Source of the DNA: Botryllus schlosseri
Lineage: Eukaryota
Length of the DNA: 64,000 nt
Direction of reading: 5' to 3'
Assembly: GCA_051294905.1 (NCBI GenBank)
Contig: CM119378.1
Location: 9,238,001 to 9,302,000, forward strand
In this document: positions 1 through 64,000 of the stretch, piece after piece
Layout of the letters: each line of letters opens with the position of its first letter
How positions within the stretch are numbered: the stretch's first letter is position 1
The notes under the pieces: generated by a model
Database searches by the model: none
What the model saw: only the letters and a program-made list of their open reading frames with translations
Told to the model about the DNA's origin: nothing
Position numbers and translations under genes: made by a program

Positions 1-734
1 AGTCTAACCTTAGAATATTCATTGTTCGCACAAATGCAGAAAAACACTGGATTGGGAAAATTTTGCGAAAAAAAACACTAGAACACTAGGACGACCGAAA
101 AAACACTAGATCTAAAACACTAGGAGTGGCACCACTGATTAGGAGCGTGAAACGAATAGAGACTGTCTTTGACACATATAACACCCCGCTTGTGACGTGA
201 CAATTTCCCAATTCATCGGCAATGCCATGATTGGTTTGGTTCCGTTGTCATGGCCACGTGTGGTTATTTATCAGCTATGAAGCAATTTGAGCGCGTTCAA
301 GTCGCATATGCTTAGCCTACATACCTCGGTTAAAAAATTTATGATAAATTTCCAAAAAGATTCGCGGCACACCTGAGAATATTTGGAGGCACACTAATGT
401 GCCGCGGCACATACTTTGGAATCACTTGTCTGGTAAAGAACCACTGTTCTATGGCAAAGTCATCATATGTATCACATGATGGACGGACCCTGCGTGGGGT
501 GTAGCGATACAAATCCTTTGTGCATGCTGCATCGTCCGTATACGTCCGTTTCCGGGTTTTGACGGTCCGTAAGAGCGTAGTTGTGACTGCTTTTCAACAC
601 CACTCACTCCCACTTACTTCAAAACCACTTACTTACCTGAGTAATCTGTTTGACTTACTTTGACCACCCGTGAACACTCGTAGAAGCTTCGACGTGAAAG
701 CGAATGCAGAGTTGCAAAACGTTCACTATAGGCA

Positions 735-1843
735 CAGAGGTCTTAAACTCAAATATGCTCGCGGGCCAATTTCCTATATTTTTGATGGCTTCGCGGGCCG
801 CAGCAGGGGTATTTAATATATTACCAAGTAGGCCTTATTGAACGGGACTTTGCAGACTGGCATACCATAAACATCGTGGGCATGTGATTTGCTATTGTGA
901 ATTCAAGCCTGGCACAAAAAAATCACATTTTTAAATGTTTAAATTTAGATTCTGTGGTATACTTAGCATAGGTTGTCAAAATAATTAGTTATAGACACCT
1001 TGCTAGTGTACAAATGCATCATGACATGCATGCATCGGAGTTAGATTTACCTTCGAATATCGGAACTGATCAATAACAATTTGAATATAATGAATGATAA
1101 ATGTACCATAGTAATAAAACAGTCCAATCGCCGAGGAATCCATTATTGTTACGGCGGTGAATCGTACCATTACCTCACTCGCAACCTTTAATTGGCTATA
1201 ATAACATGGATAAACAGACCCAAGATGGCGCAGGATGTAACTAACTATACATCAAGGGGACATCGGAATGCCAACGATTTCTATTGTCATTTCGACCTGC
1301 TTGGATAGCTAAATACACTACGCTACGCAACGCAAGCTACGACCTTTTGATATATCATTATTCTCCGTAACAGAGTATGATAGTTTGTTTAGTTCGTGGT
1401 CGTACCAAGTCACGGCGTTCTGAGTCACAAGTCATTTTCTGACTGTAAAGTTTGACCCGACTCAAGTCGAGTCATTTTTATTTTATCACCCATTCAGTCT
1501 GAGTTCGAGTAATTCTACGGAAGGTCGCGTCCAAGTTCAAATCACAATTTTCAGTCACGAATCATCAACGGGTGATGTTTTACCATCATAAACAGGTAAT
1601 ATATGTCGTGATAGCTGATCCCCCCACGGTAACTTTTTAAAGTGATGTGATAATGAAATTTGATGAGTAGTTTCAGGGCTTTGGAGTAGTTTTAAAGCGA
1701 ATTTTAAGATCTCAAAGCTACAAAAAATATATGTAGCAGTTAAATATTGTTGAATACTTCAAAATCCAAAATGACGACACGGGCCGCACAAAATGATCTC
1801 GCGAGCCGCATGCGGCCCGTGGGCCGCGTGTTTGAGACCTCTG
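735..1843. mobile_element. hAT-like non-autonomous element or composite of MITE ends
   Basis: Termini CAGAGGTCTTAAAC and GTTTGAGACCTCTG with GCGGGCCG subterminal motifs; no TSD found. Confidence 0.45.
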
Positions 1844-2234
1844 CAGCACATGTAGAAAGACCTCATTAAGTAGCTGAGGACCGTAAGTACAACAACTGCT
1901 GCAGAGACGTCATTGAAGAGTCTTGCCGCCCAGCGCAATTTAGCATAACGAGACATCGCTAATATAACCATCATATAGGAGACAGTTTTGTAAGCGCTTG
2001 CTTCCCAACGGAATTAGCCGGTATAATAGGTTTAACTCAGTATTGCGTGAATTAGAAAGTGGACTCTTCTGTTTGTTGTTCGGACAATTCTCCGTTTAAT
2101 TAGAACACGCGCAATTTCTATCGGGAGCTTCTATGGTGACACTATAACGTTCCATGCAGTAAGAGATGACAATGAACTCGAAATCCTAATAAGTCCGTGC
2201 CCACTTTATAGTCGCTTTCACCATTCGGTACAAC

Positions 2235-3557
2235 CAGGACCGTAACTGACGCACCCCAAAACCCCCAATTGGGGGGGCGAGCTCGAAGGGGCCCAAAATT
2301 AATTCGTGAATTAGCATAAATTATAGAGTATTTTTTGAAAATTTATGCAACATTTAAAAAACTTTTCGCGCTAGGCGCGATTTCTAGGTGCCAAATATCA
2401 TGATTCTTTTGTACTCTTCCCCCAAGAAAAGAACACGAAAGATTTTTAGAAATTGACACATCGGCGTTGGCCAATACCGTGACACGACGCACCAAGACAT
2501 ATAACGATTTAGGACATATTACATGCGACTCCAAGAAGTGTGCCAGAACGATCGGCAGCATAAACACCTTGGCCGAAAAGGACTGCCGTTACGCTTACCG
2601 AAAACTTCGTTATGTATACAAAATACATATAGCTTTAATTGTCCATAGCCTAGGCGCCTAAATGACTGGCGCCGAATGTTCCTGCCTTGGCAATCTGAAC
2701 CTCAGAAGAGGAATTCCATCCCGCGGGGAAAAATTATACGCCAGTGGAGAAAAACCAATTTGAAATCGTGTGCGTCTTTTACTTTAGTACATTTGCCCGA
2801 TTCTATTTTCTTTGATATAGCCACGAAATAACATCATGTAACGAAGTCATACCAACTGGTCCGCCCGCCGAAGATGTTTAATTATTATTTACGAGCCCTA
2901 CAGTTTCCAAATCACCTCACTCAGCTCTACCGGTAAATCAGATAAAGTGAGCAGAGAGGACAAGAAATTGATAGCAATATATATGCAATTCCCGATCTTA
3001 TTGACCGATTTTATCATTAATTATCGAAAATTTTAGCGCTAGGCGCTGGCTCACTAAACAGTACGGCTGATTTCGTGGCAAAAGCGATCAACAAGATGGG
3101 ATGGGGGGTCGATTACCGGGGTCGGTTTATCACCCTATGGGAGCCCAAGACCCAAATTTTTTTGGGACCTGACGAAGTGCTGTTTCGTTCCTGCCAACAG
3201 GTATACGCCCGAAGATGTTTAATTATTATTGAGGGGTCCTGCCTATCTCACTCAGCTCTACCGGTAAATCTGAATACGTGAGCAGATTGGGGATAACAAT
3301 TGATAGCAATATATATGCAATCCCCGATGATACTGACCGATTCAATCATGAATTCTTGAAATTTTTCGCGCTTCTAGCGTCTAGGCGAGAATGGGAGGCC
3401 CACTAAACGGACACCCAACATTGATGACAAGTAGCCCCAATGAGCGGGTAGACAAGGGGGTCTGGGGGGCAAAGCCCCCAGAAGTCCGGTTTATAACCCT
3501 ATAGGGGGCCCAAGACCAACGTTTTGGGGGGGCTGACGTAGTGCTGTTACGGCCCTG
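2235..3557. mobile_element. Non-autonomous hAT-type element with internal direct repeats
   Basis: TIR CAGG(A/G)CCGTAAC, exact 8-bp TSD GGTACAAC; inverted relative at about 36595-37650. Confidence 0.85.
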
Positions 3558-3880
3558 GGTACAACGTCCATCTCATGTACAACAGAATGGTTTAACTCGC
3601 ACTGTGTCGGGGTGCAGGCTACTTTGGTTTGATTCTCACTGATTTGCGGTGTACCTTCGTCAAAGCGGAAATTCCGTTCCAACTCTTGCTACATGGTTTA
3701 GTACTTAAATTAAAGAACTGCACTACTATTTTATGGGTAGGTGTGCGCGCTAGTGAGTATCCCAGTACATATGGAATCGTTTGGTATCGAAATACTGTAC
3801 AGCACAACTATGAAGGTTTAACTCTTGTGCGCTTTATGCGATTACCGCCAATTACTGCAGTATTGCGCGGCTGCAAACCA

Positions 3881-3886
3881 TTTATT
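3881..3886 (-). promoter_or_regulatory. Candidate poly(A) signal AATAAA of the protease gene
   Basis: First AATAAA found on the minus strand, about 160 nt after the stop codon. Confidence 0.45.
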
Positions 3887-4043
3887 AGGCAATAGTACAG
3901 CATAGTATAGCATAGCATTGTCTGACTTTACGCATGGACGGAATTAAATTGTCCTAGTCGACTGTATATAAGGAAAGAACGTCACTATTCGGAATACAAA
4001 ATCATAGCATGAACAACAGCAACCTAACTTAATAGAATGCTTT

Positions 4044-4229
4044 TTATGGTTTGGCACATGATTCATGTCTTGCAATGATGCGATATATCCAATCGTTGAA
4101 ACTTTGAACGCGGGTAAACACGCCGGGAACCGTGGTTTTACAAAACGCGTCGCCCCAGCCAGCTATCCCTGCGAGATAGAAAAGTCCGTCATCTTGCCTC
4201 TTGCAAATCAGTGGTCCTCCGGAGTCTCC
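4044..4229 (-). CDS. Protease gene last exon: catalytic Ser (GDSGGPLIC...GWG...PGVFTRV), stop TAA
   Basis: Acceptor aatttacag|GGA GAC TCC GGA GGA CCA, phase 0; ORF track 4044..4331. Confidence 0.95.
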   Translation of the reverse strand, partial: GDSGGPLICKRQDDGLFYLAGIAGWGDAFCKTTVPGVFTRVQSFNDWIYRIIARHESCAKP

Positions 4230-7200
4230 CTGTAAATTTATAAGGGACATCAGTTTTCGCAGTAGGCAAATGCAATCAGTCAGTAGGATGATTCTATAGA
4301 TTACCGTAGCCATTTCCCAAATATCAGGCAATTATTGCACAATGCACATGCACATAAAATCAAGCATATCACCACAGGTAAACGGTGAAATGCTTCTTGA
4401 GCCGCAGTGTTTCCTAACCTTTTTCTAGTACGGACCCATACAATTTTGGGGGTAGTTGCGTGGACACTTTAACCGCTAAATTTAGGAAACTGAATAATAA
4501 ATAGAAATTCATCAGTTCCGCCCAGCCGTAATCGCCGCTTCATATCGCCATCTGGTCTGGTTGTTGCCTAAAAAGCTACCTGATAAGAAATATCATCACT
4601 TTCTCTTGTCACCGGCGGTGAGCGCAAAAAGTAAAGTAAAATATGGACTCCAAAATCAGGACAGGTGTATAGTGGAGGACAATGTAGTTTCGAAGTTGTA
4701 GTTTCAGCATTAGCCTTTCATGGAACCATAAAACTATTATATGAACTCCCAAGAGGTCTGTAGACCCTGGATTAAGTATCCCTAGTTTATCGCGAAATGG
4801 GATCATCAATTGCATCTGCATTCTAACAGGTTTTCGCAAAATGAACTCAACACCGGTTTCGTTTGCGATTCTGAAAATTTATTCTGCGCGAAAATCTGAC
4901 TGAAACGATTAGTACTTTGGATGATTGTGACTGCATGGTGTTGTACCCTTCGATAGAACTCAATACGATCGGTTCCTAGGCTTTTATTAACATAAAAGTA
5001 AGCTAGTGTATCTGAATACAACATAGCAATAATACAGAGTTAACGTAGGTACAACTAACAGAAGCGACGCCACACCCAACTAGTACGAATGAAATGAATA
5101 GTCCCGACGTGAAGGTAATCAGGAGCAATCAGTATAAACACCCACTAGTGGTCAAAAGGGACTGATACACCACAATCTCCCCCACTAACAAAAGCAAAGT
5201 AATTATTTAGAGGATTGTCCATATCGTTCAGGCGCGCGTTTAATTCTAGTTGATCTTCTCAAGGGCGGAGGATCAGCGACAACTTCTTGCAGAGTTTCTG
5301 ACGAATCTTCTTTGTTGCTAACTTCAACCGTAGGTTCAACCAGAGACGAATCGTCGGCCACTGCACGGTCCGGTTCGGCAGCCCCATCATCGACAGGATA
5401 GGGCTCAGTAGTAGGCGGATAAGGTGCGAGGTCCTTGACTGAGACGGTCGATTCCACTCCAGATGGATGCCGGATCAAGGCATATTTGGAGTTAGCTTCG
5501 AGCAAATCGACTTCGATTCCGAGCGGATCACTTTTGCATCTCCTTGCGAAGTTCCTCAGCAGCACGGAGCCTCCTTGGAGTATCCAATCTGGAACTGATT
5601 CCCCCATCATACTTCTCCTACTGAAATTGAAAAATCTGTCGTGCGGACACGAATTAGTAGAAGTACACAGAAGCGAACGGATAGAGTGAAGGGCATCGGG
5701 CAACACAGCTTCCCATGAACTTTCAGGCAATTTTCGTGAGGCTAAGAGCATTTTTACTGATCTCCAAAGTGTTTGATTCAAACGCTCACATTGGGAGTTT
5801 CCAGTGGGATGATACGGAGTAGTTTTGCTCGTTGCTATGCCTTTACGGGTAAGAAACGTTGTTACTTCCTTCGATAAGAACGAGTTTGAACGATCGCTGT
5901 GAACATATTCGGGCAGACCGAACAAAGAAAACAAATCAGTGAGACAATTAACAACGGTAGCAGAAGTCATGTCTCGGCATGGATACGCAAATGGAAATCT
6001 GCTATATTCGTCAATAATTACGAGCAGATACTTTCGAGGTCCTTCAACAGGGCCTTTGAAATCAATACTTATTCTCTCCCACGGTCTTGTCGATTTGACG
6101 AGACGGTGATGGACATTGGATTTATAGAATCGCGGTTTGATTTCTGAGCATATTCTGCAGTTAGCGCAGATCTTTCTGACTTCATCTACAGAGAAAGGCA
6201 AGTTTTTCGCTCTCATAAAATGGTTCAACCGCCGTACTCCGGGATGAGCAAGAGCTTCGTGCACCTGACGAAGAGACAAGCCAGAATTTGGCAACGAGCA
6301 ACAGACACGAGAAAATGTATCCGGAACAACATTCTCAGTACCCGGGCGATGAATTATTTCATACTTGAAGGCGCTCAATTCGAGTTTCCACACCGACAAC
6401 TTGGCATTTTTGATTTTACTAGCGTGAGTTTTGCTGAATATGAACGACAACGCTTTTTGATCGGTAACGAGGCGGAACTTATTGCGGTGAAGCAAGTATC
6501 CCCATTTTCGTATGGCCTCAATAATAGCGAGGGCCTCTTTTTCAACAATATTGTATTTTGACTCGCATTTGGAAAGAGTATGCGACATAAACGATACAGG
6601 TCTGCCTCTTTGACTTAGTATGGCCGCGATAGCCACGTCCGAAGCATCACAGGCAACCTCGAAAGGTTCGTCGTCATATATACAACTTAGGCAAGCACCT
6701 ATAAGGCTATTTTTCAACGATTTGATAGCCTGGAGTTCATCGGTTTTTAACGGAAATTCATTGTTTCGAGTCAATGGTTTCACTTTCTCTGAAAACGAAG
6801 GTATCCATTTCGAATAATAGGCAAACATACCCAAGCAGCGCTTTAAACTTTTTGCATTGTTAGGGATGGGCATATCCATCAAAGGTTTCAAATGGCAAGG
6901 ATCAGGCTGAATTTTGTTATGGGAAATAAGGTACCCCAGGAGCGATAACTTTTCAACAGAGAACGCACATTTCTTTTCATTCAGAGTCAGCCCGTCAGCC
7001 TTGGCAGAGGTCATAAAACGTTCCAACCTCTTATCGTGTTCTTTTCTATTTTTGCCATAAATAGTAACATTGTCCAGGTAAGCAACAGTACCTTGCAGGT
7101 TATGATTTTGGATAAAATTGTCTATGAATCGCTGGAAAGCTGCGACGCCGTTTGTTATCCCAAAAGGCAGTCGACGAAATTGGTATAAATTACCGTCAGC

Positions 7201-10200
7201 TTCGAAAGCTGTTAGAGGACGGTCGGAAGGGCAAAGAGGTACCTGATGATACGCGGATTTCAGATCGATGGTGCTATATACCGTTCCTTTAGCGACTTCA
7301 TTAACAATATGCTCGATTCTAGGGAGCGGATACGCATCCAGGGGCGTATATCTATTAATAGTTCGAGAATAGTCGATAACTAACCGCTTTTTATGGCGTT
7401 CATCTTTCGTCACCAAAACCTGAGCACGCCACGGAGAGACGGACTTTTCTATCACATCTTCTTGCAGTAATCTTGACACCTCTTCTTTGATGAATTGGGC
7501 GTCGTCGGTGCAATAATTTCTTGATTTCACAGCGATGGGATCGACATTTCTATCAACGAATTGGAATATCTTTGGCGTCTCTGTAATCTTAGCGGCAGCG
7601 ACGGAACAGTGAGAGTCACCGATGATCAAGTCGCTTCGAGGCCCGTTGAACTTGAAAATGACGTTCTTGTGAGTTCTCAGGAACTCCAATCCTAAGATCA
7701 CATCCGCGCACAAGTTGTTTACGACTCCGAAACGTGTTTCGCTGTATTTATGATCCTGTATTGTGAATGACGAAGTAACGTGTCCCAATACTTTAGAGGT
7801 GGAGTCCTTCGATGCCAGAGTAATAGTGGATTCCGGTCCGTGCAGAGGGAGTGCAAGCGAATTAGCAAACGACCGTCTCATGAAGCATTCGTAGGCCCCC
7901 GAGTCGACCAGCGCCTCTATAGTCAATCCTGCTATATTGATAATGATAGCCGAGTATCTGAGTGATTTCGGTACTCCAATCAACAGGGAAGCGAGGTCCG
8001 CCACTTCAGCGGAATTAAACGTTACGGCACCCGTTCCACCGGCGGCTAGAGAAGCTAAATGAGAGGCTTCATCAGAATCATACGCTGGCGCAGCGATCTT
8101 CCTATTTTGAGTGCCACTTTTGCATACCTTACCGAAATGGCCTTTATATCCACATTTATAGCAATCGGCGTTTTTCGCGGGACAGACCTTGCGCAGAGGG
8201 TAATGTTGACTGCCGCAATATTGGCAATTCTTGTACGCTTTCGTGACGAGTGCAACTTCGCCGATTCCTCCCGGCGTTATTTTGACTTGATCGCTATTAG
8301 TCGTCTGTTCAGATCCCACAGCACTCACGGCGGCAGGGACGGGCATCGATATGGGCTCGTAGGAAGACGAAAATTGCTGAGCTCGCTCGAGAGATTCGGC
8401 TATCTGAACCGCTTTGTCTAATGTCATATCATCGTGCTCCAATAATCTAAGACGAATAGTAGGCGAACGTAAGCCAGCAATCAAGGCGTCACGAACTGCT
8501 TCTTTTTGATGCTCGTCGGAATTTACAGCAGCGAACATGCAATCTTTAGCGAGAGTTAGCAATTTTAGCGAAAAATCAGTGACGCTTTCTCCTTGATCCT
8601 GACGAGAGGTTGCTAAGAGGTGTCTGGAGTAGATCAAGTTATTCTTTTTCTTGTAGAGCTTGCATAGCGTCTCAAGAGCGGATTCATACGTAGCGAAGTG
8701 CTCTACAAGAGCGAACACATCCGGCGATATATATCCGTATAGAATAGCCAATTTATCAATAGTCACTTCAGCTGGAGGGTCAGAAGAGGATCGATTGGGA
8801 GCCGCTGAGTTTGAAGCGGAGGCCTGCACGGCAACTAAGAATTTCCCCAACATCTTCTCCCAATGATTGAATATCTTCTGCGAGTCAGCCGAGCTTGGCA
8901 TCACTTCCAAAACAGGCACACGTATGTACTTTTCTTGAGAGAACGCCATGTTGAGATGACCATTTATGTTAATAAAATTGTTGTACCCTTCGATAGAACT
9001 CAATACGATCGGTTCCTAGGCTTTTATTAACATAAAAGTAAGCTAGTGTATCTGAATACAACATAGCAATAATACAGAGTTAACGTAGGTACAACTAACA
9101 GAAGCGACGCCACACCCAACTAGTACGAATGAAATGAATAGTCCCGACGTGAAGGTAATCAGGAGCAATCAGTATAAACACCCACTAGTGGTCAAAAGGG
9201 ACTGATACACCACACATGGCATCAAGGTTAGGAAGACTCGAGTCGCGTTTTGATTGAATTTACTTGACTAAGGTCACTTGACTTGACTCCGACTTGAAAT
9301 GACCGGTAAGATAGATTTACGATCAATTGTAAAGTCATTGATTTTATTATATTTCGCGAAGCATTCTGAACAGCCTCATTGGTTTAGCGAGATAGCGTAG
9401 TGTGCGACCCACAGCTGCATCACCAATATGATGAGGGTTCGAGTGCGACCATGGTCGACTCCAGAATCCCATGAAGTGTTGGATGCTCAACTAGGCTCCT
9501 CCTTAGCCATCTGCTCTGCGAAAGCGGTGTCTTAAAAAGAGCGTAAGAGCTGAACCCTGCTACAAGTCGGCAGTACTGAATCAGGGAATAATATTGTCCT
9601 GGTCTAAACAACCGTTATAGACTACCACTCGGAAAAAATCACTTTTTTAGTCAATTCACCAGCAATCAGAGTTAGGTGAATAAATTTCCCCTATATATGT
9701 CCTCTTTTTCGGATCCGTAAATATTTGGGGGCTTGATTAGGGGGCGCTAAGTAGAAAAAGGTTGGTAACCCCTGGTGTAGATCGAGCTGTGTGATTTTTT
9801 CATATTTACTTGTTTGTTGGCAATGTTCCGGTTGATGAAGCAAAGTAATAAATCTCACTCATGTAGTATCCATTATCCACTTATATCAAAACCTCTGCTT
9901 CATATCGTCCTACTGGTTTTGAGATATAAGGACACCATATTTGACATGGCCTAGCGCTAGCCTATGTGCAATATGCATGTGAAATGTGCCATAAGGCACC
10001 ATATGTTTGTGACTTTACTTCATTCAGAGGTGCTCTCGAGACACCCTCAGATTGCCAAAATAGTTCGAGGCACCTTAGCACTTCGTTACCCTTGGTGCGA
10101 AATTTGGAAACATGCTGACAACTAAAAAAAGTCAGCAGCCTACGTCGCATCACTATCCAGCCCCAGATACTGATGATGATGATGACTAATAAAGGTCGTC

Positions 10201-13200
10201 AATTTCGACCAAGCCTCAAAGGGGAGCTGCGCTATAAATATGACGTGGTCTCGAATTGAAGTTGAAAGTGTGAAAAGAATTTTGGCTTTCTAAGAAATCC
10301 ACCGTATTCGAACTGCAGCTATAACTTGTTCACGAATGGTCCTATTGTACTTCGTATATCTCTGTGGCATCGATGTCACGTGAAATCGCTACTTAACCCT
10401 CTGCGTACTGCGCGCTTATTTACTGCCACTACTCCGCCGTGGTTCACAAGACACAGCTCCATCATATTATCGACTGAAAACAATATCTATCCCTGTTCGA
10501 TCGCCTCGAAAACGTGAAACATAAAGTACTGCGTGCCACAAATTTTGCAAAGGGTTAAAAGTTAATCAGACCGCATCATATTTAGAGCACAGTACCTTTT
10601 TAATATCACGGCCTCATTGCCGGTGAGGATCTTTTTTATTCACCATCTTTCGAAATGCTACTAGAAATTTGACTATATTTAATTATCGTTGTATGTCATC
10701 GGCAACCCTCTATACCTCAACTTCTCGCGGTACCTCGGTTGTGAAACACTGTTTTAGCCTATCACTATATTCATACCTTGCACCAATTTTCCCCAGATCC
10801 TCCGGCGCAAATGTATGAATCGTGTATCTCAAATGACGACCAGAACGTAGCTTTACACACCGAGTTGGAAATGATTGGCATTTCAGCTTGTCTGAGGTAG
10901 CGCTCCCGGCCTTGTTCTGTCGAGATACCACCAATGTGAATAATGTTTGAACCGGCACATATGCATACCAGCTATCAACACTTACTATTTGCTACCCTCC
11001 GCCCCCATCCGGTGGTAACGCACGGGTGGCCTTCCGCGAATGGTTCTTGATTGTCGCCTAATATGCACGCCAACTGAACAGCGGGAGTCTGTTTTGCAGG
11101 ATACCTGAATGAAATTCAAAATCAAGAATTTTAACCGCTGTGCGGACCCGAGATCTCTATCTGGCTATATCTCATATTGCGGCCGAAGAAGACTCGGCGC
11201 CCTTCGTACATCACATGGACGTCGGAGAGGAACTAAGTGTATTACGAAATTATTTGCTAGCCAGCAAGTTCGTGAGGGATGCAAACGGCTAATTCGTATT
11301 CGTTGTTAGTGCCGTAGAGTTTATGTGGCAACGTTTTTGGTTTGTATTATTCAAGTTGTATCGACCACACTATATCATTTCACATCAGGCCAATATTCTT
11401 TATTATGATTCCCTATCTGCCGACTTGTAGCATGGCCAGCTTGACACCGCTGGCGGGATAGCTTGTAGTGGTATAATCCACAACTGCATCACCAACAGAG
11501 TACTGGTTCGAGTTGGGGTGTGTCTCCGCTGTAACTAGGATAACATGTCTGGGTTATGTCCGGGTGTGCTTGAACTGCGTTGTGACTAGGATATCATACC
11601 CGTACGTGTTGCCCTTATGTAAACGCAGTCAAAATGCACCTCAGACATACTCAAGACATGATGTCTGAATGACAACGCAGTCCCAACATACACTAGACTT
11701 ACCACAGACATGATGTCCGGGTAGAAATTCAGTCCAAACACGCGTTAGACATACCCCAGACATGATGCCTGAGTAACTACACAGTCCCAACACACTCCAG
11801 ACATAGCCAGACATGATATCCCGGTGGAAACGCAGTTCAAACACAAATTACACATACCCCAGATATGATGTCCGACTGACAAAGCAGTCCGAGCACACTT
11901 CTGTTCAGACATAACCCAGACATGATGTCCAAGTTACAGCGCAATTCCAACACACCTCGGACATGGTGAATTTTACAGTAAAAACACCGTCCGATGACAC
12001 TTTCAGACATATCCCAGACATGATGTTCAACTGACATAGCAGATCGAATATACTTCAAACATATCCCAGACATGATGTCCGAGGGACAACGCAGTATGGA
12101 CACACTTCAGACATGCCGCATACATGATGTTCGAGTGATAACGTAGTCCGAACACACTCCAGACATACACCAGTAATGATGTCCGGGTATAGAGTCGGTG
12201 AAACATGTCATTGCAGAGCCGTGGGCCTATACCATAGGTTCCTTCATAGAAGTTTGACGTTGGAGTTTACTGTATGGCTATCCAGCATTGGGCCATTCCC
12301 TAGATTCCTCTAGATCAGTGGCTCTCGAACTGGGGGTGGCGGGAAAGCACCTGAGGGGGACGCGAAGCCGCCCAAGAAAAAATATGTTCCTTGAACTGAG
12401 AGAGTTTAGATTGTACTGAAGCTTTCAAGTTCAACAACGGCAATATTTTTAATTATATTACGAATTTAAATTTCATAATTGCGTCGTATCATACATACAC
12501 CGATGTTAGATTTTGACAGTCACCGGATCTTGATGCATTTATGATCGGTCTGCATGTCTGCCGAGCATCTGTGCAGAGTGCGTAGAAAGGCACAAAGTTA
12601 TGAATGAATATGATATTTGCTTATATAAGGTCATGTCATATGCCATGTATAATAGCCTATCTCTTCCGAATTTAAGATACAAGGTTGAAGGTCAAAATGG
12701 CTTACAAGCTACAGTCGCAATATTCACTCCGAGTACACTTGATTAGGGTACATTTTGTAGAATGCCACTCGTAAGAAGCACATTTTATGGCTGTTCAAAA
12801 GTACTCAATTGAATTAATCTCTCGTCGAACACCTGCGATTCATTGAGCCAAATTGTTTTCCCCGTGAAGCTAATCTCAAGTGAGTAAGAGATGGGATTAG
12901 ACACCAAAATCTCAAAAATATCTGTAAGCTAAGTGCTACCATTGCACATGATTATTTTTGACAAAATATTCAACTGATATTTTTCCCGCTCGGCGCGATT
13001 TACCTGTTTCTCTGTGTATCGTTCGAATTTTATATTTCACAACGGTCATAAAGCTTACATGCCATCAAACTAGGCGCTGGAATTGCAAACATTCTGGCTG
13101 TTGTTTCTAATGTTTTTGATATTACGATAATGGAGGACGCTAAATTTTCATTATCATCAATGGGGGGGGGGGTGTCTAAAAAAGTTTGAGAGCCACTGCT

Positions 13201-16200
13201 TTAGATGGGTTTACCACAGGACCATGCGTATGCAGTATGCACTCATTGCACTGATGAAGTATAGAATAGGACCCTATATGGGTCCCTTCATAAAAGTTTA
13301 AACCATAAGTTTACCATGCATATACAATACACGATAGTAGTTTAGGTCCTATATAGGCTATTCTAGGCTAGGGTTGCCATACGTCCGGAATTTCCCGGAC
13401 ATGCCCGGAATTTCACTGTTCAAACTAGCGTCCGGGAGGAATTTCTAAAATATGCCAAATGTCTGGAATTTTGATGTAGGTTCATAATTTTTTTCGTAAA
13501 TCAGCATAAAAACAATATAGTTTGGGAATATTTATGCTGATGTATGATATTCTTCTTCGGTATATTCCTAGAGATCGTTAAGGCCGTTTAAATGCTTTAT
13601 TCAAAGATTGTGATTCTAAACGGGGGGGAGGGGGGTCGTTTGCCTTTATTCTGGGGTTTGCGAATATGTTAAACGTAATCAGCTTCCGAAATAGCCCGTG
13701 AGTAAGTCTGGGCAAAGGTGCTGACTTTTTTTAGTAATCAGCTCGTAGAATTTTGATCTGGGCCACGGAACATTTTCAGATTGGAGTTGGAGTCGCGACC
13801 ATAAAAGGTTGGAAACCACTGGATGTGGGGTGTTTATAAAGCTCCGTGGTGCGCACCGGCATAAGGCTGATTAACAATCTTATCGGTAGGACATGAATAT
13901 GACTTAACGATGTGCAATTACCCTCCCAGTATTTTCGAACTCATCAACCTCCACCAGCACTACCGCTAACTCTGATCATGTGGGCGGGGAGTAGTATCTA
14001 TATAGTAATATATGGAACGACCAATATTAATGACAGAATTCATTCAAATAATTTAACGACCAGAGGCATGCAGAAACCAGATTCATATAGCAAGCCCCCC
14101 CCCCACACTTCAGGAGTTGCATCAATTACCCTATAGTGTGGGCTCAAAATCATTGTTTATTTGGGCGGGAGGGGGCTGAAAACATGTGCTTTCGGTTCCG
14201 GTTACACAGCACACAGCCACATACTCCTGAACCGAACCGTGACCACCTCTGGTCCACGAGCAAAGCTTTGCTGGTGTGACGTCATAACTCATTTTGAAAT
14301 CCACTAGTGGGCGCTAAAGAGTGTCCGGAATTTGGGTTGCTGAAATATGGTAACCCTATTCTAGGCCCCTCGTACAAGTTTAACACACGAGGTTACTGTA
14401 CGACCATCATGCACATATCCTACAGCAGGGTGGACAACTTTTCCAGTTGGCATGCCTGCTATGGGAAGATGAAGTACTTGGCGGGAAGGATTCCTGAATC
14501 GATCGATTAATCGCGTATTTCTCCACCTATACTAGGATTAAATCGTAGTTAATGTGATTTTAAGTTTGAAGCATAGAGACCAAAAACAGCATTTAATAAA
14601 TGTAATGTACTTCAATTGCTGTTGAAGTCACTTGGATATCTGCGGTCGATCAAAGTTGTCAACAAGCTCTTTGAACTCTGGCGGCATGTTAGACGTATAA
14701 AGCCATAGTATAAAGACTGCACGTGAACATCAGGTAAATCAGGGCTCTTCAACCGGGTGCATCGTACACCCTAGCGCAGGGGTGTCAAACATACGGCCCG
14801 CGGGCCTCATCCGGCCCGCCAGAAGATTTCATCCGGCCCGCGAAGCAATTCTGAGTAGATTGAAACATTCTTATATTTTCCAGCACATTTGTAACAAATG
14901 TTGAGACTTTTTCGCAGGAAATACTTCCATGTTCATCCCCATTATAAGAACCCAACTGCGGCACTGTGGTTCACTCTAGTTACCACTAGTAAAAAGTCGG
15001 TGAAAATGACATCCAATTTCAAGAAGTCAAAAAGTGCACACCAAGTTTAGAGTTTTATACAAATTGGACCAAAAGCAGTTATTCATTTTCGACCCAATAG
15101 ATTCCCAGACATGAGAGAAACCGGACTCGCGATTTAATAATTATAAACCCAATTCCAACGTCCACGGTTCCCATAAAATATCTTGTATTCTTCACAATGC
15201 ATATATGTAGGGCTGGCGCCAGATTACGACTAAATCAAACGGAGCATAGAATATGCCAACTTATATCGTCGTTAACCAACGCCACTGTTTTAGCGGTTCT
15301 TGACTGTATTCACCCGTATACTCATTGTATTTTTGCCAATTCCATTGTTCGCGAATAAAGGTGTTGCGACTTGCTACTTTGAAAACCCTATGATCCATGT
15401 ATTATCTATATATGTATTCAAGAGAAAAGAAAGAGCACGGGGTAACATTTTGGAATCAGTTGACTGGTCCGGGCCGCGAGCGATTTGACGGCTTGAATTC
15501 GGCCCGCGACGCAATTTGAGTTTGACATCCCTGTCCTATAGGGTGTACCAAAATTCTAAAACGATGTACCACTCAAATGGGGTGTACTGGCGTGTGCCAG
15601 ATCCGCATTAAAATGTACTAATGACTAGTTTAGCTATCACAAAAAATAGACAAGTTTATGCTCCAGAATATGTTGACGGGGTGCGCAATATCATACTATG
15701 TTCATGTCAGCAGTATACACAGCTTGTAGATTACATTCCTTTTGCGATGTCGTACGCAAATGCATCTCCTCATCATTTAAACATTGGCAATGGACTTATT
15801 GGCACCTTTTGGAGTAGAACAGGGTGGAGTTGACATCTGTTCAGCTTGCGATATCTGTCTATATAATGATTCATGAGGAAACAATACCGCGAGAGCTCTG
15901 ACATTTCGAATTGGTACTTCCTGCGAGATGCTTATAAATAGCGCCGTTTGTTTGTTTGTTTGTTTGTTTTTGAGACATTCATGGCAGACTTGTACAAACT
16001 ACTGGGTTTTCACAAAGCGCAACTAGAACTATGACTATAGAACTACTCAATTTTTAAAACTCGCAACCATAACTATAACTACAACTACCCGATTTTAAAA
16101 ATCCGCAACTAGAACTAGAACTAGAACTAGTCAATTTTCAAAATCCGCAACAACAACTAGAACTACAACTACTCAATTTTCAAAATCAGCAACTAGAACT

Positions 16201-19200
16201 AGAACTGGAACTACTCAAAAAACCGTTAGTTAGATGACCATCAACTAACTAAATCAGTAGTTTTTAGAAGTCTGCCTGAGTAGCTTTACTGTTAGTCTTA
16301 CAGATTACAACACGTATGGTATGCACACATGTGGGAGACTTTTGCTTTGTGACTCACTGGAAATTAGGGGTTACCCGAAGGCTTGTAGATTAGCGTAGGA
16401 TAAACTGGGCATTTTAAGGCCCACGGACCAAATACGGACTACGTGAGAAGTGCGGAGAAAATTTTGAAGAAAAATAAAAGCTGTCCCAAAAGACCCTACT
16501 TCTTGGTGATTAGCGAAATAATTTGGATTCACCTTCGAGCTTTATCCATTTTAAAAACTGTTGTTTCACTTTTTACAAGAAACATGATTATAAAGATGCA
16601 CATCAAATCATTCAGCTTGTCATGAAAAATGATATTATGTGCCACTTTTGGCACGCCTTCCAGGGGTAGCCGATCTCTGGCGTATTCTACATTCATAATA
16701 AAGTCCATATGACAATATAGCATGGGTATATTCAAGTTGGGATTATGACTTGAGCACGCATTCATTCGGCTGAAGCTGCGAGAAGGCTAATTCGGAAAAC
16801 CTGCCAGCGAAATTACTAAAACAACGGGACGATTTTACCAATAAGCTACACACCGCTCGGGATAGTGACCAATCTGTTACATCCCATACATTTAGGTGTC
16901 TTCTAGAAGGACGTGTCTATGGGTTGGTATGATTAAAAAGAGTTGACCCAGTTTCTTGTTTCTCGTTTTGAATAATTATGTGGAATAAATATTATATTAG
17001 TACTTTGACTCTAAATTCCTAATTGCCTAAAACGCTAAAAGTAACACCCCCCCCCTCCACAAGCTTGTGTTAACCGCGTAATTCATTTTATTCAATTTAA
17101 AAATTATTAGAAATAGATACATCGCCGAATATAATGTAAACTTTTGACTTGACTAGCCAACGTATTTCCTGCCTGTCATTCTCAGAAAATAGTTGTCCGT
17201 CTGTGACGTAGGGGTTCCCAAGTCATTGAAGGTTTAGAACCGTACAGAACTGGATTTCATTCTCCTAGCCAACACATTAATTTCTATTTTAACAGAAATA
17301 TCTGACGTTGAATCGATATTTGAAAAGAACGGGGTTTCGAGTTTGAAATGGGAGAGATTCCTACCCAAAAAAGTCACCTGCTGGCAACGCCACTGTTAGC
17401 AGTGATGGCTCTGAGCGAGCAATGCCAGCACAAACATTATTCAACAGAACACCGGCATCTCAATTCGCCCAAGACAACGACACGTGTTTTCTGGTTGTTC
17501 GGCCACTAATATTTTTTTCAAATGTGCAACTATAACTATAACTAGAACTACTGATTTTTCAAAATCTGTAACTACAACTAGAACTAAAACTACTCATTTT
17601 TCAAAACCCGCAACTAACTAGAACTAGAACTACTCAATTTTTAAAATCAGCAATTAGAACTAGAGCTACCAAAAAATCGTTAGTTAGTTGACCATCAACG
17701 AACTAAATGCTTAGTTTGTACAAGTTTGATTCATGGTGTTTTTCGACTATACTATTGTCATTTACACCAGGCCGATATTCTTCCTTTTTATTCCGTAACT
17801 GCCGATTGATAGCAGGGCCCACTTCTAGGCTTTTAGCAAGACCCCGCGTACGCGGAGGAGGTTGCGAGGAGGAGCCCGAAAAACAAATTGCCACGTAAGA
17901 TTGCTTTGCAATTTCTTGTGGTTAAGCCATAGGATTCCCAGCTCTTCTCGTCTCGTGGACCCCTTCGGAAGATATTTGAGCCAAAATTAATAATAAATAG
18001 TACGCCTTTAAGCCGTCCTGCAGCGTGATCTTCGGGTCTCCGTTACGGGCATGTTTTAAACGAATGTAATAAACTGCGTACCTCAGCTTGATAAGAGCAA
18101 TGTCGTTATGATTGTACTTTGCAACTTGAAAGTTGTTCCGCAGGAAGATTGCGTCGACTAACCTCTCCTGCTCCGTACCCTCGTCGTCAAAGAGGTCATA
18201 GTCTCCCAACACGACATCGTGTAGGTCTCCGCTGAAACCACAAAGCTATTAGGTTCTCAACCGCCGGTCCGTGGCAAATTTCCTACTGGTCCGCCAAATA
18301 TATTATAATTTAATATCTCAAATCCAAAATGCAAGAAGTTGGATGCTTTTACATTAATTATAGAAATAAAATATAAACTTGGACATTGATTCAGAAGTTT
18401 GGAACGCATGTTTTGCAAGGTGTCGCATTATAGATAGCTCTTACGTCAAAATGGTACAAGTGTTGTACGAAACTGTTTCAAAATAGCCTACAAAAGTTAT
18501 ATGTGAAAGCTACGGAGACTTGTAAAAGAACTTCGTCAAATTCCGACAGTGCAAGTAAGCGACACTTGGTAGCATAATAAAGGCTATAGCCAAGAGCAAA
18601 GCCGCATTTCTTTCAAACGATTGCGAACAATCAAAATCAAATTATTGATCTTTAACAGGGTTTCGCGAAGTTCGCCTTCCAGAAACTTCAATCCAACCAC
18701 ATATAAATATATAATATGAAAATGCAGAAGTAACTGAAGTTTCCAATATTACATTTGAGTTGCATACATATATTGTATTTATTGTACATTTTGTTTTTTG
18801 AAGGTTAACCTGTCCGCAACATATGTTTTGAAGCTTCATTGGTCAAAAAGGTGTAGACTAGCCAATGATCTAGTGAGTGTTTCTAAAAATTATTTCCGGT
18901 CAGGAGCCACTAATTGTTTTTTATGCTTCATTGCGTACCACGTGGCCCCTGGATAACTTATGTTAGTCTTGTTGTAGGCCTTATAGTATAGTAGTAACAC
19001 CATTAAATCGCATGAAAACACTATTTTATGCGGAAGATGCAATTGTTTCTTCTGTGCTAGCTTGTTTATCCGGAGCATACTGCATTACTGACTGCACAAA
19101 AGAGATCTTGTCCAGCTGACTTTGACGATTTCAGCTCTTGGACTTCATGGCCATCGAAGCCGAGATCCCTCGGGCACACTCTCATCTCAAGGCAGGGATT

Positions 19201-22200
19201 TTGAAATTAATTTCATTCTGCGCTGTTCGAATTAGGTTACTGTTAGACAGCCTGGGCTTTATGTCCGTCCGTGTTCGAAAGTGTTTTCGCACAAACCACA
19301 CCAGGCAAACATTATCCTGCGTAATCGATAGCGATGAATCGATACTTCGTGTATTATGGATTATACGCTCCTTTCCCTTTCGACATGGTAGAAATTAATC
19401 ATGCTTAGTACACTGATGAATTAGTCTATTAGCCGAGTAGCCTGGTTAGCCAATCTCACCAGTCACTTGGCTTTCTCGGAAACGAATTTGATGTGACGCC
19501 ATAATACCGACGTGACATAGTTGCACGGATGAAGTGGTACTTTAATTGTGAGTTTACAGTGTTTAAGCTGTTGCAAAGAACAGCAAATTGTAGACAAATT
19601 ACAAATAAAAATTGTTTAAGCTCTCGCATGCCACTAGCGGTGGGCGTATCACATTCTGATAACCACCGATCAGGTGCCGGGATTCTACTACTCTTCCGAA
19701 TACAGCAGAAGCAGGTTAATTCAATGTACAAGAACATCATCGGTTTCCAATGATATCGATACTTACAGGTATGGGCAATGGGCTGCTGTTATCACCCAGT
19801 ATCGATCGATAAGTGTTCCTCCACAAAAGAAGTGAGCTGCGGGATTAGCGCTGGAGTCGGTGATGTAATATGCTACCTAAAATAAATGCCGCAATAGTAG
19901 TTGTCGACTAACGGCAAAACCTGGCCCCATTCATAAAATAGAAGGTAAAAGATGGCTCAAAGTCAATGTGCTATTGTTTGATTGTACTAAACGTACGGTT
20001 GCGCAAATCGGGTCACCGGATTTCTGGGTTGAAACGTATTATTTGATAGCGCTGATATTTTCATTAATATATATTAATTGGCTGAACAATATTTAACCCT
20101 AACTCATCTCAACGTGTAAAAACATACGGGCCGACCTCGGTTCGACAATTGCAAACTCCGTCTGGGCTTCTATTCGACCTACAAGTAACGCCATCAGTTT
20201 GAATTCAATATCATATTGTTTGTGGGGTGCTCTATCCACGATAGTCGATATGCTATTGCCTCGTATAGTGAGGAAATGTCAGCATAAGCAATTCAGTGTA
20301 CCTGCCACGGATAGTTTCGAGGACTGGCCCGCGCTCCCCCGATTATTTTCTTGGTAGATCTTTTCCTCCTGCTTTGCGACGTCCTTAAATGTCAAGTCAA
20401 ATTTCTTGACAAACGACTCATTTGTACAGGTAACGAATTTACTGCAACTCGAATCCCATCGGGTATTAGTGAAAAATACAGCACAAGCTATGGATATATC
20501 AAATGCGGCTGTTACATTCCGATAAAGTTGATCGAGTGATTCAATGCAAAGCCGTAGATAAGTGGAAGTACGCAGCATCGGAATTACTAATGCTTACAAT
20601 GATAACGTGACCAGTTCAGATGACGTCACAAACGTCGGAGTCTCAATGTTTTCCCCTCGTAAGCCACTAAACACAATGATTTACTTGATTAGACAGGATT
20701 TCGTTAGATATCACAATCCTCCGCGGCGCAAATTGCAAAGTTCTCTATAGTTTAATATAGGACTTATATTTCTCGTCATAATGTATTTTTATGCAAAAAC
20801 ATCTAACCGTTTATTTCCTCGCATCATCTCCCAGTCTCTAGCGGAGACTTTGTGAGCTTTCCCGTGCGACTTCACGACGAGCTTCTTTACTTCCAGAAAT
20901 TCGTAATCTCGCGATGACAAGTGTTCCTTTTTCATACTTTTGACTTTCCCGTGAAGCTTCAGAATGTCTATCATTTCTTCATCATGATATCCATCGTTGA
21001 AGTCCCCGGCGCTTCTTCTCTTCCGAGCTGAGTTGGTGACCACACTTCCCTGGTAATTCGTAGTATTAGGCGTCATGGAAGGACGGCTAACGAACCTAGG
21101 ATGCTTTAGGTTTAGCCATACCGTTTGGTTGAGTGGTAAATTCAACGCTTCCGTCCAAGAGTTGTTGGGATGTTTAGGGGATTGTCCTCTTACCTATATG
21201 TGATTCATAGAAAGAAATCAGGGCGCTTCTTCGATATACCACGAGATCAAACATTTCAAAGTTTATGAATGGAAAAATTAATTGTTTTTCGTGTTGGGAT
21301 TGGAATGGGATTAGAGTTGTGGGTTCTGGATGTTAGGGTTGGAAGTGGGTTAGGGTTATGGTTTTGGTTAGGGTATATCAATAGTAGGGTTGTGGGAAGG
21401 GATATCATGGTTGTGAGTGTGAGATATTGGAGTTGGGGGTTGCGGACGTTAATCCGGGGATTTTATCACCCCTGACCCTAAATCCCTCACGCCCAACCCT
21501 AATATACGTCCTTCACACATTCCTAATATCTGTCATCCCCGAACCCTAATATCTCTCACCAACAACCCTGATATTGGGATACCCTAACCTCAACCCTAAC
21601 CCACTCCCAACCCTAATATTCCGTACCCAACACGAAAAGACAATTTATTTTCCCGTTTATTTAATTTTGATATGTTTGATCTCGGGGGTATATCGAAGAA
21701 GCGCTGAAATCGGTTGATTCACCAAAGTAGTCTTGTACCCTGAAGATCCACGGCTAGATATTTGGTGTATTTATCTGATTCCCACGATAGTGTAGGGTGT
21801 AAATCAGGTAAACGGCACTTTCCGGTACCATACACTTTTGGCGAAAAGAGTGTGTATTGACACCTAAGGGGCCAAAAAGGTGTTACGCGAAGACAGAACA
21901 TAACTCAGAATTATATCGCGGTTATAAACTGTACATGCCTACGTGCATACCTTCCTACGTTCCTATTTAAATGCACGAATTGGATTAAAATATCTTACTC
22001 GATTTGTACCGCGGTATAAGTCTGAGATAGCTTCAGGTGTCGTGTGCCATGGGTATATATATTCACACCCATATATCAGAAGTATTAGACTGGCTGAAAT
22101 ACATATCAGTGTACTGCTGTGCTCTTACATCCATTAGAATGGGGTGAGAACCGGTCAAATACACATATCGTTATGGAGATACATATGCCAGGGTGTGGTG

Positions 22201-25200
22201 GATCCTCTTTGCGTGTGTGTCAGGGATATATCCCCATGAGAATAGGTCTATTTGACTCATTTGACTCATTTTCATCCTATGGATGGGTGGGGAATAGCAA
22301 TTTGTTAGCCATTTACGTGATTTACGCCCTACGCTAGGAGGAAATACTCGATTTCCTTTCATAGTGTATGTTTTATGATACTGACCTCGGGCTTGTCAGA
22401 TTCATCAAGAATGGTTTCGTGATCGTCCGTCAGTTTCGGTATAACTGGTGCAGCAGAAGGCATACCACACACAGGCTTTGCTCCTGTAGTACAATAGATT
22501 CACTTGTTGAATTTTGTGATTAAAATATATATCAAGGGCACATTTGATACTCAATTACAATCAAAAGTAGTGCTATAAATTCTTACTCAATTACAAGTAG
22601 CAGTAGCGATCTTCTAGAACAGTGGTTCCCAACCTGGGGCGTGAAAGCATCTGAAGGGGGCGCGAAGAAGTAGTCAACTGAATTTTTTTCGCGCTCTGCG
22701 CGATTTACATCAAATTCACGCGTATTTCTCTATATAGACCGAATTTCATATTTTTGAATTCTCTTATCAAAAGTCATAACTTTCCATGCCATCAAACAAT
22801 ATGTTGGGGTTGCTAGCATCCCGGTAGGATTTTGTGATATGACGATAAGGGGGCGCGAAACTTTTCACTATCACAAAGGGGGGGGATGTCTAAAAAAAGG
22901 TTGGGAATCACTGTTCTAGAATCTAGGTATTCCGAGACTACTGAGGTAGAAGTAGTAAACGAAAGCTAGAAGTACTCCAATCAGTAGATTGAAGAAATAG
23001 ATCGCCGTAGGGCTGTAAATTTCCACGGCATTCCATTACAAGAAGAAGTACTGAATTTCAAAGCATGCCGAGATAATCCAAGTCTAGAACTCAGCGACGA
23101 TATAGGTACTAGAAGTATTCGTGTAAGTAGTTTGACGAATCAAATTAGGACGGGACGTCGATCCGTTTTTTTCTTTCAAGGAAATCGTCGGTGATTGCCT
23201 TCAAAATTGCAAGATGCCTCTTCGGTACTAGGAATGGTCATTTGGTCAACCCGTTGCCCGCGAGAAGGTTTTGAGTGGCTACGCGCTAATTTTTAAAATT
23301 AGTTAAATTAGCAAAAAATGAATTGCCCAGTAAATTTATTGTGAATTTGCAGGATCAAGAAAAACTCTTATTAGCCGGAGCGCGAAATTTGGGACGTCCA
23401 GGATTAATGAAGCCTCATTTTCTACGCATTGGCGTAGTCACATTTTTGTAAATCTTTGTAAATAAAAATAAGGTAGCATATTCCGCGGCAGATTGATTCA
23501 ACTTGATTTTGTTCGCTGTTCTTGTGATTACGTGCCTTTAGATTTCTTGCTTACAACAATCCTTACACGGCCGCTGTCACCGTTATCGTCTCGGCAATTC
23601 GACTCTGTATGAAGGTATGCAAATCAATAGGAGAGTTGGTAACAGTGTGCCGATTTCAATGTTAGCAGGACGAGATCGCCAGAGATGAAATATGTACTGA
23701 CCAGATGCGTTGGAATCGCAAAACGATTCGTCGCTGTCGTCCCCACAATCATCATATCCATTGCAGCGCTGCGTATTGGATATGCAGTAGTTGTTGCCAC
23801 ATCAAAATTTGGACGGCCAGCAGCAAGGATCGCAAGCTCCGTCCGTCAATCGTATGTCGTCGATGGCGATGTCTCCCAAATAATCCAACCCTATAGTGCC
23901 TTTTATGATGACCTGTTGTGAAGATGCCGGAAAGTAGAGATGGTGTGAACGTACATGGGGTTCACGTTCCCGTTCGGTGTGTGAACCGCTGTAATTTGGA
24001 GGTTCACAAACGGACCTTGGTATAGCGTCCATACTGTGAAACTTTTTCAAGTAATACAATTTTCATGATAACGTCTTCGGTTGAAATTCTTTGCATTTCA
24101 ACTTTGGAACACCCTCTGCATGGCGCTGGCAGCACGAAAATAAATTCAGCACTAAACGAGCTTGCACCTTGGTAATTTCAAAAATTATTTGCTTGTAAGT
24201 TTGCTCAAAATATTCAGATTTCCGTTTGTGAATCTTTAGTGACTCTCAGCTGTGAGCTTTGCCCGCAATCACATAATAGCAAGAACGAAACACACTACAT
24301 GTAGGAAGCCAGTGAATTGTGCTAGTCAACCAATCAGTTATTTACGTCAACGAAATTGATCTCTAAATGCATCGTTGTCTGGTGTAAAAAATCTATCAGA
24401 CGTACGGGATCTATCTTGATTTGAGATCCTCGTTGTATTTTAAAGAACAAGCCCGTACGGTTTAGTTGTTGGCTATTGTATAACTTGTTTTTGAGATAAT
24501 ATCTGGCGCAAGTGTGTAGAAACCAGTGTTTCACTCGAATACATATGTCCGGTCTAGCCGAGTCCTCGTCGATATTGTCGGCAAAGCGATTTTGTGGAAT
24601 AACTATAGAATTAGATTGTTCCAATTGATACATTGTTGAATAAATCTATAACAAACAACTAACGAAATAGTTTTGGGCCCCTTGGAGCTATCCCGCCCTA
24701 TTGGAGGTTTGGGGTGCGACATGCATTTACGGCACAGGGTGATAGTATAACTCTTGTGTACTTTCGCTGCTCCAGTCACGTCGCGAAACCCAATGATCCA
24801 ATCCTCGCATCCACTGTGTGATTGTGAGTTTAGTTCCACTATTGTGGGGAATAACATAACCATTCTGGGCCCGCTTCAAATAATTCTTTGGTGAATGGGA
24901 TACTATACAGAGAAGTGGAGAAATAATTTTTTTTATGCTAGCAGTACATTGTGCATTGTACATATAGTCGATCGGCCTATGTCTTGTACCTAATAGGCGA
25001 TGTCAGAACATTAAATCCAATAATACAACGTAATCAGCGGGGAAGCGAGTGGCGCAGTTGGTTAAGCGCCAGCGTCACGACACCAATGGTGATGGTTCGA
25101 ATCCCGGTTCGGACTAATTACTATGGGTCGGAGGTTCTATGGGCTCCTCATCGCTGACCTCACTGCTAAGCAGTGACTTGAAAAGCCCAGCTACAGTGAG

Positions 25201-28200
25201 CCGAGCTATAATTCGGTAGCAACAGAAACGATGTTCAACTGATGAAGCGTGTCTGACAGAGACTGAGAGAGTGCAAGAAGAATGAAAATGTGCAGCGATG
25301 ATAAACGATGATAAAGCGAGCGTGAGAGAGAGTGGAAGCACGTCAAAGACACCAAAATATGAAATTTATTGTACGTGTAATTGCAATGTCGTGGAGCACA
25401 AAGCCTTAACCTGGCTAAAAGCACCACTGTCGTGTCCTATAATAATAATAATAATAATAACAACGAAATCATGTTACTCTTACATTATGTAAAATGACTT
25501 CAACGCCGGGCATTGTTAAACCGACTACAAAGATTATTGTGCTGCGCTAAATCCTCAAATCCATCACGATTCGTTGCGGCGGAGCCGTATACTTCCACAG
25601 GAAGTTCACAAATGACAATAAATCGCTATTGTGGATAATTTTATGTTACATCTCCATCAAATGCGCTGCAGTCCAAGTTTGATACACACCCTTTTCCAAG
25701 GCATACAACATATGACACTACGGGAATACTCGATTTATTCAGCATTAACTTCCAGATTCGAAATTAGTTTCGTTGCTGTTGACCGTATAGGTTGTCATAG
25801 CGGGGGACAAAAGCCGCCGTTTCCGGGGTTGTAATCAAGTCACAAGGTTCCGAGTCACAAGTCAATCTCACTTAATGTTTTGACTCGAGTTAAGTCGAGT
25901 CATTTTCAATTCACCACCGAGTCAAGTCCATAGGAAGATGCCGAAACTACCAGGAGTGGTCTTTGAGATCAGGAATGATAGATGAAATACCAATGGTAAC
26001 ATTACTATTCTTCGAAGTTACAATGAAATGTCTGTCTTGGCAGTCCTAGCCTCGAGTCGTATGACTTGGTTCATGACTCGAGTCGAGTCAAGTCATTGTA
26101 CGCATTTGAAAAAATGACTCGAGTCAAGTCGAGTCCCAAAATATTCGCGAATCGAATCATTTTACATTTTTCCAAATAGCTCTGTGGCCCGCCTCAAATT
26201 ACTGTTGTGGCCCACTCTTTGAGAACCACTGCTCTAGTCTATCTAGAATCAATAACATTTCACACTCTAAGATATATCTTAGCTTTGTAGTTTTATGTTC
26301 TTTCTTGCTTTTACCATGATGTGGCTATAATAATATAAAGTTACGGTCAAGGACATTTTTCAATGCTACTAAGATTACTGCAAAATTCTGCTATCTAACA
26401 ATAAAGAGCACAATGTAGAACCTTCCAAGGTTCGTTCGCAACCGGCATAATATGATCTGTCAAGCAATATTCTCAGAAATCGATGATATTTTCCACTATG
26501 CCAGATTTCATTTTGGGCATCTTATGTCTTTCCTGATTTTACCTTTATGAAGGTAGTGATAGTTACAATCAAAGACAATTCATCAACGTTGCGAATTTCA
26601 CTGTATAATTATGCTATTTCACAAAGTCCACGTACTGTAAGACAGGGGTTCTTAAGTTGGGTCCATGAATTATCTATAGCAGGGGTCATCAACACGAGAC
26701 TCGCGAGGTCATATTTTGCGGCCGTTGATCATTTTGAGATTTCAGTAGAACGACAAGAAAAGCATTTTTAAAGGCGGAAATTGGTTTCAGTTTCCAAATA
26801 TTGTTGTTGTTTCAGAATAAGCTTAGCTATTCCTCACTAGCTGAAACGGCTTCGGCGATGGCAACAGCATTCCATGGAGGGAAAATCAATCAGGCGATAT
26901 CAATGGACGTATTGCCTTGGCGTGCAATGGTCCAGATACTGCCAAGACTCGGATGCCTTAAAAACGGCTTGCGGTTCCGCACAAGATCAAGCTTTATAGG
27001 GAGATGTCGTTCAGGTATAGTACCGTGTCTTGCTAGCTCCAATATCGATCTCTGAAAAGCGCCGTCGGTTATCTTGCTTTTCTCATACTTCAAATTACAA
27101 TGAAATTCATGATCATGAATCATGATATATATTTGCTGTATTTGTATTTATTTAATAAGATATTACTTTGTGGTAACTATGCCCGTCGCTCATGTTGGAG
27201 AGCATAGCGTTGTACTGACGTAGTTTAAAAAATGTGGTTGCTAAACTGTGTGGCCTATTTTGTGAAAAGTGGCGAAGTGAAAGTGGTGAAAATAGTGGGA
27301 TGTTAAGTCAGTAACCGGCGAATGACGCTATAGTGAAAAAATGTGCAATGGTTAGGAGGCATCATATACTTCGGAACGCCATCAGGGATAGCAGACCTGT
27401 GATCTATACATATAGGTTACCAGGAGCCAGGGATGCTCAGGCTGCTCAGTGCTCACACATGAGTGCACTTTAGCAGCACGTGACTTACAAATGTCGATGC
27501 CAATGCGATACACACCAAACATGTCACGATGATCAGTGAAGTATAATTGTTACAATGTGTGAAGCTGATGAACTGAAGACGGCCATATCCGCTCTGGCTT
27601 AATCATGGTATCGTAGCTATCGAGTTAAGGTTCATTTCCCACCGGACACCGTCAATTGTGGTTGATATAGTCCGTTTCACATTCGTGTCATATTGTTGAG
27701 AACTGCATTACCATATACCAGGAGTATATTCGCGATAGACGTGGTGAGTAAAGACTGAAAGGGGAATATGGCCTCACATCAACCCGCCCAAGCAGGACTG
27801 GTGCACAAAGCCCTGTAGTAGCACCAAACTAACAGTGAACAGTCAATATGAACGCCCTTGTCTATTGTATATCAAAGATGTAAATGGTGGGTATATATTT
27901 AGGTACGTACATTGTAGCATGAATATTCAATGCATACCTTATACGGAAGTGCTTCATTGATAGTGATTTCCGTAAAAAGCCATTGATTTCCTTGGTTTTT
28001 AAAATTTGACCACAGTGACGAACCGATGTACTTCCCATTCTCATGTGGTGGCATGCTGTATACTTTGATTGTACCAACACCTTCCCCGAAAGAGTGGTAC
28101 CAAAACGTGAGACACTTTGCTGCAATATATACCTGCATCATTTCGAACGACACATGACGGATGAAAAGCGTACATCTGAAATCGTAGACATCGCGCGACC

Positions 28201-31200
28201 AGATCTGCATAGGCCTACGGCTTATCAGGGTACATAGGAGAGAGAAAAAATCTCAGGTCTGACCATTTTTACGCTGAAGGCAACATTTTTCAACGTCACA
28301 ATGAACTAGATAAGGTTTTGTATATATTATATCATAGAAAGCATCTCAACATATCGCCGCCAAAATAGAGAACACCGGTAGACTTACACGCAGAGACTTT
28401 AGGATCTATGATCGGACTCATCAACCATGCCTCATCAAATCGTTGCTTTTTCGACGACTCAAGATACAGATAAGTTCCGCTAGCATCTGTGACGTGTGGA
28501 AAATTCTATAACATTTGTAACACAAGACACGATAGAAATATACTTTTCATAGTGTGATCATGACTCGGCCCGGTATTCATTGATGGCGTTTGTCCTCTGC
28601 GTCTTGTCCAATTAAAATGATCATTTTGCGTCTCCTGCATCCATCCGCAATTGTCAGTTTCAAAATCGCAAGTGATTGTTGCTGGAAAATGAGTTAGCGA
28701 CATCAACTAACGATGAGTCACGTCGTTGATGTTTATGATTTTGTCGCCAAGCAGAATGGAGAGTTAGACGAAGTCAGTATAGCGGTAGAGAATCCAGTTA
28801 CAGAGTAATTCGATGATATGATAAATTTAATTTTACATATACTTACAGAAATATCTGAATAGAAATCCAGGTTGATGACGGTTTGGTTAAAATTTTATAG
28901 ATATTTTATAGCCGTTCGTACCTTGCATTAGTTTCATTTGTTACCCAACCACGCATTGCCCGACTCCGAACATTAGTAGCCTATATACCGAAAATGAAGA
29001 GCCGACAAGTCTCGAATTTTGAGTCAATTGCATTTTCGTGTCTGTATCTGATTCGACACCGCATATCAAGTCTCGCTGTCTCACTACAATGTTTGGTGCG
29101 TCTTCTGAATATATTAGCCTACATTTATTGTATTTCTGTTCGCAGCAGCAGGAAGTAGCAGTAGCAGAGAGTGTTACGTCATAGTTAAAATATTTGATTC
29201 AATTGGCGAAACGTTAAGACTCCGGGTCACCGCCAGCCAACCTTTTCTGACCCTCCGTCGGAAAGATTTATCTACCCGTAGTTGAATGAAAGCCGAAGTC
29301 AAAGTCGGACTTTTGAGCGTGTAACACAAAAAAAGCTCCATAAAAGTCAGAACAGTTCCTAATTGGTCAACTGGAACGAAGTAGATAGTTTTGAGGAAAA
29401 TTGTATACTCACGACATTTTCCGTCGGTTATGTTGAAGTCGTCTAAGGCGATATCTCCTTTCCAGTCGGATCCTCTTGTTGCAGTTATCACCAACGAAAA
29501 TATGTGATTGCCTTGCAAATCGATCATTCCCTCAAGCCATTGATTTCCCTTTTCGCCTTTGGTTCTCCAAATATTTACCATCTTCTTTTTAATGAGTTTG
29601 AATATTGTCAAGTCTCCGATGCCTGAAAAGCGGCAATGAGAAGTTTCGGGAGTGATGCGATGGGCAGATTTCATTTCGAATCTTGCATTTCTTGGATACC
29701 TTGAGCGGAATAACTGCAGTTCTGCCCTGACATATACACAAAACTACCTACTTTAACCACACCACGCCGTGCCGAAACCACCATTTATTTTCAGATTACG
29801 GACCGGACACTGTCGTCTCAACTCCCATCTTAGCAAAATTGGATGCTCCGATACCCCTGATTGTGCCACATGCCATGTTGAAGAAACCGCAGAGCACGTT
29901 ATTATCGAGTGTGCAAAGTACGCTAACGAAAGATGCCAGTTTAGAGCTGCCGTAATGGACCTGAGAGTACCCTTCACCATGGAAAATATAATAACTACTG
30001 ATTGTATATTACCTTTGCTGTGGGAATTCCTTGCGAAGACAAAGAGACAGTACTAAATGTTTAGTTGAATGTATTTACTTATCGCAATATCGATTCGATT
30101 ATCAACCGTTATGTCTTGACGCAAAAGACCATAGACGTCATATGCGTCACTAAAATTGCTTTTAAATATAATAATAATAACTGCAGGTGTCAGATAGCTT
30201 GAACTTACTCAGTTCAAAGTATATTGCAGCGTAAAACCCCAATATTTTTAGCAGGCCTCGTAAAATCTTGCATGAATACTTTTGCACACTTTCGTTTCAG
30301 TGCCATGAGCAGTTGTACCGTGGAGCATGGTGATTGGTATCCCTCAAGAGTGATATTTATTGACATTGTCTATGCGCTATATTTGGTGCTAAATGTTGTC
30401 CTCTACTTCGAGCGTATGCATACATTGTCCTAACATATTTCCCATCTTCATTTTCATACCGCCTTGAAATGTTCGGAAACAACAAGTATTTAATATGTAT
30501 GCAAGTCAGTAAGATGATAGACCGACTGAAGCAACATGAACTTATATTATGCAGAATATGGACGTGTAGTCGTTCACTTACCTGTTCCGTACATATGGTA
30601 CCAAAATCGAAAGCATTTCGGACCATCTATTTTGAATTGACTGCTGATCAATGTTGCACGCAAACCGATTTTTTGTCTTGAAGCATCGATATATATATAA
30701 CCGCCCCTGAATGAAACCCAGTTATATGCTTGAATTATTCGCAGCCATTGCATCGGTGGAGGCTGCAGGAGCAGTGAATCAATTTTCGCTATGCTTCATC
30801 ATTCTAGATTTATGTTGATTACCAAAGTTAAAGTTGTATGAAGTAGTTATTGACCTCATACCATGGCGAGACATGTTAGAGTAATTTCGTTACGTATAGA
30901 AAAGAAATTGGTAACTTCACGTACCTACTGCCTGACGTGTGGTCGGCTCTGGGACCAGTGCCATCTAGATGAGTCGTTGAGGATGTGGCGAGATCCCAAT
31001 CAAAGTCTTTGTTTTTTCCCTTGGCCTGCTGCCATTGACATGTGGTTGTTGTAAAATCACATGTCATCGGATGCTCATTTGTCCCTGGCCTTTCTGAAAG
31101 ATAAATGTCCATAGGCAGCTACGACAAAGAATGCTTCTGATTGTGATAAATTGAGTTGTGGTATTTCTCTCCAAATGTCATCATTATATACGTGGTAAAC

Positions 31201-34200
31201 TTCCGGACCCTATTGATTTATAAGCAATCAAGTCATCTTTGGCTCCGAGACTAAACGGTAGTTATAGGGATGGTGTGAACGTGAGGTTCACGTTCGCGTT
31301 CTGTGTGTGAACCTCGGAAATTTTGAGGTTCGTGTTCACAACAGAACCTTGGTAGGTTCTGCACTGTGAACCTTTTTCATATATTGCAATTTTCACTTCA
31401 TTATAACATCTTTGGTTCAAATTTATTGCGTTTTAACTGCCGGCCACTCTATGCATGGCATTGGCAGCATAAACAATCAACACTGAACGAGCATGCACCT
31501 TGACAATCTCAAAAATTTAGCTTGCTTTGTTACAAACGTTTGCTCGAAATATCCAGTTTTCCGTTTGTGAATATTTAGTGACTCTCTGCATGAACTTGAC
31601 CCGCATCAATCACACAACATCAAGAGCCAAATACACTACATGGAGCCAGTGAATGATGCTAATTTCTCCAATGAATGACGTTGATATCGTTTTCTATCTA
31701 GCTGGCGTATACGGGGTCAATCTTGACTTCATATGTATACCGTATCATAAAAACCAAATCCGTGCGATTGGGGTGTTGGCTACTGCTGTATAACTTGTTA
31801 ATGGGTTAGTATCGGTAGCAAGTATAGTAACCCGTTTTACACTCTGCTCGATATCAACGTAGCAATACTCAGACTCCGAATACATTTTCCGGTCTGGCCT
31901 AGACCATTAAGGCGTGAGCTCTATTCCCTGGCAAGTCCTCGTCGAAATTGTTGGCAAAGCGATGGAAGATATTGATATTATGGGATTATCTTATCAGTTG
32001 ATACATTTGGCGACGTTTAAAACGTCAATATGTACTTCAGCATTGTGGCATAGCTAGGTATCGTGTACAGTACATTAATATAGGCTATCACTTCATTGAA
32101 ATATAGGGTTGAAATTAGCAATGGGACGTCATGTGACGTCATGAGGTTCACGTTCGCGTTCACACAGAACCTTTCAAAAAGGTTCGCGTTCACACGAACC
32201 TGAACCTTTCAGAGGTTCACACCATCCCTAGTAGTTAGCACCGATTTATACTTCACCTCACGGTGAAGTTGAAAATCCAAAATAAGGTAACAGCACACGT
32301 ATTTGACTATTCATCATATTGTGCATTACAATGTACATCTGCATAATTCAGCGAAAAGTACAGTAGCCACGAAATTCTGACATATTTATCATTCTTCGTA
32401 GAATACTTGGTGATGAAATGTATTGGTATTTACAGATTTTGGGAAGTTGACTGTACATAAATTATTTTACTAGCCTGCTGATATACATATTGAAATCATA
32501 GCAATTTAAACTGTTTTGAACTTGCATGTTGACCATACTGTAGCCTATATCGCATCGCTTTACCTGCAACCATTGGTTTAGCATCCGTATGATCGGTCTT
32601 CGACTTTTCATCATCTACATATATGGTACGCATGGTGACCATGGAACACAATTGACCACATTCTATTTCTATAACGCACCGCACGGTTGGCCTTCAACTT
32701 TAATGTCGTCCAACGCTATGTCTGATTGGAAGCCTGAACCTCGAGTGGCGCGAAACGCGATTTGATAAGGCATTGATTCTGTGATCGTGACCTGGGCGAA
32801 TCTCCAGTCGGTGTCGTTTCTGCTTTGTTCCGTATCTTTCATCCATTTGCGAGTAAATCTAATTTATGTAGGCTACTGGTATGATGCGTTTCAATTTCAA
32901 TAACATTAACCAACACAGCGAGGAATACAAATGATACGGTTTTAGTAAAAATAAAGGATTTCAAACTGAACTGTGACATTAAATGCAGAATTTTGTACTT
33001 ACTTTGTACCACCACTTTGGACCGACATGACTTCCAGCATCCCCATGCTTTTCCCTTTCATATGGTAGAAAAAACTAATACAGGTTCGATTTTTTGGGTT
33101 GATTACTGGACTGAGAATCGTGCTGTATTGCGAGCTTTTTGCTGATGACGCTTCCAGGTAGATATACCAGCCGTCTAGATAAGTATAGGTGCTGATAAAC
33201 GGAGGATGCCGGCATTTTGATGACACTGTTTTAACGTACGCCCTGTTGTGTGATCAGACGAAGGGCCTGTACCCGAGCTTGGAGTTCGCTTTTGAAATAT
33301 CTCCCAATCTACATCGTCTTTAACATCTTGTTTCCATCCGCATAAATTGCCCCGTTCAAAGGCACAGTTGATGTTATCTGAAATATAGAGTTGCTCAGGC
33401 TTTCGTTCATCAATCAATATGTAGACCACTTGTTGTAAGGAACCGAATTGGGGTGTTTTTGTTTTTCTGGGAGAGGGATTCTGCGAAGACTTGAATATTA
33501 ACGTAAGTGTTCCGCGGGTTAGTAAAGGTTAAGGACCACCGTCCTACATACTTCGTACAGGTACTTCTATCCAACCCTTCCTTCGTGAAATTATGTCGCA
33601 TTTTTACTGGATTGTGCCCTTTGAAAATTTGATTCTTGGGGGCTTCAAGGGCTCTGATCAGATCGGACATCTGACATATCTACGATCATGCGACAAGGTA
33701 TATTTATCCAGAAGGTCAACTGACACATCACAAAATTCTGAGTGAGTTGACGAATATGATGTGGGAAAACAAATCAGCTTTCGTACGGAAAACAAACAAT
33801 TACCCAGGTAGGGTTGCATTTAAAACATATGGTTTTGAAGACACTATGTTTAAAACAAGTTTTAAACAGTGATATAAACAAAGGCTATTTAGAACTACAT
33901 TTTTTTAAGTTGTATAATTATGCCATAAGTGTGTAAATACTTTCCAAAAAACATTCTCTATGAGCCTACGGACGATTACCATCAGATATAGCCGGCGTAC
34001 ACGATATGGGATGGTTGGAACCCGTGAAATAGTCGGTTAAGCAGCTAGACTACGTCGATATAGATCACTGGTTCTTAATCTTTTTTCCTCCAGCGCCCCC
34101 TTTCACAGATTATCGTGCTCCAGCGCCCCCAACCTCATATTGTATAAGGCAGTGGCGGCTCGTCCTATAGGGCAACTGGGGCATTGCCCCACCTAAAATT

Positions 34201-37200
34201 CTGTTCAATAACAATTTAACCATTTATAGACGCACAGCAATCAGTATATACCGAGATCATGGCGAAACCCGCATTATTCTTGTGCTTTCGCTAACAAATG
34301 CCCATACATAGCGAAGTCTCTGCGAAAATCGAATTCTCTTCTGTGTTTTCGCTTTGTGAATGCCTAGCCGGGGCTTGCCCCGGTAGCGCTCATAACAAGC
34401 TTTCACTATCTATTCTCTCAAAGCCGCGCACAATAAAGAAACGGTGATTTACTCTCTCCTATTCGTAAAATGGCCGAGCAAGTGGGGCAACTATGCCTGT
34501 CGCCCTTAAGGTGTGATGTAACAATCGTATCTATATCTGAACTCGGTTACCGTGATATGCGTTGACTCGACCTTTGCTGGTATATGTCGATTTTGACGGT
34601 GTTTCGCACCATGATAATTCTTGAAACTTGGTACGATATGTCGTGAAGGTAGTATTTAGCACTGCTCCAAGTTTCAGGCTTGCTACTCAAAGATAAGGGT
34701 GGTAATTTCGTTTCCAAAGTTCAGTGTGTGCTGATCTATTATGTACATTGTACAACAAACAGATTTTACTCAAAAGCCGGTATTGGTCTCCATTGATTTT
34801 GACGATGTTCCATACCGAGATCGGTCATGATATTTGGCACAGTAAGTCTTAATGCTAGTATCGACCGCTGTAATAAGTTTTAAGTTTGTCACTGAACTAT
34901 GTGGGTGGTAATTTCGTTTCCAAAGTCGAGTGAGAGCTGACTCTTCATTTATCGCTAACAGATTTACGCAAAAGCCGTTATTGGTCTCTATTGATTTTAA
35001 CGATGTTCCATACCTAGATCTGTCATGAGCTTTTGCACGGTATGTCTTGATTTTAGTATCGAACGCGGTGCCAAGTCTTAAAGTTGACGCTCAATGATTG
35101 AGGCAGTTATTTCGTTTTCGAGGTCGAGTATGGTAGAGATGCGCGCTGATCTGATACTTAGCCTACCTACATCATTGCGGATCTCACGGAAAAGCCGGTG
35201 TCTGTCTGTGCTAATCTAGTCTGCGTTCCATAACGAGATCGGTGATGATATTTCCAATGGTATATCTCGATGATCGCATGAAACAGCTAACTAAGATTCT
35301 CGGTTTGCATTCAAATATTCACATAATTTTATGTTCGCCAATGTGCATTTCACTGTGAAATTGTGGCCTTCAAACCATTTGCTTACAATCCCCTGTCAAA
35401 TGCGATGCTATTTCATTTTCGATGTCGGTTAACAGCTGATCATTCGATCAGCCTATTCCTCGATCTATTTTACTCAAAGTTCGGTGTTCGTCTGTTTGTA
35501 TTGATTTTGACGGTGTACCATGCCGGAATGGGTTATGAGATTGCGAATGCTACTTCTCGATGATTTCATGTAACAGTATGCTAAGTTTACGGCTTTCATT
35601 CATGTATTTATTGATTAATATATTTTCCAACGGCGATTTGGCAGCAGACAGTAAGCCGTATGTGTTGCGTCACAATCTCCAGTTTCAAGGCCAAAATGTA
35701 CTATGTTGTTCCGAGACCGAAGTTCCGAGGCTGCTGTCCTTAGTTCTTCAAAGACCATTCAAATTGATGTTCTGGATTCAATATGACAGGCCCAATCTAT
35801 GAGATAACAATTGCGTATGTGTCCGAAGTCGTTGACCTTTGCAGTTAGGCTTACGCAATCTCTCGAGTTCTAGTCATTGGAATTAGTCTGGTCAAGTCAA
35901 GTGCGAACATGAATCGTATTGAATCTTTGCTCCGTACGTAGGCTAGTTTACGCAGTTGCCTTTAGAGCGAAAATTAAAGGTCTAGAAGACTACTCCTTGT
36001 CGCTTCGACATATTCCCGTCTTTTCATTGTATCGCATTTTTGTGGTGTATTGAACTGATAAAATTGCTAATAAACCAATGATGATGATGATAGAAATTGT
36101 CCAGTCCATTGATCCAATCGTACGCCAGGTACCTCCGCTTTGGTTGCCTATCACCTGGTCGTAACTCGTAACCACCAGCCTATCGATTTGCGTAATCTCT
36201 AACTCTACCATGAAATCATAACGCATGCCACTAAGGATGACCTGATAATTGATTCTTGGCATAGGGACGTACATTCGTGGCATAGGGACGTACATTCGTG
36301 GCATAGTTCACGTACATTATGTAAAATAATCCTTTGATTAAAAAAAAATGAATAAAACATTTGTTACCACACTTCAAGTCACGGCTCACTGGCAAACCTC
36401 TCGCGGCACCTACGTTAAAATCACTGTTGTCGGGAAATTCATGTGACCATCATATTAAAGTTACTTTTTTACGTTGGAAAACGCCATTGTGACGTCATGT
36501 TGATAAAAGTCGCTCGCAGCCCTTGCCCCACCACCCGATATTGTCACGAGCCGCCACTGGTATAAGGAATGTATTAAAGACAATGAGTAAGAGGCAGGGC
36601 CGTAACAGCACCTCGTCAACCCCCCTAAAATTGATTGATTTCCGCACCCATAGCGTGATAAACCAAACTTCTGAGGACTTCACCCCCAAGAACCACGTAG
36701 CGTGATTTCGATGGTCAGCAGAGTTTGCGTGGCATGGTCACTCCAGGTTGCAAGATTTTCTATAATGCATGAAATAATTACATATATAGGTCGCTATAAA
36801 CTTTTTATCGTCTCAGCCCACGTAATCAGATTTACCAGTAGCGATAAGTGAGCAGGTAACCGATAATTAAACATATTCGGGCGTGCCCGTAGGTACAATT
36901 AATTCGTTACCAGGGCCGTAACAGCACTTCGTCAGCCCCCCCCCCCAAAAAAAAAAAAAAAAACATTGGTCTTGGGCCCCCATAGGCTGATAAGCCAAAC
37001 ATCCGGGATTGAATTGGTCAATATGATCGGGAATTGCATTTATATTGATATCAATTTTTATCCTCTCTCTGCTCATCTGAACAGATTTACCGGTACAGCT
37101 GAGTGATGAGTGATTGAAAAGGTAGACCCCTCAAAATTAATTATACATCTTCGGGCGTATGCCCGTTGGCAGGAACGAAACGACACTTCGTCAGGCCCGC

Positions 37201-40200
37201 TGAAAAACCTTGGGTCTTGGGCTCCCATAGGGTGATAAACCGACCGCCCCCCATCACGTTGTTCGCTTTTCCCACGAAATTAGCTGTACTGTTGAGCGGG
37301 CCAGCGATAATTCATGATAAAATCGGTCAATATGATCGGGAATTGCATATACATTGCTATCAATTTCTTGTCCTCTCTGCTCACGTTACCAGATTTACCG
37401 GTAGAGCTGAGTGAGGTGCAATGTTCCCTCTAAGCTGCGCACGTGCGCAGTGATGACACGGTCTCTGCGCGCAGAAAATCTACGTTGCGTGAAACAAATC
37501 CGAAGTTATGACCATTGGTCTGCGCAGTGAGTTGGTGAGTATGCACAGACTCGTCAAAACGTAGTGGGAACATTGTGAGGTGTCTTGGAAACTGTAGGGC
37601 CCGTCGTAACTAATAATTAAACATATTCAGGCGGGCAGACCCGTTGGTATGACTTCGTTGAATGATGTTATTTCGTGACCTCCTGTCTGCGATATCAAAA
37701 AATATAGAATCACCCAACAGGGATATCTAGTTCTATATGTCCCTGTCGCCCAATCGCACTTAACTAAAAGGCGCACACGATTTCAAATTGGTATTTCTTC
37801 ACTGGCATATAATTTTTCCCTGCCAGATGGAATTCGTCTTACGAGGTTCAGATTGCCAAGACAGGAACAATCGGTGCCAGTCATTTAGGCGCCTACGGAC
37901 AATTAAACCTATATGTCTTTTGTAGGCTATATATAACGAAGTTTTCGGTGTTAATTCGCTCTGAATCAGGGTTGTAATGACTCGAGTCAGACTCGAGTCA
38001 CGATTTTCAGATGACTCGACTCGAGTCATTTTCTCAAAATACGGAAATGACTCGACTCGACTCGAGTCAATCTGTGTATTGACTCGACTTGGACTCGAGT
38101 CATTGCGCATGACTCGAAGCAAGTCATTGACTCGAGATTCAGACGGCCAAGACCGACATTTCATTGTAATTTCGAAGCCAACACACAATTGCGATTTCGT
38201 TTGTTGGTACTGGTGCTTGAAAATGCTACCAGAAACTGCTAAAAGTGAGGAAAATTGATATATTATAAATGCGAACCATTCAGTATCACCCAACAGAGTT
38301 AAAAAAGTGGGTTTAGGAAGACTTTAACTGGAAACTGAGCAGTCAACACAATGACTTGGACTCGAACTCGAGTCATAATACCATGACTCGGACTCGATCC
38401 TCTGTTCGATGACTTGGACTCGGACTTGACTCGGTGGAAATTGAAAATGACTCGACTTGACTCGAATCAAAAATATAAACGTGAGATTGACTTGTGACTT
38501 GGAGCCTTGTGACTTGGTTACAACCCTGCTCTGAATACTCATTAAGGATATGTCCTGCTACCACATCTTCTAAACTGCGAAGCCGTTTTTCTCCAGCGCC
38601 CCCCTGAGCCTAGCGACCCCATATAGCCCCCTGAGCGTTTCCTCCCCCTTCAAAATCACCAGTGCCCTTGGGGGGCGCTGAAGGCAAGGTTATAGATATA
38701 TAGATCATTGGTACGGAATCCATATTCTGATAATGATGATGACCGCCGACCGTAAAAATGCTGCATGACGATTTAGTCGTGGTTAAAGATATTTTTGGTC
38801 CGACAGGGATTGGAAGCCTATTTCGTCAAAGGAGATATATTTAGTTATTTACCCTACATTTTTAATTGTAAATGTCAATCCACTATGACGTCATAACTGA
38901 ATATTCATGACGTCATTGCTATGAAAAGTAAAATAAAATAATAGTTTTAAAGAAGTGCCTTGTTTTAAGCATTGTTGTTTTAAATAGATTTTAGTTTTAG
39001 ACCCAGGTGATACTCGATGCAGGAGTAGGACTTCATGACAATGGAGTCACCATGTCTATGTCGACCACGCCGAAAACTGTTTGAAGTTTATTGGAAATCT
39101 GGTCCAGTCACCGCGTATAATACCCTATAGTGTGAGTTGAAGGCTTGAAGCTGATCGCTGAATGTTTATACATGGCGTGTCTCTCTCCAACAAGCTGGGC
39201 TTACGGAATATTCCGTAGTCGTAATTGAATAATTATGTAGCCAAGTTACTGAACCTGATAATTTGGCTACAAGTCTCCCCGTGCTTGCGGCGTGACAACG
39301 ATTTAGCCTGTTCGATGAATCACACCGTGTATTCGAAGAGGCGTGTGCTATTTGCCGAATACCACAGATAAAATCCTATTAATCCATGCAACGACGGAAT
39401 GTGAGTGATCCACCTGGTAACAATGCTGGTCCAGCATCGTATGGCTTCGTCTCCGGCAAGGTTGTTATCAATTCCAACGTGTTAGTCGATGTCGTTGGAG
39501 TTATGATTGTATTTGGAAATCCGGCACCTTCGTCGCTGGCTGAGCACGCCCCGACGCTAAGGTCATCGATTGCTATGTCACCTTCGAAGTTTATGCGTCC
39601 TGCTTCGACAATCACCTGCATTGTACGCGGTCTTTACTTCACATGGTTATCTCGCAAGTAGCATTCAAGCTTTACGTGAAAGGGTCCTTCGTCTAACACA
39701 TCTGCGGGGATCATAACTTGTCCGAGAATCCATTGACTTCCTTGATCGCCCGTTTTTTCCCAAAGCGCGTCACCCAATTGAACTTTGTCGTTGGTGACGA
39801 AAACCTTCAAAGGACCAGTATGTTTACCGTTCATGTTGTACCTGTGATAAGGGAACAAAGTGTTGGTATGTGTCAGTAGATTTCATTATTATTACTACGA
39901 GTCATGCATCACTTTTACCTGCAATATTGATATGTGCATGTTGCCACGTTACGGGAACAGATCTTACCCACGTCATTCATACGACTTTAATGCAACTAAC
40001 CAGAAATTGAAAATCGGGTTGGCTCCTTCGTCGCACTCTATTTTGGGAGATAACAATCTTGCTCTGTCTCCTTCCACTCTGGGCCACGAAGTTTCGATGT
40101 AGAGATAGCTTCCTTCTGTATGATAAAAAATATGTTATAAAAGCATACCACGTAGGGCTGCAAAATCAATTCAAAACAAACATGTTTGAAACAAGGCCCT

Positions 40201-43200
40201 TATTTAAAATATGTTTTTATTGTTTTTGTTGTTGTTGTTGTTGTTGTTTTAATTCATGGCGTCACGAATATTCAATTGTGGCGTCATAGTGGATCTACAT
40301 TGACAATGGTAAATATAGCTCCTTTGAAGAAATATCTACGTACTATAGCTGAACCGACTATTTTGGCGGTTCCAACCTTCCCATATCGTAGACGTCAGCT
40401 ATTATATCGGGTGGTAATTGTCCGTAGGCTCATACGACATGTTTTTGGAAAGTATTTACACAATTATGGCATGATTATATAACTTAAAAAAGGCAACCTT
40501 TTTTTTTCCAAAGGGCTTTTGTTTAAAAACATGTTTAAAAGTGTTTTAAACAGCCATTTGTTTTAAATTCAACCCAAATACAACCAATATTTTCTCTGTC
40601 TAGCTGTATCACGCATTTTTATAAAAAAAATAGGCTACTTAAAACACCCATGATTAAAATTTCTCGGAATTACAGCAAGCCGCAGTATCTGATATTGAAA
40701 GCGTATTACCTTTGAGCCCACTAATCGTCGGTGATAAAATAATTCTGTAGCTCAAATGGACCGGGGTAATTGACGTAATCTATGAGGAAAATCGCCTCTT
40801 AGTGATAATTTTCAATGTACTACAACCCTGAATTTAAATACAATGCAACTGAATGTAATATTGAAAACTTCATTTATTGCTGTCTTTTAGATATAAGATA
40901 TTTGTATGTGGTTCTATGAAGTTTCTGCAAGGCGAAGCTCGCGAAGTACTCTTAAATATCATTAACTCGATTGGGATTATTCAGTATCGTTTGAAAGAAA
41001 TGCGACTTTTCTGTTTGCTATGGCCTCTATATTATACTACTAAGTGACGCTCAATTGCATTGTCAGCAAGTTCGTTTGAAATTTCCGTAGCTTTCACATA
41101 TAACTTGCCCGAGACGAATTTCTATACTTTTAAACATTTTCGTAAAACACATGCACATGTACACCCATAGTAGTCTCTCTTTATGACACTATGCAGAAAG
41201 TACGCTCCTAACTTCTAAATAAGTTTAAAATTTGATGTTTTATTTCTCTAATTAATCGACAAGCATCCAACTTCCTGCATTTTTCAATTGAGATATAAAA
41301 GTTCTAATATATGTGGCGGACCGCAGGAAACGTGCCACAGACCAGAGGTTGAAAACCACTGCACTAACATAGTATTTTCATAGCATATGCAGGAAGAAGC
41401 AATATCTCAATAACTTAGTTATTATTACATTCGCCACCACCTATCTTTGTGGAAATGGATTTTCAGCCGGCACTCTTTCATAACAAATCAACGGTGGGAA
41501 TTATCAAGACACGGCCGCGAATTTCAAGAAATGCAGCTACAGAATTCCGTTTGAAATAATAAAAGTCTTCCCAATTTCTACATCAATAGTATCATGTTAT
41601 TTTCAAGAAAGGTCATTTTCTTGTTGTTTATCACTATAGCCTACAGTTAATATTTGCACAATGCAGACGACGGTTGCACGATTATAGAGCTAAATTTTAA
41701 TTAAAACTGGGGGGTCGCGGGGCTCCGGGGCGGTCCGAAGGGGATCTACGGAGATAAAAAGGCTGAGAAGCACTGAACTAGAGCCGATTCGGCAAAAATA
41801 TTACCATTTTCCGACTCAGCGCACCCGTTATACCAATATTTGGACTCGGCACAGTGCTTTCCAATATTTTTTAGCACCATCCGCACATTTTTTGTAAAAA
41901 AATCCATCCGCACAACCAACCGAAATTTGAGATACAAAATGAAAATCAAGATATAGATGTGCAACAAGTTAGCTAATGGTTTAGGCCAGTGCTTTTCAAC
42001 CTTTTTGAGCTCCATCCGCACTTTTTTGTAAAATAAATTTCATTCGCACAAACTAATCGGAAATTGTTATACAAAAAGAAGATGAAGCCACTTGACAACA
42101 TTTTGTTCAGATGTGCAACAAATTGGCTACTATGTAGCTCAACCTATCAAGTGTCTCATTAAAAAGGCAACTTTCCCACTCGTTTTGGTTTCTACTATTT
42201 CACTAAAACCCTTCTCGGACAAACAAGTTGTTGGGTTTTGTACAAGAACGTCTTGCTTGGATGCCCAGCCCGAGTCTTAAAATATGTTCTGCACTCCCAT
42301 CCTCGCGTCTCGCGCTAGTCGAACTGTTATTACGAAAATTTGATGATTGTTTAGCGAATAAAAGCAGAAAGTCAATTTGAAGTCATTTTTTCAGCCTGTC
42401 GCAGGCCCAGACGGGCTGATATACAATGTCTGCCCCTACATCAGCTTCCAAACCAGGCTTTTGGTTACGAAATAATTATAGTGCGAAAATAATAATTCAC
42501 TACGGCGTCATAAGTTGAACAATCTTTTACAATTTCGTCGCCACTACAAAAGTTACACTGACCTTAAATTTCCTATTAGGTTTATTTGATTTATTCCACG
42601 TCAAAATAATTACCAATTATTCACGATTTTCATTCGCACTATTCGCACCACGTTCGTCATTCGCACATATTTTTTTTCATTCGCACAAGTGCGAACCGTC
42701 ACACAGGTTGAAAAGCACTGGTTTAGGCCATCGAGAGTCGCAATAAAAAGACACCTGTTTTCCCATAGTTTTGCTTTCAACTATAGCACGAGAAAAACCC
42801 TGTCTCCTGCGTAAATGAGAATAGCTAAGAAAGTAACGATACGGTGTGTTCAACTCTTTAGCTCAATCAAACTTGAAAGTTCATGTCAGCTAATTAACGT
42901 TAGAGCAGTGATTCTCCAACATTTTTGACACCGCAACCAAAATCTGAGTTTTAGAGGCATTTCGTGATCTAAGCCTCACACGTCAAAAAAATGCATTTTT
43001 GTTATTAGTATGCAACGATTTTACGGACATGGTGTGACATAGAGAACGCGCACACAACAATTGTTTGCAGCACAGCTCTACGAAAGATGTCTGATGCATG
43101 CAATTTCAAATTGCGGTGAATTTATTCCTCTATGTGTGTCTCATTTGTACTATACTGTCCACTCAAATTATTTGGTGCCGACTGCCGACCATTTCGATGG

Positions 43201-46200
43201 CGGACCATATCAATATCGAAAGTTTGGGCCCACTAGCGACGGTCATTATTGGCCAAGGTTTTGTCGCTGCTGATCTTCTTCCCACCGCAGTATGCTGGCC
43301 AGAACAGACAAAAACGTCTTTATGTCTCCAGACGCAGAAGGGGTAGGTCTCTAAACGAATGTGTCTCATAGGCCCGCACCCGCTTGTTGCACGTCCTTAC
43401 ACTAAAGGACGCCAATGGTCTTCGACGGTGTTTTCCAAAGAATCCATTCAGACAAATCATATCATGAATTCCAACCAATTCGTGCGATACAAAGGTCGGT
43501 ACGTTTTCATGATCACGCCATATTTTATGTGTTTCTCGCATATTGGCTATAGTACCTACCACAGTGACCCTGGATGTGTAAAACTATCCACAGGGAATCA
43601 CGCGAATCTGGCGCAATGGCGACCCAATGTTATACCCTTTGCGACCCATACTTTCAGAACCCTTAAAGAGGGGAAATTTGAGTTACAGAAACTAGCAATT
43701 ATGAGTCTGTAATGATGGTATTTACTACTATCTTCGTGCCTCGTGCTAACCCAACTGTAATTACGAAAATATTATGAGTTTTTAGAGAAAGAAATCCGAA
43801 AGTCAATTTGACGTCGTTTTTCATCGCGTTGCGCAAGCTCAGACGTGCTGATGCACTGTATGCCTGCCGCCACACTTCGAACTGGACTTTTGATCATAAT
43901 AATTATAGTGCGTAAATAATAAGTCAGAACGACTGTTGCGAGACAGAGTTATTGTAAAAGCTAGGATTAGTGATAGTAAATTGAGATTACCATATTTTTG
44001 TTGATCAAATTACTGGCATTCTTTAGCGCCCACTAGCGGATTTTAAAATGAGTTATGCCACATTTTCTGTCAATATGACATCACACTCGCAAAGCTTTGC
44101 TTATCGACCAGAGGTGGTCATGATTCGGATCAGGAGTCAGGACTCGGAGTATGTGGTTGTGTGTTGTAACCAGGACCAAAACAACATTTCAAGCTCTCTC
44201 CCGCCCAAATAAACACTGGTCCTGAGCCCACCGAAGGGTAATCGATGCAACTTCTGGGGGTTTGCTATATGCATTTGGTTTCTACATGTATCTGGTCCGT
44301 AAATTTTGTGAATGAAATCTGTCTATAATATCAGTTCTTCCGTATATTTCTATAAAATTTTGATCCTCTCTCCGCCCACATCATCTGAGTTTGCGGTAGA
44401 GCTGGTGGAGGAGGATGACTTCGAAAATGCATAGTACTTAATTGTACATCGTAAAAGTCAAGTCATGTCACACTGATAACACCATGAGCCTAAATGCCGG
44501 TCCGTACCAGCAGGTTGCACATCCGGTGGTTTTCAATATTTTATGGTTGCGACTCCGTTTCTAGTATAAAAATGTTCTGGGGCCCACATAAAAATTTGAT
44601 AAGCTGATTACTAAAAAACGGTAGCACCTTTGCCCAGACTTACTCACTGTCTATTTTGGAAACTGATTACGTTCAAGATCCTCGTGAACCACAGAATAAA
44701 GGCAACCAACCCCCTGGTTTCTAGAACCACTATCTTTGACTAAAGCATCTAAATGGCCTTAACCGACTCTAGGAATATACCGTTCTCCTATAATTGCGAT
44801 TACAATCGGGCTTATTTCAGTAAATAATGGTTATTTTTAGTTACTTTTAATTGCATTTTTGTGAGGGATGTGGTTCGCATATTAAAATCAATGAATGATT
44901 CGCTAAATCGCGCGCAGTGCGACGAAAAATTCCAAGCGGCATAAATCTGTCCAAAAATAATATCGTTCGTGTTGATTTACGAAAAAAAGTTGATCCAATT
45001 TCTAGCCTTCAAAATTCCGGACATTTAGGCATATTTTAGAATTTTCTTCCGGAAGCAGTTTGAACAGTGAAATTCCGGACATGTCCGGGAAATTCCGGAC
45101 GTATGGCAACCCTAAGTAATTTAGATAAATTTTTATAGTGAATAAAGTCAGGGAGCCACTGCGCTTGAATTTCCTATTATATTTATTTGAATTCTTCCGC
45201 GTCAGAAAAATAACAATTATTTACGATTTTCATTTGCACTCATCCGCACTGCGATATTTTCATCCGTACAAGTGCGCACCATTTCACAGCCTGCAAAGCA
45301 CCGATCTAGCATATCATGATTTTTGGAAAATAATTTGTTGGCCTGTGTTATGTAATGTGCAAATACACATACGCTTTGTTTTCAAAGTGTGGTCATTCAC
45401 GGGTCCAGTCCTCAATGTTTGAGTTCCTCCGCTGCTCGGTAACCAATTGAATTCGTCTTCAGTCATTTGAGTCCAGCCGCAAGTGTTGTTTTCAAAATCG
45501 CAGTATGGTGATTCTGCAGTTATAATATCAATAGTTTCTTGCTGAATGTTGAACGACTTTAAAAGGTCAGTCGAGAAGTTGGACCAACAAGACAGATCTA
45601 GCGATTCCATTCTATGAATCGACCTGCTGGTTGTGATATTGTTTAGGCATGCTGTGAATATAGCTGGCGCTCCTTCGCCAAATTTCACAAAGAATGCATC
45701 GATGTATTTTCGAAATTCAGATTTATGCTATCGGTATCGCGATCATCAAACTTCGAAACAGAAGTGCTATATCGCGCGCAAGTGTCTGGTCTTGAGGCAA
45801 ATATATAATGATAGCTATACTTACGTCGAGGGCAATTTCCTTCTTTCAGTTCGATATCGTCAATAGCGATATCGCCTTTATAGTTTTTTCCCGATATCCC
45901 CTCGATGATGATCTGTATCACATAATGATTTGATAGCGTAAAATCGGAAATTTTTGAAATCATCTGACTCGTTGCTGACTCGTACTAATGTAGACCCACC
46001 TTGACACAGACGCGGTGGTAAAGCATATGTAAGGTGTTATGAATAAGGGATTTCGACAATTGAATTCATAGGTGTCGATCGGATTCCGATCGTGTTTAAA
46101 TTTTCGAATTTTGTGAAATTAAATTAGGAATTGCGAAATGGATTTGGAGTGGGCGTAAACTTTCTTCCATCAATACGAAATTCGAACGAAGTCGAGTTTG

Positions 46201-49200
46201 AATATGAACTTATGAGTCAATTACTTATTCGCACTGGCCCATAGCAGAAAGCAAATATTATGTACAGGTAATGCAGTCAAAGATGAATATTAAACTACGT
46301 TATTAAACTACGTTATTAAACTACTTACGTTAATGGGTTCGTTTACGTTTAAGTCAATCGATTCGTGATTCCACCAGTCCGTGCTCTCGACTGCCATAGC
46401 TCTATTGTTGGGGCCAATCGACCATGGCCCGGATAAATGCGCTATGGTCGTCTCTAGACCTGATTCCTCGCCTTTGATTTTGATATTCAAGTCTTTCACA
46501 TCAGTACCGTGCATGTTGTGCCAAAATCTGAAATGTTATAAATGCATTTTGGTAGTATACAATGCATACAACAACGACAATTCATAAATCGACACGCTCA
46601 CACTTATAAGATAAGAACTCTCATATATATAAATAAACATATTGTATATTGTATTAAAGATCGTAATCTGTGTCAGCCGTGCAAGTTGTGCCAAAATGTG
46701 AAATGTTCCTTTTTCTGACCACAGAATCCCAATATATTTGATGTAGCCTACGTCTGAGTTCGTTTGGCACTCCCGAATTGATCTCACTGCGCGGTGTCAC
46801 TATACAATTTCCTGCACGGTGTTAGCCGCATTCTGTAGATGTGACGAACGAAAATATGCCAAAGCGTAGTGAACAATGGCAAGATAGATAACATACATTT
46901 GAACAGCAACTTGCGGCAACTGAATGACAACTGAATTGATTGACGATTAATTACCAAGTATCTAGTTGAGTGACAATTTCCGTTTGGTTGTACACAGCAA
47001 CACAAATTTATATAGACACTTAGACAGTTACTTTCGCAGCGATCAGATGATATCGGATAGAAAAGCCGTATTATATAGTTTACAGTTTCCGACGTTATAA
47101 ACACGATGACGCTTTTGTGTAGCGTGTAGTTAGTGTGTGTGTGTGTGGGGGGGGTAATTTAATGAAATATATATATTATTTCACTACACACATAATGTTA
47201 TGTAATAATACCAGTGTTATGAAAAATCGTTGTGCAAAAGCTTCCATTTTTTTAAAAGAAAATGAATGAACTTTGTCAGTTATATTGTTATTTGCATATT
47301 GAATATGCGATACCATTATCAGATTTACCGTTTGAGTTGATAGAAGCGATGTCATCAAAGATTTAGAGGGCACGTAATCATACTTCTTGAGACATATATA
47401 TTCCTGTCGCACGGTAAGACTAATAATGAGTCTTCCCGAAAGTGATTGTCAGGTGGTCGAATTGTCGTTAATTACTTTGTTGAAACATGGTGTCATTTTG
47501 TGAAAGAGAAAGTTGGCTCCATTCAAAAGATCGCTCACATGAATACAAATTTAAGAAGAAAATTCTTTGGCCGCGCACAATTCCCAATTTGATTTATTCA
47601 CGGGGACCAATATTTCACTCTCCTAGTCGCATTTGTACCGCAGCACTCAGATTGCAAGGAGAGGGACATCCGGCGTGATCTTTGACCAAGGCTCTATCGC
47701 CGGCGATCGTTCTAGGATCGCACTTCGTGATGGCTGAAGCTTCATCTGCCTTGATGAGTCTTTTTGGCGCTGAACAGCCGGTGCCTAATTGTCCCGCAAC
47801 CACAGGCAGCACACAACACTGCATTTGGATTGAATTCTGCACGTCATGCGTATTTTTATTTAGGCCTATTTTTCGGGTTTATTGATCAGGAGGCGCGTGC
47901 TCAACATTTATAAAATCTAATGACTATATAATGGATCGCGCCAAGAGCGAAGAAAATTTTCATGTTGAATACATCTGCCCAGCAATAGCCCACCTTCTGG
48001 TAATTTACGAAAAATTGATCGAAATTTTTTTTCGGGGTGCATGACCCCTTTGGTCCTCTTCTAGCTACGCCTATGGATATACCTGAAGCAAAACGGGCCC
48101 GATTCCCGCAATGTCGGACTGATAAGTCTGGCGCGATCGCCATTCTTTCTTGGTACAGAGGTTTCTATGTAAAGGTAATATCCAGATCCAGTCTCTTGAA
48201 AAAAGCAAGATCAAAATTAGTGTTTGTGGACGAAAACAAACATGCAGACATACAAAACAAACGTCAGACGCAACGGTCACACCGTGGCGTTATGTACCAT
48301 GATGGTGTGCGGATAATATTTGTGATCATAGTATATTATGAAAACGTAAGAGGATGATTGAATGCTGAATTTTAGGCTAATTCAACGTGACCGTTACGGC
48401 GTCCTTGAAACGTTTAGACCATTATGTATACTTGCCATGTGTCAGTTTTGTTCCTGTTACCCCTCCGGATACAGTTAATCGGCCATATCTTTTACAAACG
48501 TTTCTAAGTGCAATTCATTACTAATTTTTACTCATTCCCTATTTTAAAAGGCCAAGAACGTTTCTTCAAATGCTACATATCATTTTCTATTTATGGGCGA
48601 TCCTGACTGGTGGAATTCGAGTGTAATTTGAGTTGATTTGACGGATACGCCTACGCAAAGATGACAGACAGGCTATAATATTTTTACGTTTTAACGACGT
48701 ATGTGTTACAGATATGTCTGCATTTATAACAAAAATCAATTTGAAACAAACATGTCTAAAACATGATCCTTGTTTACTAATTGTTTTTTATTTTCTTTTT
48801 GTCGTTTTTTAAAGCCATGACGTCACGAGCACTTTAGGCTGCTCGTCGTTCGGCATCCTCCTATCTATTCATTACATCGCATTGTGTCTTTTCGCATTGT
48901 ACATTGTGTGTGTCTTGTTCAGATATATAACTCAACGATTATTGAATATTAAACTACGGGCCTTATAGTATGGGGCAGGGCGCCACACCCAGTGGCGTAG
49001 CAGCCACTTGGCGGTTCTGGCTCTGCGCCAGGGGCGGCAGGCTCCAAGGGGGCGGCAAAATGAGGCTTACACAGTGTGCACAGCCGGCTAAAGCAGCGTA
49101 ATTGGTAGTCCTATAGCTGGCGTCCCGTCAGCTAAAATTTAATCAAACTGGTCTTAAACGAAAGCTAGTGTCACGCTAATTCCGAAAACACGAATTAACA

Positions 49201-52200
49201 TGTTAACATGACAATGGAACCATTCCGAAGTAGCCGTCAAGGCCGCGTGTTCCTAACAATGGTTGGTTAGTTAAAGCAAAGCTACTTCATTCGAAACCAT
49301 ATTTATACTCGTGTCTGGAACTTCATCTGACCATTGGTGTTTCAATTGAGAGCTGTGCGAGGAGCTTCTCAAAGCTCAAACTGATTAAGTCGTATTTACG
49401 TTCTGCCATGACTGATGATCGGCTATCAGCTCTATCGATAGCAGTGGTTCTCAACCTTTTTGTCTTCGCGGACGACTTTTGGACCGCCGCAGACCCCCGT
49501 GGACCCCCTCAAGTTTTCGTTCAAAATTAGCTCAATTATCGTGCAACCTTCAACTGTCTCGTGCAAACATTGATTTTAGGTTGGTAATAAACAGCCAGAA
49601 AATGAATTTTATTCAAAATAACATCACACTATGTGTCGAAATTTGGTAGACTTTTAATATTTCGAAACGAATTTTTCACCTGTATTTATTGTCTTGAAAA
49701 TTCTCGTATTTGATTGGATATGAACGAGTGGCGAAAGTCCATTTCCACAAAGATAAATTGGTGGCGAATGTAATATTAACGCGTAACGCTTGCGACGATA
49801 GCTTTTGGTGTGTGTTTGTAATGAACATATCATGTCCACGCAGCCTATAGTCATTTCTATCTAGCATCTCATCTTGAAGGTATTTAGTGGTTATATCACA
49901 CAAGAAAATGGATTTCGTGGCGGCGTCGTTTCAATTCCTTCATTGGGACAGATCAGGAAAAATGTTCAGGAACTTCTATTTCAAACGAAAGTTATACAAA
50001 TTTGCTGCGACTGACAACTGCAAATCCAAATTGCTATCTCCAACATTTAATTTTTCAGAAACCTTAACAAAACATTTATAAACAGCAACATATGTTTGTA
50101 TCGGCATGCCATTGGTAAGTTGACAATAAAATGAGTTTGCATTGTCGGATATTTCATCTCAGACGACCATTTTAATGACGTGAGTCCTAAAGTTTTAGTA
50201 ATTATGAAGCGAAGCGAAAACTGTCTCATGCTTTTCCTAATTAAAAAAAATGTAAATTAGGTTACCAATGACTTTACAATGACAAGAGGCTTCGCAGACC
50301 CCCTGAAAATGCTTCGTGGACCACCAGGGGTCCGCGGACCCCCGGTTGAGAACCACTGGTCTATAGAAAGAGACTGCGTTCAAAATCTTGAATTTGAGGA
50401 TATTATCGCTGATTTTGCATCGGCAAAGCCCGAAAAGTTAAGTTTTGAGACGGCTATTGATTTTCTATTTGCACAATACCTTCGTTCGCTATTTCTTATC
50501 TTTAATATTTTTGGCCTTATTAACGTTGAGGCGGCGAGGCTGAGACGCGGCATATTACTTGTAATTATTTTTATGAACAAGATTGTTTGAACATGAATCT
50601 ATATTGATATTAGCAGCGGTCTACTTAGGGGGCGGCATTTTAGGCGAGAGCCAGGGGCGGCAGCACATGCTGCTACGCCAGTGGCCACACCATGATATTT
50701 TCTAAATTGGGGTGTTCCCATATCAATACAATCATTTTTATCCCATGATGCGGATGAATGCTTATGCTGTTCAAAATTGGATACCTCCTGGTATGCATCA
50801 ATATGAATCAGGCTCTGCATCTTTCGCATAGCTCAATTTGCAGCTTTTGGCGATCCATGCGACCTAATTTCGATACTTTTCACAACTATACTTACTTACG
50901 TGAGTTGATTGAAAGTCAGTCAGTTCAACTTCTACTTCAATAAGTTTTAAGTTGCTTATGGAGGAAGTACTTCTACTCGTACTTGAGTAGATTTTTTCGT
51001 AGCTAATTCTACTTCTACGTGAGTAGATTTCTTGACTTCTTTCACCACCTCTGGTGAACTCAAGTCATACGAAAAAGTTAAAAAGTTAACTCGAGTCTTA
51101 TTAAATAGTTATTCACGTGACTGACATCGAGCTTGATCCACACTGTATATCAGTGGTTCTTGACCTCTGATTTTCCTCCCGCGCCTTTTTCAGAAATTTC
51201 AATGGTCTGGCGCTTCCGATATTTTAAGGATTGTACTAAAAATTATTTCCTTACCTGGTTCGAGCCCAATGTGCACATCTCGAATCTACCTCTCCAATTG
51301 GTGTTGCGGGTATGTTGATAGTATTGGTTGCTGTGGGATTGCTAGTAAATCAATTGAAAATGTGGTTTAGACCTATGCTCACATTGAATTTATTTTGCTA
51401 AAATTGAGGGAATACTGCACCCAGTTCCCATCTTAAACATACGACATACATATACTCCGAACAAACCAACTCAATATTATGTATAACGCAGTGGCGGCTC
51501 GTGACAATATCGGGTGGTGGGGCAAGGGCCGCAAGCGACTTGTTATCAATATGACGTCACAGTAGCGTTTTTCAACGTTCATGATGGCCACATGAATTTC
51601 CCGTAAACAATGATTTTTAACGTAGGTGCCGCGAGAGGTTTGCCGGTGGCGTGACTTGCAGTGCGGTAACAAATGTTTTATTCATTGTTTTTTATTCAAA
51701 TGATTATTTTACAAAATGTACGCGAACTAAGAATCGTTCCCATGCCACGAATCAATCATCAGGTTATCCTTAGTAGCATGCGTTATGATTTCGTGGTAGA
51801 GATTACGCAAGCGCCAAGTTAGACTATACCAAAAATACACAGACCAACTACCTACAAAGAGCATTCGCATGACACCTTGTGGTGTTTTAATCGTTCCATA
51901 CTTCCAATAAAAGACAGTAAAAGCAAAACAAGGCGTTTTTATCCTCGCCATAAGTAAGCCATTCATTTTTATCGAAATGCGCTGAAGAAAAGGCACGAGT
52001 GCGCTTTCCTCCGGCGTACGATTGGATCAATGGGCAATTTCTAGGCTGATACGGACCTAGTCGCTTTACCTCTAATTTTTGCTCTAAAGGCAGCTGGCTA
52101 AACGGCGTACGGAGCAAAGATTCAACACGATTCATGTTCGCACTTGACCTGACTACTTATCTGCAGAAATGGAAATGACTATAAATCGAGAGATTGTGTA

Positions 52201-55200
52201 TGCCTAACTGGAAAGGTCAACGAGTTCGGACACATACGCAATTGTTATCTCATAGATTGGACAAGGAAATGTCATATTGAATCCAAAACATCATTCTGAA
52301 GAACTACGGATAGCAGCCTCGGAAATTCGGTCCCGGTACAGCTTGGGAGATTCTGGCCTTGAGGCTGGAGACTGTCACACGACACATACGGCTTACGGTC
52401 TATAGTGTCTATGTCTGCTGCAAAATCGCCTTCGGAAAATATATTACCGAATAAATACGTGGATGAAAGCCGAAAACTTGGTACACTGTTACATGAAATC
52501 ATCGAGAAGTATAGCTTCATGACCATTTTCGGTATGGTACCAGAGGTGGTCAGTAACGAAGTACTTCTACTTTTTGGAAGTACTCAAGTAGTTTCCCTCT
52601 ACTTCTGGTACTTACTCAAGTAGATCTGATTTTCTCTACTTCTACTTCTACTTCGTAACATTTTGTGATCTACTTACTTACTTTTCGCTATTTTCAGTTT
52701 GTCAAGTAGAAGTAGTTTAATCCCCCAATACGAAAGATAGCCTGAGGAATTTCGGGGTTGTTTTCACGGAGTACCAACATTATTCGTAAAAGTCAAGTAA
52801 AGCCCAGAAATTTTGTTGCGCTTCGCGCACAGTAGCTACGGGGTGACAAATTTGTTTTTCACGAAAGTATCAGGAAATACATCTGAGGTACTGGATTGCT
52901 TGGTTCCGCTCACACCGCATTGTCGCCCATATCAAATATTTCATCATAGTAAATATGGCCCTCCATAACGTTTGAAACTACCGTTTCGCAATCTAGCAAT
53001 CACCTGTCATATCGTAATCTAGCAGCCCACGACGTGTCCTGCTAATCTCGAAAATCCGGCTTTTTTAACGTTACACCTGTTTTAGCAGATCCCCTTTGAA
53101 GCTTTATGGACAAAATAGACATGAAATGTATTTTCCGCTTTTTAGAAGTGATATTTGTATTTCACTTTCAATTCCGAGTATCATACTTTGAGTTCTAATT
53201 ACTTTCAGTTCTTTTGTCTGCAGTACATACATGTTGAAGCACAAAAGCAAATGCCTCTATTTTCCGAAAATAGAGCTACACTAAAAACAAATTTTACGAG
53301 CCACAATACTTTTTATTAACGTATACTAATCGCGCAAAGTGTTGAAAACGTATCCAATACACCTTCTCCGTATTGCTCTTCGCCTAAACTCGAGGCTTTA
53401 TAATATGGGGTATAGGGCGCCATGCCATGATATTCTCTAAAACGGGGTCTTCTAGTAAACAAAGGGTTAGTATTGCCTTTTCGTCTCAATACTATAACTT
53501 GCATCCCATGATGCGAAAGAATGCTTATTCTGTAGAAAATTGATACCTCCTGGGATGCATCAATACGCAATACGCATCAAGCTCTCTGCACCTTCCGTAT
53601 AGCTCAATTTGCAGTTTTTGACAGTTCATGGGAACGAATTAAGACTGTTTTCAAAACTACTTACTTACTTGAGTAGATTTAAAGTCAGTCAATTCTACTT
53701 CTACTTCAAGTAGTTTTGAGTGGCTTATGGAAGAAGTACTTCTACTCGTACTTGAGTAGATTTTTACGTCGCTACTTCTACTTCTACTTGAGTAGCTTTC
53801 TTGACTACTTTGACCACCTCTGTATGGTACACTGTCAAAATTAATACGAACAGATCAACGCCGAATTTTGCGTAATATTTACTGAGGAATCGGCTGATCA
53901 AGCGATCAGCTGTTAGCCGCCATCGAAAACGAAACAGCTATCGCGCTTGACAGGGGTTGTAATTGTGAGCAAATGGCCCGAAGGCCACCATTCCACGGTG
54001 AAATTGACATTGGAGAATATAAAATAAAACTAAATATTTGAATGCAAACCGAGGATGTTAGTAAACTGTTTCATGGTATCATCATCTCATCACCTATCTC
54101 AGTATGGAACACAGATACACCGGCTTTTGCGTGAAATCCGCAATGCGTTAGGTAGGCTAAGTGTCAGATCAGCGCACATCTCTACCATACTCGAACTTAT
54201 TAACGAAATTGCTGCCCTAATCATTGAGTGTCAACCTTGAGACTTGGCACAGCGTTCGATACTAAAATCAAGACATACCATGTAAAAGTTCATGACGGAT
54301 CTAGCTAAGGAGCATCGTTAAAATCAATGGAGACCAATACCGGCTTTGCGTGAAATATGTTTGCGATACATGACCGATCAGCACACACTCGACTTTGGAA
54401 ACGGAATTACTACCCTAAACTTTGAGTAGAAACCCTGAAACTTAGGACAGTGTTAAATACCACCATCACGACATGACATACCAAGTTTCAAGAATTATCA
54501 TGGTGTGAAACACCATCAAAATCGACCTGTACCAGCAACGGTCGACTCAACGCATATCACGGTATCCGAGTTCAGATATAGATACGATTGTTACATCACA
54601 CCTTAGGGGCGAGCAAGCATATTTGCCCCGGTTGCTCGGCCATTTTACGAATAGGAGAGAGTAAAGCAACGTTTCTTAATTGTGCGCAGCTTTGAGAGAA
54701 TAGATAGTGAAAGCTTGTTATGAGCGCTACAGGGGCAAGCCCCGGCTAGGCATTCACAAAGCGAAAACACAGAAGAGAATTCGATTTTCGCGGAGACTTC
54801 GCTATGTATGGGCATTTGCAAGCGAAAGCACAAGAAGAACGCGGGTTTCGCTGTGATCTCGATATATATTGAGCGCTGTGCGTCTATAAATGGTTAAATT
54901 GTTATTGAACAGAATTTTAGGTGGGGCAATGCCCCAGTTGCCCTATAGGACGAGCCGCCACTGGTATAACGTAACATGTGAGGTTATGGGTAACAGCACG
55001 AAAAGAATCATCTGATACCGTACGGGTACGACGAAGAAATATAGTGACGATTTCATCTGTAAGTCTCAAATACAAGGATATAGTATCTCTGCAATATTGT
55101 GGCCAAAACACCGTGACTCTTTCTCTGGTTTCGACACATTGTGTGCTGGGAGATACGATATCTAGTTCGAAACAGTTTGTTTAAAAAACCATCTAGCGTG

Positions 55201-58200
55201 TGCTCACAGAAAATTTGCGATCGCAAAGTAGGGGCCCGTAACCTTCATTCTATACGAATTATGATAACAACCACTGCATGTATGGGAACATTTCAACGCC
55301 CCGCGAGTGTTTCCGCCCCCTTCAAACTTCAAACTCCCCCTGGGGCGCTGGAGTCAAGGTTAAGAACCACTGTGGCACGTTCTATTGGATCTTTGCCGCG
55401 TAGGGCACGTGTGGTAAGATAATAACAAATTGCGGATTATCTGCTTCTGTACTTTACCTTAAAATGTGAAGGTATAGGCCATTTACCAACTGCTACAACT
55501 AACAGTCATAATCATAAGATACTTGCCGCTGGGTCATGTGAACCATTCATGTACCACAGAATGGTAGTCAAGGAATTGATAAACAAACACAAACATTCAA
55601 CTAAAGTTGTTGATCATAATACATAAGTGAAATACCGAGTCCGGAGGCTACTACGAACGAGAAACAGGTGAATAGTACATCTATTTCAAGAGACAAGGAC
55701 AATATAAACGATAGGATTTCCTAATGTCATGTAGGTTACATGCTGTGGAATGCTTATCAGACAATCTTCGAAAACTACCTACGCGTTTCATTACCACAAT
55801 GGGTAGGCAGTTTGGATACGTCAAATAGGCAGTTCATATACATTGTGTATTGTTCGCAACTAGTGGCCTGTGATCACTTAAGGACTCAAATATAGTAAGC
55901 TATTTGACACTCCCTCTTGGTTGGCCCCCTCGAATTTGTAAATTAGATTTTGTGACGTTACATTTCATGTCATTGTGAAATTTCGTTGCACAACTTTCAT
56001 ATACTGACCACGCCCACGCCCATATTTATGTGGCATTCACGATAAATCCAATTTTTCAGAGGTCCGCACGCGATACGGTGGGGACTGATGAGAGATGCGG
56101 CAATAGCTATACCCAAGTTGACAATAAGCACATACAGCATTAATTATTTTGCTCCGATCGGTTGGCAGCCATCTAGTTTATGGCACAGTATTAGTAAATA
56201 ATCGAAGTGGAATCAGCAATATTGTAGTCCGCATTTTAAAATCCGATTATTATTTCGTCGCGAAACAAATCGCGTTTACGTGAGCACGTAATATGGTATA
56301 GCTAATCCTGTGAGAACATGCACAATAATATAGTACTTAAATGAAATTTAGGGTTGGAATTAGCAATATGACATAACGCGACGTCATAGGTTCGTGTTCA
56401 CCCTGCGTTCACATAAAACCTTTGAAAAACGTTCTCGTTCACGCTAACCAGAATCCTTCAAGGGTTCGCACCATCCCTACGAAATAGGTTCCCGACTCAT
56501 GGGCTATAGCTGAATATCTCTATTTATTTGAAGAGCTGCTTGGCGGTACAGAACTTCAATATACAATTGAATAGTATATTAATATTGAAATGAACCCGTT
56601 CACACTTTCATTTGGGTGCCTTGGAGTCGAACTTTATCAAGCCTGTGCCTACAGAAGGAGTTTGTGTACCATCTAAAAATAATACATTGAGCTGAAGCGC
56701 TCTCTCAATCCGCCGTGACGTCCTGCCGGTGACGTCTTATTTTGTGATATGATTGTTGATGTACCATGTTCTTTCCAATTCTCTACTAGTTACTGACGAT
56801 TACCGCCGACGAGTGTCAGTCGAAAATATTCGGTTTCATTTCAATATGAATGTACTATTAAATCTCTATGTATCAAATATAACTCTTGTAAGTCACAATA
56901 AACTGACTGTGAACAATTGAAAAGTGAAAATACCCCCGGCTTTCGTGTGATCCCACCGAGGACCGGTTTCGGCAGTCGGCGTTTCTTCGGATGTTCTGTA
57001 CCATTCGAATTCCGCGCTCGTGTCATTTCTCCATCCGCAGTAGCCAGATTCAAAGTCACATTTGTACCAATCTTTCGATGCCGGGCTTGGCTGGGGAACG
57101 TATACTCGCTCGCTTGTTGTATTCGAACCTGCGAACAGAGAGTTAAACGACTTTCGAACCATTTGATGACTGCAATCACATATAGGCCGCTTTCGTGGCG
57201 GGTCTAAACCCTTCCGTCAACTTTGGCGATCCACAGTACATCCAATACACAGGATAGATATTACACCAAGTACGCAATAGATATTTTCCAATTTTGATGT
57301 GGGTAAAACAAGCCTATATATGTTGCTGATCTCGCGGAAAATTTATACATTCCACTGCATGTTCAAGAATCACTGCAAAGGATCAAACGTTACCTTGTCT
57401 CTTCACTGCTTCCACGCTACTTTGTCCAATGTCAGACGTAAAAAATAGACATGTAACGTATAGCATGCATACCATTGGACTATTTGCAAGCCCCGTCATG
57501 ATATATCTGTAAGGAGATGCAATTGACATAAATTGTCAATCTCGATGACAGTTGCGTGATCGGCACTCCGTGTCTGGGTAAAGAATAAATACTAGTGATG
57601 CCGACTCTGACACCTTAATTGTGTCTTTTTCACATCTCCATCCTCAAATCACCTCAATAATGCAGACGGAAATAAGTCCTCACCCTCACCTTCAGGTCTT
57701 ATGATTACCAAGAGCCCACAATTAGCACTCATCATTTTCCCTGAGTAACACTGTTTACGGAAGAAACATTGCTAACCGAATCTCGTCTAATGGATTACCG
57801 ATAACCGAATCCCAAATTTATATTCCTCCATTCACTTGTTCTGCAGAAATGTCACTGTTCTAATTCCCATTCATTCCACCTATTCAACAATGCTGCGCTA
57901 TTGGCCAAACTTATCGTCAAGTCTAAATAAAATCCTATGCATTCTGGATCTCGCGACGAAACGGGGAAATCGATCATCCATGCGAGAAAGCGGTGTACAT
58001 CATGTCACAAGTCCACTCGGCACACCGTGTGCGACTCACTACGGATATCTTGTGGATACAGTTATCATACTCATTGCTGTAAATTCTGCGTATATGAGGG
58101 TGGATGGGCATCAGTTGGTATGGGTACTCTACTCATATATATATATCGAAAAATGTAGTGAAGAAAAATCTCAAGTTGGATATATCTTCCCAAAAACTAG

Positions 58201-58694
58201 AGCTGGGAAAAGTCGCGCACTCGAGGGAGTCGATTCCGAAACGAGTATCAGGTCCCAGGTATTCCATTATCACTCACTATAATGCCGTATTAGAAGGAAT
58301 GGTTCTAGTTGAGTATTTTTCGACTATATCTATTTCTTTATAAGTTATTTTGTGATGAAGCTATAGGTTGTTCACGACCTCACGGAAATGTCTCTCCGCT
58401 GGTGGTGCAGACTAGATGGCATTACTTGAAGGTCGTATCGCATCTCCGCCGTCAAAGAATCTGGGTGGTGCAGGCGAAAATAAACCTGAACTCTTTTTTG
58501 TCTCTCGCACTAACGTGTGCCAACTGCTATAGGCATCCACTGATATACTGTTGCGAGTCCCTGCTGGTATATGTCGGCGGTCGTGGTATGTTATGTTATA
58601 GGAATACCAGCATAACATTACCGAGGTAGAATAATACGAACAGACCGACAGCTTGTGTTTTCGAGACGAGCAAGCGCAGTCTTTGATAAATCAT
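4044..58694 (-). CDS. Multi-exon secreted modular serine protease gene: signal peptide - 5x MAM - LDLa - long linker with 2 furin sites - S1 protease (~1500 aa; carries one in-frame TGA at 23802-23804)
   Basis: About 30 GT-AG exons chain with consistent intron phases. Five MAM motif sets (CDFE..CGW, TGP..DHT, G.Y.Y.E.S, FWY.M.G, GDIAIDD), an LDLa module ([13 protein letters not shown]), IIGG, TAAHC, DIAL and GDSGGP are all visible. The 5' end (upstream of 57128) and the 21752-22385 linker are less certain. Confidence 0.9.
4939..5174 (-). repeat. 3' LTR (236 bp)
   Basis: Base-for-base identical to 8979-9214 on manual comparison. Confidence 0.97.
5176..5183 (-). other. Polypurine tract of the Gypsy element
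   Basis: GGGGGAGA lies 1 nt before the 3' LTR. Confidence 0.85.
5203..8949 (-). CDS. gag-pol: Gag-Pol polyprotein (~1248 aa from the ATG at 8949)
   Basis: Gag zinc knuckles (CQYCGSQH...C, CYKCGYKGHFGKVC), protease ALVDSGA, RT IDLKSAYHQ and YLDN, RNase H CDAS...EKEALA...TDQ, integrase HHCC and D-D-E core (IDF, HSD, ERLN). No chromodomain or env visible. Confidence 0.97.
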   Translation of the reverse strand: MAFSQEKYIRVPVLEVMPSSADSQKIFNHWEKMLGKFLVAVQASASNSAAPNRSSSDPPAEVTIDKLAILYGYISPDVFALVEHFATYESALETLCKLYKKKNNLIYSRHLLATSRQDQGESVTDFSLKLLTLAKDCMFAAVNSDEHQKEAVRDALIAGLRSPTIRLRLLEHDDMTLDKAVQIAESLERAQQFSSSYEPISMPVPAAVSAVGSEQTTNSDQVKITPGGIGEVALVTKAYKNCQYCGSQHYPLRKVCPAKNADCYKCGYKGHFGKVCKSGTQNRKIAAPAYDSDEASHLASLAAGGTGAVTFNSAEVADLASLLIGVPKSLRYSAIIINIAGLTIEALVDSGAYECFMRRSFANSLALPLHGPESTITLASKDSTSKVLGHVTSSFTIQDHKYSETRFGVVNNLCADVILGLEFLRTHKNVIFKFNGPRSDLIIGDSHCSVAAAKITETPKIFQFVDRNVDPIAVKSRNYCTDDAQFIKEEVSRLLQEDVIEKSVSPWRAQVLVTKDERHKKRLVIDYSRTINRYTPLDAYPLPRIEHIVNEVAKGTVYSTIDLKSAYHQVPLCPSDRPLTAFEADGNLYQFRRLPFGITNGVAAFQRFIDNFIQNHNLQGTVAYLDNVTIYGKNRKEHDKRLERFMTSAKADGLTLNEKKCAFSVEKLSLLGYLISHNKIQPDPCHLKPLMDMPIPNNAKSLKRCLGMFAYYSKWIPSFSEKVKPLTRNNEFPLKTDELQAIKSLKNSLIGACLSCIYDDEPFEVACDASDVAIAAILSQRGRPVSFMSHTLSKCESKYNIVEKEALAIIEAIRKWGYLLHRNKFRLVTDQKALSFIFSKTHASKIKNAKLSVWKLELSAFKYEIIHRPGTENVVPDTFSRVCCSLPNSGLSLRQVHEALAHPGVRRLNHFMRAKNLPFSVDEVRKICANCRICSEIKPRFYKSNVHHRLVKSTRPWERISIDFKGPVEGPRKYLLVIIDEYSRFPFAYPCRDMTSATVVNCLTDLFSLFGLPEYVHSDRSNSFLSKEVTTFLTRKGIATSKTTPYHPTGNSQCERLNQTLWRSVKMLLASRKLPESSWEAVLPDALHSIRSLLCTSTNSCPHDRFFNFSRRSMMGESVPDWILQGGSVLLRNFARRCKSDPLGIEVDLLEANSKYALIRHPSGVESTVSVKDLAPYPPTTEPYPVDDGAAEPDRAVADDSSLVEPTVEVSNKEDSSETLQEVVADPPPLRRSTRIKRAPERYGQSSK
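8963..8977 (-). other. Non-tRNA primer-binding-site candidate (TTTTATTAACATAAA), complementary to LTR 9022-9036
   Basis: Perfect 15-bp inverted repeat starting 1 nt from the 5' LTR end. Confidence 0.6.
8979..9214 (-). repeat. 5' LTR (236 bp)
   Basis: Starts TGTGG and ends ACAACA on the minus strand; contains AATAAA. Confidence 0.97.
9372..9620 (+). mobile_element. tRNA-derived SINE-like repeat
   Basis: B-box-like GGTTCGAGTGC at about 9436; the 3' core (CCCTGCTAC/TCAA..CGGCAGT) recurs inverted at about 17730-17840. Confidence 0.45.
10777..10916 (-). CDS. Protease exon (QGRERYLRQAEMPIISNSVCKATFWSSFEIHDSYICAGGSGENWCK)
   Basis: Acceptor gacag|AA, donor AAG|gtatga; LRQA.MPII..C and ICAG motifs; joins GDSGGP in phase 0. 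Confidence 0.92.
10986..11104 (-). CDS. Protease exon (YPAKQTPAVQLACILGDNQEPFAEGHPCVTTGWGRRVAN)
   Basis: Acceptor attcag|G, donor A|gtaagt; Cys122-equivalent and C.TTGWG motif; 69-bp intron to the next exon. Confidence 0.92.
11505..12190. repeat. Degenerate ~52-bp minisatellite (~11 units) preceded by ~2 inverted units
   Basis: The core CAGACATACCCAGACATGATGTCCG recurs; reverse-complement units at 11505-11600. Confidence 0.85.
12316..13198. mobile_element. hAT-type MITE
   Basis: TIR CAGTGGCTCTC and GAGAGCCACTG; TSD CTCTAGAT/CTTTAGAT; same family as 22620-22913. Confidence 0.75.
13369..14358. mobile_element. Non-autonomous hAT-type element (TAGGG termini)
   Basis: TIR TAGGGTTGCCATA and ATATGGTAACCCTA; exact TSD TTCTAGGC; inverted copy at about 43982-45114. 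Confidence 0.88.
14777..15533. mobile_element. hAT-type MITE inserted in another MITE
   Basis: TIR CAGGG(G/A)TGTCAAAC with CGGCCCGC subterminal repeats; TSD degenerate. Confidence 0.7.
15980..16278. mobile_element. MITE with internal (ACTAGA)n-based ~40-bp subrepeats; second copy at about 17520-17722
   Basis: Inverted termini GGCAGACTT.TA.AAACTA; both copies share the GTTAGTTAG.TGACCATCAAC end. Confidence 0.7.
18082..18231 (-). CDS. Protease exon with catalytic Asp (VVLGDYDL...YNHNDIALIKL)
   Basis: Acceptor tttcag|C, donor AG|gtacgc; LG.YD and NDIAL motifs. Confidence 0.95.
18252..18560. repeat. Interspersed MITE-family copy (inverted partner at about 41010-41361)
   Basis: Shared GGTT(C/T)TCAACC...GGTCCGCCA...AATGCA.GAAGTTGGATGCTT sequence. 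Confidence 0.6.
19767..19876 (-). CDS. Protease exon with catalytic His (HFFCGGTLIDRYWVITAAHC)
   Basis: Acceptor ttttag|GTA, donor CT|gtaagt; CGG.LI...WV.TAAHC motif. Confidence 0.95.
20302..20383 (-). CDS. Activation-site exon (TSQSRRKRSTKK-IIGGARASPRNYPWQ)
   Basis: Acceptor atttaag|G, donor CAG|gtacac; IIGG...PWQ is the canonical S1 protease N-terminus. This frame differs from the listed ORF. Confidence 0.92.
20808..21193 (-). CDS. Linker/pro-region exon with furin site RKRR
   Basis: 386-nt open frame (ORF 20789..21145 extended); acceptor catatag|GTA, donor CG|gttaga; phase 2 matches the next exon. Confidence 0.8.
21219..21706. mobile_element. Palindromic (foldback/MITE-like) element with degenerate TTAGGG and CCCTAA arms
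   Basis: About 38-bp TIR GCGCTTCTTCGATATACC.CGAGATCAAACAT; G-rich left arm, C-rich right arm; AAAT/GAAAT on both flanks. Confidence 0.8.
21752..21863 (-). CDS. Probable linker exon (extent and frame ambiguous: 21752-21863 phase 2-0, or 21834-21863 phase 0-0)
   Basis: Strong acceptor cctttttggccccttag|G; alternative donors gtggat (21751) or gtatgg (21833). Confidence 0.45.
22386..22483 (-). CDS. Linker exon (GAKPVCGMPSAAPVIPKLTDDHETILDESDKPE), contains the CG motif
   Basis: Acceptor actacag|GA, donor GAG|gtcagt; phase 1 matches the LDLa exon. Confidence 0.75.
22620..22913. mobile_element. hAT (Charlie-like) MITE
   Basis: TIR CAGTG(G/A)TTCCCAACC; exact TSD TTCTAGAA. Confidence 0.88.
23702..23912 (-). 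CDS. End of MAM5 plus LDLa module; contains an in-frame TGA
   Basis: [64 protein letters not shown]; acceptor caacag|GTC, donor G|gtcagt. Confidence 0.92.
23935..24640. mobile_element. Truncated copy of the 31265-32230 family
   Basis: Left end TAGAGATGGTGTGAAC with GGTTCACG motifs and homologous internal sequence. Confidence 0.7.
25037..25459 (+). mobile_element. tRNA-derived SINE with (AAT)n tail
   Basis: A-box TGGCGCAGTTGG, B-box GGTTCGAATCC, (AAT)n tail at 25441-25459, flanking near-identical repeats ACAACG(T/A)AATCA. Confidence 0.72.
27938..28119 (-). CDS. MAM5 exon (KCLTFWYHSFGEGVG...NQGNQWLFTEITINEALPYK)
   Basis: Acceptor ttgcag|CA, donor AAG|gtatgc. Confidence 0.9.
28388..28486 (-). 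CDS. MAM5 exon (ASGTYLYLESSKKQRFDEAWLMSPIIDPKVSA)
   Basis: Acceptor tcacag|AT, donor T|gtaagt; 57-bp intron upstream. Confidence 0.9.
28544..28681 (-). CDS. MAM5 first exon (TCDFETDNCGWMQ...TPSMNTGPSHDHT)
   Basis: Acceptor ttccag|CA, donor A|gtatat. Confidence 0.92.
29413..29622 (-). CDS. MAM4 last exon (KGNQWLEG...GDIALDDFNITDGKC)
   Basis: Acceptor tttcag|GC, donor C|gtgagt. Confidence 0.92.
29750..30060 (+). mobile_element. 5'-truncated non-LTR retrotransposon (LINE) 3' end, C-terminal zinc knuckle
   Basis: RLRTGHCRLNSHLSKIG...PDCATCHVEETAEHVIIECAKY matches the post-RT/RNase H CCHC region of I/R1-type LINE ORF2. Confidence 0.8.
30582..30706 (-). CDS. MAM4 exon (GGYIYIDASRQKIGLRATLISSQFKIDGPKCFRFWYHMYGT)
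   Basis: Acceptor attcag|G, donor G|gtaagt. Confidence 0.92.
30925..31093 (-). CDS. MAM4 first exon (TCDFTTTTCQWQQ...GTGPRADHTSGS)
   Basis: Acceptor tttcag|AA; donor AG|gtacgt chosen because phase 2 matches the next exon. Confidence 0.9.
31265..32230. mobile_element. Non-autonomous DNA transposon with GTTCAC subterminal repeats
   Basis: TIR TAGGGATGGTGTGAAC; 7-bp flanking repeat GTAGTTA; relatives at 23935 and at about 56340-56480. Confidence 0.85.
32564..32614 (-). CDS. Short linker exon between MAM3 and MAM4 (DDEKSKTDHTDAKPMVA)
   Basis: Acceptor atgtag|AT, donor G|gtaaag; phase 1-1; 65-bp intron upstream. Confidence 0.6.
32680..32858 (-). CDS. MAM3 last exon (DWRFAQVTI...RGSGFQSDIALDDIKVEGQPC)
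   Basis: Acceptor aattag|A, donor G|gtgcgt. Confidence 0.9.
33003..33174 (-). CDS. MAM3 exon (GWYIYLEASS...ILSPVINPKNRTCISFFYHMKG)
   Basis: Acceptor atctag|AC, donor AA|gtaagt. Confidence 0.92.
33240..33377 (-). CDS. MAM3 first exon (NCAFERGNLCGWKQ...TPSSGTGPSSDHTTG)
   Basis: Acceptor tttcag|AT, donor C|gtacgt. Confidence 0.92.
34150..36559 (+). mobile_element. Internally deleted hAT element, copy 1
   Basis: TIR CAGTGGCGGCTCGT, exact TSD GTATAAGG, internal ~170-190-bp subrepeats. Confidence 0.9.
37419..37575. mobile_element. ~156-bp MITE nested in the 36595-37650 element
   Basis: TIR CAATGTTCCC and GGGAACATTG; flanks GTGAGGTG (1-nt boundary ambiguity). Confidence 0.75.
37967..38528. mobile_element. 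hAT-type MITE rich in GACTCGAGTC palindromes
   Basis: TIR CAGGGTTGTAA, exact TSD CTCTGAAT; fragments at about 1400-1570, 9235-9300 and 25825-26160. Confidence 0.9.
39414..39615 (-). CDS. MAM2 last exon plus Thr-rich linker (VIVEAGRINFEGDIAIDDLSVGAC...TPTTSTNT)
   Basis: Acceptor atgcag|GTG, donor G|gtggat; 60-bp intron upstream. Confidence 0.88.
39676..39841 (-). CDS. MAM2 exon (YNMNGKHTGPLKVFV...GDQGSQWILGQV)
   Basis: Acceptor tcacag|G, donor CAC|gtaaag. Confidence 0.92.
40001..40115 (-). CDS. MAM2 exon (GSYLYIETSWPRVEGDRARLLSPKIEC)
   Basis: Acceptor atacag|AA, donor TG|gttagt. Confidence 0.92.
41987..42720. mobile_element. hAT-type MITE
   Basis: TIR CAGTGCTTTTCAACC, exact TSD GTTTAGGC. 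Confidence 0.88.
43982..45114. mobile_element. Inverted copy of the 13369-14358 element
   Basis: The reverse complement of 45000-45114 matches TAGGGTTGCCATACGTCCGGAATTTCCCGGACATG; homology continues internally. Confidence 0.8.
45373..45651 (-). CDS. Linker plus MAM2 first exon (YCDFENNTCGWTQ...RTGPVNDHT)
   Basis: Acceptor tcacag|CA, donor C|gtatgt. Confidence 0.9.
45825..45912 (-). CDS. MAM1 last exon ([28 protein letters not shown])
   Basis: Acceptor atacag|ATC, donor C|gtaagt. Confidence 0.92.
46329..46527 (-). CDS. MAM1 exon (FWHNMHGTDVKDLNI...TDWWNHESIDLNVNEPIN)
   Basis: Acceptor tttcag|A, donor AAC|gtaagt. Confidence 0.9.
48083..48194 (-). CDS. MAM1 exon ([36 protein letters not shown])
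   Basis: Acceptor ttttttcaag|AG, donor AG|gtatat; bridges the phase 1 and phase 2 neighbours. Confidence 0.92.
48990..50683 (+). mobile_element. Internally deleted hAT element retaining the C-terminal dimerisation domain, split by a MITE
   Basis: TIR CA(G/C)TGGCGTAGCAGC, exact TSD GCCACACC; remnant LTIGVSIESCARSFSKLKLIKSYLRSAMTDDRLSAL-SIERDCVQNLEFEDIIADFA. Confidence 0.9.
49442..50358. mobile_element. hAT-type MITE nested in a transposase remnant
   Basis: TIR CAGTGGTTCTCAACC; degenerate TSD ATCGATAG/GTCTATAG; removing it restores the transposase frame. Confidence 0.85.
51887..52135 (-). pseudogene. hAT transposase N-terminal (TTF-type zinc finger) remnant
   Basis: RAFSSAHFDKNEWLTYGEDKNALFCFYCLL fits the F...W/F...WL.Y.....FC.C motif of ZMYM1-like hAT transposases. 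Confidence 0.7.
52541..53822. mobile_element. Non-autonomous hAT-type element with TACTTC subterminal repeats; partial copy at about 48955-51053
   Basis: TIR CAGAGGTGGTCA, exact TSD TATGGTAC. Confidence 0.9.
56934..57128 (-). CDS. MAM1 first exon (YKCDFESGYCGWRN...TPTAETGPRWDHT)
   Basis: Acceptor ttcgcag|GT, donor G|gtattt. Confidence 0.9.
58426..58485 (-). CDS. Putative exon 2 of the protease gene (GLFSPAPPRFFDGGDAIRPS)
   Basis: Phase 1-1 with acceptor gttcag|GT and donor A|gtaatg, but a weak polypyrimidine tract. Confidence 0.3.
58622..58694 (-). CDS. Putative first coding exon, signal-peptide-like (MIYQRLRLLVSKTQAVGLFVLFYL)
   Basis: ATG, basic N-region, hydrophobic run, phase-1 donor G|gtaatg compatible with downstream exons. 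Confidence 0.35.
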
Positions 58695-61288
58695 TGAACT
58701 TCATCAAAAGTTCCCAAAGTAACCAAGTAGGCTACTACTTCAAAGTACTCACGTGGTTTTCGTCCGCTTACCCGTGGTTGCGCTTTTATTTTAGGTCTCT
58801 GCGTCGTCAGGTTTTGAAGACAAACTACACACTTCTTACGTTTACAATTTTTGCATCACCTTTATCGGATAGTTTGCCAGGATATAACTTAAAAGAAATA
58901 ATACTGACCCTGTGTGCCTGGCGGGGATACGTCACCATCCGCCCAAATTTCAGTCCTAAATATATACCTATATCAGTGGCGTGGGTGAGATTCGTTATTG
59001 GGGGGGGAGCATATTCTTTTTCATAATCCGATTCACGTGTAGGCCTATATAAAACCTAAAACGTAAGCTGAATCAGTTGATGACCTCATTCTTGTGATAT
59101 TACAGCTTATATCTTCATACTGGAGTGTTCATATCCACAATTAAAGGTTGGCAAAAATAACAGCCTTCTGTGTAAAAGAAATTATTTACTCTGAACCACA
59201 CCACCAATACACAATTCATACTAGACGGTCGGTGCGCAAGCGGATAACACGTTGTTTCACTGCGCTGCGATTGTGGAATTGCGTAGGCCGGGGGTCGGCA
59301 CAAATGGCACGCGAGATGATTTTTTTGGCTCGCCAAATGATTTGACGCACACGACATATTATAACCAGAAGCTTTGCAAAAAGTACAACGTACGTTTTCG
59401 AACTTATTTCACAAATCAACATAAAATAGAGTGTCTTGGGGCTGATTTCATTATTCATGAATAGGCTATTTGTTTCACGCTTCGCGCGATTTACCAGGAC
59501 GTGATTTCTTTATTGTAATGTGAGAAACCCCAAAAGATATATACGTCAACATAATACCGTATAAAACCGTTTAGACGCTTTAGTCGAGGAGTGTGTATTG
59601 TGTAGCCTGTATAGGAGCGTGACTATTTTATAAGCCGGCATTTCTGCACAGGGCATCATTTTCACGCTCAGAGACACACATCTCAGGCATTACGCGACTA
59701 TGCGAGTCCGTGCTCTGTGCGCGATGCCAAAATGATTGGTGGTGATAAAACCTCGAAATAAAATAACCGCAACATGTTGGCCAAAACGTTCAACATTGAT
59801 ATGTACACTGTCCGGGCGCCGAAATGACCGGCGCTGAATAGTCCACCGCCCGCAGCTTGAGCCGCGCTTATCAATTGAGACCCGCAGAGTAAAATAATGA
59901 GTCCCTGGTCAAAATGCGAATTTGGAATCATGTTGGTCACATGAAACGATATATTGCTAACCGACTTATATAATACTGGGATGGAAACAATATTCATCAT
60001 CAGGCCATATCATCGTAGCATCTTTGATGGGCCTGTCACTTATTGGCTATGATACCGACCACAGACCACGACCAAATCAACCACGGAAGATCGATCATTA
60101 CGCGACTCAAATTTAATGGTGCAAATATTACGTACATTAGGCGATAGGTTTGGTGCGGTAGCGACCAAAATTTGTAGTCTCCGAGACTGCAAGAATCACT
60201 GGCGTTACTGGTGCCGGTGCCAGCCTCAGATAAGCGGTTGGTGGGGTTCCTTGCTTGAAATGCTAAATACGAAAAAATTTAAAATGTTTTGCCGTATAGG
60301 TAATATTTTGGTATGTTGCCGAACCCCGGCAGTGGCGAAGAACCATTTTCGTCAAAAGAATCATATCGGCCCTATATTTTCATGTATAATTGCCACCAAA
60401 GATTCAAACAGCAATGCCAATCACGTCTGAGCTCGAAATTGGAGATGGGAAAAGAGTGTTCTTCCATCTCAGAAGAGCTAGTCAAATATAAAGTGTAGGC
60501 GAACGAGCAATATAGTGCGCATGTATACAGGCCGTCAATTCATTAGTAGGAAAAGTGAGTAACACATCGTATGTTCTTCACATAATACCTAAATACTTTC
60601 AGCTGCAGTTCAAATACGGAGACTTTTTGGAGAAAATGGCTGATGCCAATTCACAATTCTATCTAATGCGAGATCACAACATCATATTTTGAACGCAGTG
60701 GCTATTTGAACAAAAATATTTTTACAGTTGAGGAGAAGATGTTGATAAAAATAAACCAAAAGCGCAGATCACTTTCCAGGGAGATTATTCTGGAATTAGC
60801 GGGAGGATACTTCGTATTACTATAATGTGAGCCCTTTATTCAGAATATGTATTGAAAATATAGCATCTGCCAACTCTCTTCGAATTCGTCGTAATTTTCA
60901 CTCTATCCATATCGTTGTCGGTGACGCGACATATGGTGTTAATTACAGCCTCACTGCTAGCTCAAATGTTTACTGTTTAATTACTTCTACAATCCAAATA
61001 ACGATTGATACACATCACAGAACACTCATATATTTGATAAATATTTGAGAACCTCTGTATTGAAGCAAAATACTAATCGCAATCAAACATTGGATACATT
61101 CCTCATTTAGCCTACATGTGACTTGATATTTATGTATATCGGTGTAATAAATGTAGCATACATTCTTGCACAAACACTCAACATAAAACATCTTGAACAC
61201 TCAATGACCTACCAGATCAATCCAGTGTTACCACTTCTGCAAATCTTTCAGCATAAACTCAATATGAAATTTATATTATTATCGAAAA

Positions 61289-61448
61289 CTATATTATCAA
61301 TTCTTCCAGCGCAGTAACTTGCGAGCGAATTTGCTCGACCGCTCTCGTGATATCGTAGGCACTTCTTTTGGTTTGGGTTCGAATCATTGTTTTGGAAGCG
61401 TCAAACGTAGCGTCGAACGGCCTTTTGATGGTTTTTGCTGCGTAATCC
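61289..61448 (-). CDS. TH: Tyrosine hydroxylase-like gene, last coding exon (DYAAKTIKRPFDATFD...tetramerisation helix, stop TAG)
   Basis: Aligns by eye to the TH C-terminus SYASRIQRPFSVKFDP; acceptor atacag|G; 65-bp intron. Confidence 0.85.
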
Positions 61449-61513
61449 CTGTATCAGTGACGAAATGCGTATAAGTTTGCGAAGATATGTTTGGACAGAT
61501 TTGCATAAGTTAC

Positions 61514-61647
61514 CTCATTTTGAACAATGCATCTTTGAACGTTGAAGCTACAAAATATAGAGGCTGGTAGTCAGCGTCTTGATATGGTTGAACAGAGGCC
61601 TTATCGCAGTCGAACTCTACCAGTTGCGGTCTTCCAGAGAGAGCATG
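61514..61647 (-). CDS. TH: Tyrosine hydroxylase-like gene, penultimate exon (HALSGRPQLVEFDCDKASVQPYQDADYQPLYFVASTFKDALFKMR)
   Basis: VQPYQD..YQ..YFV is the TH-type signature among biopterin-dependent hydroxylases. The exon is 134 bp, phase 0-2, like human PAH exon 11. Acceptor ttacag|CAT, donor AG|gtaact. Confidence 0.88.
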
Positions 61648-62379
61648 CTGTAACAAAGGTATGCCTCTGTAAAGATAATCACTAAAGTTGCAGTGAAAAG
61701 TTACATTTATAATTAGTTCATTTCTTTCTTCACTATTCAATCGATCATTCATACATTGTTTTATTCTGCAGGTTTGAAACCTGCATGTCAGCATTTCGCT
61801 GTCAGCTTCAGCACAGCTGTCAAATTTGGTACTTTCATATTTGACGGACGGCCTGGCGATATCGCCGAAAATTACACGTTTGCAGGTACGCAGCAAGTAT
61901 AGATACGGAAATAATCTTCCACAAAAAGCCAAACACCAAAGCTATAAACCATAACAAGTTACATACCACGTCGCAAGCGCGCTCGACCTGCAAACTTCAG
62001 AGAAGGCATTGAAGCAAAACTCAGTGTTGGCGATTTTAACAAAATCCATAGCCTGAATAGGTGACCCCGCTGTGCAATTATCAACGGTCTCGCCTGGCCG
62101 TCCGTCAAAGGGGAAATGACCGCAAATTTAAACCACAGTGAATCAATCAAGCCATCTATTTACATGTAGTTGAGGCAATGTCGTGTCGTGGCTTTGGTTT
62201 TTGAACTTCTAGCTTGCAAGCTTTGTAATTATTTGTTCGTCTATATAGTCACGATCGCCTATTTGACAGTCTTTAGTTAAATGATGGACCTTTCATGATG
62301 TTTATACGACTCTCAGGCATTTTATCGAGTGATCGTATGTTTCGACAGTGAATTGTACCACTTAATGACATGTCGTATC

Positions 62380-63639
62380 CAGGGCTTTGGAGCAGCCGTA
62401 AATTTTAACTGCTCCAGCTCCGGCTCCGGAGCTTTCTTCTATCATACATTAGCTCCGGCTCCAGCTCCGGAGCCGCATTATTACCACGGCTCCGGCTCCA
62501 GCTCCGGCTCCGGCTCTGAAAATCACCGAGAGGGTATGTCTATATCAGGGGTAGCCAACCCGCGGCCCGCAGGCCAAATGGGGTCCGCGAGAGGTTTTTG
62601 AGCGGCCCGCGAGGTAATTTCCTATTATATTATCGTAATACCGTTATATTATCGAAAACGATTTGCTCAGATTGTGAACTTGCAGGGCCAACCAAAATTA
62701 CAAGTCTGGCTGCGACACTTGGGAGGTTGATGACTAAAATATCAGTTCCGACGCTTTGGCATGATCCAGGGTCCAGTCACATTTTTAGTAAATCGTCGTA
62801 GATTACAATAAACTAAAATAGTGATGAAATTTTTCTTCACGCTTCGCTTGTTAAATTGTCACACGATTTCTTGCTTGGTAGCCTGCCCCCTCGTGAAAAT
62901 GAAAAAAACGCCGAATTTACCCCGATTGAGTCTATCTGTATTAGCAATCGCGGGAGAAAGTCTTTTCGCATATTACCGGAAACCTACGATATCGATGTGT
63001 CCAGACGCCGAATAGTCGTGTCCTTACAAACTGAGCCCAGCGGGCGGTATACAGTAGACGCTCAATATGCTCAAGTAATAATATTATTCACCTAGTTCAT
63101 TTATAAACTTCGAAAATTTTACCCGCTTGGCGCGGCTAGTGGACCGCGCACTCGTTCGTCAATTACATGTGCCCCTTTAGCCGAAAAGGATGGCCATCCC
63201 TGGTCTATACAGATTACTAATCTACCCATAGGTTGGTGATCTATAGGAATCTAGAGTTTGTCAGCTGCCAGTAACATCGGATGCAGTAACGAAGACAATG
63301 ACATATGTGCCGCCTTCTCGGCTTGTGACGTCCTAATGAATACTTGTCAATTGTCGATAACATCATAGTTGCACTAGAACGCACTTTATTCCATGCCATT
63401 GCTGTGCACATAGCATTAAAATTCAGGCCTGCTGTTAAATTATGTGAAATCAGCAAATATGGTTGATGCATATATAGTAGCATCTTATGAAATACGTCGG
63501 AGCCGGAGCTACTCCTCAAATAACGGGCTCCGGCTCCGGCTGAATTTTATGTAGAGCTCCGGCTCCGGCTCCAGCTCCGGTGAAAATGCACGGCTCCGGA
63601 GCTCCGGCTCCTAGCTCCGGCTCCGGCTCCAAAGCCCTG
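62380..63639. mobile_element. Non-autonomous hAT-type element with (GCTCCG)n subterminal arrays
   Basis: TIR CAGGGCTTTGGAGC, exact TSD GTCGTATC. Confidence 0.9.
62546..63202. mobile_element. MITE nested in the 62380-63639 element
   Basis: Termini CAGGGGTAGCCA and TGGCCATCCCTG; TSD GTCTATAT/GTCTATAC. Confidence 0.8.
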
Positions 63640-63877
63640 GTCGTATCCGTTTCAAATCATTCTACATATGACGAGATTGACGGATAATTCACATGATTTG
63701 ACGATTTGCGTCCTCGTTTCAGATCTCAGGAACTGCAAACATATATTTCTGGTCTACAAAGTCGTCAGCAATGTTATCTTCTTCAACAACACACTCCGGC
63801 AGTGAAGAGACCATACAAAAGCTGGTGCAAATGATGACAGTGATCCCCGCCACGTAATGCGACATCGGGCTGATAGC

Positions 63878-64000
63878 GACAAGATAGCGTAATGGTTAAG
63901 CGTCCGGCTTCTTGATCGGTATGTCGTGGGTTCGATTCGGGTCAGACCGAAGACCTGATTAGTAACACTGGTATCCATAGCTTCCCTGCTTGACGCTCGT
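63878..64000 (+). mobile_element. tRNA-derived SINE head (runs off the window end)
   Basis: A-box TAGCGTAATGG and B-box GGTTCGATTC followed by a non-tRNA body; no acceptor-stem closure. Confidence 0.65.

What the first reader, a model, noticed from the sequence alone, without database searches (positions are those of the whole stretch)
8963..9036. Candidate tRNA-independent self-priming / poly(A)-masking switch in a non-chromovirus animal Gypsy
Seen: where a tRNA PBS (TGG...) should abut the 5' LTR, the element RNA reads A-UUUUAUUAACAUAAA. This is the exact 15-nt complement of the LTR segment UUUAUGUUAAUAAAA (9036-9022), which contains the AAUAAA signal. The geometry puts the 3' end of the LTR segment 1 nt from the LTR boundary, the right polarity to prime minus-strand synthesis. 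Known: fission-yeast Tf1 self-primes by annealing its transcript 5' end to the PBS, and this has been proposed for related chromoviruses. This element shows no chromodomain. Inference: one duplex could supply the primer and also hide the poly(A) signal only at the 5' LTR, because the complement is absent after the 3' LTR.
Basis: partly seen in the sequence, partly recalled or inferred. Interest (0 to 1): 0.85.

Follow-up and report, generated by a model that had tools for sequence, protein, structure and literature searches.

The report
Self-priming hairpin in animal Gypsy retrotransposon
An intact 4.3-kb Gypsy-type retrotransposon has no tRNA primer site; the site is instead an exact complement of a piece of its own LTR, a pairing kept by matched changes across a large animal-wide family, so these elements most likely prime their own reverse transcription as fission-yeast Tf1 does.

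Summary
On the minus strand, 8977-8963 starts 2 nt after the 5' LTR end. It is the exact 15-nt reverse complement of LTR bases 9036-9022, which carry AATAAA.

The host element (4939-9214) is an intact Ty3/Gypsy: identical 236-bp LTRs, CCATG target duplication, polypurine tract, one 1248-aa Gag-PR-RT-RH-IN ORF and no chromodomain.

I fetched 93 related loci from metagenomes, an aphid and a whipworm.
- 48 loci show the same layout, with 32 different arm sequences, each matching its own LTR.
- RNAalifold finds the helix on a plain alignment. 12 of 13 pairs show compensatory change, 97% of cells are paired, and 0 of 500 shuffles reach this.
- G·U pairs are almost absent. That fits a primer site recopied from the primer rather than a merely selected hairpin.

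Tf1-type self-priming is therefore well supported (about 0.8). The mechanism is known; the lineage is new: non-chromoviral, Mag/Steamer-like, and described in papers as tRNA-primed.

The poly(A)-masking half is not supported as a general feature. A canonical hexamer lies inside the arm in only 17 of 32 distinct elements. The transcription start site is unresolved. TGGTCATCTCAAC is not conserved.

The parts
4939..9214 (-). Complete LTR retrotransposon (4276 bp), Ty3/Gypsy type, no breaks found
   Evidence: Two 236-nt direct repeats, 100% identical, 4040 nt apart. One uninterrupted ORF. Domain order PR-RT-RH-IN.
9215..9219 (-). Target-site duplication CCATG, upstream copy
   Evidence: Read directly. 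Same 5 nt as at 4934-4938.
4934..4938 (-). Target-site duplication CCATG, downstream copy
8979..9214 (-). 5' LTR (TGTGG...ACAACA)
4939..5174 (-). 3' LTR, identical to the 5' LTR
9022..9036 (-). LTR arm of the duplex and candidate self-primer (TTTATGTTAATAAAA). Its 3' end at 9022 would carry the priming 3'-OH after cleavage.
   Evidence: Homologous arms in 48 related loci.
9023..9028 (-). AATAAA poly(A) hexamer inside the LTR arm (the 3' LTR copy is at 4983-4988)
   Evidence: A canonical hexamer lies inside the arm in 17 of 32 distinct relatives.
8978..8978 (-). Single unpaired A between the LTR end and the primer-binding arm
   Evidence: The arm starts 2 nt after the LTR end in most loci with a defined LTR end.
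8963..8977 (-). Primer-binding site: exact reverse complement of 9036-9022
   Evidence: Covariation.
8950..8962 (-). Not conserved; most likely just the leader before the ATG.
   Evidence: In L001 the arm runs straight into the ATG. L002 has GGAAA there.
5206..8949 (-). Gag-Pol ORF, 1248 aa, uninterrupted (0 stops, 0 frameshifts)
8122..8226 (-). Two Cys/His zinc knuckles of the nucleocapsid part of Gag (aa 242-276)
   Evidence: Invariant C242 C245 C256 C263 C266 H271 C276 in alignment A1.
7675..7941 (-). Aspartic protease (aa 337-425)
   Evidence: PF13975, PF13650.
6931..7413 (-). Reverse transcriptase (aa 513-673)
   Evidence: PF00078, E = 2.4e-27.
6367..6744 (-). RNase H (aa 736-861)
   Evidence: PF17917, PF17919.
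5806..6090 (-). Integrase core (aa 954-1048). The 200 aa after it have no chromodomain.
   Evidence: PF00665. C-terminal 215 aa scanned at E up to 10: no chromo hit.
5176..5186 (-). Polypurine tract (AGTGGGGGAGA), one base before the 3' LTR
   Evidence: Similar purine-rich tracts precede the LTR start in relatives.

Best explanation
The element initiates minus-strand DNA synthesis with a piece of its own RNA, as Tf1 of fission yeast does, not with a host tRNA.

Proposed steps:
1. In the genomic RNA, the LTR-derived segment 9036-9022 folds back over a 44-nt loop. It pairs with 8977-8963, which sits one base after the LTR end, where a primer-binding site must be.
2. The element's RNase H cuts at the 3' end of the LTR arm, after 9022, at a junction conserved in the family as ...TAAA followed by GCC or ACC.
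3. Reverse transcriptase extends that 3'-OH through the spacer A and the last 43 nt of the LTR. This gives a very short strong-stop DNA, which transfers to the matching stretch between the hexamer and the poly(A) site of the 3' LTR.
4. Plus-strand synthesis later copies the RNA primer, so the primer-binding site is rewritten from the LTR arm in each cycle.

Shown here: the anatomy, the position, the absence of a TGG site, and the family-wide strictly Watson-Crick covariation. Inferred by analogy with Tf1: the cleavage, the extension, the strand transfers, and the presence of the LTR arm at the RNA 5' end.
For: 1. Exact 15-nt complement at the canonical primer-site position in an element that looks recently inserted: identical LTRs, target duplication, intact ORF.

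2. The same layout occurs in 43 of 51 related loci with enough contiguous upstream DNA. Arms are 10-19 nt and loops 24-69 nt, and at most 1 of 100 shuffles matches each. It occurs in 5 more loci where the two arms lie at opposite ends of collapsed contigs. It also occurs in named animals: the aphid Macrosiphum euphorbiae (16 nt) and the whipworm Trichuris suis (16 nt with 1 mismatch).

3. Wherever both LTRs and the 3' flank fix the LTR end, the arm starts 1-5 nt after it, mostly 2 nt. In those loci 0 of 200 shuffles match, except the two shortest or decayed cases (L066 1 of 200; Trichuris L093, scored on its 9-nt exact stretch, 6 of 200).

4. There are 32 different arm sequences, each complementary to its own LTR.

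5. RNAalifold on a plain MAFFT alignment predicts exactly this helix, with 12 of 13 pairs showing compensatory change. 97% of cells are paired, against 28-47% when the register is slid. There are 95 double-change cells against 21 in shuffles (0 of 500).

6. Only 4 of 364 cells are G·U. Two near-identical copies from one assembly differ by a matched change: L014 CAAGTTGATTAAA with TTTAATCAACTTG, against L013 CAAGTTTATTAAA with TTTAATAAACTTG. Both facts are what templated recopying of the site from the primer predicts.

7. No locus has TGG at the primer-site position.

8. The mechanism is established for Tf1/Tf2/Tj1 and predicted for other lineages (PMC4600332, PMC5341516, PMC6317226).
Against: - No transcript 5' ends are available. 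It is therefore not shown that the 5' LTR copy of the arm is in the RNA, or that it sits at the RNA 5' end as in Tf1.
- No TATA box lies about 30 nt upstream of the arm, and initiator-like motifs are not enriched there.
- No cDNA intermediate or cleavage product has been seen.
- A second helix like the U5-IR stem that Tf1 needs is not evident in the window element, and is only suggestive in about 13 of 32 relatives.
- Published descriptions of Mag-lineage and Steamer-like elements assign tRNA primer sites (PMC3286476, PMC11046912). Those are other elements, and the assignments rest on similarity only.
Confidence: 0.8

Rival explanations
1. The duplex is a regulatory or packaging RNA hairpin only. 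It might hide the 5' poly(A) signal, occlude the nearby start codon, or act as a packaging or dimerisation signal. Reverse transcription would then be primed by something else.
For: AATAAA lies inside the helix in the window. A canonical hexamer lies inside the arm in 17 of 32 distinct relatives. In many relatives the downstream arm abuts or overlaps the ATG (distances of -13 to +21 nt), so the helix could affect translation.
Against: - No other primer site exists. Nothing tRNA-like follows the LTR in any locus.
- The helix is anchored to the LTR end (mostly 2 nt after it), not to the hexamer or the ATG. Both of those vary in position relative to it.
- In 15 of 32 elements the canonical hexamer is not in the arm.
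- A helix kept only by selection on RNA should tolerate G·U pairs. Here there are 4 in 364 cells.
- These roles could still exist in addition to priming.
Confidence: 0.08
2. A host tRNA, tRNA half or tRNA fragment primes. It would bind either at TGGTCATCTCAAC (8962-8950) or at the AT-rich arm itself.
For: TGG at 8962 resembles the start of a classical primer site. Related lineages are annotated with tRNA-Leu, -Ser or -Asn sites (PMC3286476, PMC11046912).
Against: - The TGG stretch begins 17 nt after the LTR and is absent in the two closest relatives with DNA in hand.
- The arms differ between elements, even within one assembly. The WLWD contigs carry at least three different arms, each matching its own LTR. 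A fixed host RNA cannot explain that.
- Arms begin with TTTA or TTTT, not TGG.
- No tRNA genes were available to test directly.
Confidence: 0.03
3. Self-priming, but from a different copy of the arm. Transcription would start just 3' of the arm, at the conserved GCC/ACC junction, so the arm and its hexamer lie in U3 and are present only near the RNA 3' end. The primer would then come from the 3' LTR copy, in cis by circularisation or in trans from the co-packaged RNA.
For: The junction ...TAAA then GCC/ACC is the most conserved feature of the LTR (22 of 32 distinct elements). No promoter motif places the start site upstream of the arm. A hexamer in U3 would remove any need to silence a 5' poly(A) signal. 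The strong-stop DNA would be the same as in the main model.
Against: - It needs cleavage that removes the terminal repeat and poly(A) tail from the priming RNA, and a second RNA for strand transfer. No precedent is known to me.
- The Tf1 precedent places the primer at the RNA 5' end (PMC4600332).
Confidence: 0.1

Closest known systems
Tf1, Tf2 (Schizosaccharomyces pombe) and Tj1 (S. japonicus): self-primed Ty3/Gypsy elements
   Same: No tRNA primer site. The sequence just after the 5' LTR is complementary to an LTR-derived segment of the element's own RNA. Single or fused Gag-Pol. The priming geometry matches (PMC4600332, PMC5341516).
   Different: Those are chromodomain-bearing fungal elements, and their primer is the first bases of the mRNA, shown by experiment. 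Here there is no chromodomain and the host is an animal. The arm is 10-19 nt and usually ends in a poly(A)-type hexamer. The start site and the cleavage are not known.
Tf1/sushi-group vertebrate chromoviruses; plant Tcn1 chromoviruses; Ty1/copia TAR lineage (Houba, Osr-1)
   Same: Self-priming predicted from LTR-to-primer-site complementarity alone, as here (PMC6317226).
   Different: Different lineages: chromoviruses or copia. In the papers I could search, no non-chromoviral metazoan Gypsy lineage is described this way.
Mag lineage of Ty3/Gypsy (Mag, SURL/C-clade, Jule, Steamer-like elements)
   Same: About 4-5 kb. Single Gag-Pol ORF. LTRs of 140-300 bp. 5-bp target duplication. A clear AATAAA in the LTR without a conserved TATA box. 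LTR ends in ...AACA. Two zinc knuckles in Gag. Spread across animal phyla (PMC3286476 Table 1; PMC3601003; PMC11046912; PMC6238403).
   Different: Published members are annotated with tRNA-Leu, -Ser, -Arg or -Asn primer sites. This family has none. Membership is inferred from architecture only, because no reference sequence could be fetched for a tree.
Poly(A) hairpin of HIV-1 and promoter-proximal occlusion of 5' poly(A) signals in retroviruses (from my own knowledge)
   Same: A poly(A) hexamer in the terminal repeat sits inside a stable RNA helix.
   Different: In this element the partner strand lies outside the LTR, so the helix can form only at the 5' end. Nothing here shows that it affects polyadenylation, and about half of the family lacks the canonical hexamer in the helix.

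Membership tests
Self-primed LTR retrotransposons (Tf1-type priming) | No tRNA-complementary primer site (TGG...) next to the 5' LTR | tested here: met
   The window reads CA-A-TTTTATT.... No locus with a defined LTR end has TGG there.
Self-primed LTR retrotransposons (Tf1-type priming) | The sequence immediately 3' of the 5' LTR is complementary to a segment of the LTR or 5' RNA | tested here: met
   15 of 15 nt in the window. 48 related loci, with at most 1 of 100 shuffles.
Self-primed LTR retrotransposons (Tf1-type priming) | Complementarity maintained in relatives by compensatory change | tested here: met
   12 of 13 pairs compensatory; 97% paired; 0 of 500 shuffles.
Self-primed LTR retrotransposons (Tf1-type priming) | The complementary segment is the very 5' end of the mRNA | not testable with these tools
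   No transcript data. Promoter motifs are uninformative.
Self-primed LTR retrotransposons (Tf1-type priming) | RNase H cleaves the RNA duplex to free the primer, and the cDNA is joined to the self-primer | not testable with these tools
   Needs sequencing of native RNA and cDNA ends.
Self-primed LTR retrotransposons (Tf1-type priming) | An additional U5-IR-like stem next to the primer duplex | tested here: inconclusive
   A small RCCU...AGGY hairpin lies directly 3' of the arm in about 13 of 32 relatives, but not in the window. Stem lengths are no longer than in shuffles.
Tf1/sushi chromoviruses (phylogenetic group) | Chromodomain at the integrase C-terminus | tested here: not met
   No PF00385 in the polyprotein. 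None in the last 215 aa at E up to 10. None in the precomputed Pfam lists of the close family, whereas the distant hits P0018 and P0020 have it.
Tf1/sushi chromoviruses (phylogenetic group) | Clusters with Tf1/sushi in an RT-RH-IN tree | not tested
   No reference sequences of named clades could be fetched.
Ty3/Gypsy (Metaviridae) LTR retrotransposon | PR-RT-RH-IN order, TG...CA LTRs, short target duplication, polypurine tract | tested here: met
Mag lineage of Ty3/Gypsy | Small size, single Gag-Pol ORF, short AATAAA-bearing LTR without a TATA box, ...AACA LTR end, 5-bp duplication | tested here: met
   compared with PMC3286476 Table 1 and PMC3601003 Table 3. This is resemblance, not phylogeny.
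Mag lineage of Ty3/Gypsy | Clusters with Mag/SURL references in an RT tree | not tested
   No reference sequences available.
Mag lineage of Ty3/Gypsy | tRNA-Leu or tRNA-Ser primer site, as reported for mosquito members | tested here: not met
   No TGG-type site.
5' poly(A)-signal occlusion by RNA structure | The hexamer is sequestered in a stable helix at the 5' end only | tested here: met
   True for the window. Family-wide, a canonical hexamer is inside the arm in only 17 of 32.
5' poly(A)-signal occlusion by RNA structure | The helix reduces cleavage and polyadenylation at the 5' copy | not testable with these tools
   Needs native 3'-end maps.

The most novel reading that the evidence does not exclude
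One duplex does three jobs in a pan-metazoan, non-chromoviral Gypsy lineage. It supplies the reverse-transcription primer. It hides the terminal-repeat poly(A) hexamer at the 5' end only. It occludes the adjacent start codon. Folding would then toggle each RNA between the messenger and genome fates. Because no tRNA is used, the lineage would also be invisible to host silencing that targets tRNA primer sites, and to annotation tools that look for them.
Probability: 0.2. Interest if true: 0.75.

Novelty: new member of a known kind. Interest (0 to 1): 0.6.

Why it matters
Self-priming has been treated as a peculiarity of Tf1/sushi chromoviruses and a few plant lineages. Here the same signature is close to universal in a very large family of about 1200-aa single-ORF Gypsy elements. 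Named protein hits come from nematodes, insects, a tunicate and a mussel, and DNA-level confirmation comes from an aphid and a whipworm.

If it holds, four things follow:
- Primer choice has switched between tRNA and self more than once in Ty3/Gypsy evolution.
- tRNA primer sites assigned by similarity to Mag-like and Steamer-like elements deserve re-examination.
- LTR annotation pipelines that require a tRNA site will misjudge these elements.
- Such elements would not be targets of defences aimed at tRNA primer sites.

The near-absence of G·U pairs is a useful sequence-only criterion. It separates a recopied primer site from an ordinary conserved RNA hairpin.

Tried and rejected
- **tRNA genes.** None were found in the window or in 47 related loci, so no direct tRNA complementarity test was possible.
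- **Rfam.** The whole window gave nothing at gathering threshold.
- **Start site from motifs.** TATA-like motifs are not positioned about 30 nt from the arm. An initiator-like TCAG[AT] is not enriched near it: 5 hits near against 9 in a control window. Four of the five do lie 15-17 nt upstream of the arm, including 9055-9050 in the window.
- **Transcript-like contigs.** The roughly 4-kb contigs are collapsed or circularly permuted DNA assemblies, not transcripts. They give no RNA ends.
- **Clade placement.** No tool fetches named reference elements such as Mag, SURL, Cigr-1, Steamer or Tf1. 'Mag-like' therefore rests on architecture and on motif tables in papers.
- **DNA not obtainable.** P0002 and P0011 (Palaemon carinicauda) could not be fetched.
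- **Papers not held.** The original Tf1 papers and the Mag sequence note are not in the library. The mechanism is cited from later open papers.
- **Apparent read-through in L018 and L042.** LTR alignments seemed to run over the primer site. This was a chance extension of the alignment, not a tandem array.
- **Loci without the pair.**
  - L007 has no LTRs.
  - L036 and L045 have no LTR pair.
  - In L016 the arm is cut by the contig end.
  - L052 keeps the primer-site motif but has lost the LTR arm.
  - These loci are decayed or incomplete, not counter-examples.
- **Consensus line.** An alignment tool printed one by itself.
Full report
**1. What is at the coordinates**

Read on the minus strand, the window holds a complete LTR retrotransposon at 4939-9214.
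- Its two 236-bp LTRs are 100% identical and lie 4040 nt apart.
- The LTRs begin TGTGG and end ACAACA. They are flanked by a 5-bp duplication, CCATG, at 9219-9215 and 4938-4934.
- A purine-rich tract, AGTGGGGGAGA, sits one base before the 3' LTR.
- One uninterrupted ORF runs from the ATG at 8949 to 5206 (1248 aa).
- Pfam places protease, reverse transcriptase, RNase H and integrase in that order, which is the Ty3/Gypsy order. No chromodomain appears in the whole protein, or in the last 215 residues even at E up to 10.
- I found no stops or frameshifts in the ORF.
- The host is an animal. Elsewhere the window carries a MAM-domain exon and an aromatic amino-acid hydroxylase exon.

**2. The observation**

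The LTR ends at 8979. One A follows at 8978. Then 8977-8963 reads TTTTATTAACATAAA, the exact reverse complement of LTR bases 9036-9022, TTTATGTTAATAAAA. AATAAA lies at 9028-9023.
- 0 of 200 shuffles of the post-LTR 45 nt reach this length.
- 0 of 100 shuffles of the upstream region reach it.
- The fold of 9040-8955 adopts the helix (-19.4 kcal/mol, z = -3.4).
- There is no TGG at the primer-site position.
- The TGG at 8962 lies 17 nt from the LTR.

**3. Relatives**

A protein search found a family of about 1200-aa single-ORF polyproteins on contigs of about 4 kb. A second search, restricted to the RT-IN part, scored 8000 candidates. It found 1463 proteins at E up to 1e-20. Named hits come from Trichuris, Trichinella, Ciona, Mytilus, aphids, Lepidoptera and a cockroach, at 53-58% identity. 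I fetched DNA for 13 loci by exact protein look-up and 80 loci from a metagenome scan.

The two closest relatives with DNA in hand already show the point:

| Locus | Protein identity to window | LTR arm | Arm after the LTR |
|---|---|---|---|
| L001 | 63% | TTTAGTGAATAAAA | TTTTATTCACTAAA, running straight into the ATG |
| L002 | 54% | CAGTAAATAAAA | TTTTATTTACTG |

The sequences differ but the geometry is the same.

Across the whole set:
- 43 of 51 loci with enough contiguous upstream DNA have a perfect pair of 10-19 nt with a loop of 24-69 nt. At most 1 of 100 shuffles matches each.
- 5 more loci have the two arms at opposite ends of collapsed contigs.
- Wherever two LTRs plus the 3' flank define the true LTR end, the arm begins 1-5 nt after it, mostly 2 nt.
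- In a named aphid genome the pair is 16 nt, in an element with identical LTRs and a GGTAC duplication. In Trichuris suis it is 16 nt with one mismatch, in an older copy.
- The few loci without the pair are decayed or incomplete.

**4. Covariation**

There are 32 distinct arm sequences.
- RNAalifold, run on a plain MAFFT alignment of 28 contiguous LTR-to-leader stretches, predicts exactly this 13-bp helix. 12 pairs show compensatory change.
- Counting pairs gives 97% standard pairs, against 28-47% when the register is slid by 1-3 columns.
- There are 95 double-change cells against 21 in shuffles.
- The covariation score is 0.77 against 0.16. No shuffle in 500 reaches any of the measures.
- In a position-anchored table, positions 5-10 and 12-15 of the helix each show all four Watson-Crick pair types.

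Two details favour a templated origin over plain selection on an RNA fold.
- G·U pairs are almost absent: 4 of 364 cells.
- Near-identical copies from one assembly differ by a matched double change: L014 CAAGTTGATTAAA with TTTAATCAACTTG, against L013 CAAGTTTATTAAA with TTTAATAAACTTG.

In self-primed replication the plus strand copies the RNA primer. That rewrites the primer-binding site from the LTR arm, which predicts both details. This step is inference.

**5. Mechanism**

The best reading is Tf1-type self-priming.
1. The LTR-derived segment folds back on the site next to the LTR.
2. The duplex is cut at the 3' end of the LTR arm.
3. That end is extended through the spacer and the last 43 nt of the LTR.
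4. The short strong-stop DNA transfers to the 3' LTR.

The mechanism itself is established for Tf1/Tf2 and proposed for Tj1, the sushi group, plant Tcn1 and copia TAR (PMC4600332, PMC5341516, PMC6317226). The anatomy and covariation are shown here. The cleavage, the extension and the presence of the arm at the RNA 5' end are inferred.

**6. What is not supported**

*Poly(A) masking.* It cannot be the conserved reason for the helix.
- A canonical AATAAA or ATTAAA lies inside the arm in 17 of 32 distinct elements.
- In others the arm ends in a one-base variant such as GTTAAA, TTTAAA, GATAAA or CATAAA.
- In others a canonical hexamer lies 0-28 nt further 3' (L008, L021, L027, L062).
- In some no hexamer is present at all (L031, L050).
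- What is conserved is the arm's 3' end...TAAA, in about three quarters of elements. It is followed by GCC or ACC in 22 of 32.
- Masking may still occur in the window element, but nothing here tests it.

*Start site.* It is unknown. There is no TATA box at the right distance and no enrichment of initiator-like motifs. A variant in which transcription starts just 3' of the arm therefore remains open. The arm would then lie in U3 and act from the RNA 3' end or in trans.

*tRNA primer.* This is very unlikely.
- The arms differ between elements within one genome, and each matches its own LTR.
- None starts with TGG.
- The window's TGG stretch is not conserved.

**7. Comparison with what is known**

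By function this resembles Tf1. By descent it is not a chromovirus: the chromodomain test is not met.

By architecture it resembles the Mag lineage, including SURL-like and Steamer-like elements:
- small size and a single ORF;
- short LTRs that carry AATAAA and lack a TATA box;
- an ...AACA LTR end;
- a 5-bp duplication;
- two zinc knuckles in Gag (PMC3286476, PMC3601003, PMC11046912, PMC6238403).

I could not build a tree with reference elements, so this placement is an inference.

Papers that describe Mag-lineage elements assign tRNA-Leu, -Ser, -Arg or -Asn primer sites by similarity (PMC3286476, PMC11046912). Nine full-text searches found no description of self-priming in this lineage or in any non-chromoviral animal Gypsy. 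Older subscription papers are not held, so prior mention cannot be excluded.

**8. Verdict**

- The self-priming interpretation is strongly supported by comparative evidence.
- The poly(A)-switch part is speculative and not general.
- The mechanism is known, so this is a new member of a known kind, in a new and very widespread lineage.
- Interest 0.6.

Noticed in passing
window 29177-29674 (-) and 61513-61932 (-): ORF pieces matching a MAM domain (E = 8.6e-10) and a biopterin-dependent aromatic amino-acid hydroxylase (E = 5.3e-10). These are probably exons of host genes and show that the host is a metazoan.
   Followed up: partly
L009, L015, L017, L019, L021, L022, L027, L029, L030, L050, L059, L066, L092 (just 3' of the LTR arm): The conserved GCCU/ACCU right after the primer arm pairs with an AGGY a few bases on. 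This forms a small hairpin stacked on the main helix and is reminiscent of the U5-IR stem that Tf1 needs. It is not seen in the window element, and stem lengths are no longer than in shuffles.
   Followed up: partly
L012-L014, L019, L020, L022, L028, L030, L039, L041 and others: In many relatives the primer-binding arm abuts or overlaps the polyprotein start codon (distance -13 to 0 nt). Folding of the primer duplex would then cover the ATG. In the window the gap is 13 nt.
   Followed up: no
window 9050-9055 (-): An initiator-like TCAGAT lies 17 nt upstream of the LTR arm. The same motif sits 15-16 nt upstream in L060, L063 and L066. It is not enriched family-wide.
   Followed up: partly
window 16038-16205 and 17501-17666: Two arrays of 42-nt tandem repeats of one family, about 1.4 kb apart.
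   Followed up: no
window 11589-12219: A repeat family of four 165-nt copies, with start-to-start spacings of 52 and 362 nt.
   Followed up: no
window 34150-35209 and 54109-54963: Inverted repeats, up to 350 nt at 94% complementarity, about 20 kb apart, together with 200-nt direct repeats at 34578-35138. Probably two copies of a repeat in opposite orientation.
   Followed up: no
window 50875-51053 and 53644-53822: A 179-nt direct repeat, 87% identical, 2.8 kb apart. Possibly the LTRs of an older, small element.
   Followed up: no
L007 (ENA contig ctg187716): A full-length family ORF (P0009, 1207 aa) with no detectable LTRs. It sits beside 201-nt tandem repeats and ZSWIM-like ORFs. It may be a decayed or co-opted copy.
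   Followed up: no
L093:3109-6366 (Trichuris suis): The Trichuris copy carries an internal tandem duplication of about 1.5 kb (98.5% identical). This explains its annotated 1551-aa product.
   Followed up: no

Follow-up and report, generated by a model that had tools for sequence, protein, structure and literature searches.

The window, by which we mean the whole 64 kb stretch of DNA that was analysed, contains a gene for a mosaic serine protease with one codon that seems out of place. On the minus strand, codon 23804..23802 is an in-frame TGA, situated at the x position of the F-x-C motif of an LDLa module. The question raised by this locus is whether the codon ends translation in a gene that has recently been disabled, whether it is recoded, or whether it is a mistake of the assembly or a sign of decay. 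We have addressed this using the structure of the gene, the sequences of other individuals, a tandem paralog and the signals that recoding is expected to require.

An in-frame TGA within an LDLa module

Translation of the minus strand over window:23640-23900 gives ...GDIAIDDIRLTDGACDPCCWPSKF up to the TGA and CGNNYCISNTQRCNGYDDCGDDSDESFCDSNAS... beyond it, and the codon context on the coding strand of the exon is TTT TGA TGT. A preliminary description had given the surrounding codons as TCC AAA TTT TGA TGT GGC AAC. The letters are right and the strand has to be corrected, as they belong to the minus strand and are the reverse complement of 23793..23813.

The 33 residues that follow the TGA match Pfam Ldl_recept_a (PF00057) at profile positions 10-37 with E 5.3e-7 and 30.2 bits, so that the post-stop piece lies above the curated cut-off of 24.1 bits on its own. 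The uninterrupted module of the paralog discussed below matches positions 3-37 (E 8.6e-9, 35.9 bits). Since the paralog match begins at position 3 and that of the window at position 10, the TGA corresponds to profile position 9, the x of F-x-C. The module reads CWPSKF, stop, CGNNYCISNTQRCNGYDDCGDDSDESFC, and all six cysteines are present together with the acidic calcium-binding cluster DCGDDSDE (D-x-S-D-E). Translation, profile match and conserved residues thus confirm that a TGA interrupts an LDLa module that is otherwise intact.

An additional cysteine is found close by. At window 23821-23832 the sequence CDPCCW, described earlier as DPCCW, places an extra cysteine between the last of the MAM domain and the first of the LDLa module, and the paralog has kept it. 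This could be a candidate free cysteine for an intermolecular disulfide.

Structure of the gene

The end of the fifth MAM domain and the whole of the LDLa module are encoded by a 211 nt exon at 23702..23912, which corresponds to G000:C8:9261702-9261912 and is on the minus strand like all the exons that follow. This exon begins in phase 0, has one base left over at its end and is flanked by AG and GT. Splice joints connecting 27938 to 23912 and 23702 to 22483 are both present in spliced contigs of two public sequencing runs, X8 and X11. Thus the borders of the exon have experimental support, and the gene is transcribed. In-frame relief of the stop by skipping this exon was rejected, as 211 nt is not a multiple of three.

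The preceding exon, at 27938..28175 and ending in NQGNQWLFTEITINEALPYK, encodes MAM sequence (Pfam MAM, E 1.1e-10); its 3' end is set by the splice joint and its 5' end comes from the exon model only. Further upstream, from 28351 to 57189, the gene is described solely by a homology-guided exon model, based on tblastn with 150 relatives. Together the tblastn matches and the exon chain place five MAM domains between ~57.2 kb and 23.9 kb, the last of which is the one confirmed by Pfam. The upstream model over-extends several exons and was used solely to locate the five domains. An earlier exon chain was discarded, as it spliced around the stop and inserted micro-exons.

The exons downstream of the LDLa exon were derived by hand. 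Together with the LDLa exon and the final 180 nt of the MAM exon before it, they make up the joined frame described below. The first, at 22386..22483 (GAKPVCGMPS...), has its acceptor at 22483 in the spliced contigs and a GT donor, and holds the cysteine that had been called a tether cysteine. There follow two exons derived by hand from the sequence: a large, fast-evolving exon for the linker and activation peptide at 20808..21193, with an RKRR site, and an exon at 20302..20383, with RRKR...IIGG, where the protease domain starts. The remaining five are protease exons that match the Pfam Trypsin profile in order. The catalytic His (TAAHC) is encoded at 19767..19876 (profile 23-44, E 2.1e-7), and the catalytic Asp (DIALIKL) at 18082..18231 (profile 51-94). 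The exon at 10986..11104 (...CVTTGWG...) gives a weak match to positions 98-130 in a continuous frame, and that at 10777..10916, which ends in ICAGGSGENWCK, matches 135-176. The last exon, at 4044..4229, contributes the catalytic Ser (GDSGGP) and closes the frame with the natural TAA (profile 178-220, E 3.5e-12).

From 28117 to the TAA at 4044 the joined frame comprises 553 codons, and the TGA is its single interruption. All ten exons of this frame have AG/GT borders. The S1 protease domain is complete, with its His/Asp/Ser triad and collinear coverage of profile positions 23-220 over five exons, which bears out the earlier statement that the protease downstream of the stop is intact. Upstream of the joined frame, comparison with the paralog found no stop in the homology-supported cores of exons whose borders are modelled.

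The protease has one unusual feature. Where 10777-10800 meets 4215-4229 the sequence reads ...GENWCK followed by GDSGGP, and the residue six before the catalytic Ser, the usual position of Asp189, is counted as Asn, in the paralog also. Because Asn occupies the Asp189 position, the cleavage specificity may not be trypsin-like.

Four short interspersed repeats lie in the introns, at window 23953-24635, 25040-25460, 22613-22920 and 21215-21705, and the genome contains thousands of candidate copies that are 76-92% identical. One of the four ends ~40 bp upstream of the acceptor of the LDLa exon; for the acceptor at 21193 the upstream distance to the end of a repeat, here a palindromic MITE-like one, is 22 bp. 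The element at 25850-26135 is of extremely high copy number, with a summed contig depth of up to ~285,000 in run X3, and many of its copies lack an internal stretch of ~241 nt. A Gypsy element sits in the intron between the exons at 10777 and 4229. It had been suggested that tolerance of this insertion fitted a null haplotype; the element being intronic, its tolerance needs no such haplotype and the link is unnecessary.

The codon in the sequenced animal

Contigs of four public runs (X3, X8, X11 and X17) were aligned to window:22340-28200. X3 consists of DNA contigs of sample S1, the sample that contains most of the window sequence; S1 is probably the source animal of the assembly. If X3 represents the long reads behind the assembly, it is not independent of it.

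Position 23804 of the plus strand is A in X3 as in the window, with 0 of a depth of 22.6 showing another letter, so that only TGA is seen. X3 is heterozygous at 23651-23705 and at 23953, where separate contigs of ~10 and 16 depth are found. The contig shared between these heterozygous sites carries the TGA, and both haplotypes therefore appear to have it; the sequenced animal apparently carries TGA on both chromosomes.

Could the animal truly be AGA at this codon, with the T a consensus error? All three other studies read AGA, the contigs of X3 contain single-base deletions of a kind typical of the technology, mostly in homopolymers, which marks the source data as prone to indels, and on the plus strand the change from T to A extends a run of three A to one of four. 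Against this, the TGA stands at the full depth of 22.6 with no alternative contig, while heterozygous sites only 100-150 bp away were resolved separately. Moreover, the errors visible in X3 are deletions, and four of the eight contigs listed equal the assembly at every base. Three more differ from it by one or two single-base gaps only. The contig at 27544-27977, with six substitutions and two gaps, is probably the other haplotype.

The deletions themselves have a clear pattern. Seven of eight fall where the same base occurs at least twice in succession, and for six of these the run has three or more (A6, A5, T4, G4, C4 and A3). One lies within the coding exon, where X3 at full depth is without a base of the GG pair at 23778; both G are present in the assembly and in the RNA contigs of the other runs. 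As most of the other X3 deletions sit in homopolymer runs, we read this gap as probably an artefact of deletion-prone reads, although two G make only a very short run. With TGA alone in the X3 DNA contigs, an assembly slip is unlikely, and so is a base-call error, which the preliminary description had listed together with a nonsense allele.

Other individuals have an arginine codon

In all contigs of X8, X11 and X17 the plus-strand base at 23804 is T, giving AGA on the coding strand. The support is 7.03/7.03 in X8, 73/73 in X11 (two contigs) and 5.45/5.45 in X17, and the three runs come from three independent studies. Contigs drop rare variants, and these counts are to be read accordingly: absence of TGA from the RNA runs, like absence of AGA from X3, is not proven by them.

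The contigs might in principle derive from the paralog. Over the 129-210 nt that they share with the window exon the codon base is the sole difference, and the nearest paralog-diagnostic sites lie 5 and 10 nt from it. The paralog differs at 21/211 positions of the exon, and with a single difference the X8, X11 and X17 contigs are therefore alleles of the window gene and not copies of the paralog. Comparing the codon between individuals was a check proposed at the outset, with a sense codon named there as an outcome that would count against recoding, and it shows that other members of the species have a sense codon in this very gene.

In a search of sequencing runs, the 16 outside sample S1 contain at most 0.38 of the sampled words, the value for both X8 and X11. 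By an estimate from word counts, as opposed to a direct reading of the codon, a full exon with TGA would contain ~0.46-0.49.

The preliminary description preferred a recent nonsense allele, and the AGA of the paralog and of the transcripts of other individuals supports this. It had also proposed a route, by a CpG transition from CGA to TGA, which fails, since the sense codon is AGA and the change is an A-to-T transversion.

A tandem paralog and the age of the stop

One other copy of the exon exists in the same assembly, ~60 kb away on the same strand (G000:C8:~9202195-9202460) and 89% identical over the exon. The whole gene has been duplicated in tandem, and the two copies are collinear. Where the window has TTT TGA TGT, the paralog has TTT AGA TGC, with Arg at the position of the stop. 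Third codon positions account for 14 of the 21 exon differences.

Compared over 552 aligned codons, the two genes have a dS of ~0.34. The ratio dN/dS is 0.09 in the MAM end and LDLa module, reaches 0.15 in the protease and rises to 0.57 in the linker and activation region. In the last of these the linker exon at 20808-21193 and its counterpart at G000:C8:~9200253-9200677 have a length difference of 13 codons, and the RKRR and RRKR sites are kept. Judged from these substitutions, the region 3' of the stop has been under purifying selection for nearly all of the time since duplication. The low ratios of 0.09-0.15, together with the intact frame, indicate that the stop is young relative to the duplication.

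In favour of an old, decaying pseudogene, with the tandem paralog as the only functional copy, are the stop codon, the origin by tandem duplication and the presence of several transposon insertions within introns. A copy in decay would hardly be expected to look like this one. There is no further stop or break of frame from the exon at 28117 to the natural stop and the splice sites are intact, dN/dS is 0.09-0.15 in the domain regions, and other individuals have spliced transcripts of exactly this copy with the sense codon. We regard decay as extremely improbable.

Within 33 nt (28014-28046) of the MAM exon that precedes the LDLa exon, seven listed sites separate the X8 transcript haplotype from the window. 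Five of the seven have the base of the paralog, and the flanking paralog-specific sites at 27947, 27956 and 28049 agree with the window. The pattern resembles a short tract of gene conversion or an old polymorphism common to both tandem copies.

Recoding of the UGA

In-frame UGA codons can be used deliberately. If this one were decoded as selenocysteine, or were subject to regulated readthrough, the gene would give both a MAM-only form, earlier put at ~1020 aa, and the full-length protease. The downstream frame is perfectly open, UGA is the leakiest stop codon, and the extra cysteine of CDPCCW is close by, all of which could be taken to favour recoding. The open frame is explained by the youth of the mutation, and the paralog and the other individuals have AGA, so that the stop is not conserved.

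Neither form of recoding finds its expected signals. A C after the stop favours readthrough, and the base here is U (UGA-U). With a stop that is not conserved in a context that does not favour readthrough, programmed readthrough is left without support. For selenocysteine, a SECIS element would be expected in the 3' UTR. Rfam gave no match of any kind at gathering score in the whole 64 kb window, and no SECIS at E<=10 in bases 1-4400, where the last exon and the 3' UTR lie. Nor is a UGA or Cys codon conserved at the site.

We also asked which residues occupy the x position in related proteins. A search of protein representatives with the paralog exon returned 150 multi-LDLa or multi-MAM mosaic proteins with at most 53% identity over the LDLa exon and no ortholog among them, and these relatives were used only for this residue spectrum and as tblastn guides. 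In their 1470 LDLa modules the x position is R in 323, Q in 285, K in 179 and T in 156, with no preference for Cys. The gene resembles those of eukaryotic selenoproteins only in its in-frame UGA followed by an open frame, and differs from them in the absence of a SECIS, the lack of conservation of the UGA and homologs without Cys at the position. Recoding of either kind is thus very unlikely indeed, and the corresponding proposals of the preliminary description are not sustained.

Two other ways of reading the codon were considered and rejected. The ascidian mitochondrial code, in which TGA encodes Trp, does not apply, since the gene is nuclear and spliced. RNA editing as the origin of the AGA is countered by the genomic AGA of the paralog; in addition, a U-to-A type of RNA editing is not known.

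Discussion

The observations above are best explained by a loss-of-function allele of recent origin, in which an Arg codon (AGA) has become a stop in one member of a tandem pair of MAM-LDLa-protease genes, and we are confident of this reading. Both genes code for a mosaic protein in which five MAM domains are followed by an LDLa module, a long linker and an S1 serine protease. The first base of the codon would have changed from A to T by transversion. In other individuals the same gene is expressed, with AGA, as correctly spliced transcripts. Under the standard code, translation of the TGA allele ends 456 residues early, with the loss of most of the LDLa module, the linker and the entire protease. 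With eight introns downstream of the stop, the transcript is a predicted target of nonsense-mediated decay. Alternatively, a shortened product with the five MAM domains might be made. The tandem paralog is intact and could make up for the loss. Against attributing the loss to the TGA alone, the upstream exon borders are modelled, and a second lesion there on this haplotype is conceivable.

The locus is like the segregating nonsense variants found in reference individuals: one premature stop interrupts a gene that is expressed, under constraint and otherwise intact, other individuals and the paralog have a sense codon, and a nearby duplicate may provide redundancy. It differs in that the carrier appears to be homozygous for the stop, with two distinct haplotypes in the flanking sequence, a hint that the mutation is not of very recent origin in its population. 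Conceivably it is common and homozygous in the source population, as a natural knock-out that is tolerated or even favoured, possibly with a functional secreted five-MAM product or low-level readthrough. We consider this unlikely. A young loss-of-function allele remains our preferred reading.

The encoded protein belongs in the company of enteropeptidase (TMPRSS15) and the invertebrate MAM/LDLa/trypsin proteins P0076 and P0099, combining MAM and LDLa modules with a C-terminal protease of trypsin fold. It shares with the enteropeptidase-type mosaic proteases the His-Asp-Ser triad and a basic cleavage site before IIGG. Its own arrangement is distinct, with five MAM domains, one LDLa module and a linker of ~170 residues; no CUB, SRCR or SEA modules were seen.

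The finding, though genuine, is an ordinary one: a loss-of-function allele in a polymorphic sea-squirt genome. For annotation it means that the locus should be described as a functional gene with a premature stop in the reference allele, and not as a selenoprotein gene, a readthrough gene or a pseudogene. It illustrates how many private loss-of-function alleles one reference animal may have when it comes from a marine invertebrate species with high polymorphism. A tandem pair of which one member has a natural null allele could also serve as a small natural experiment on redundancy.
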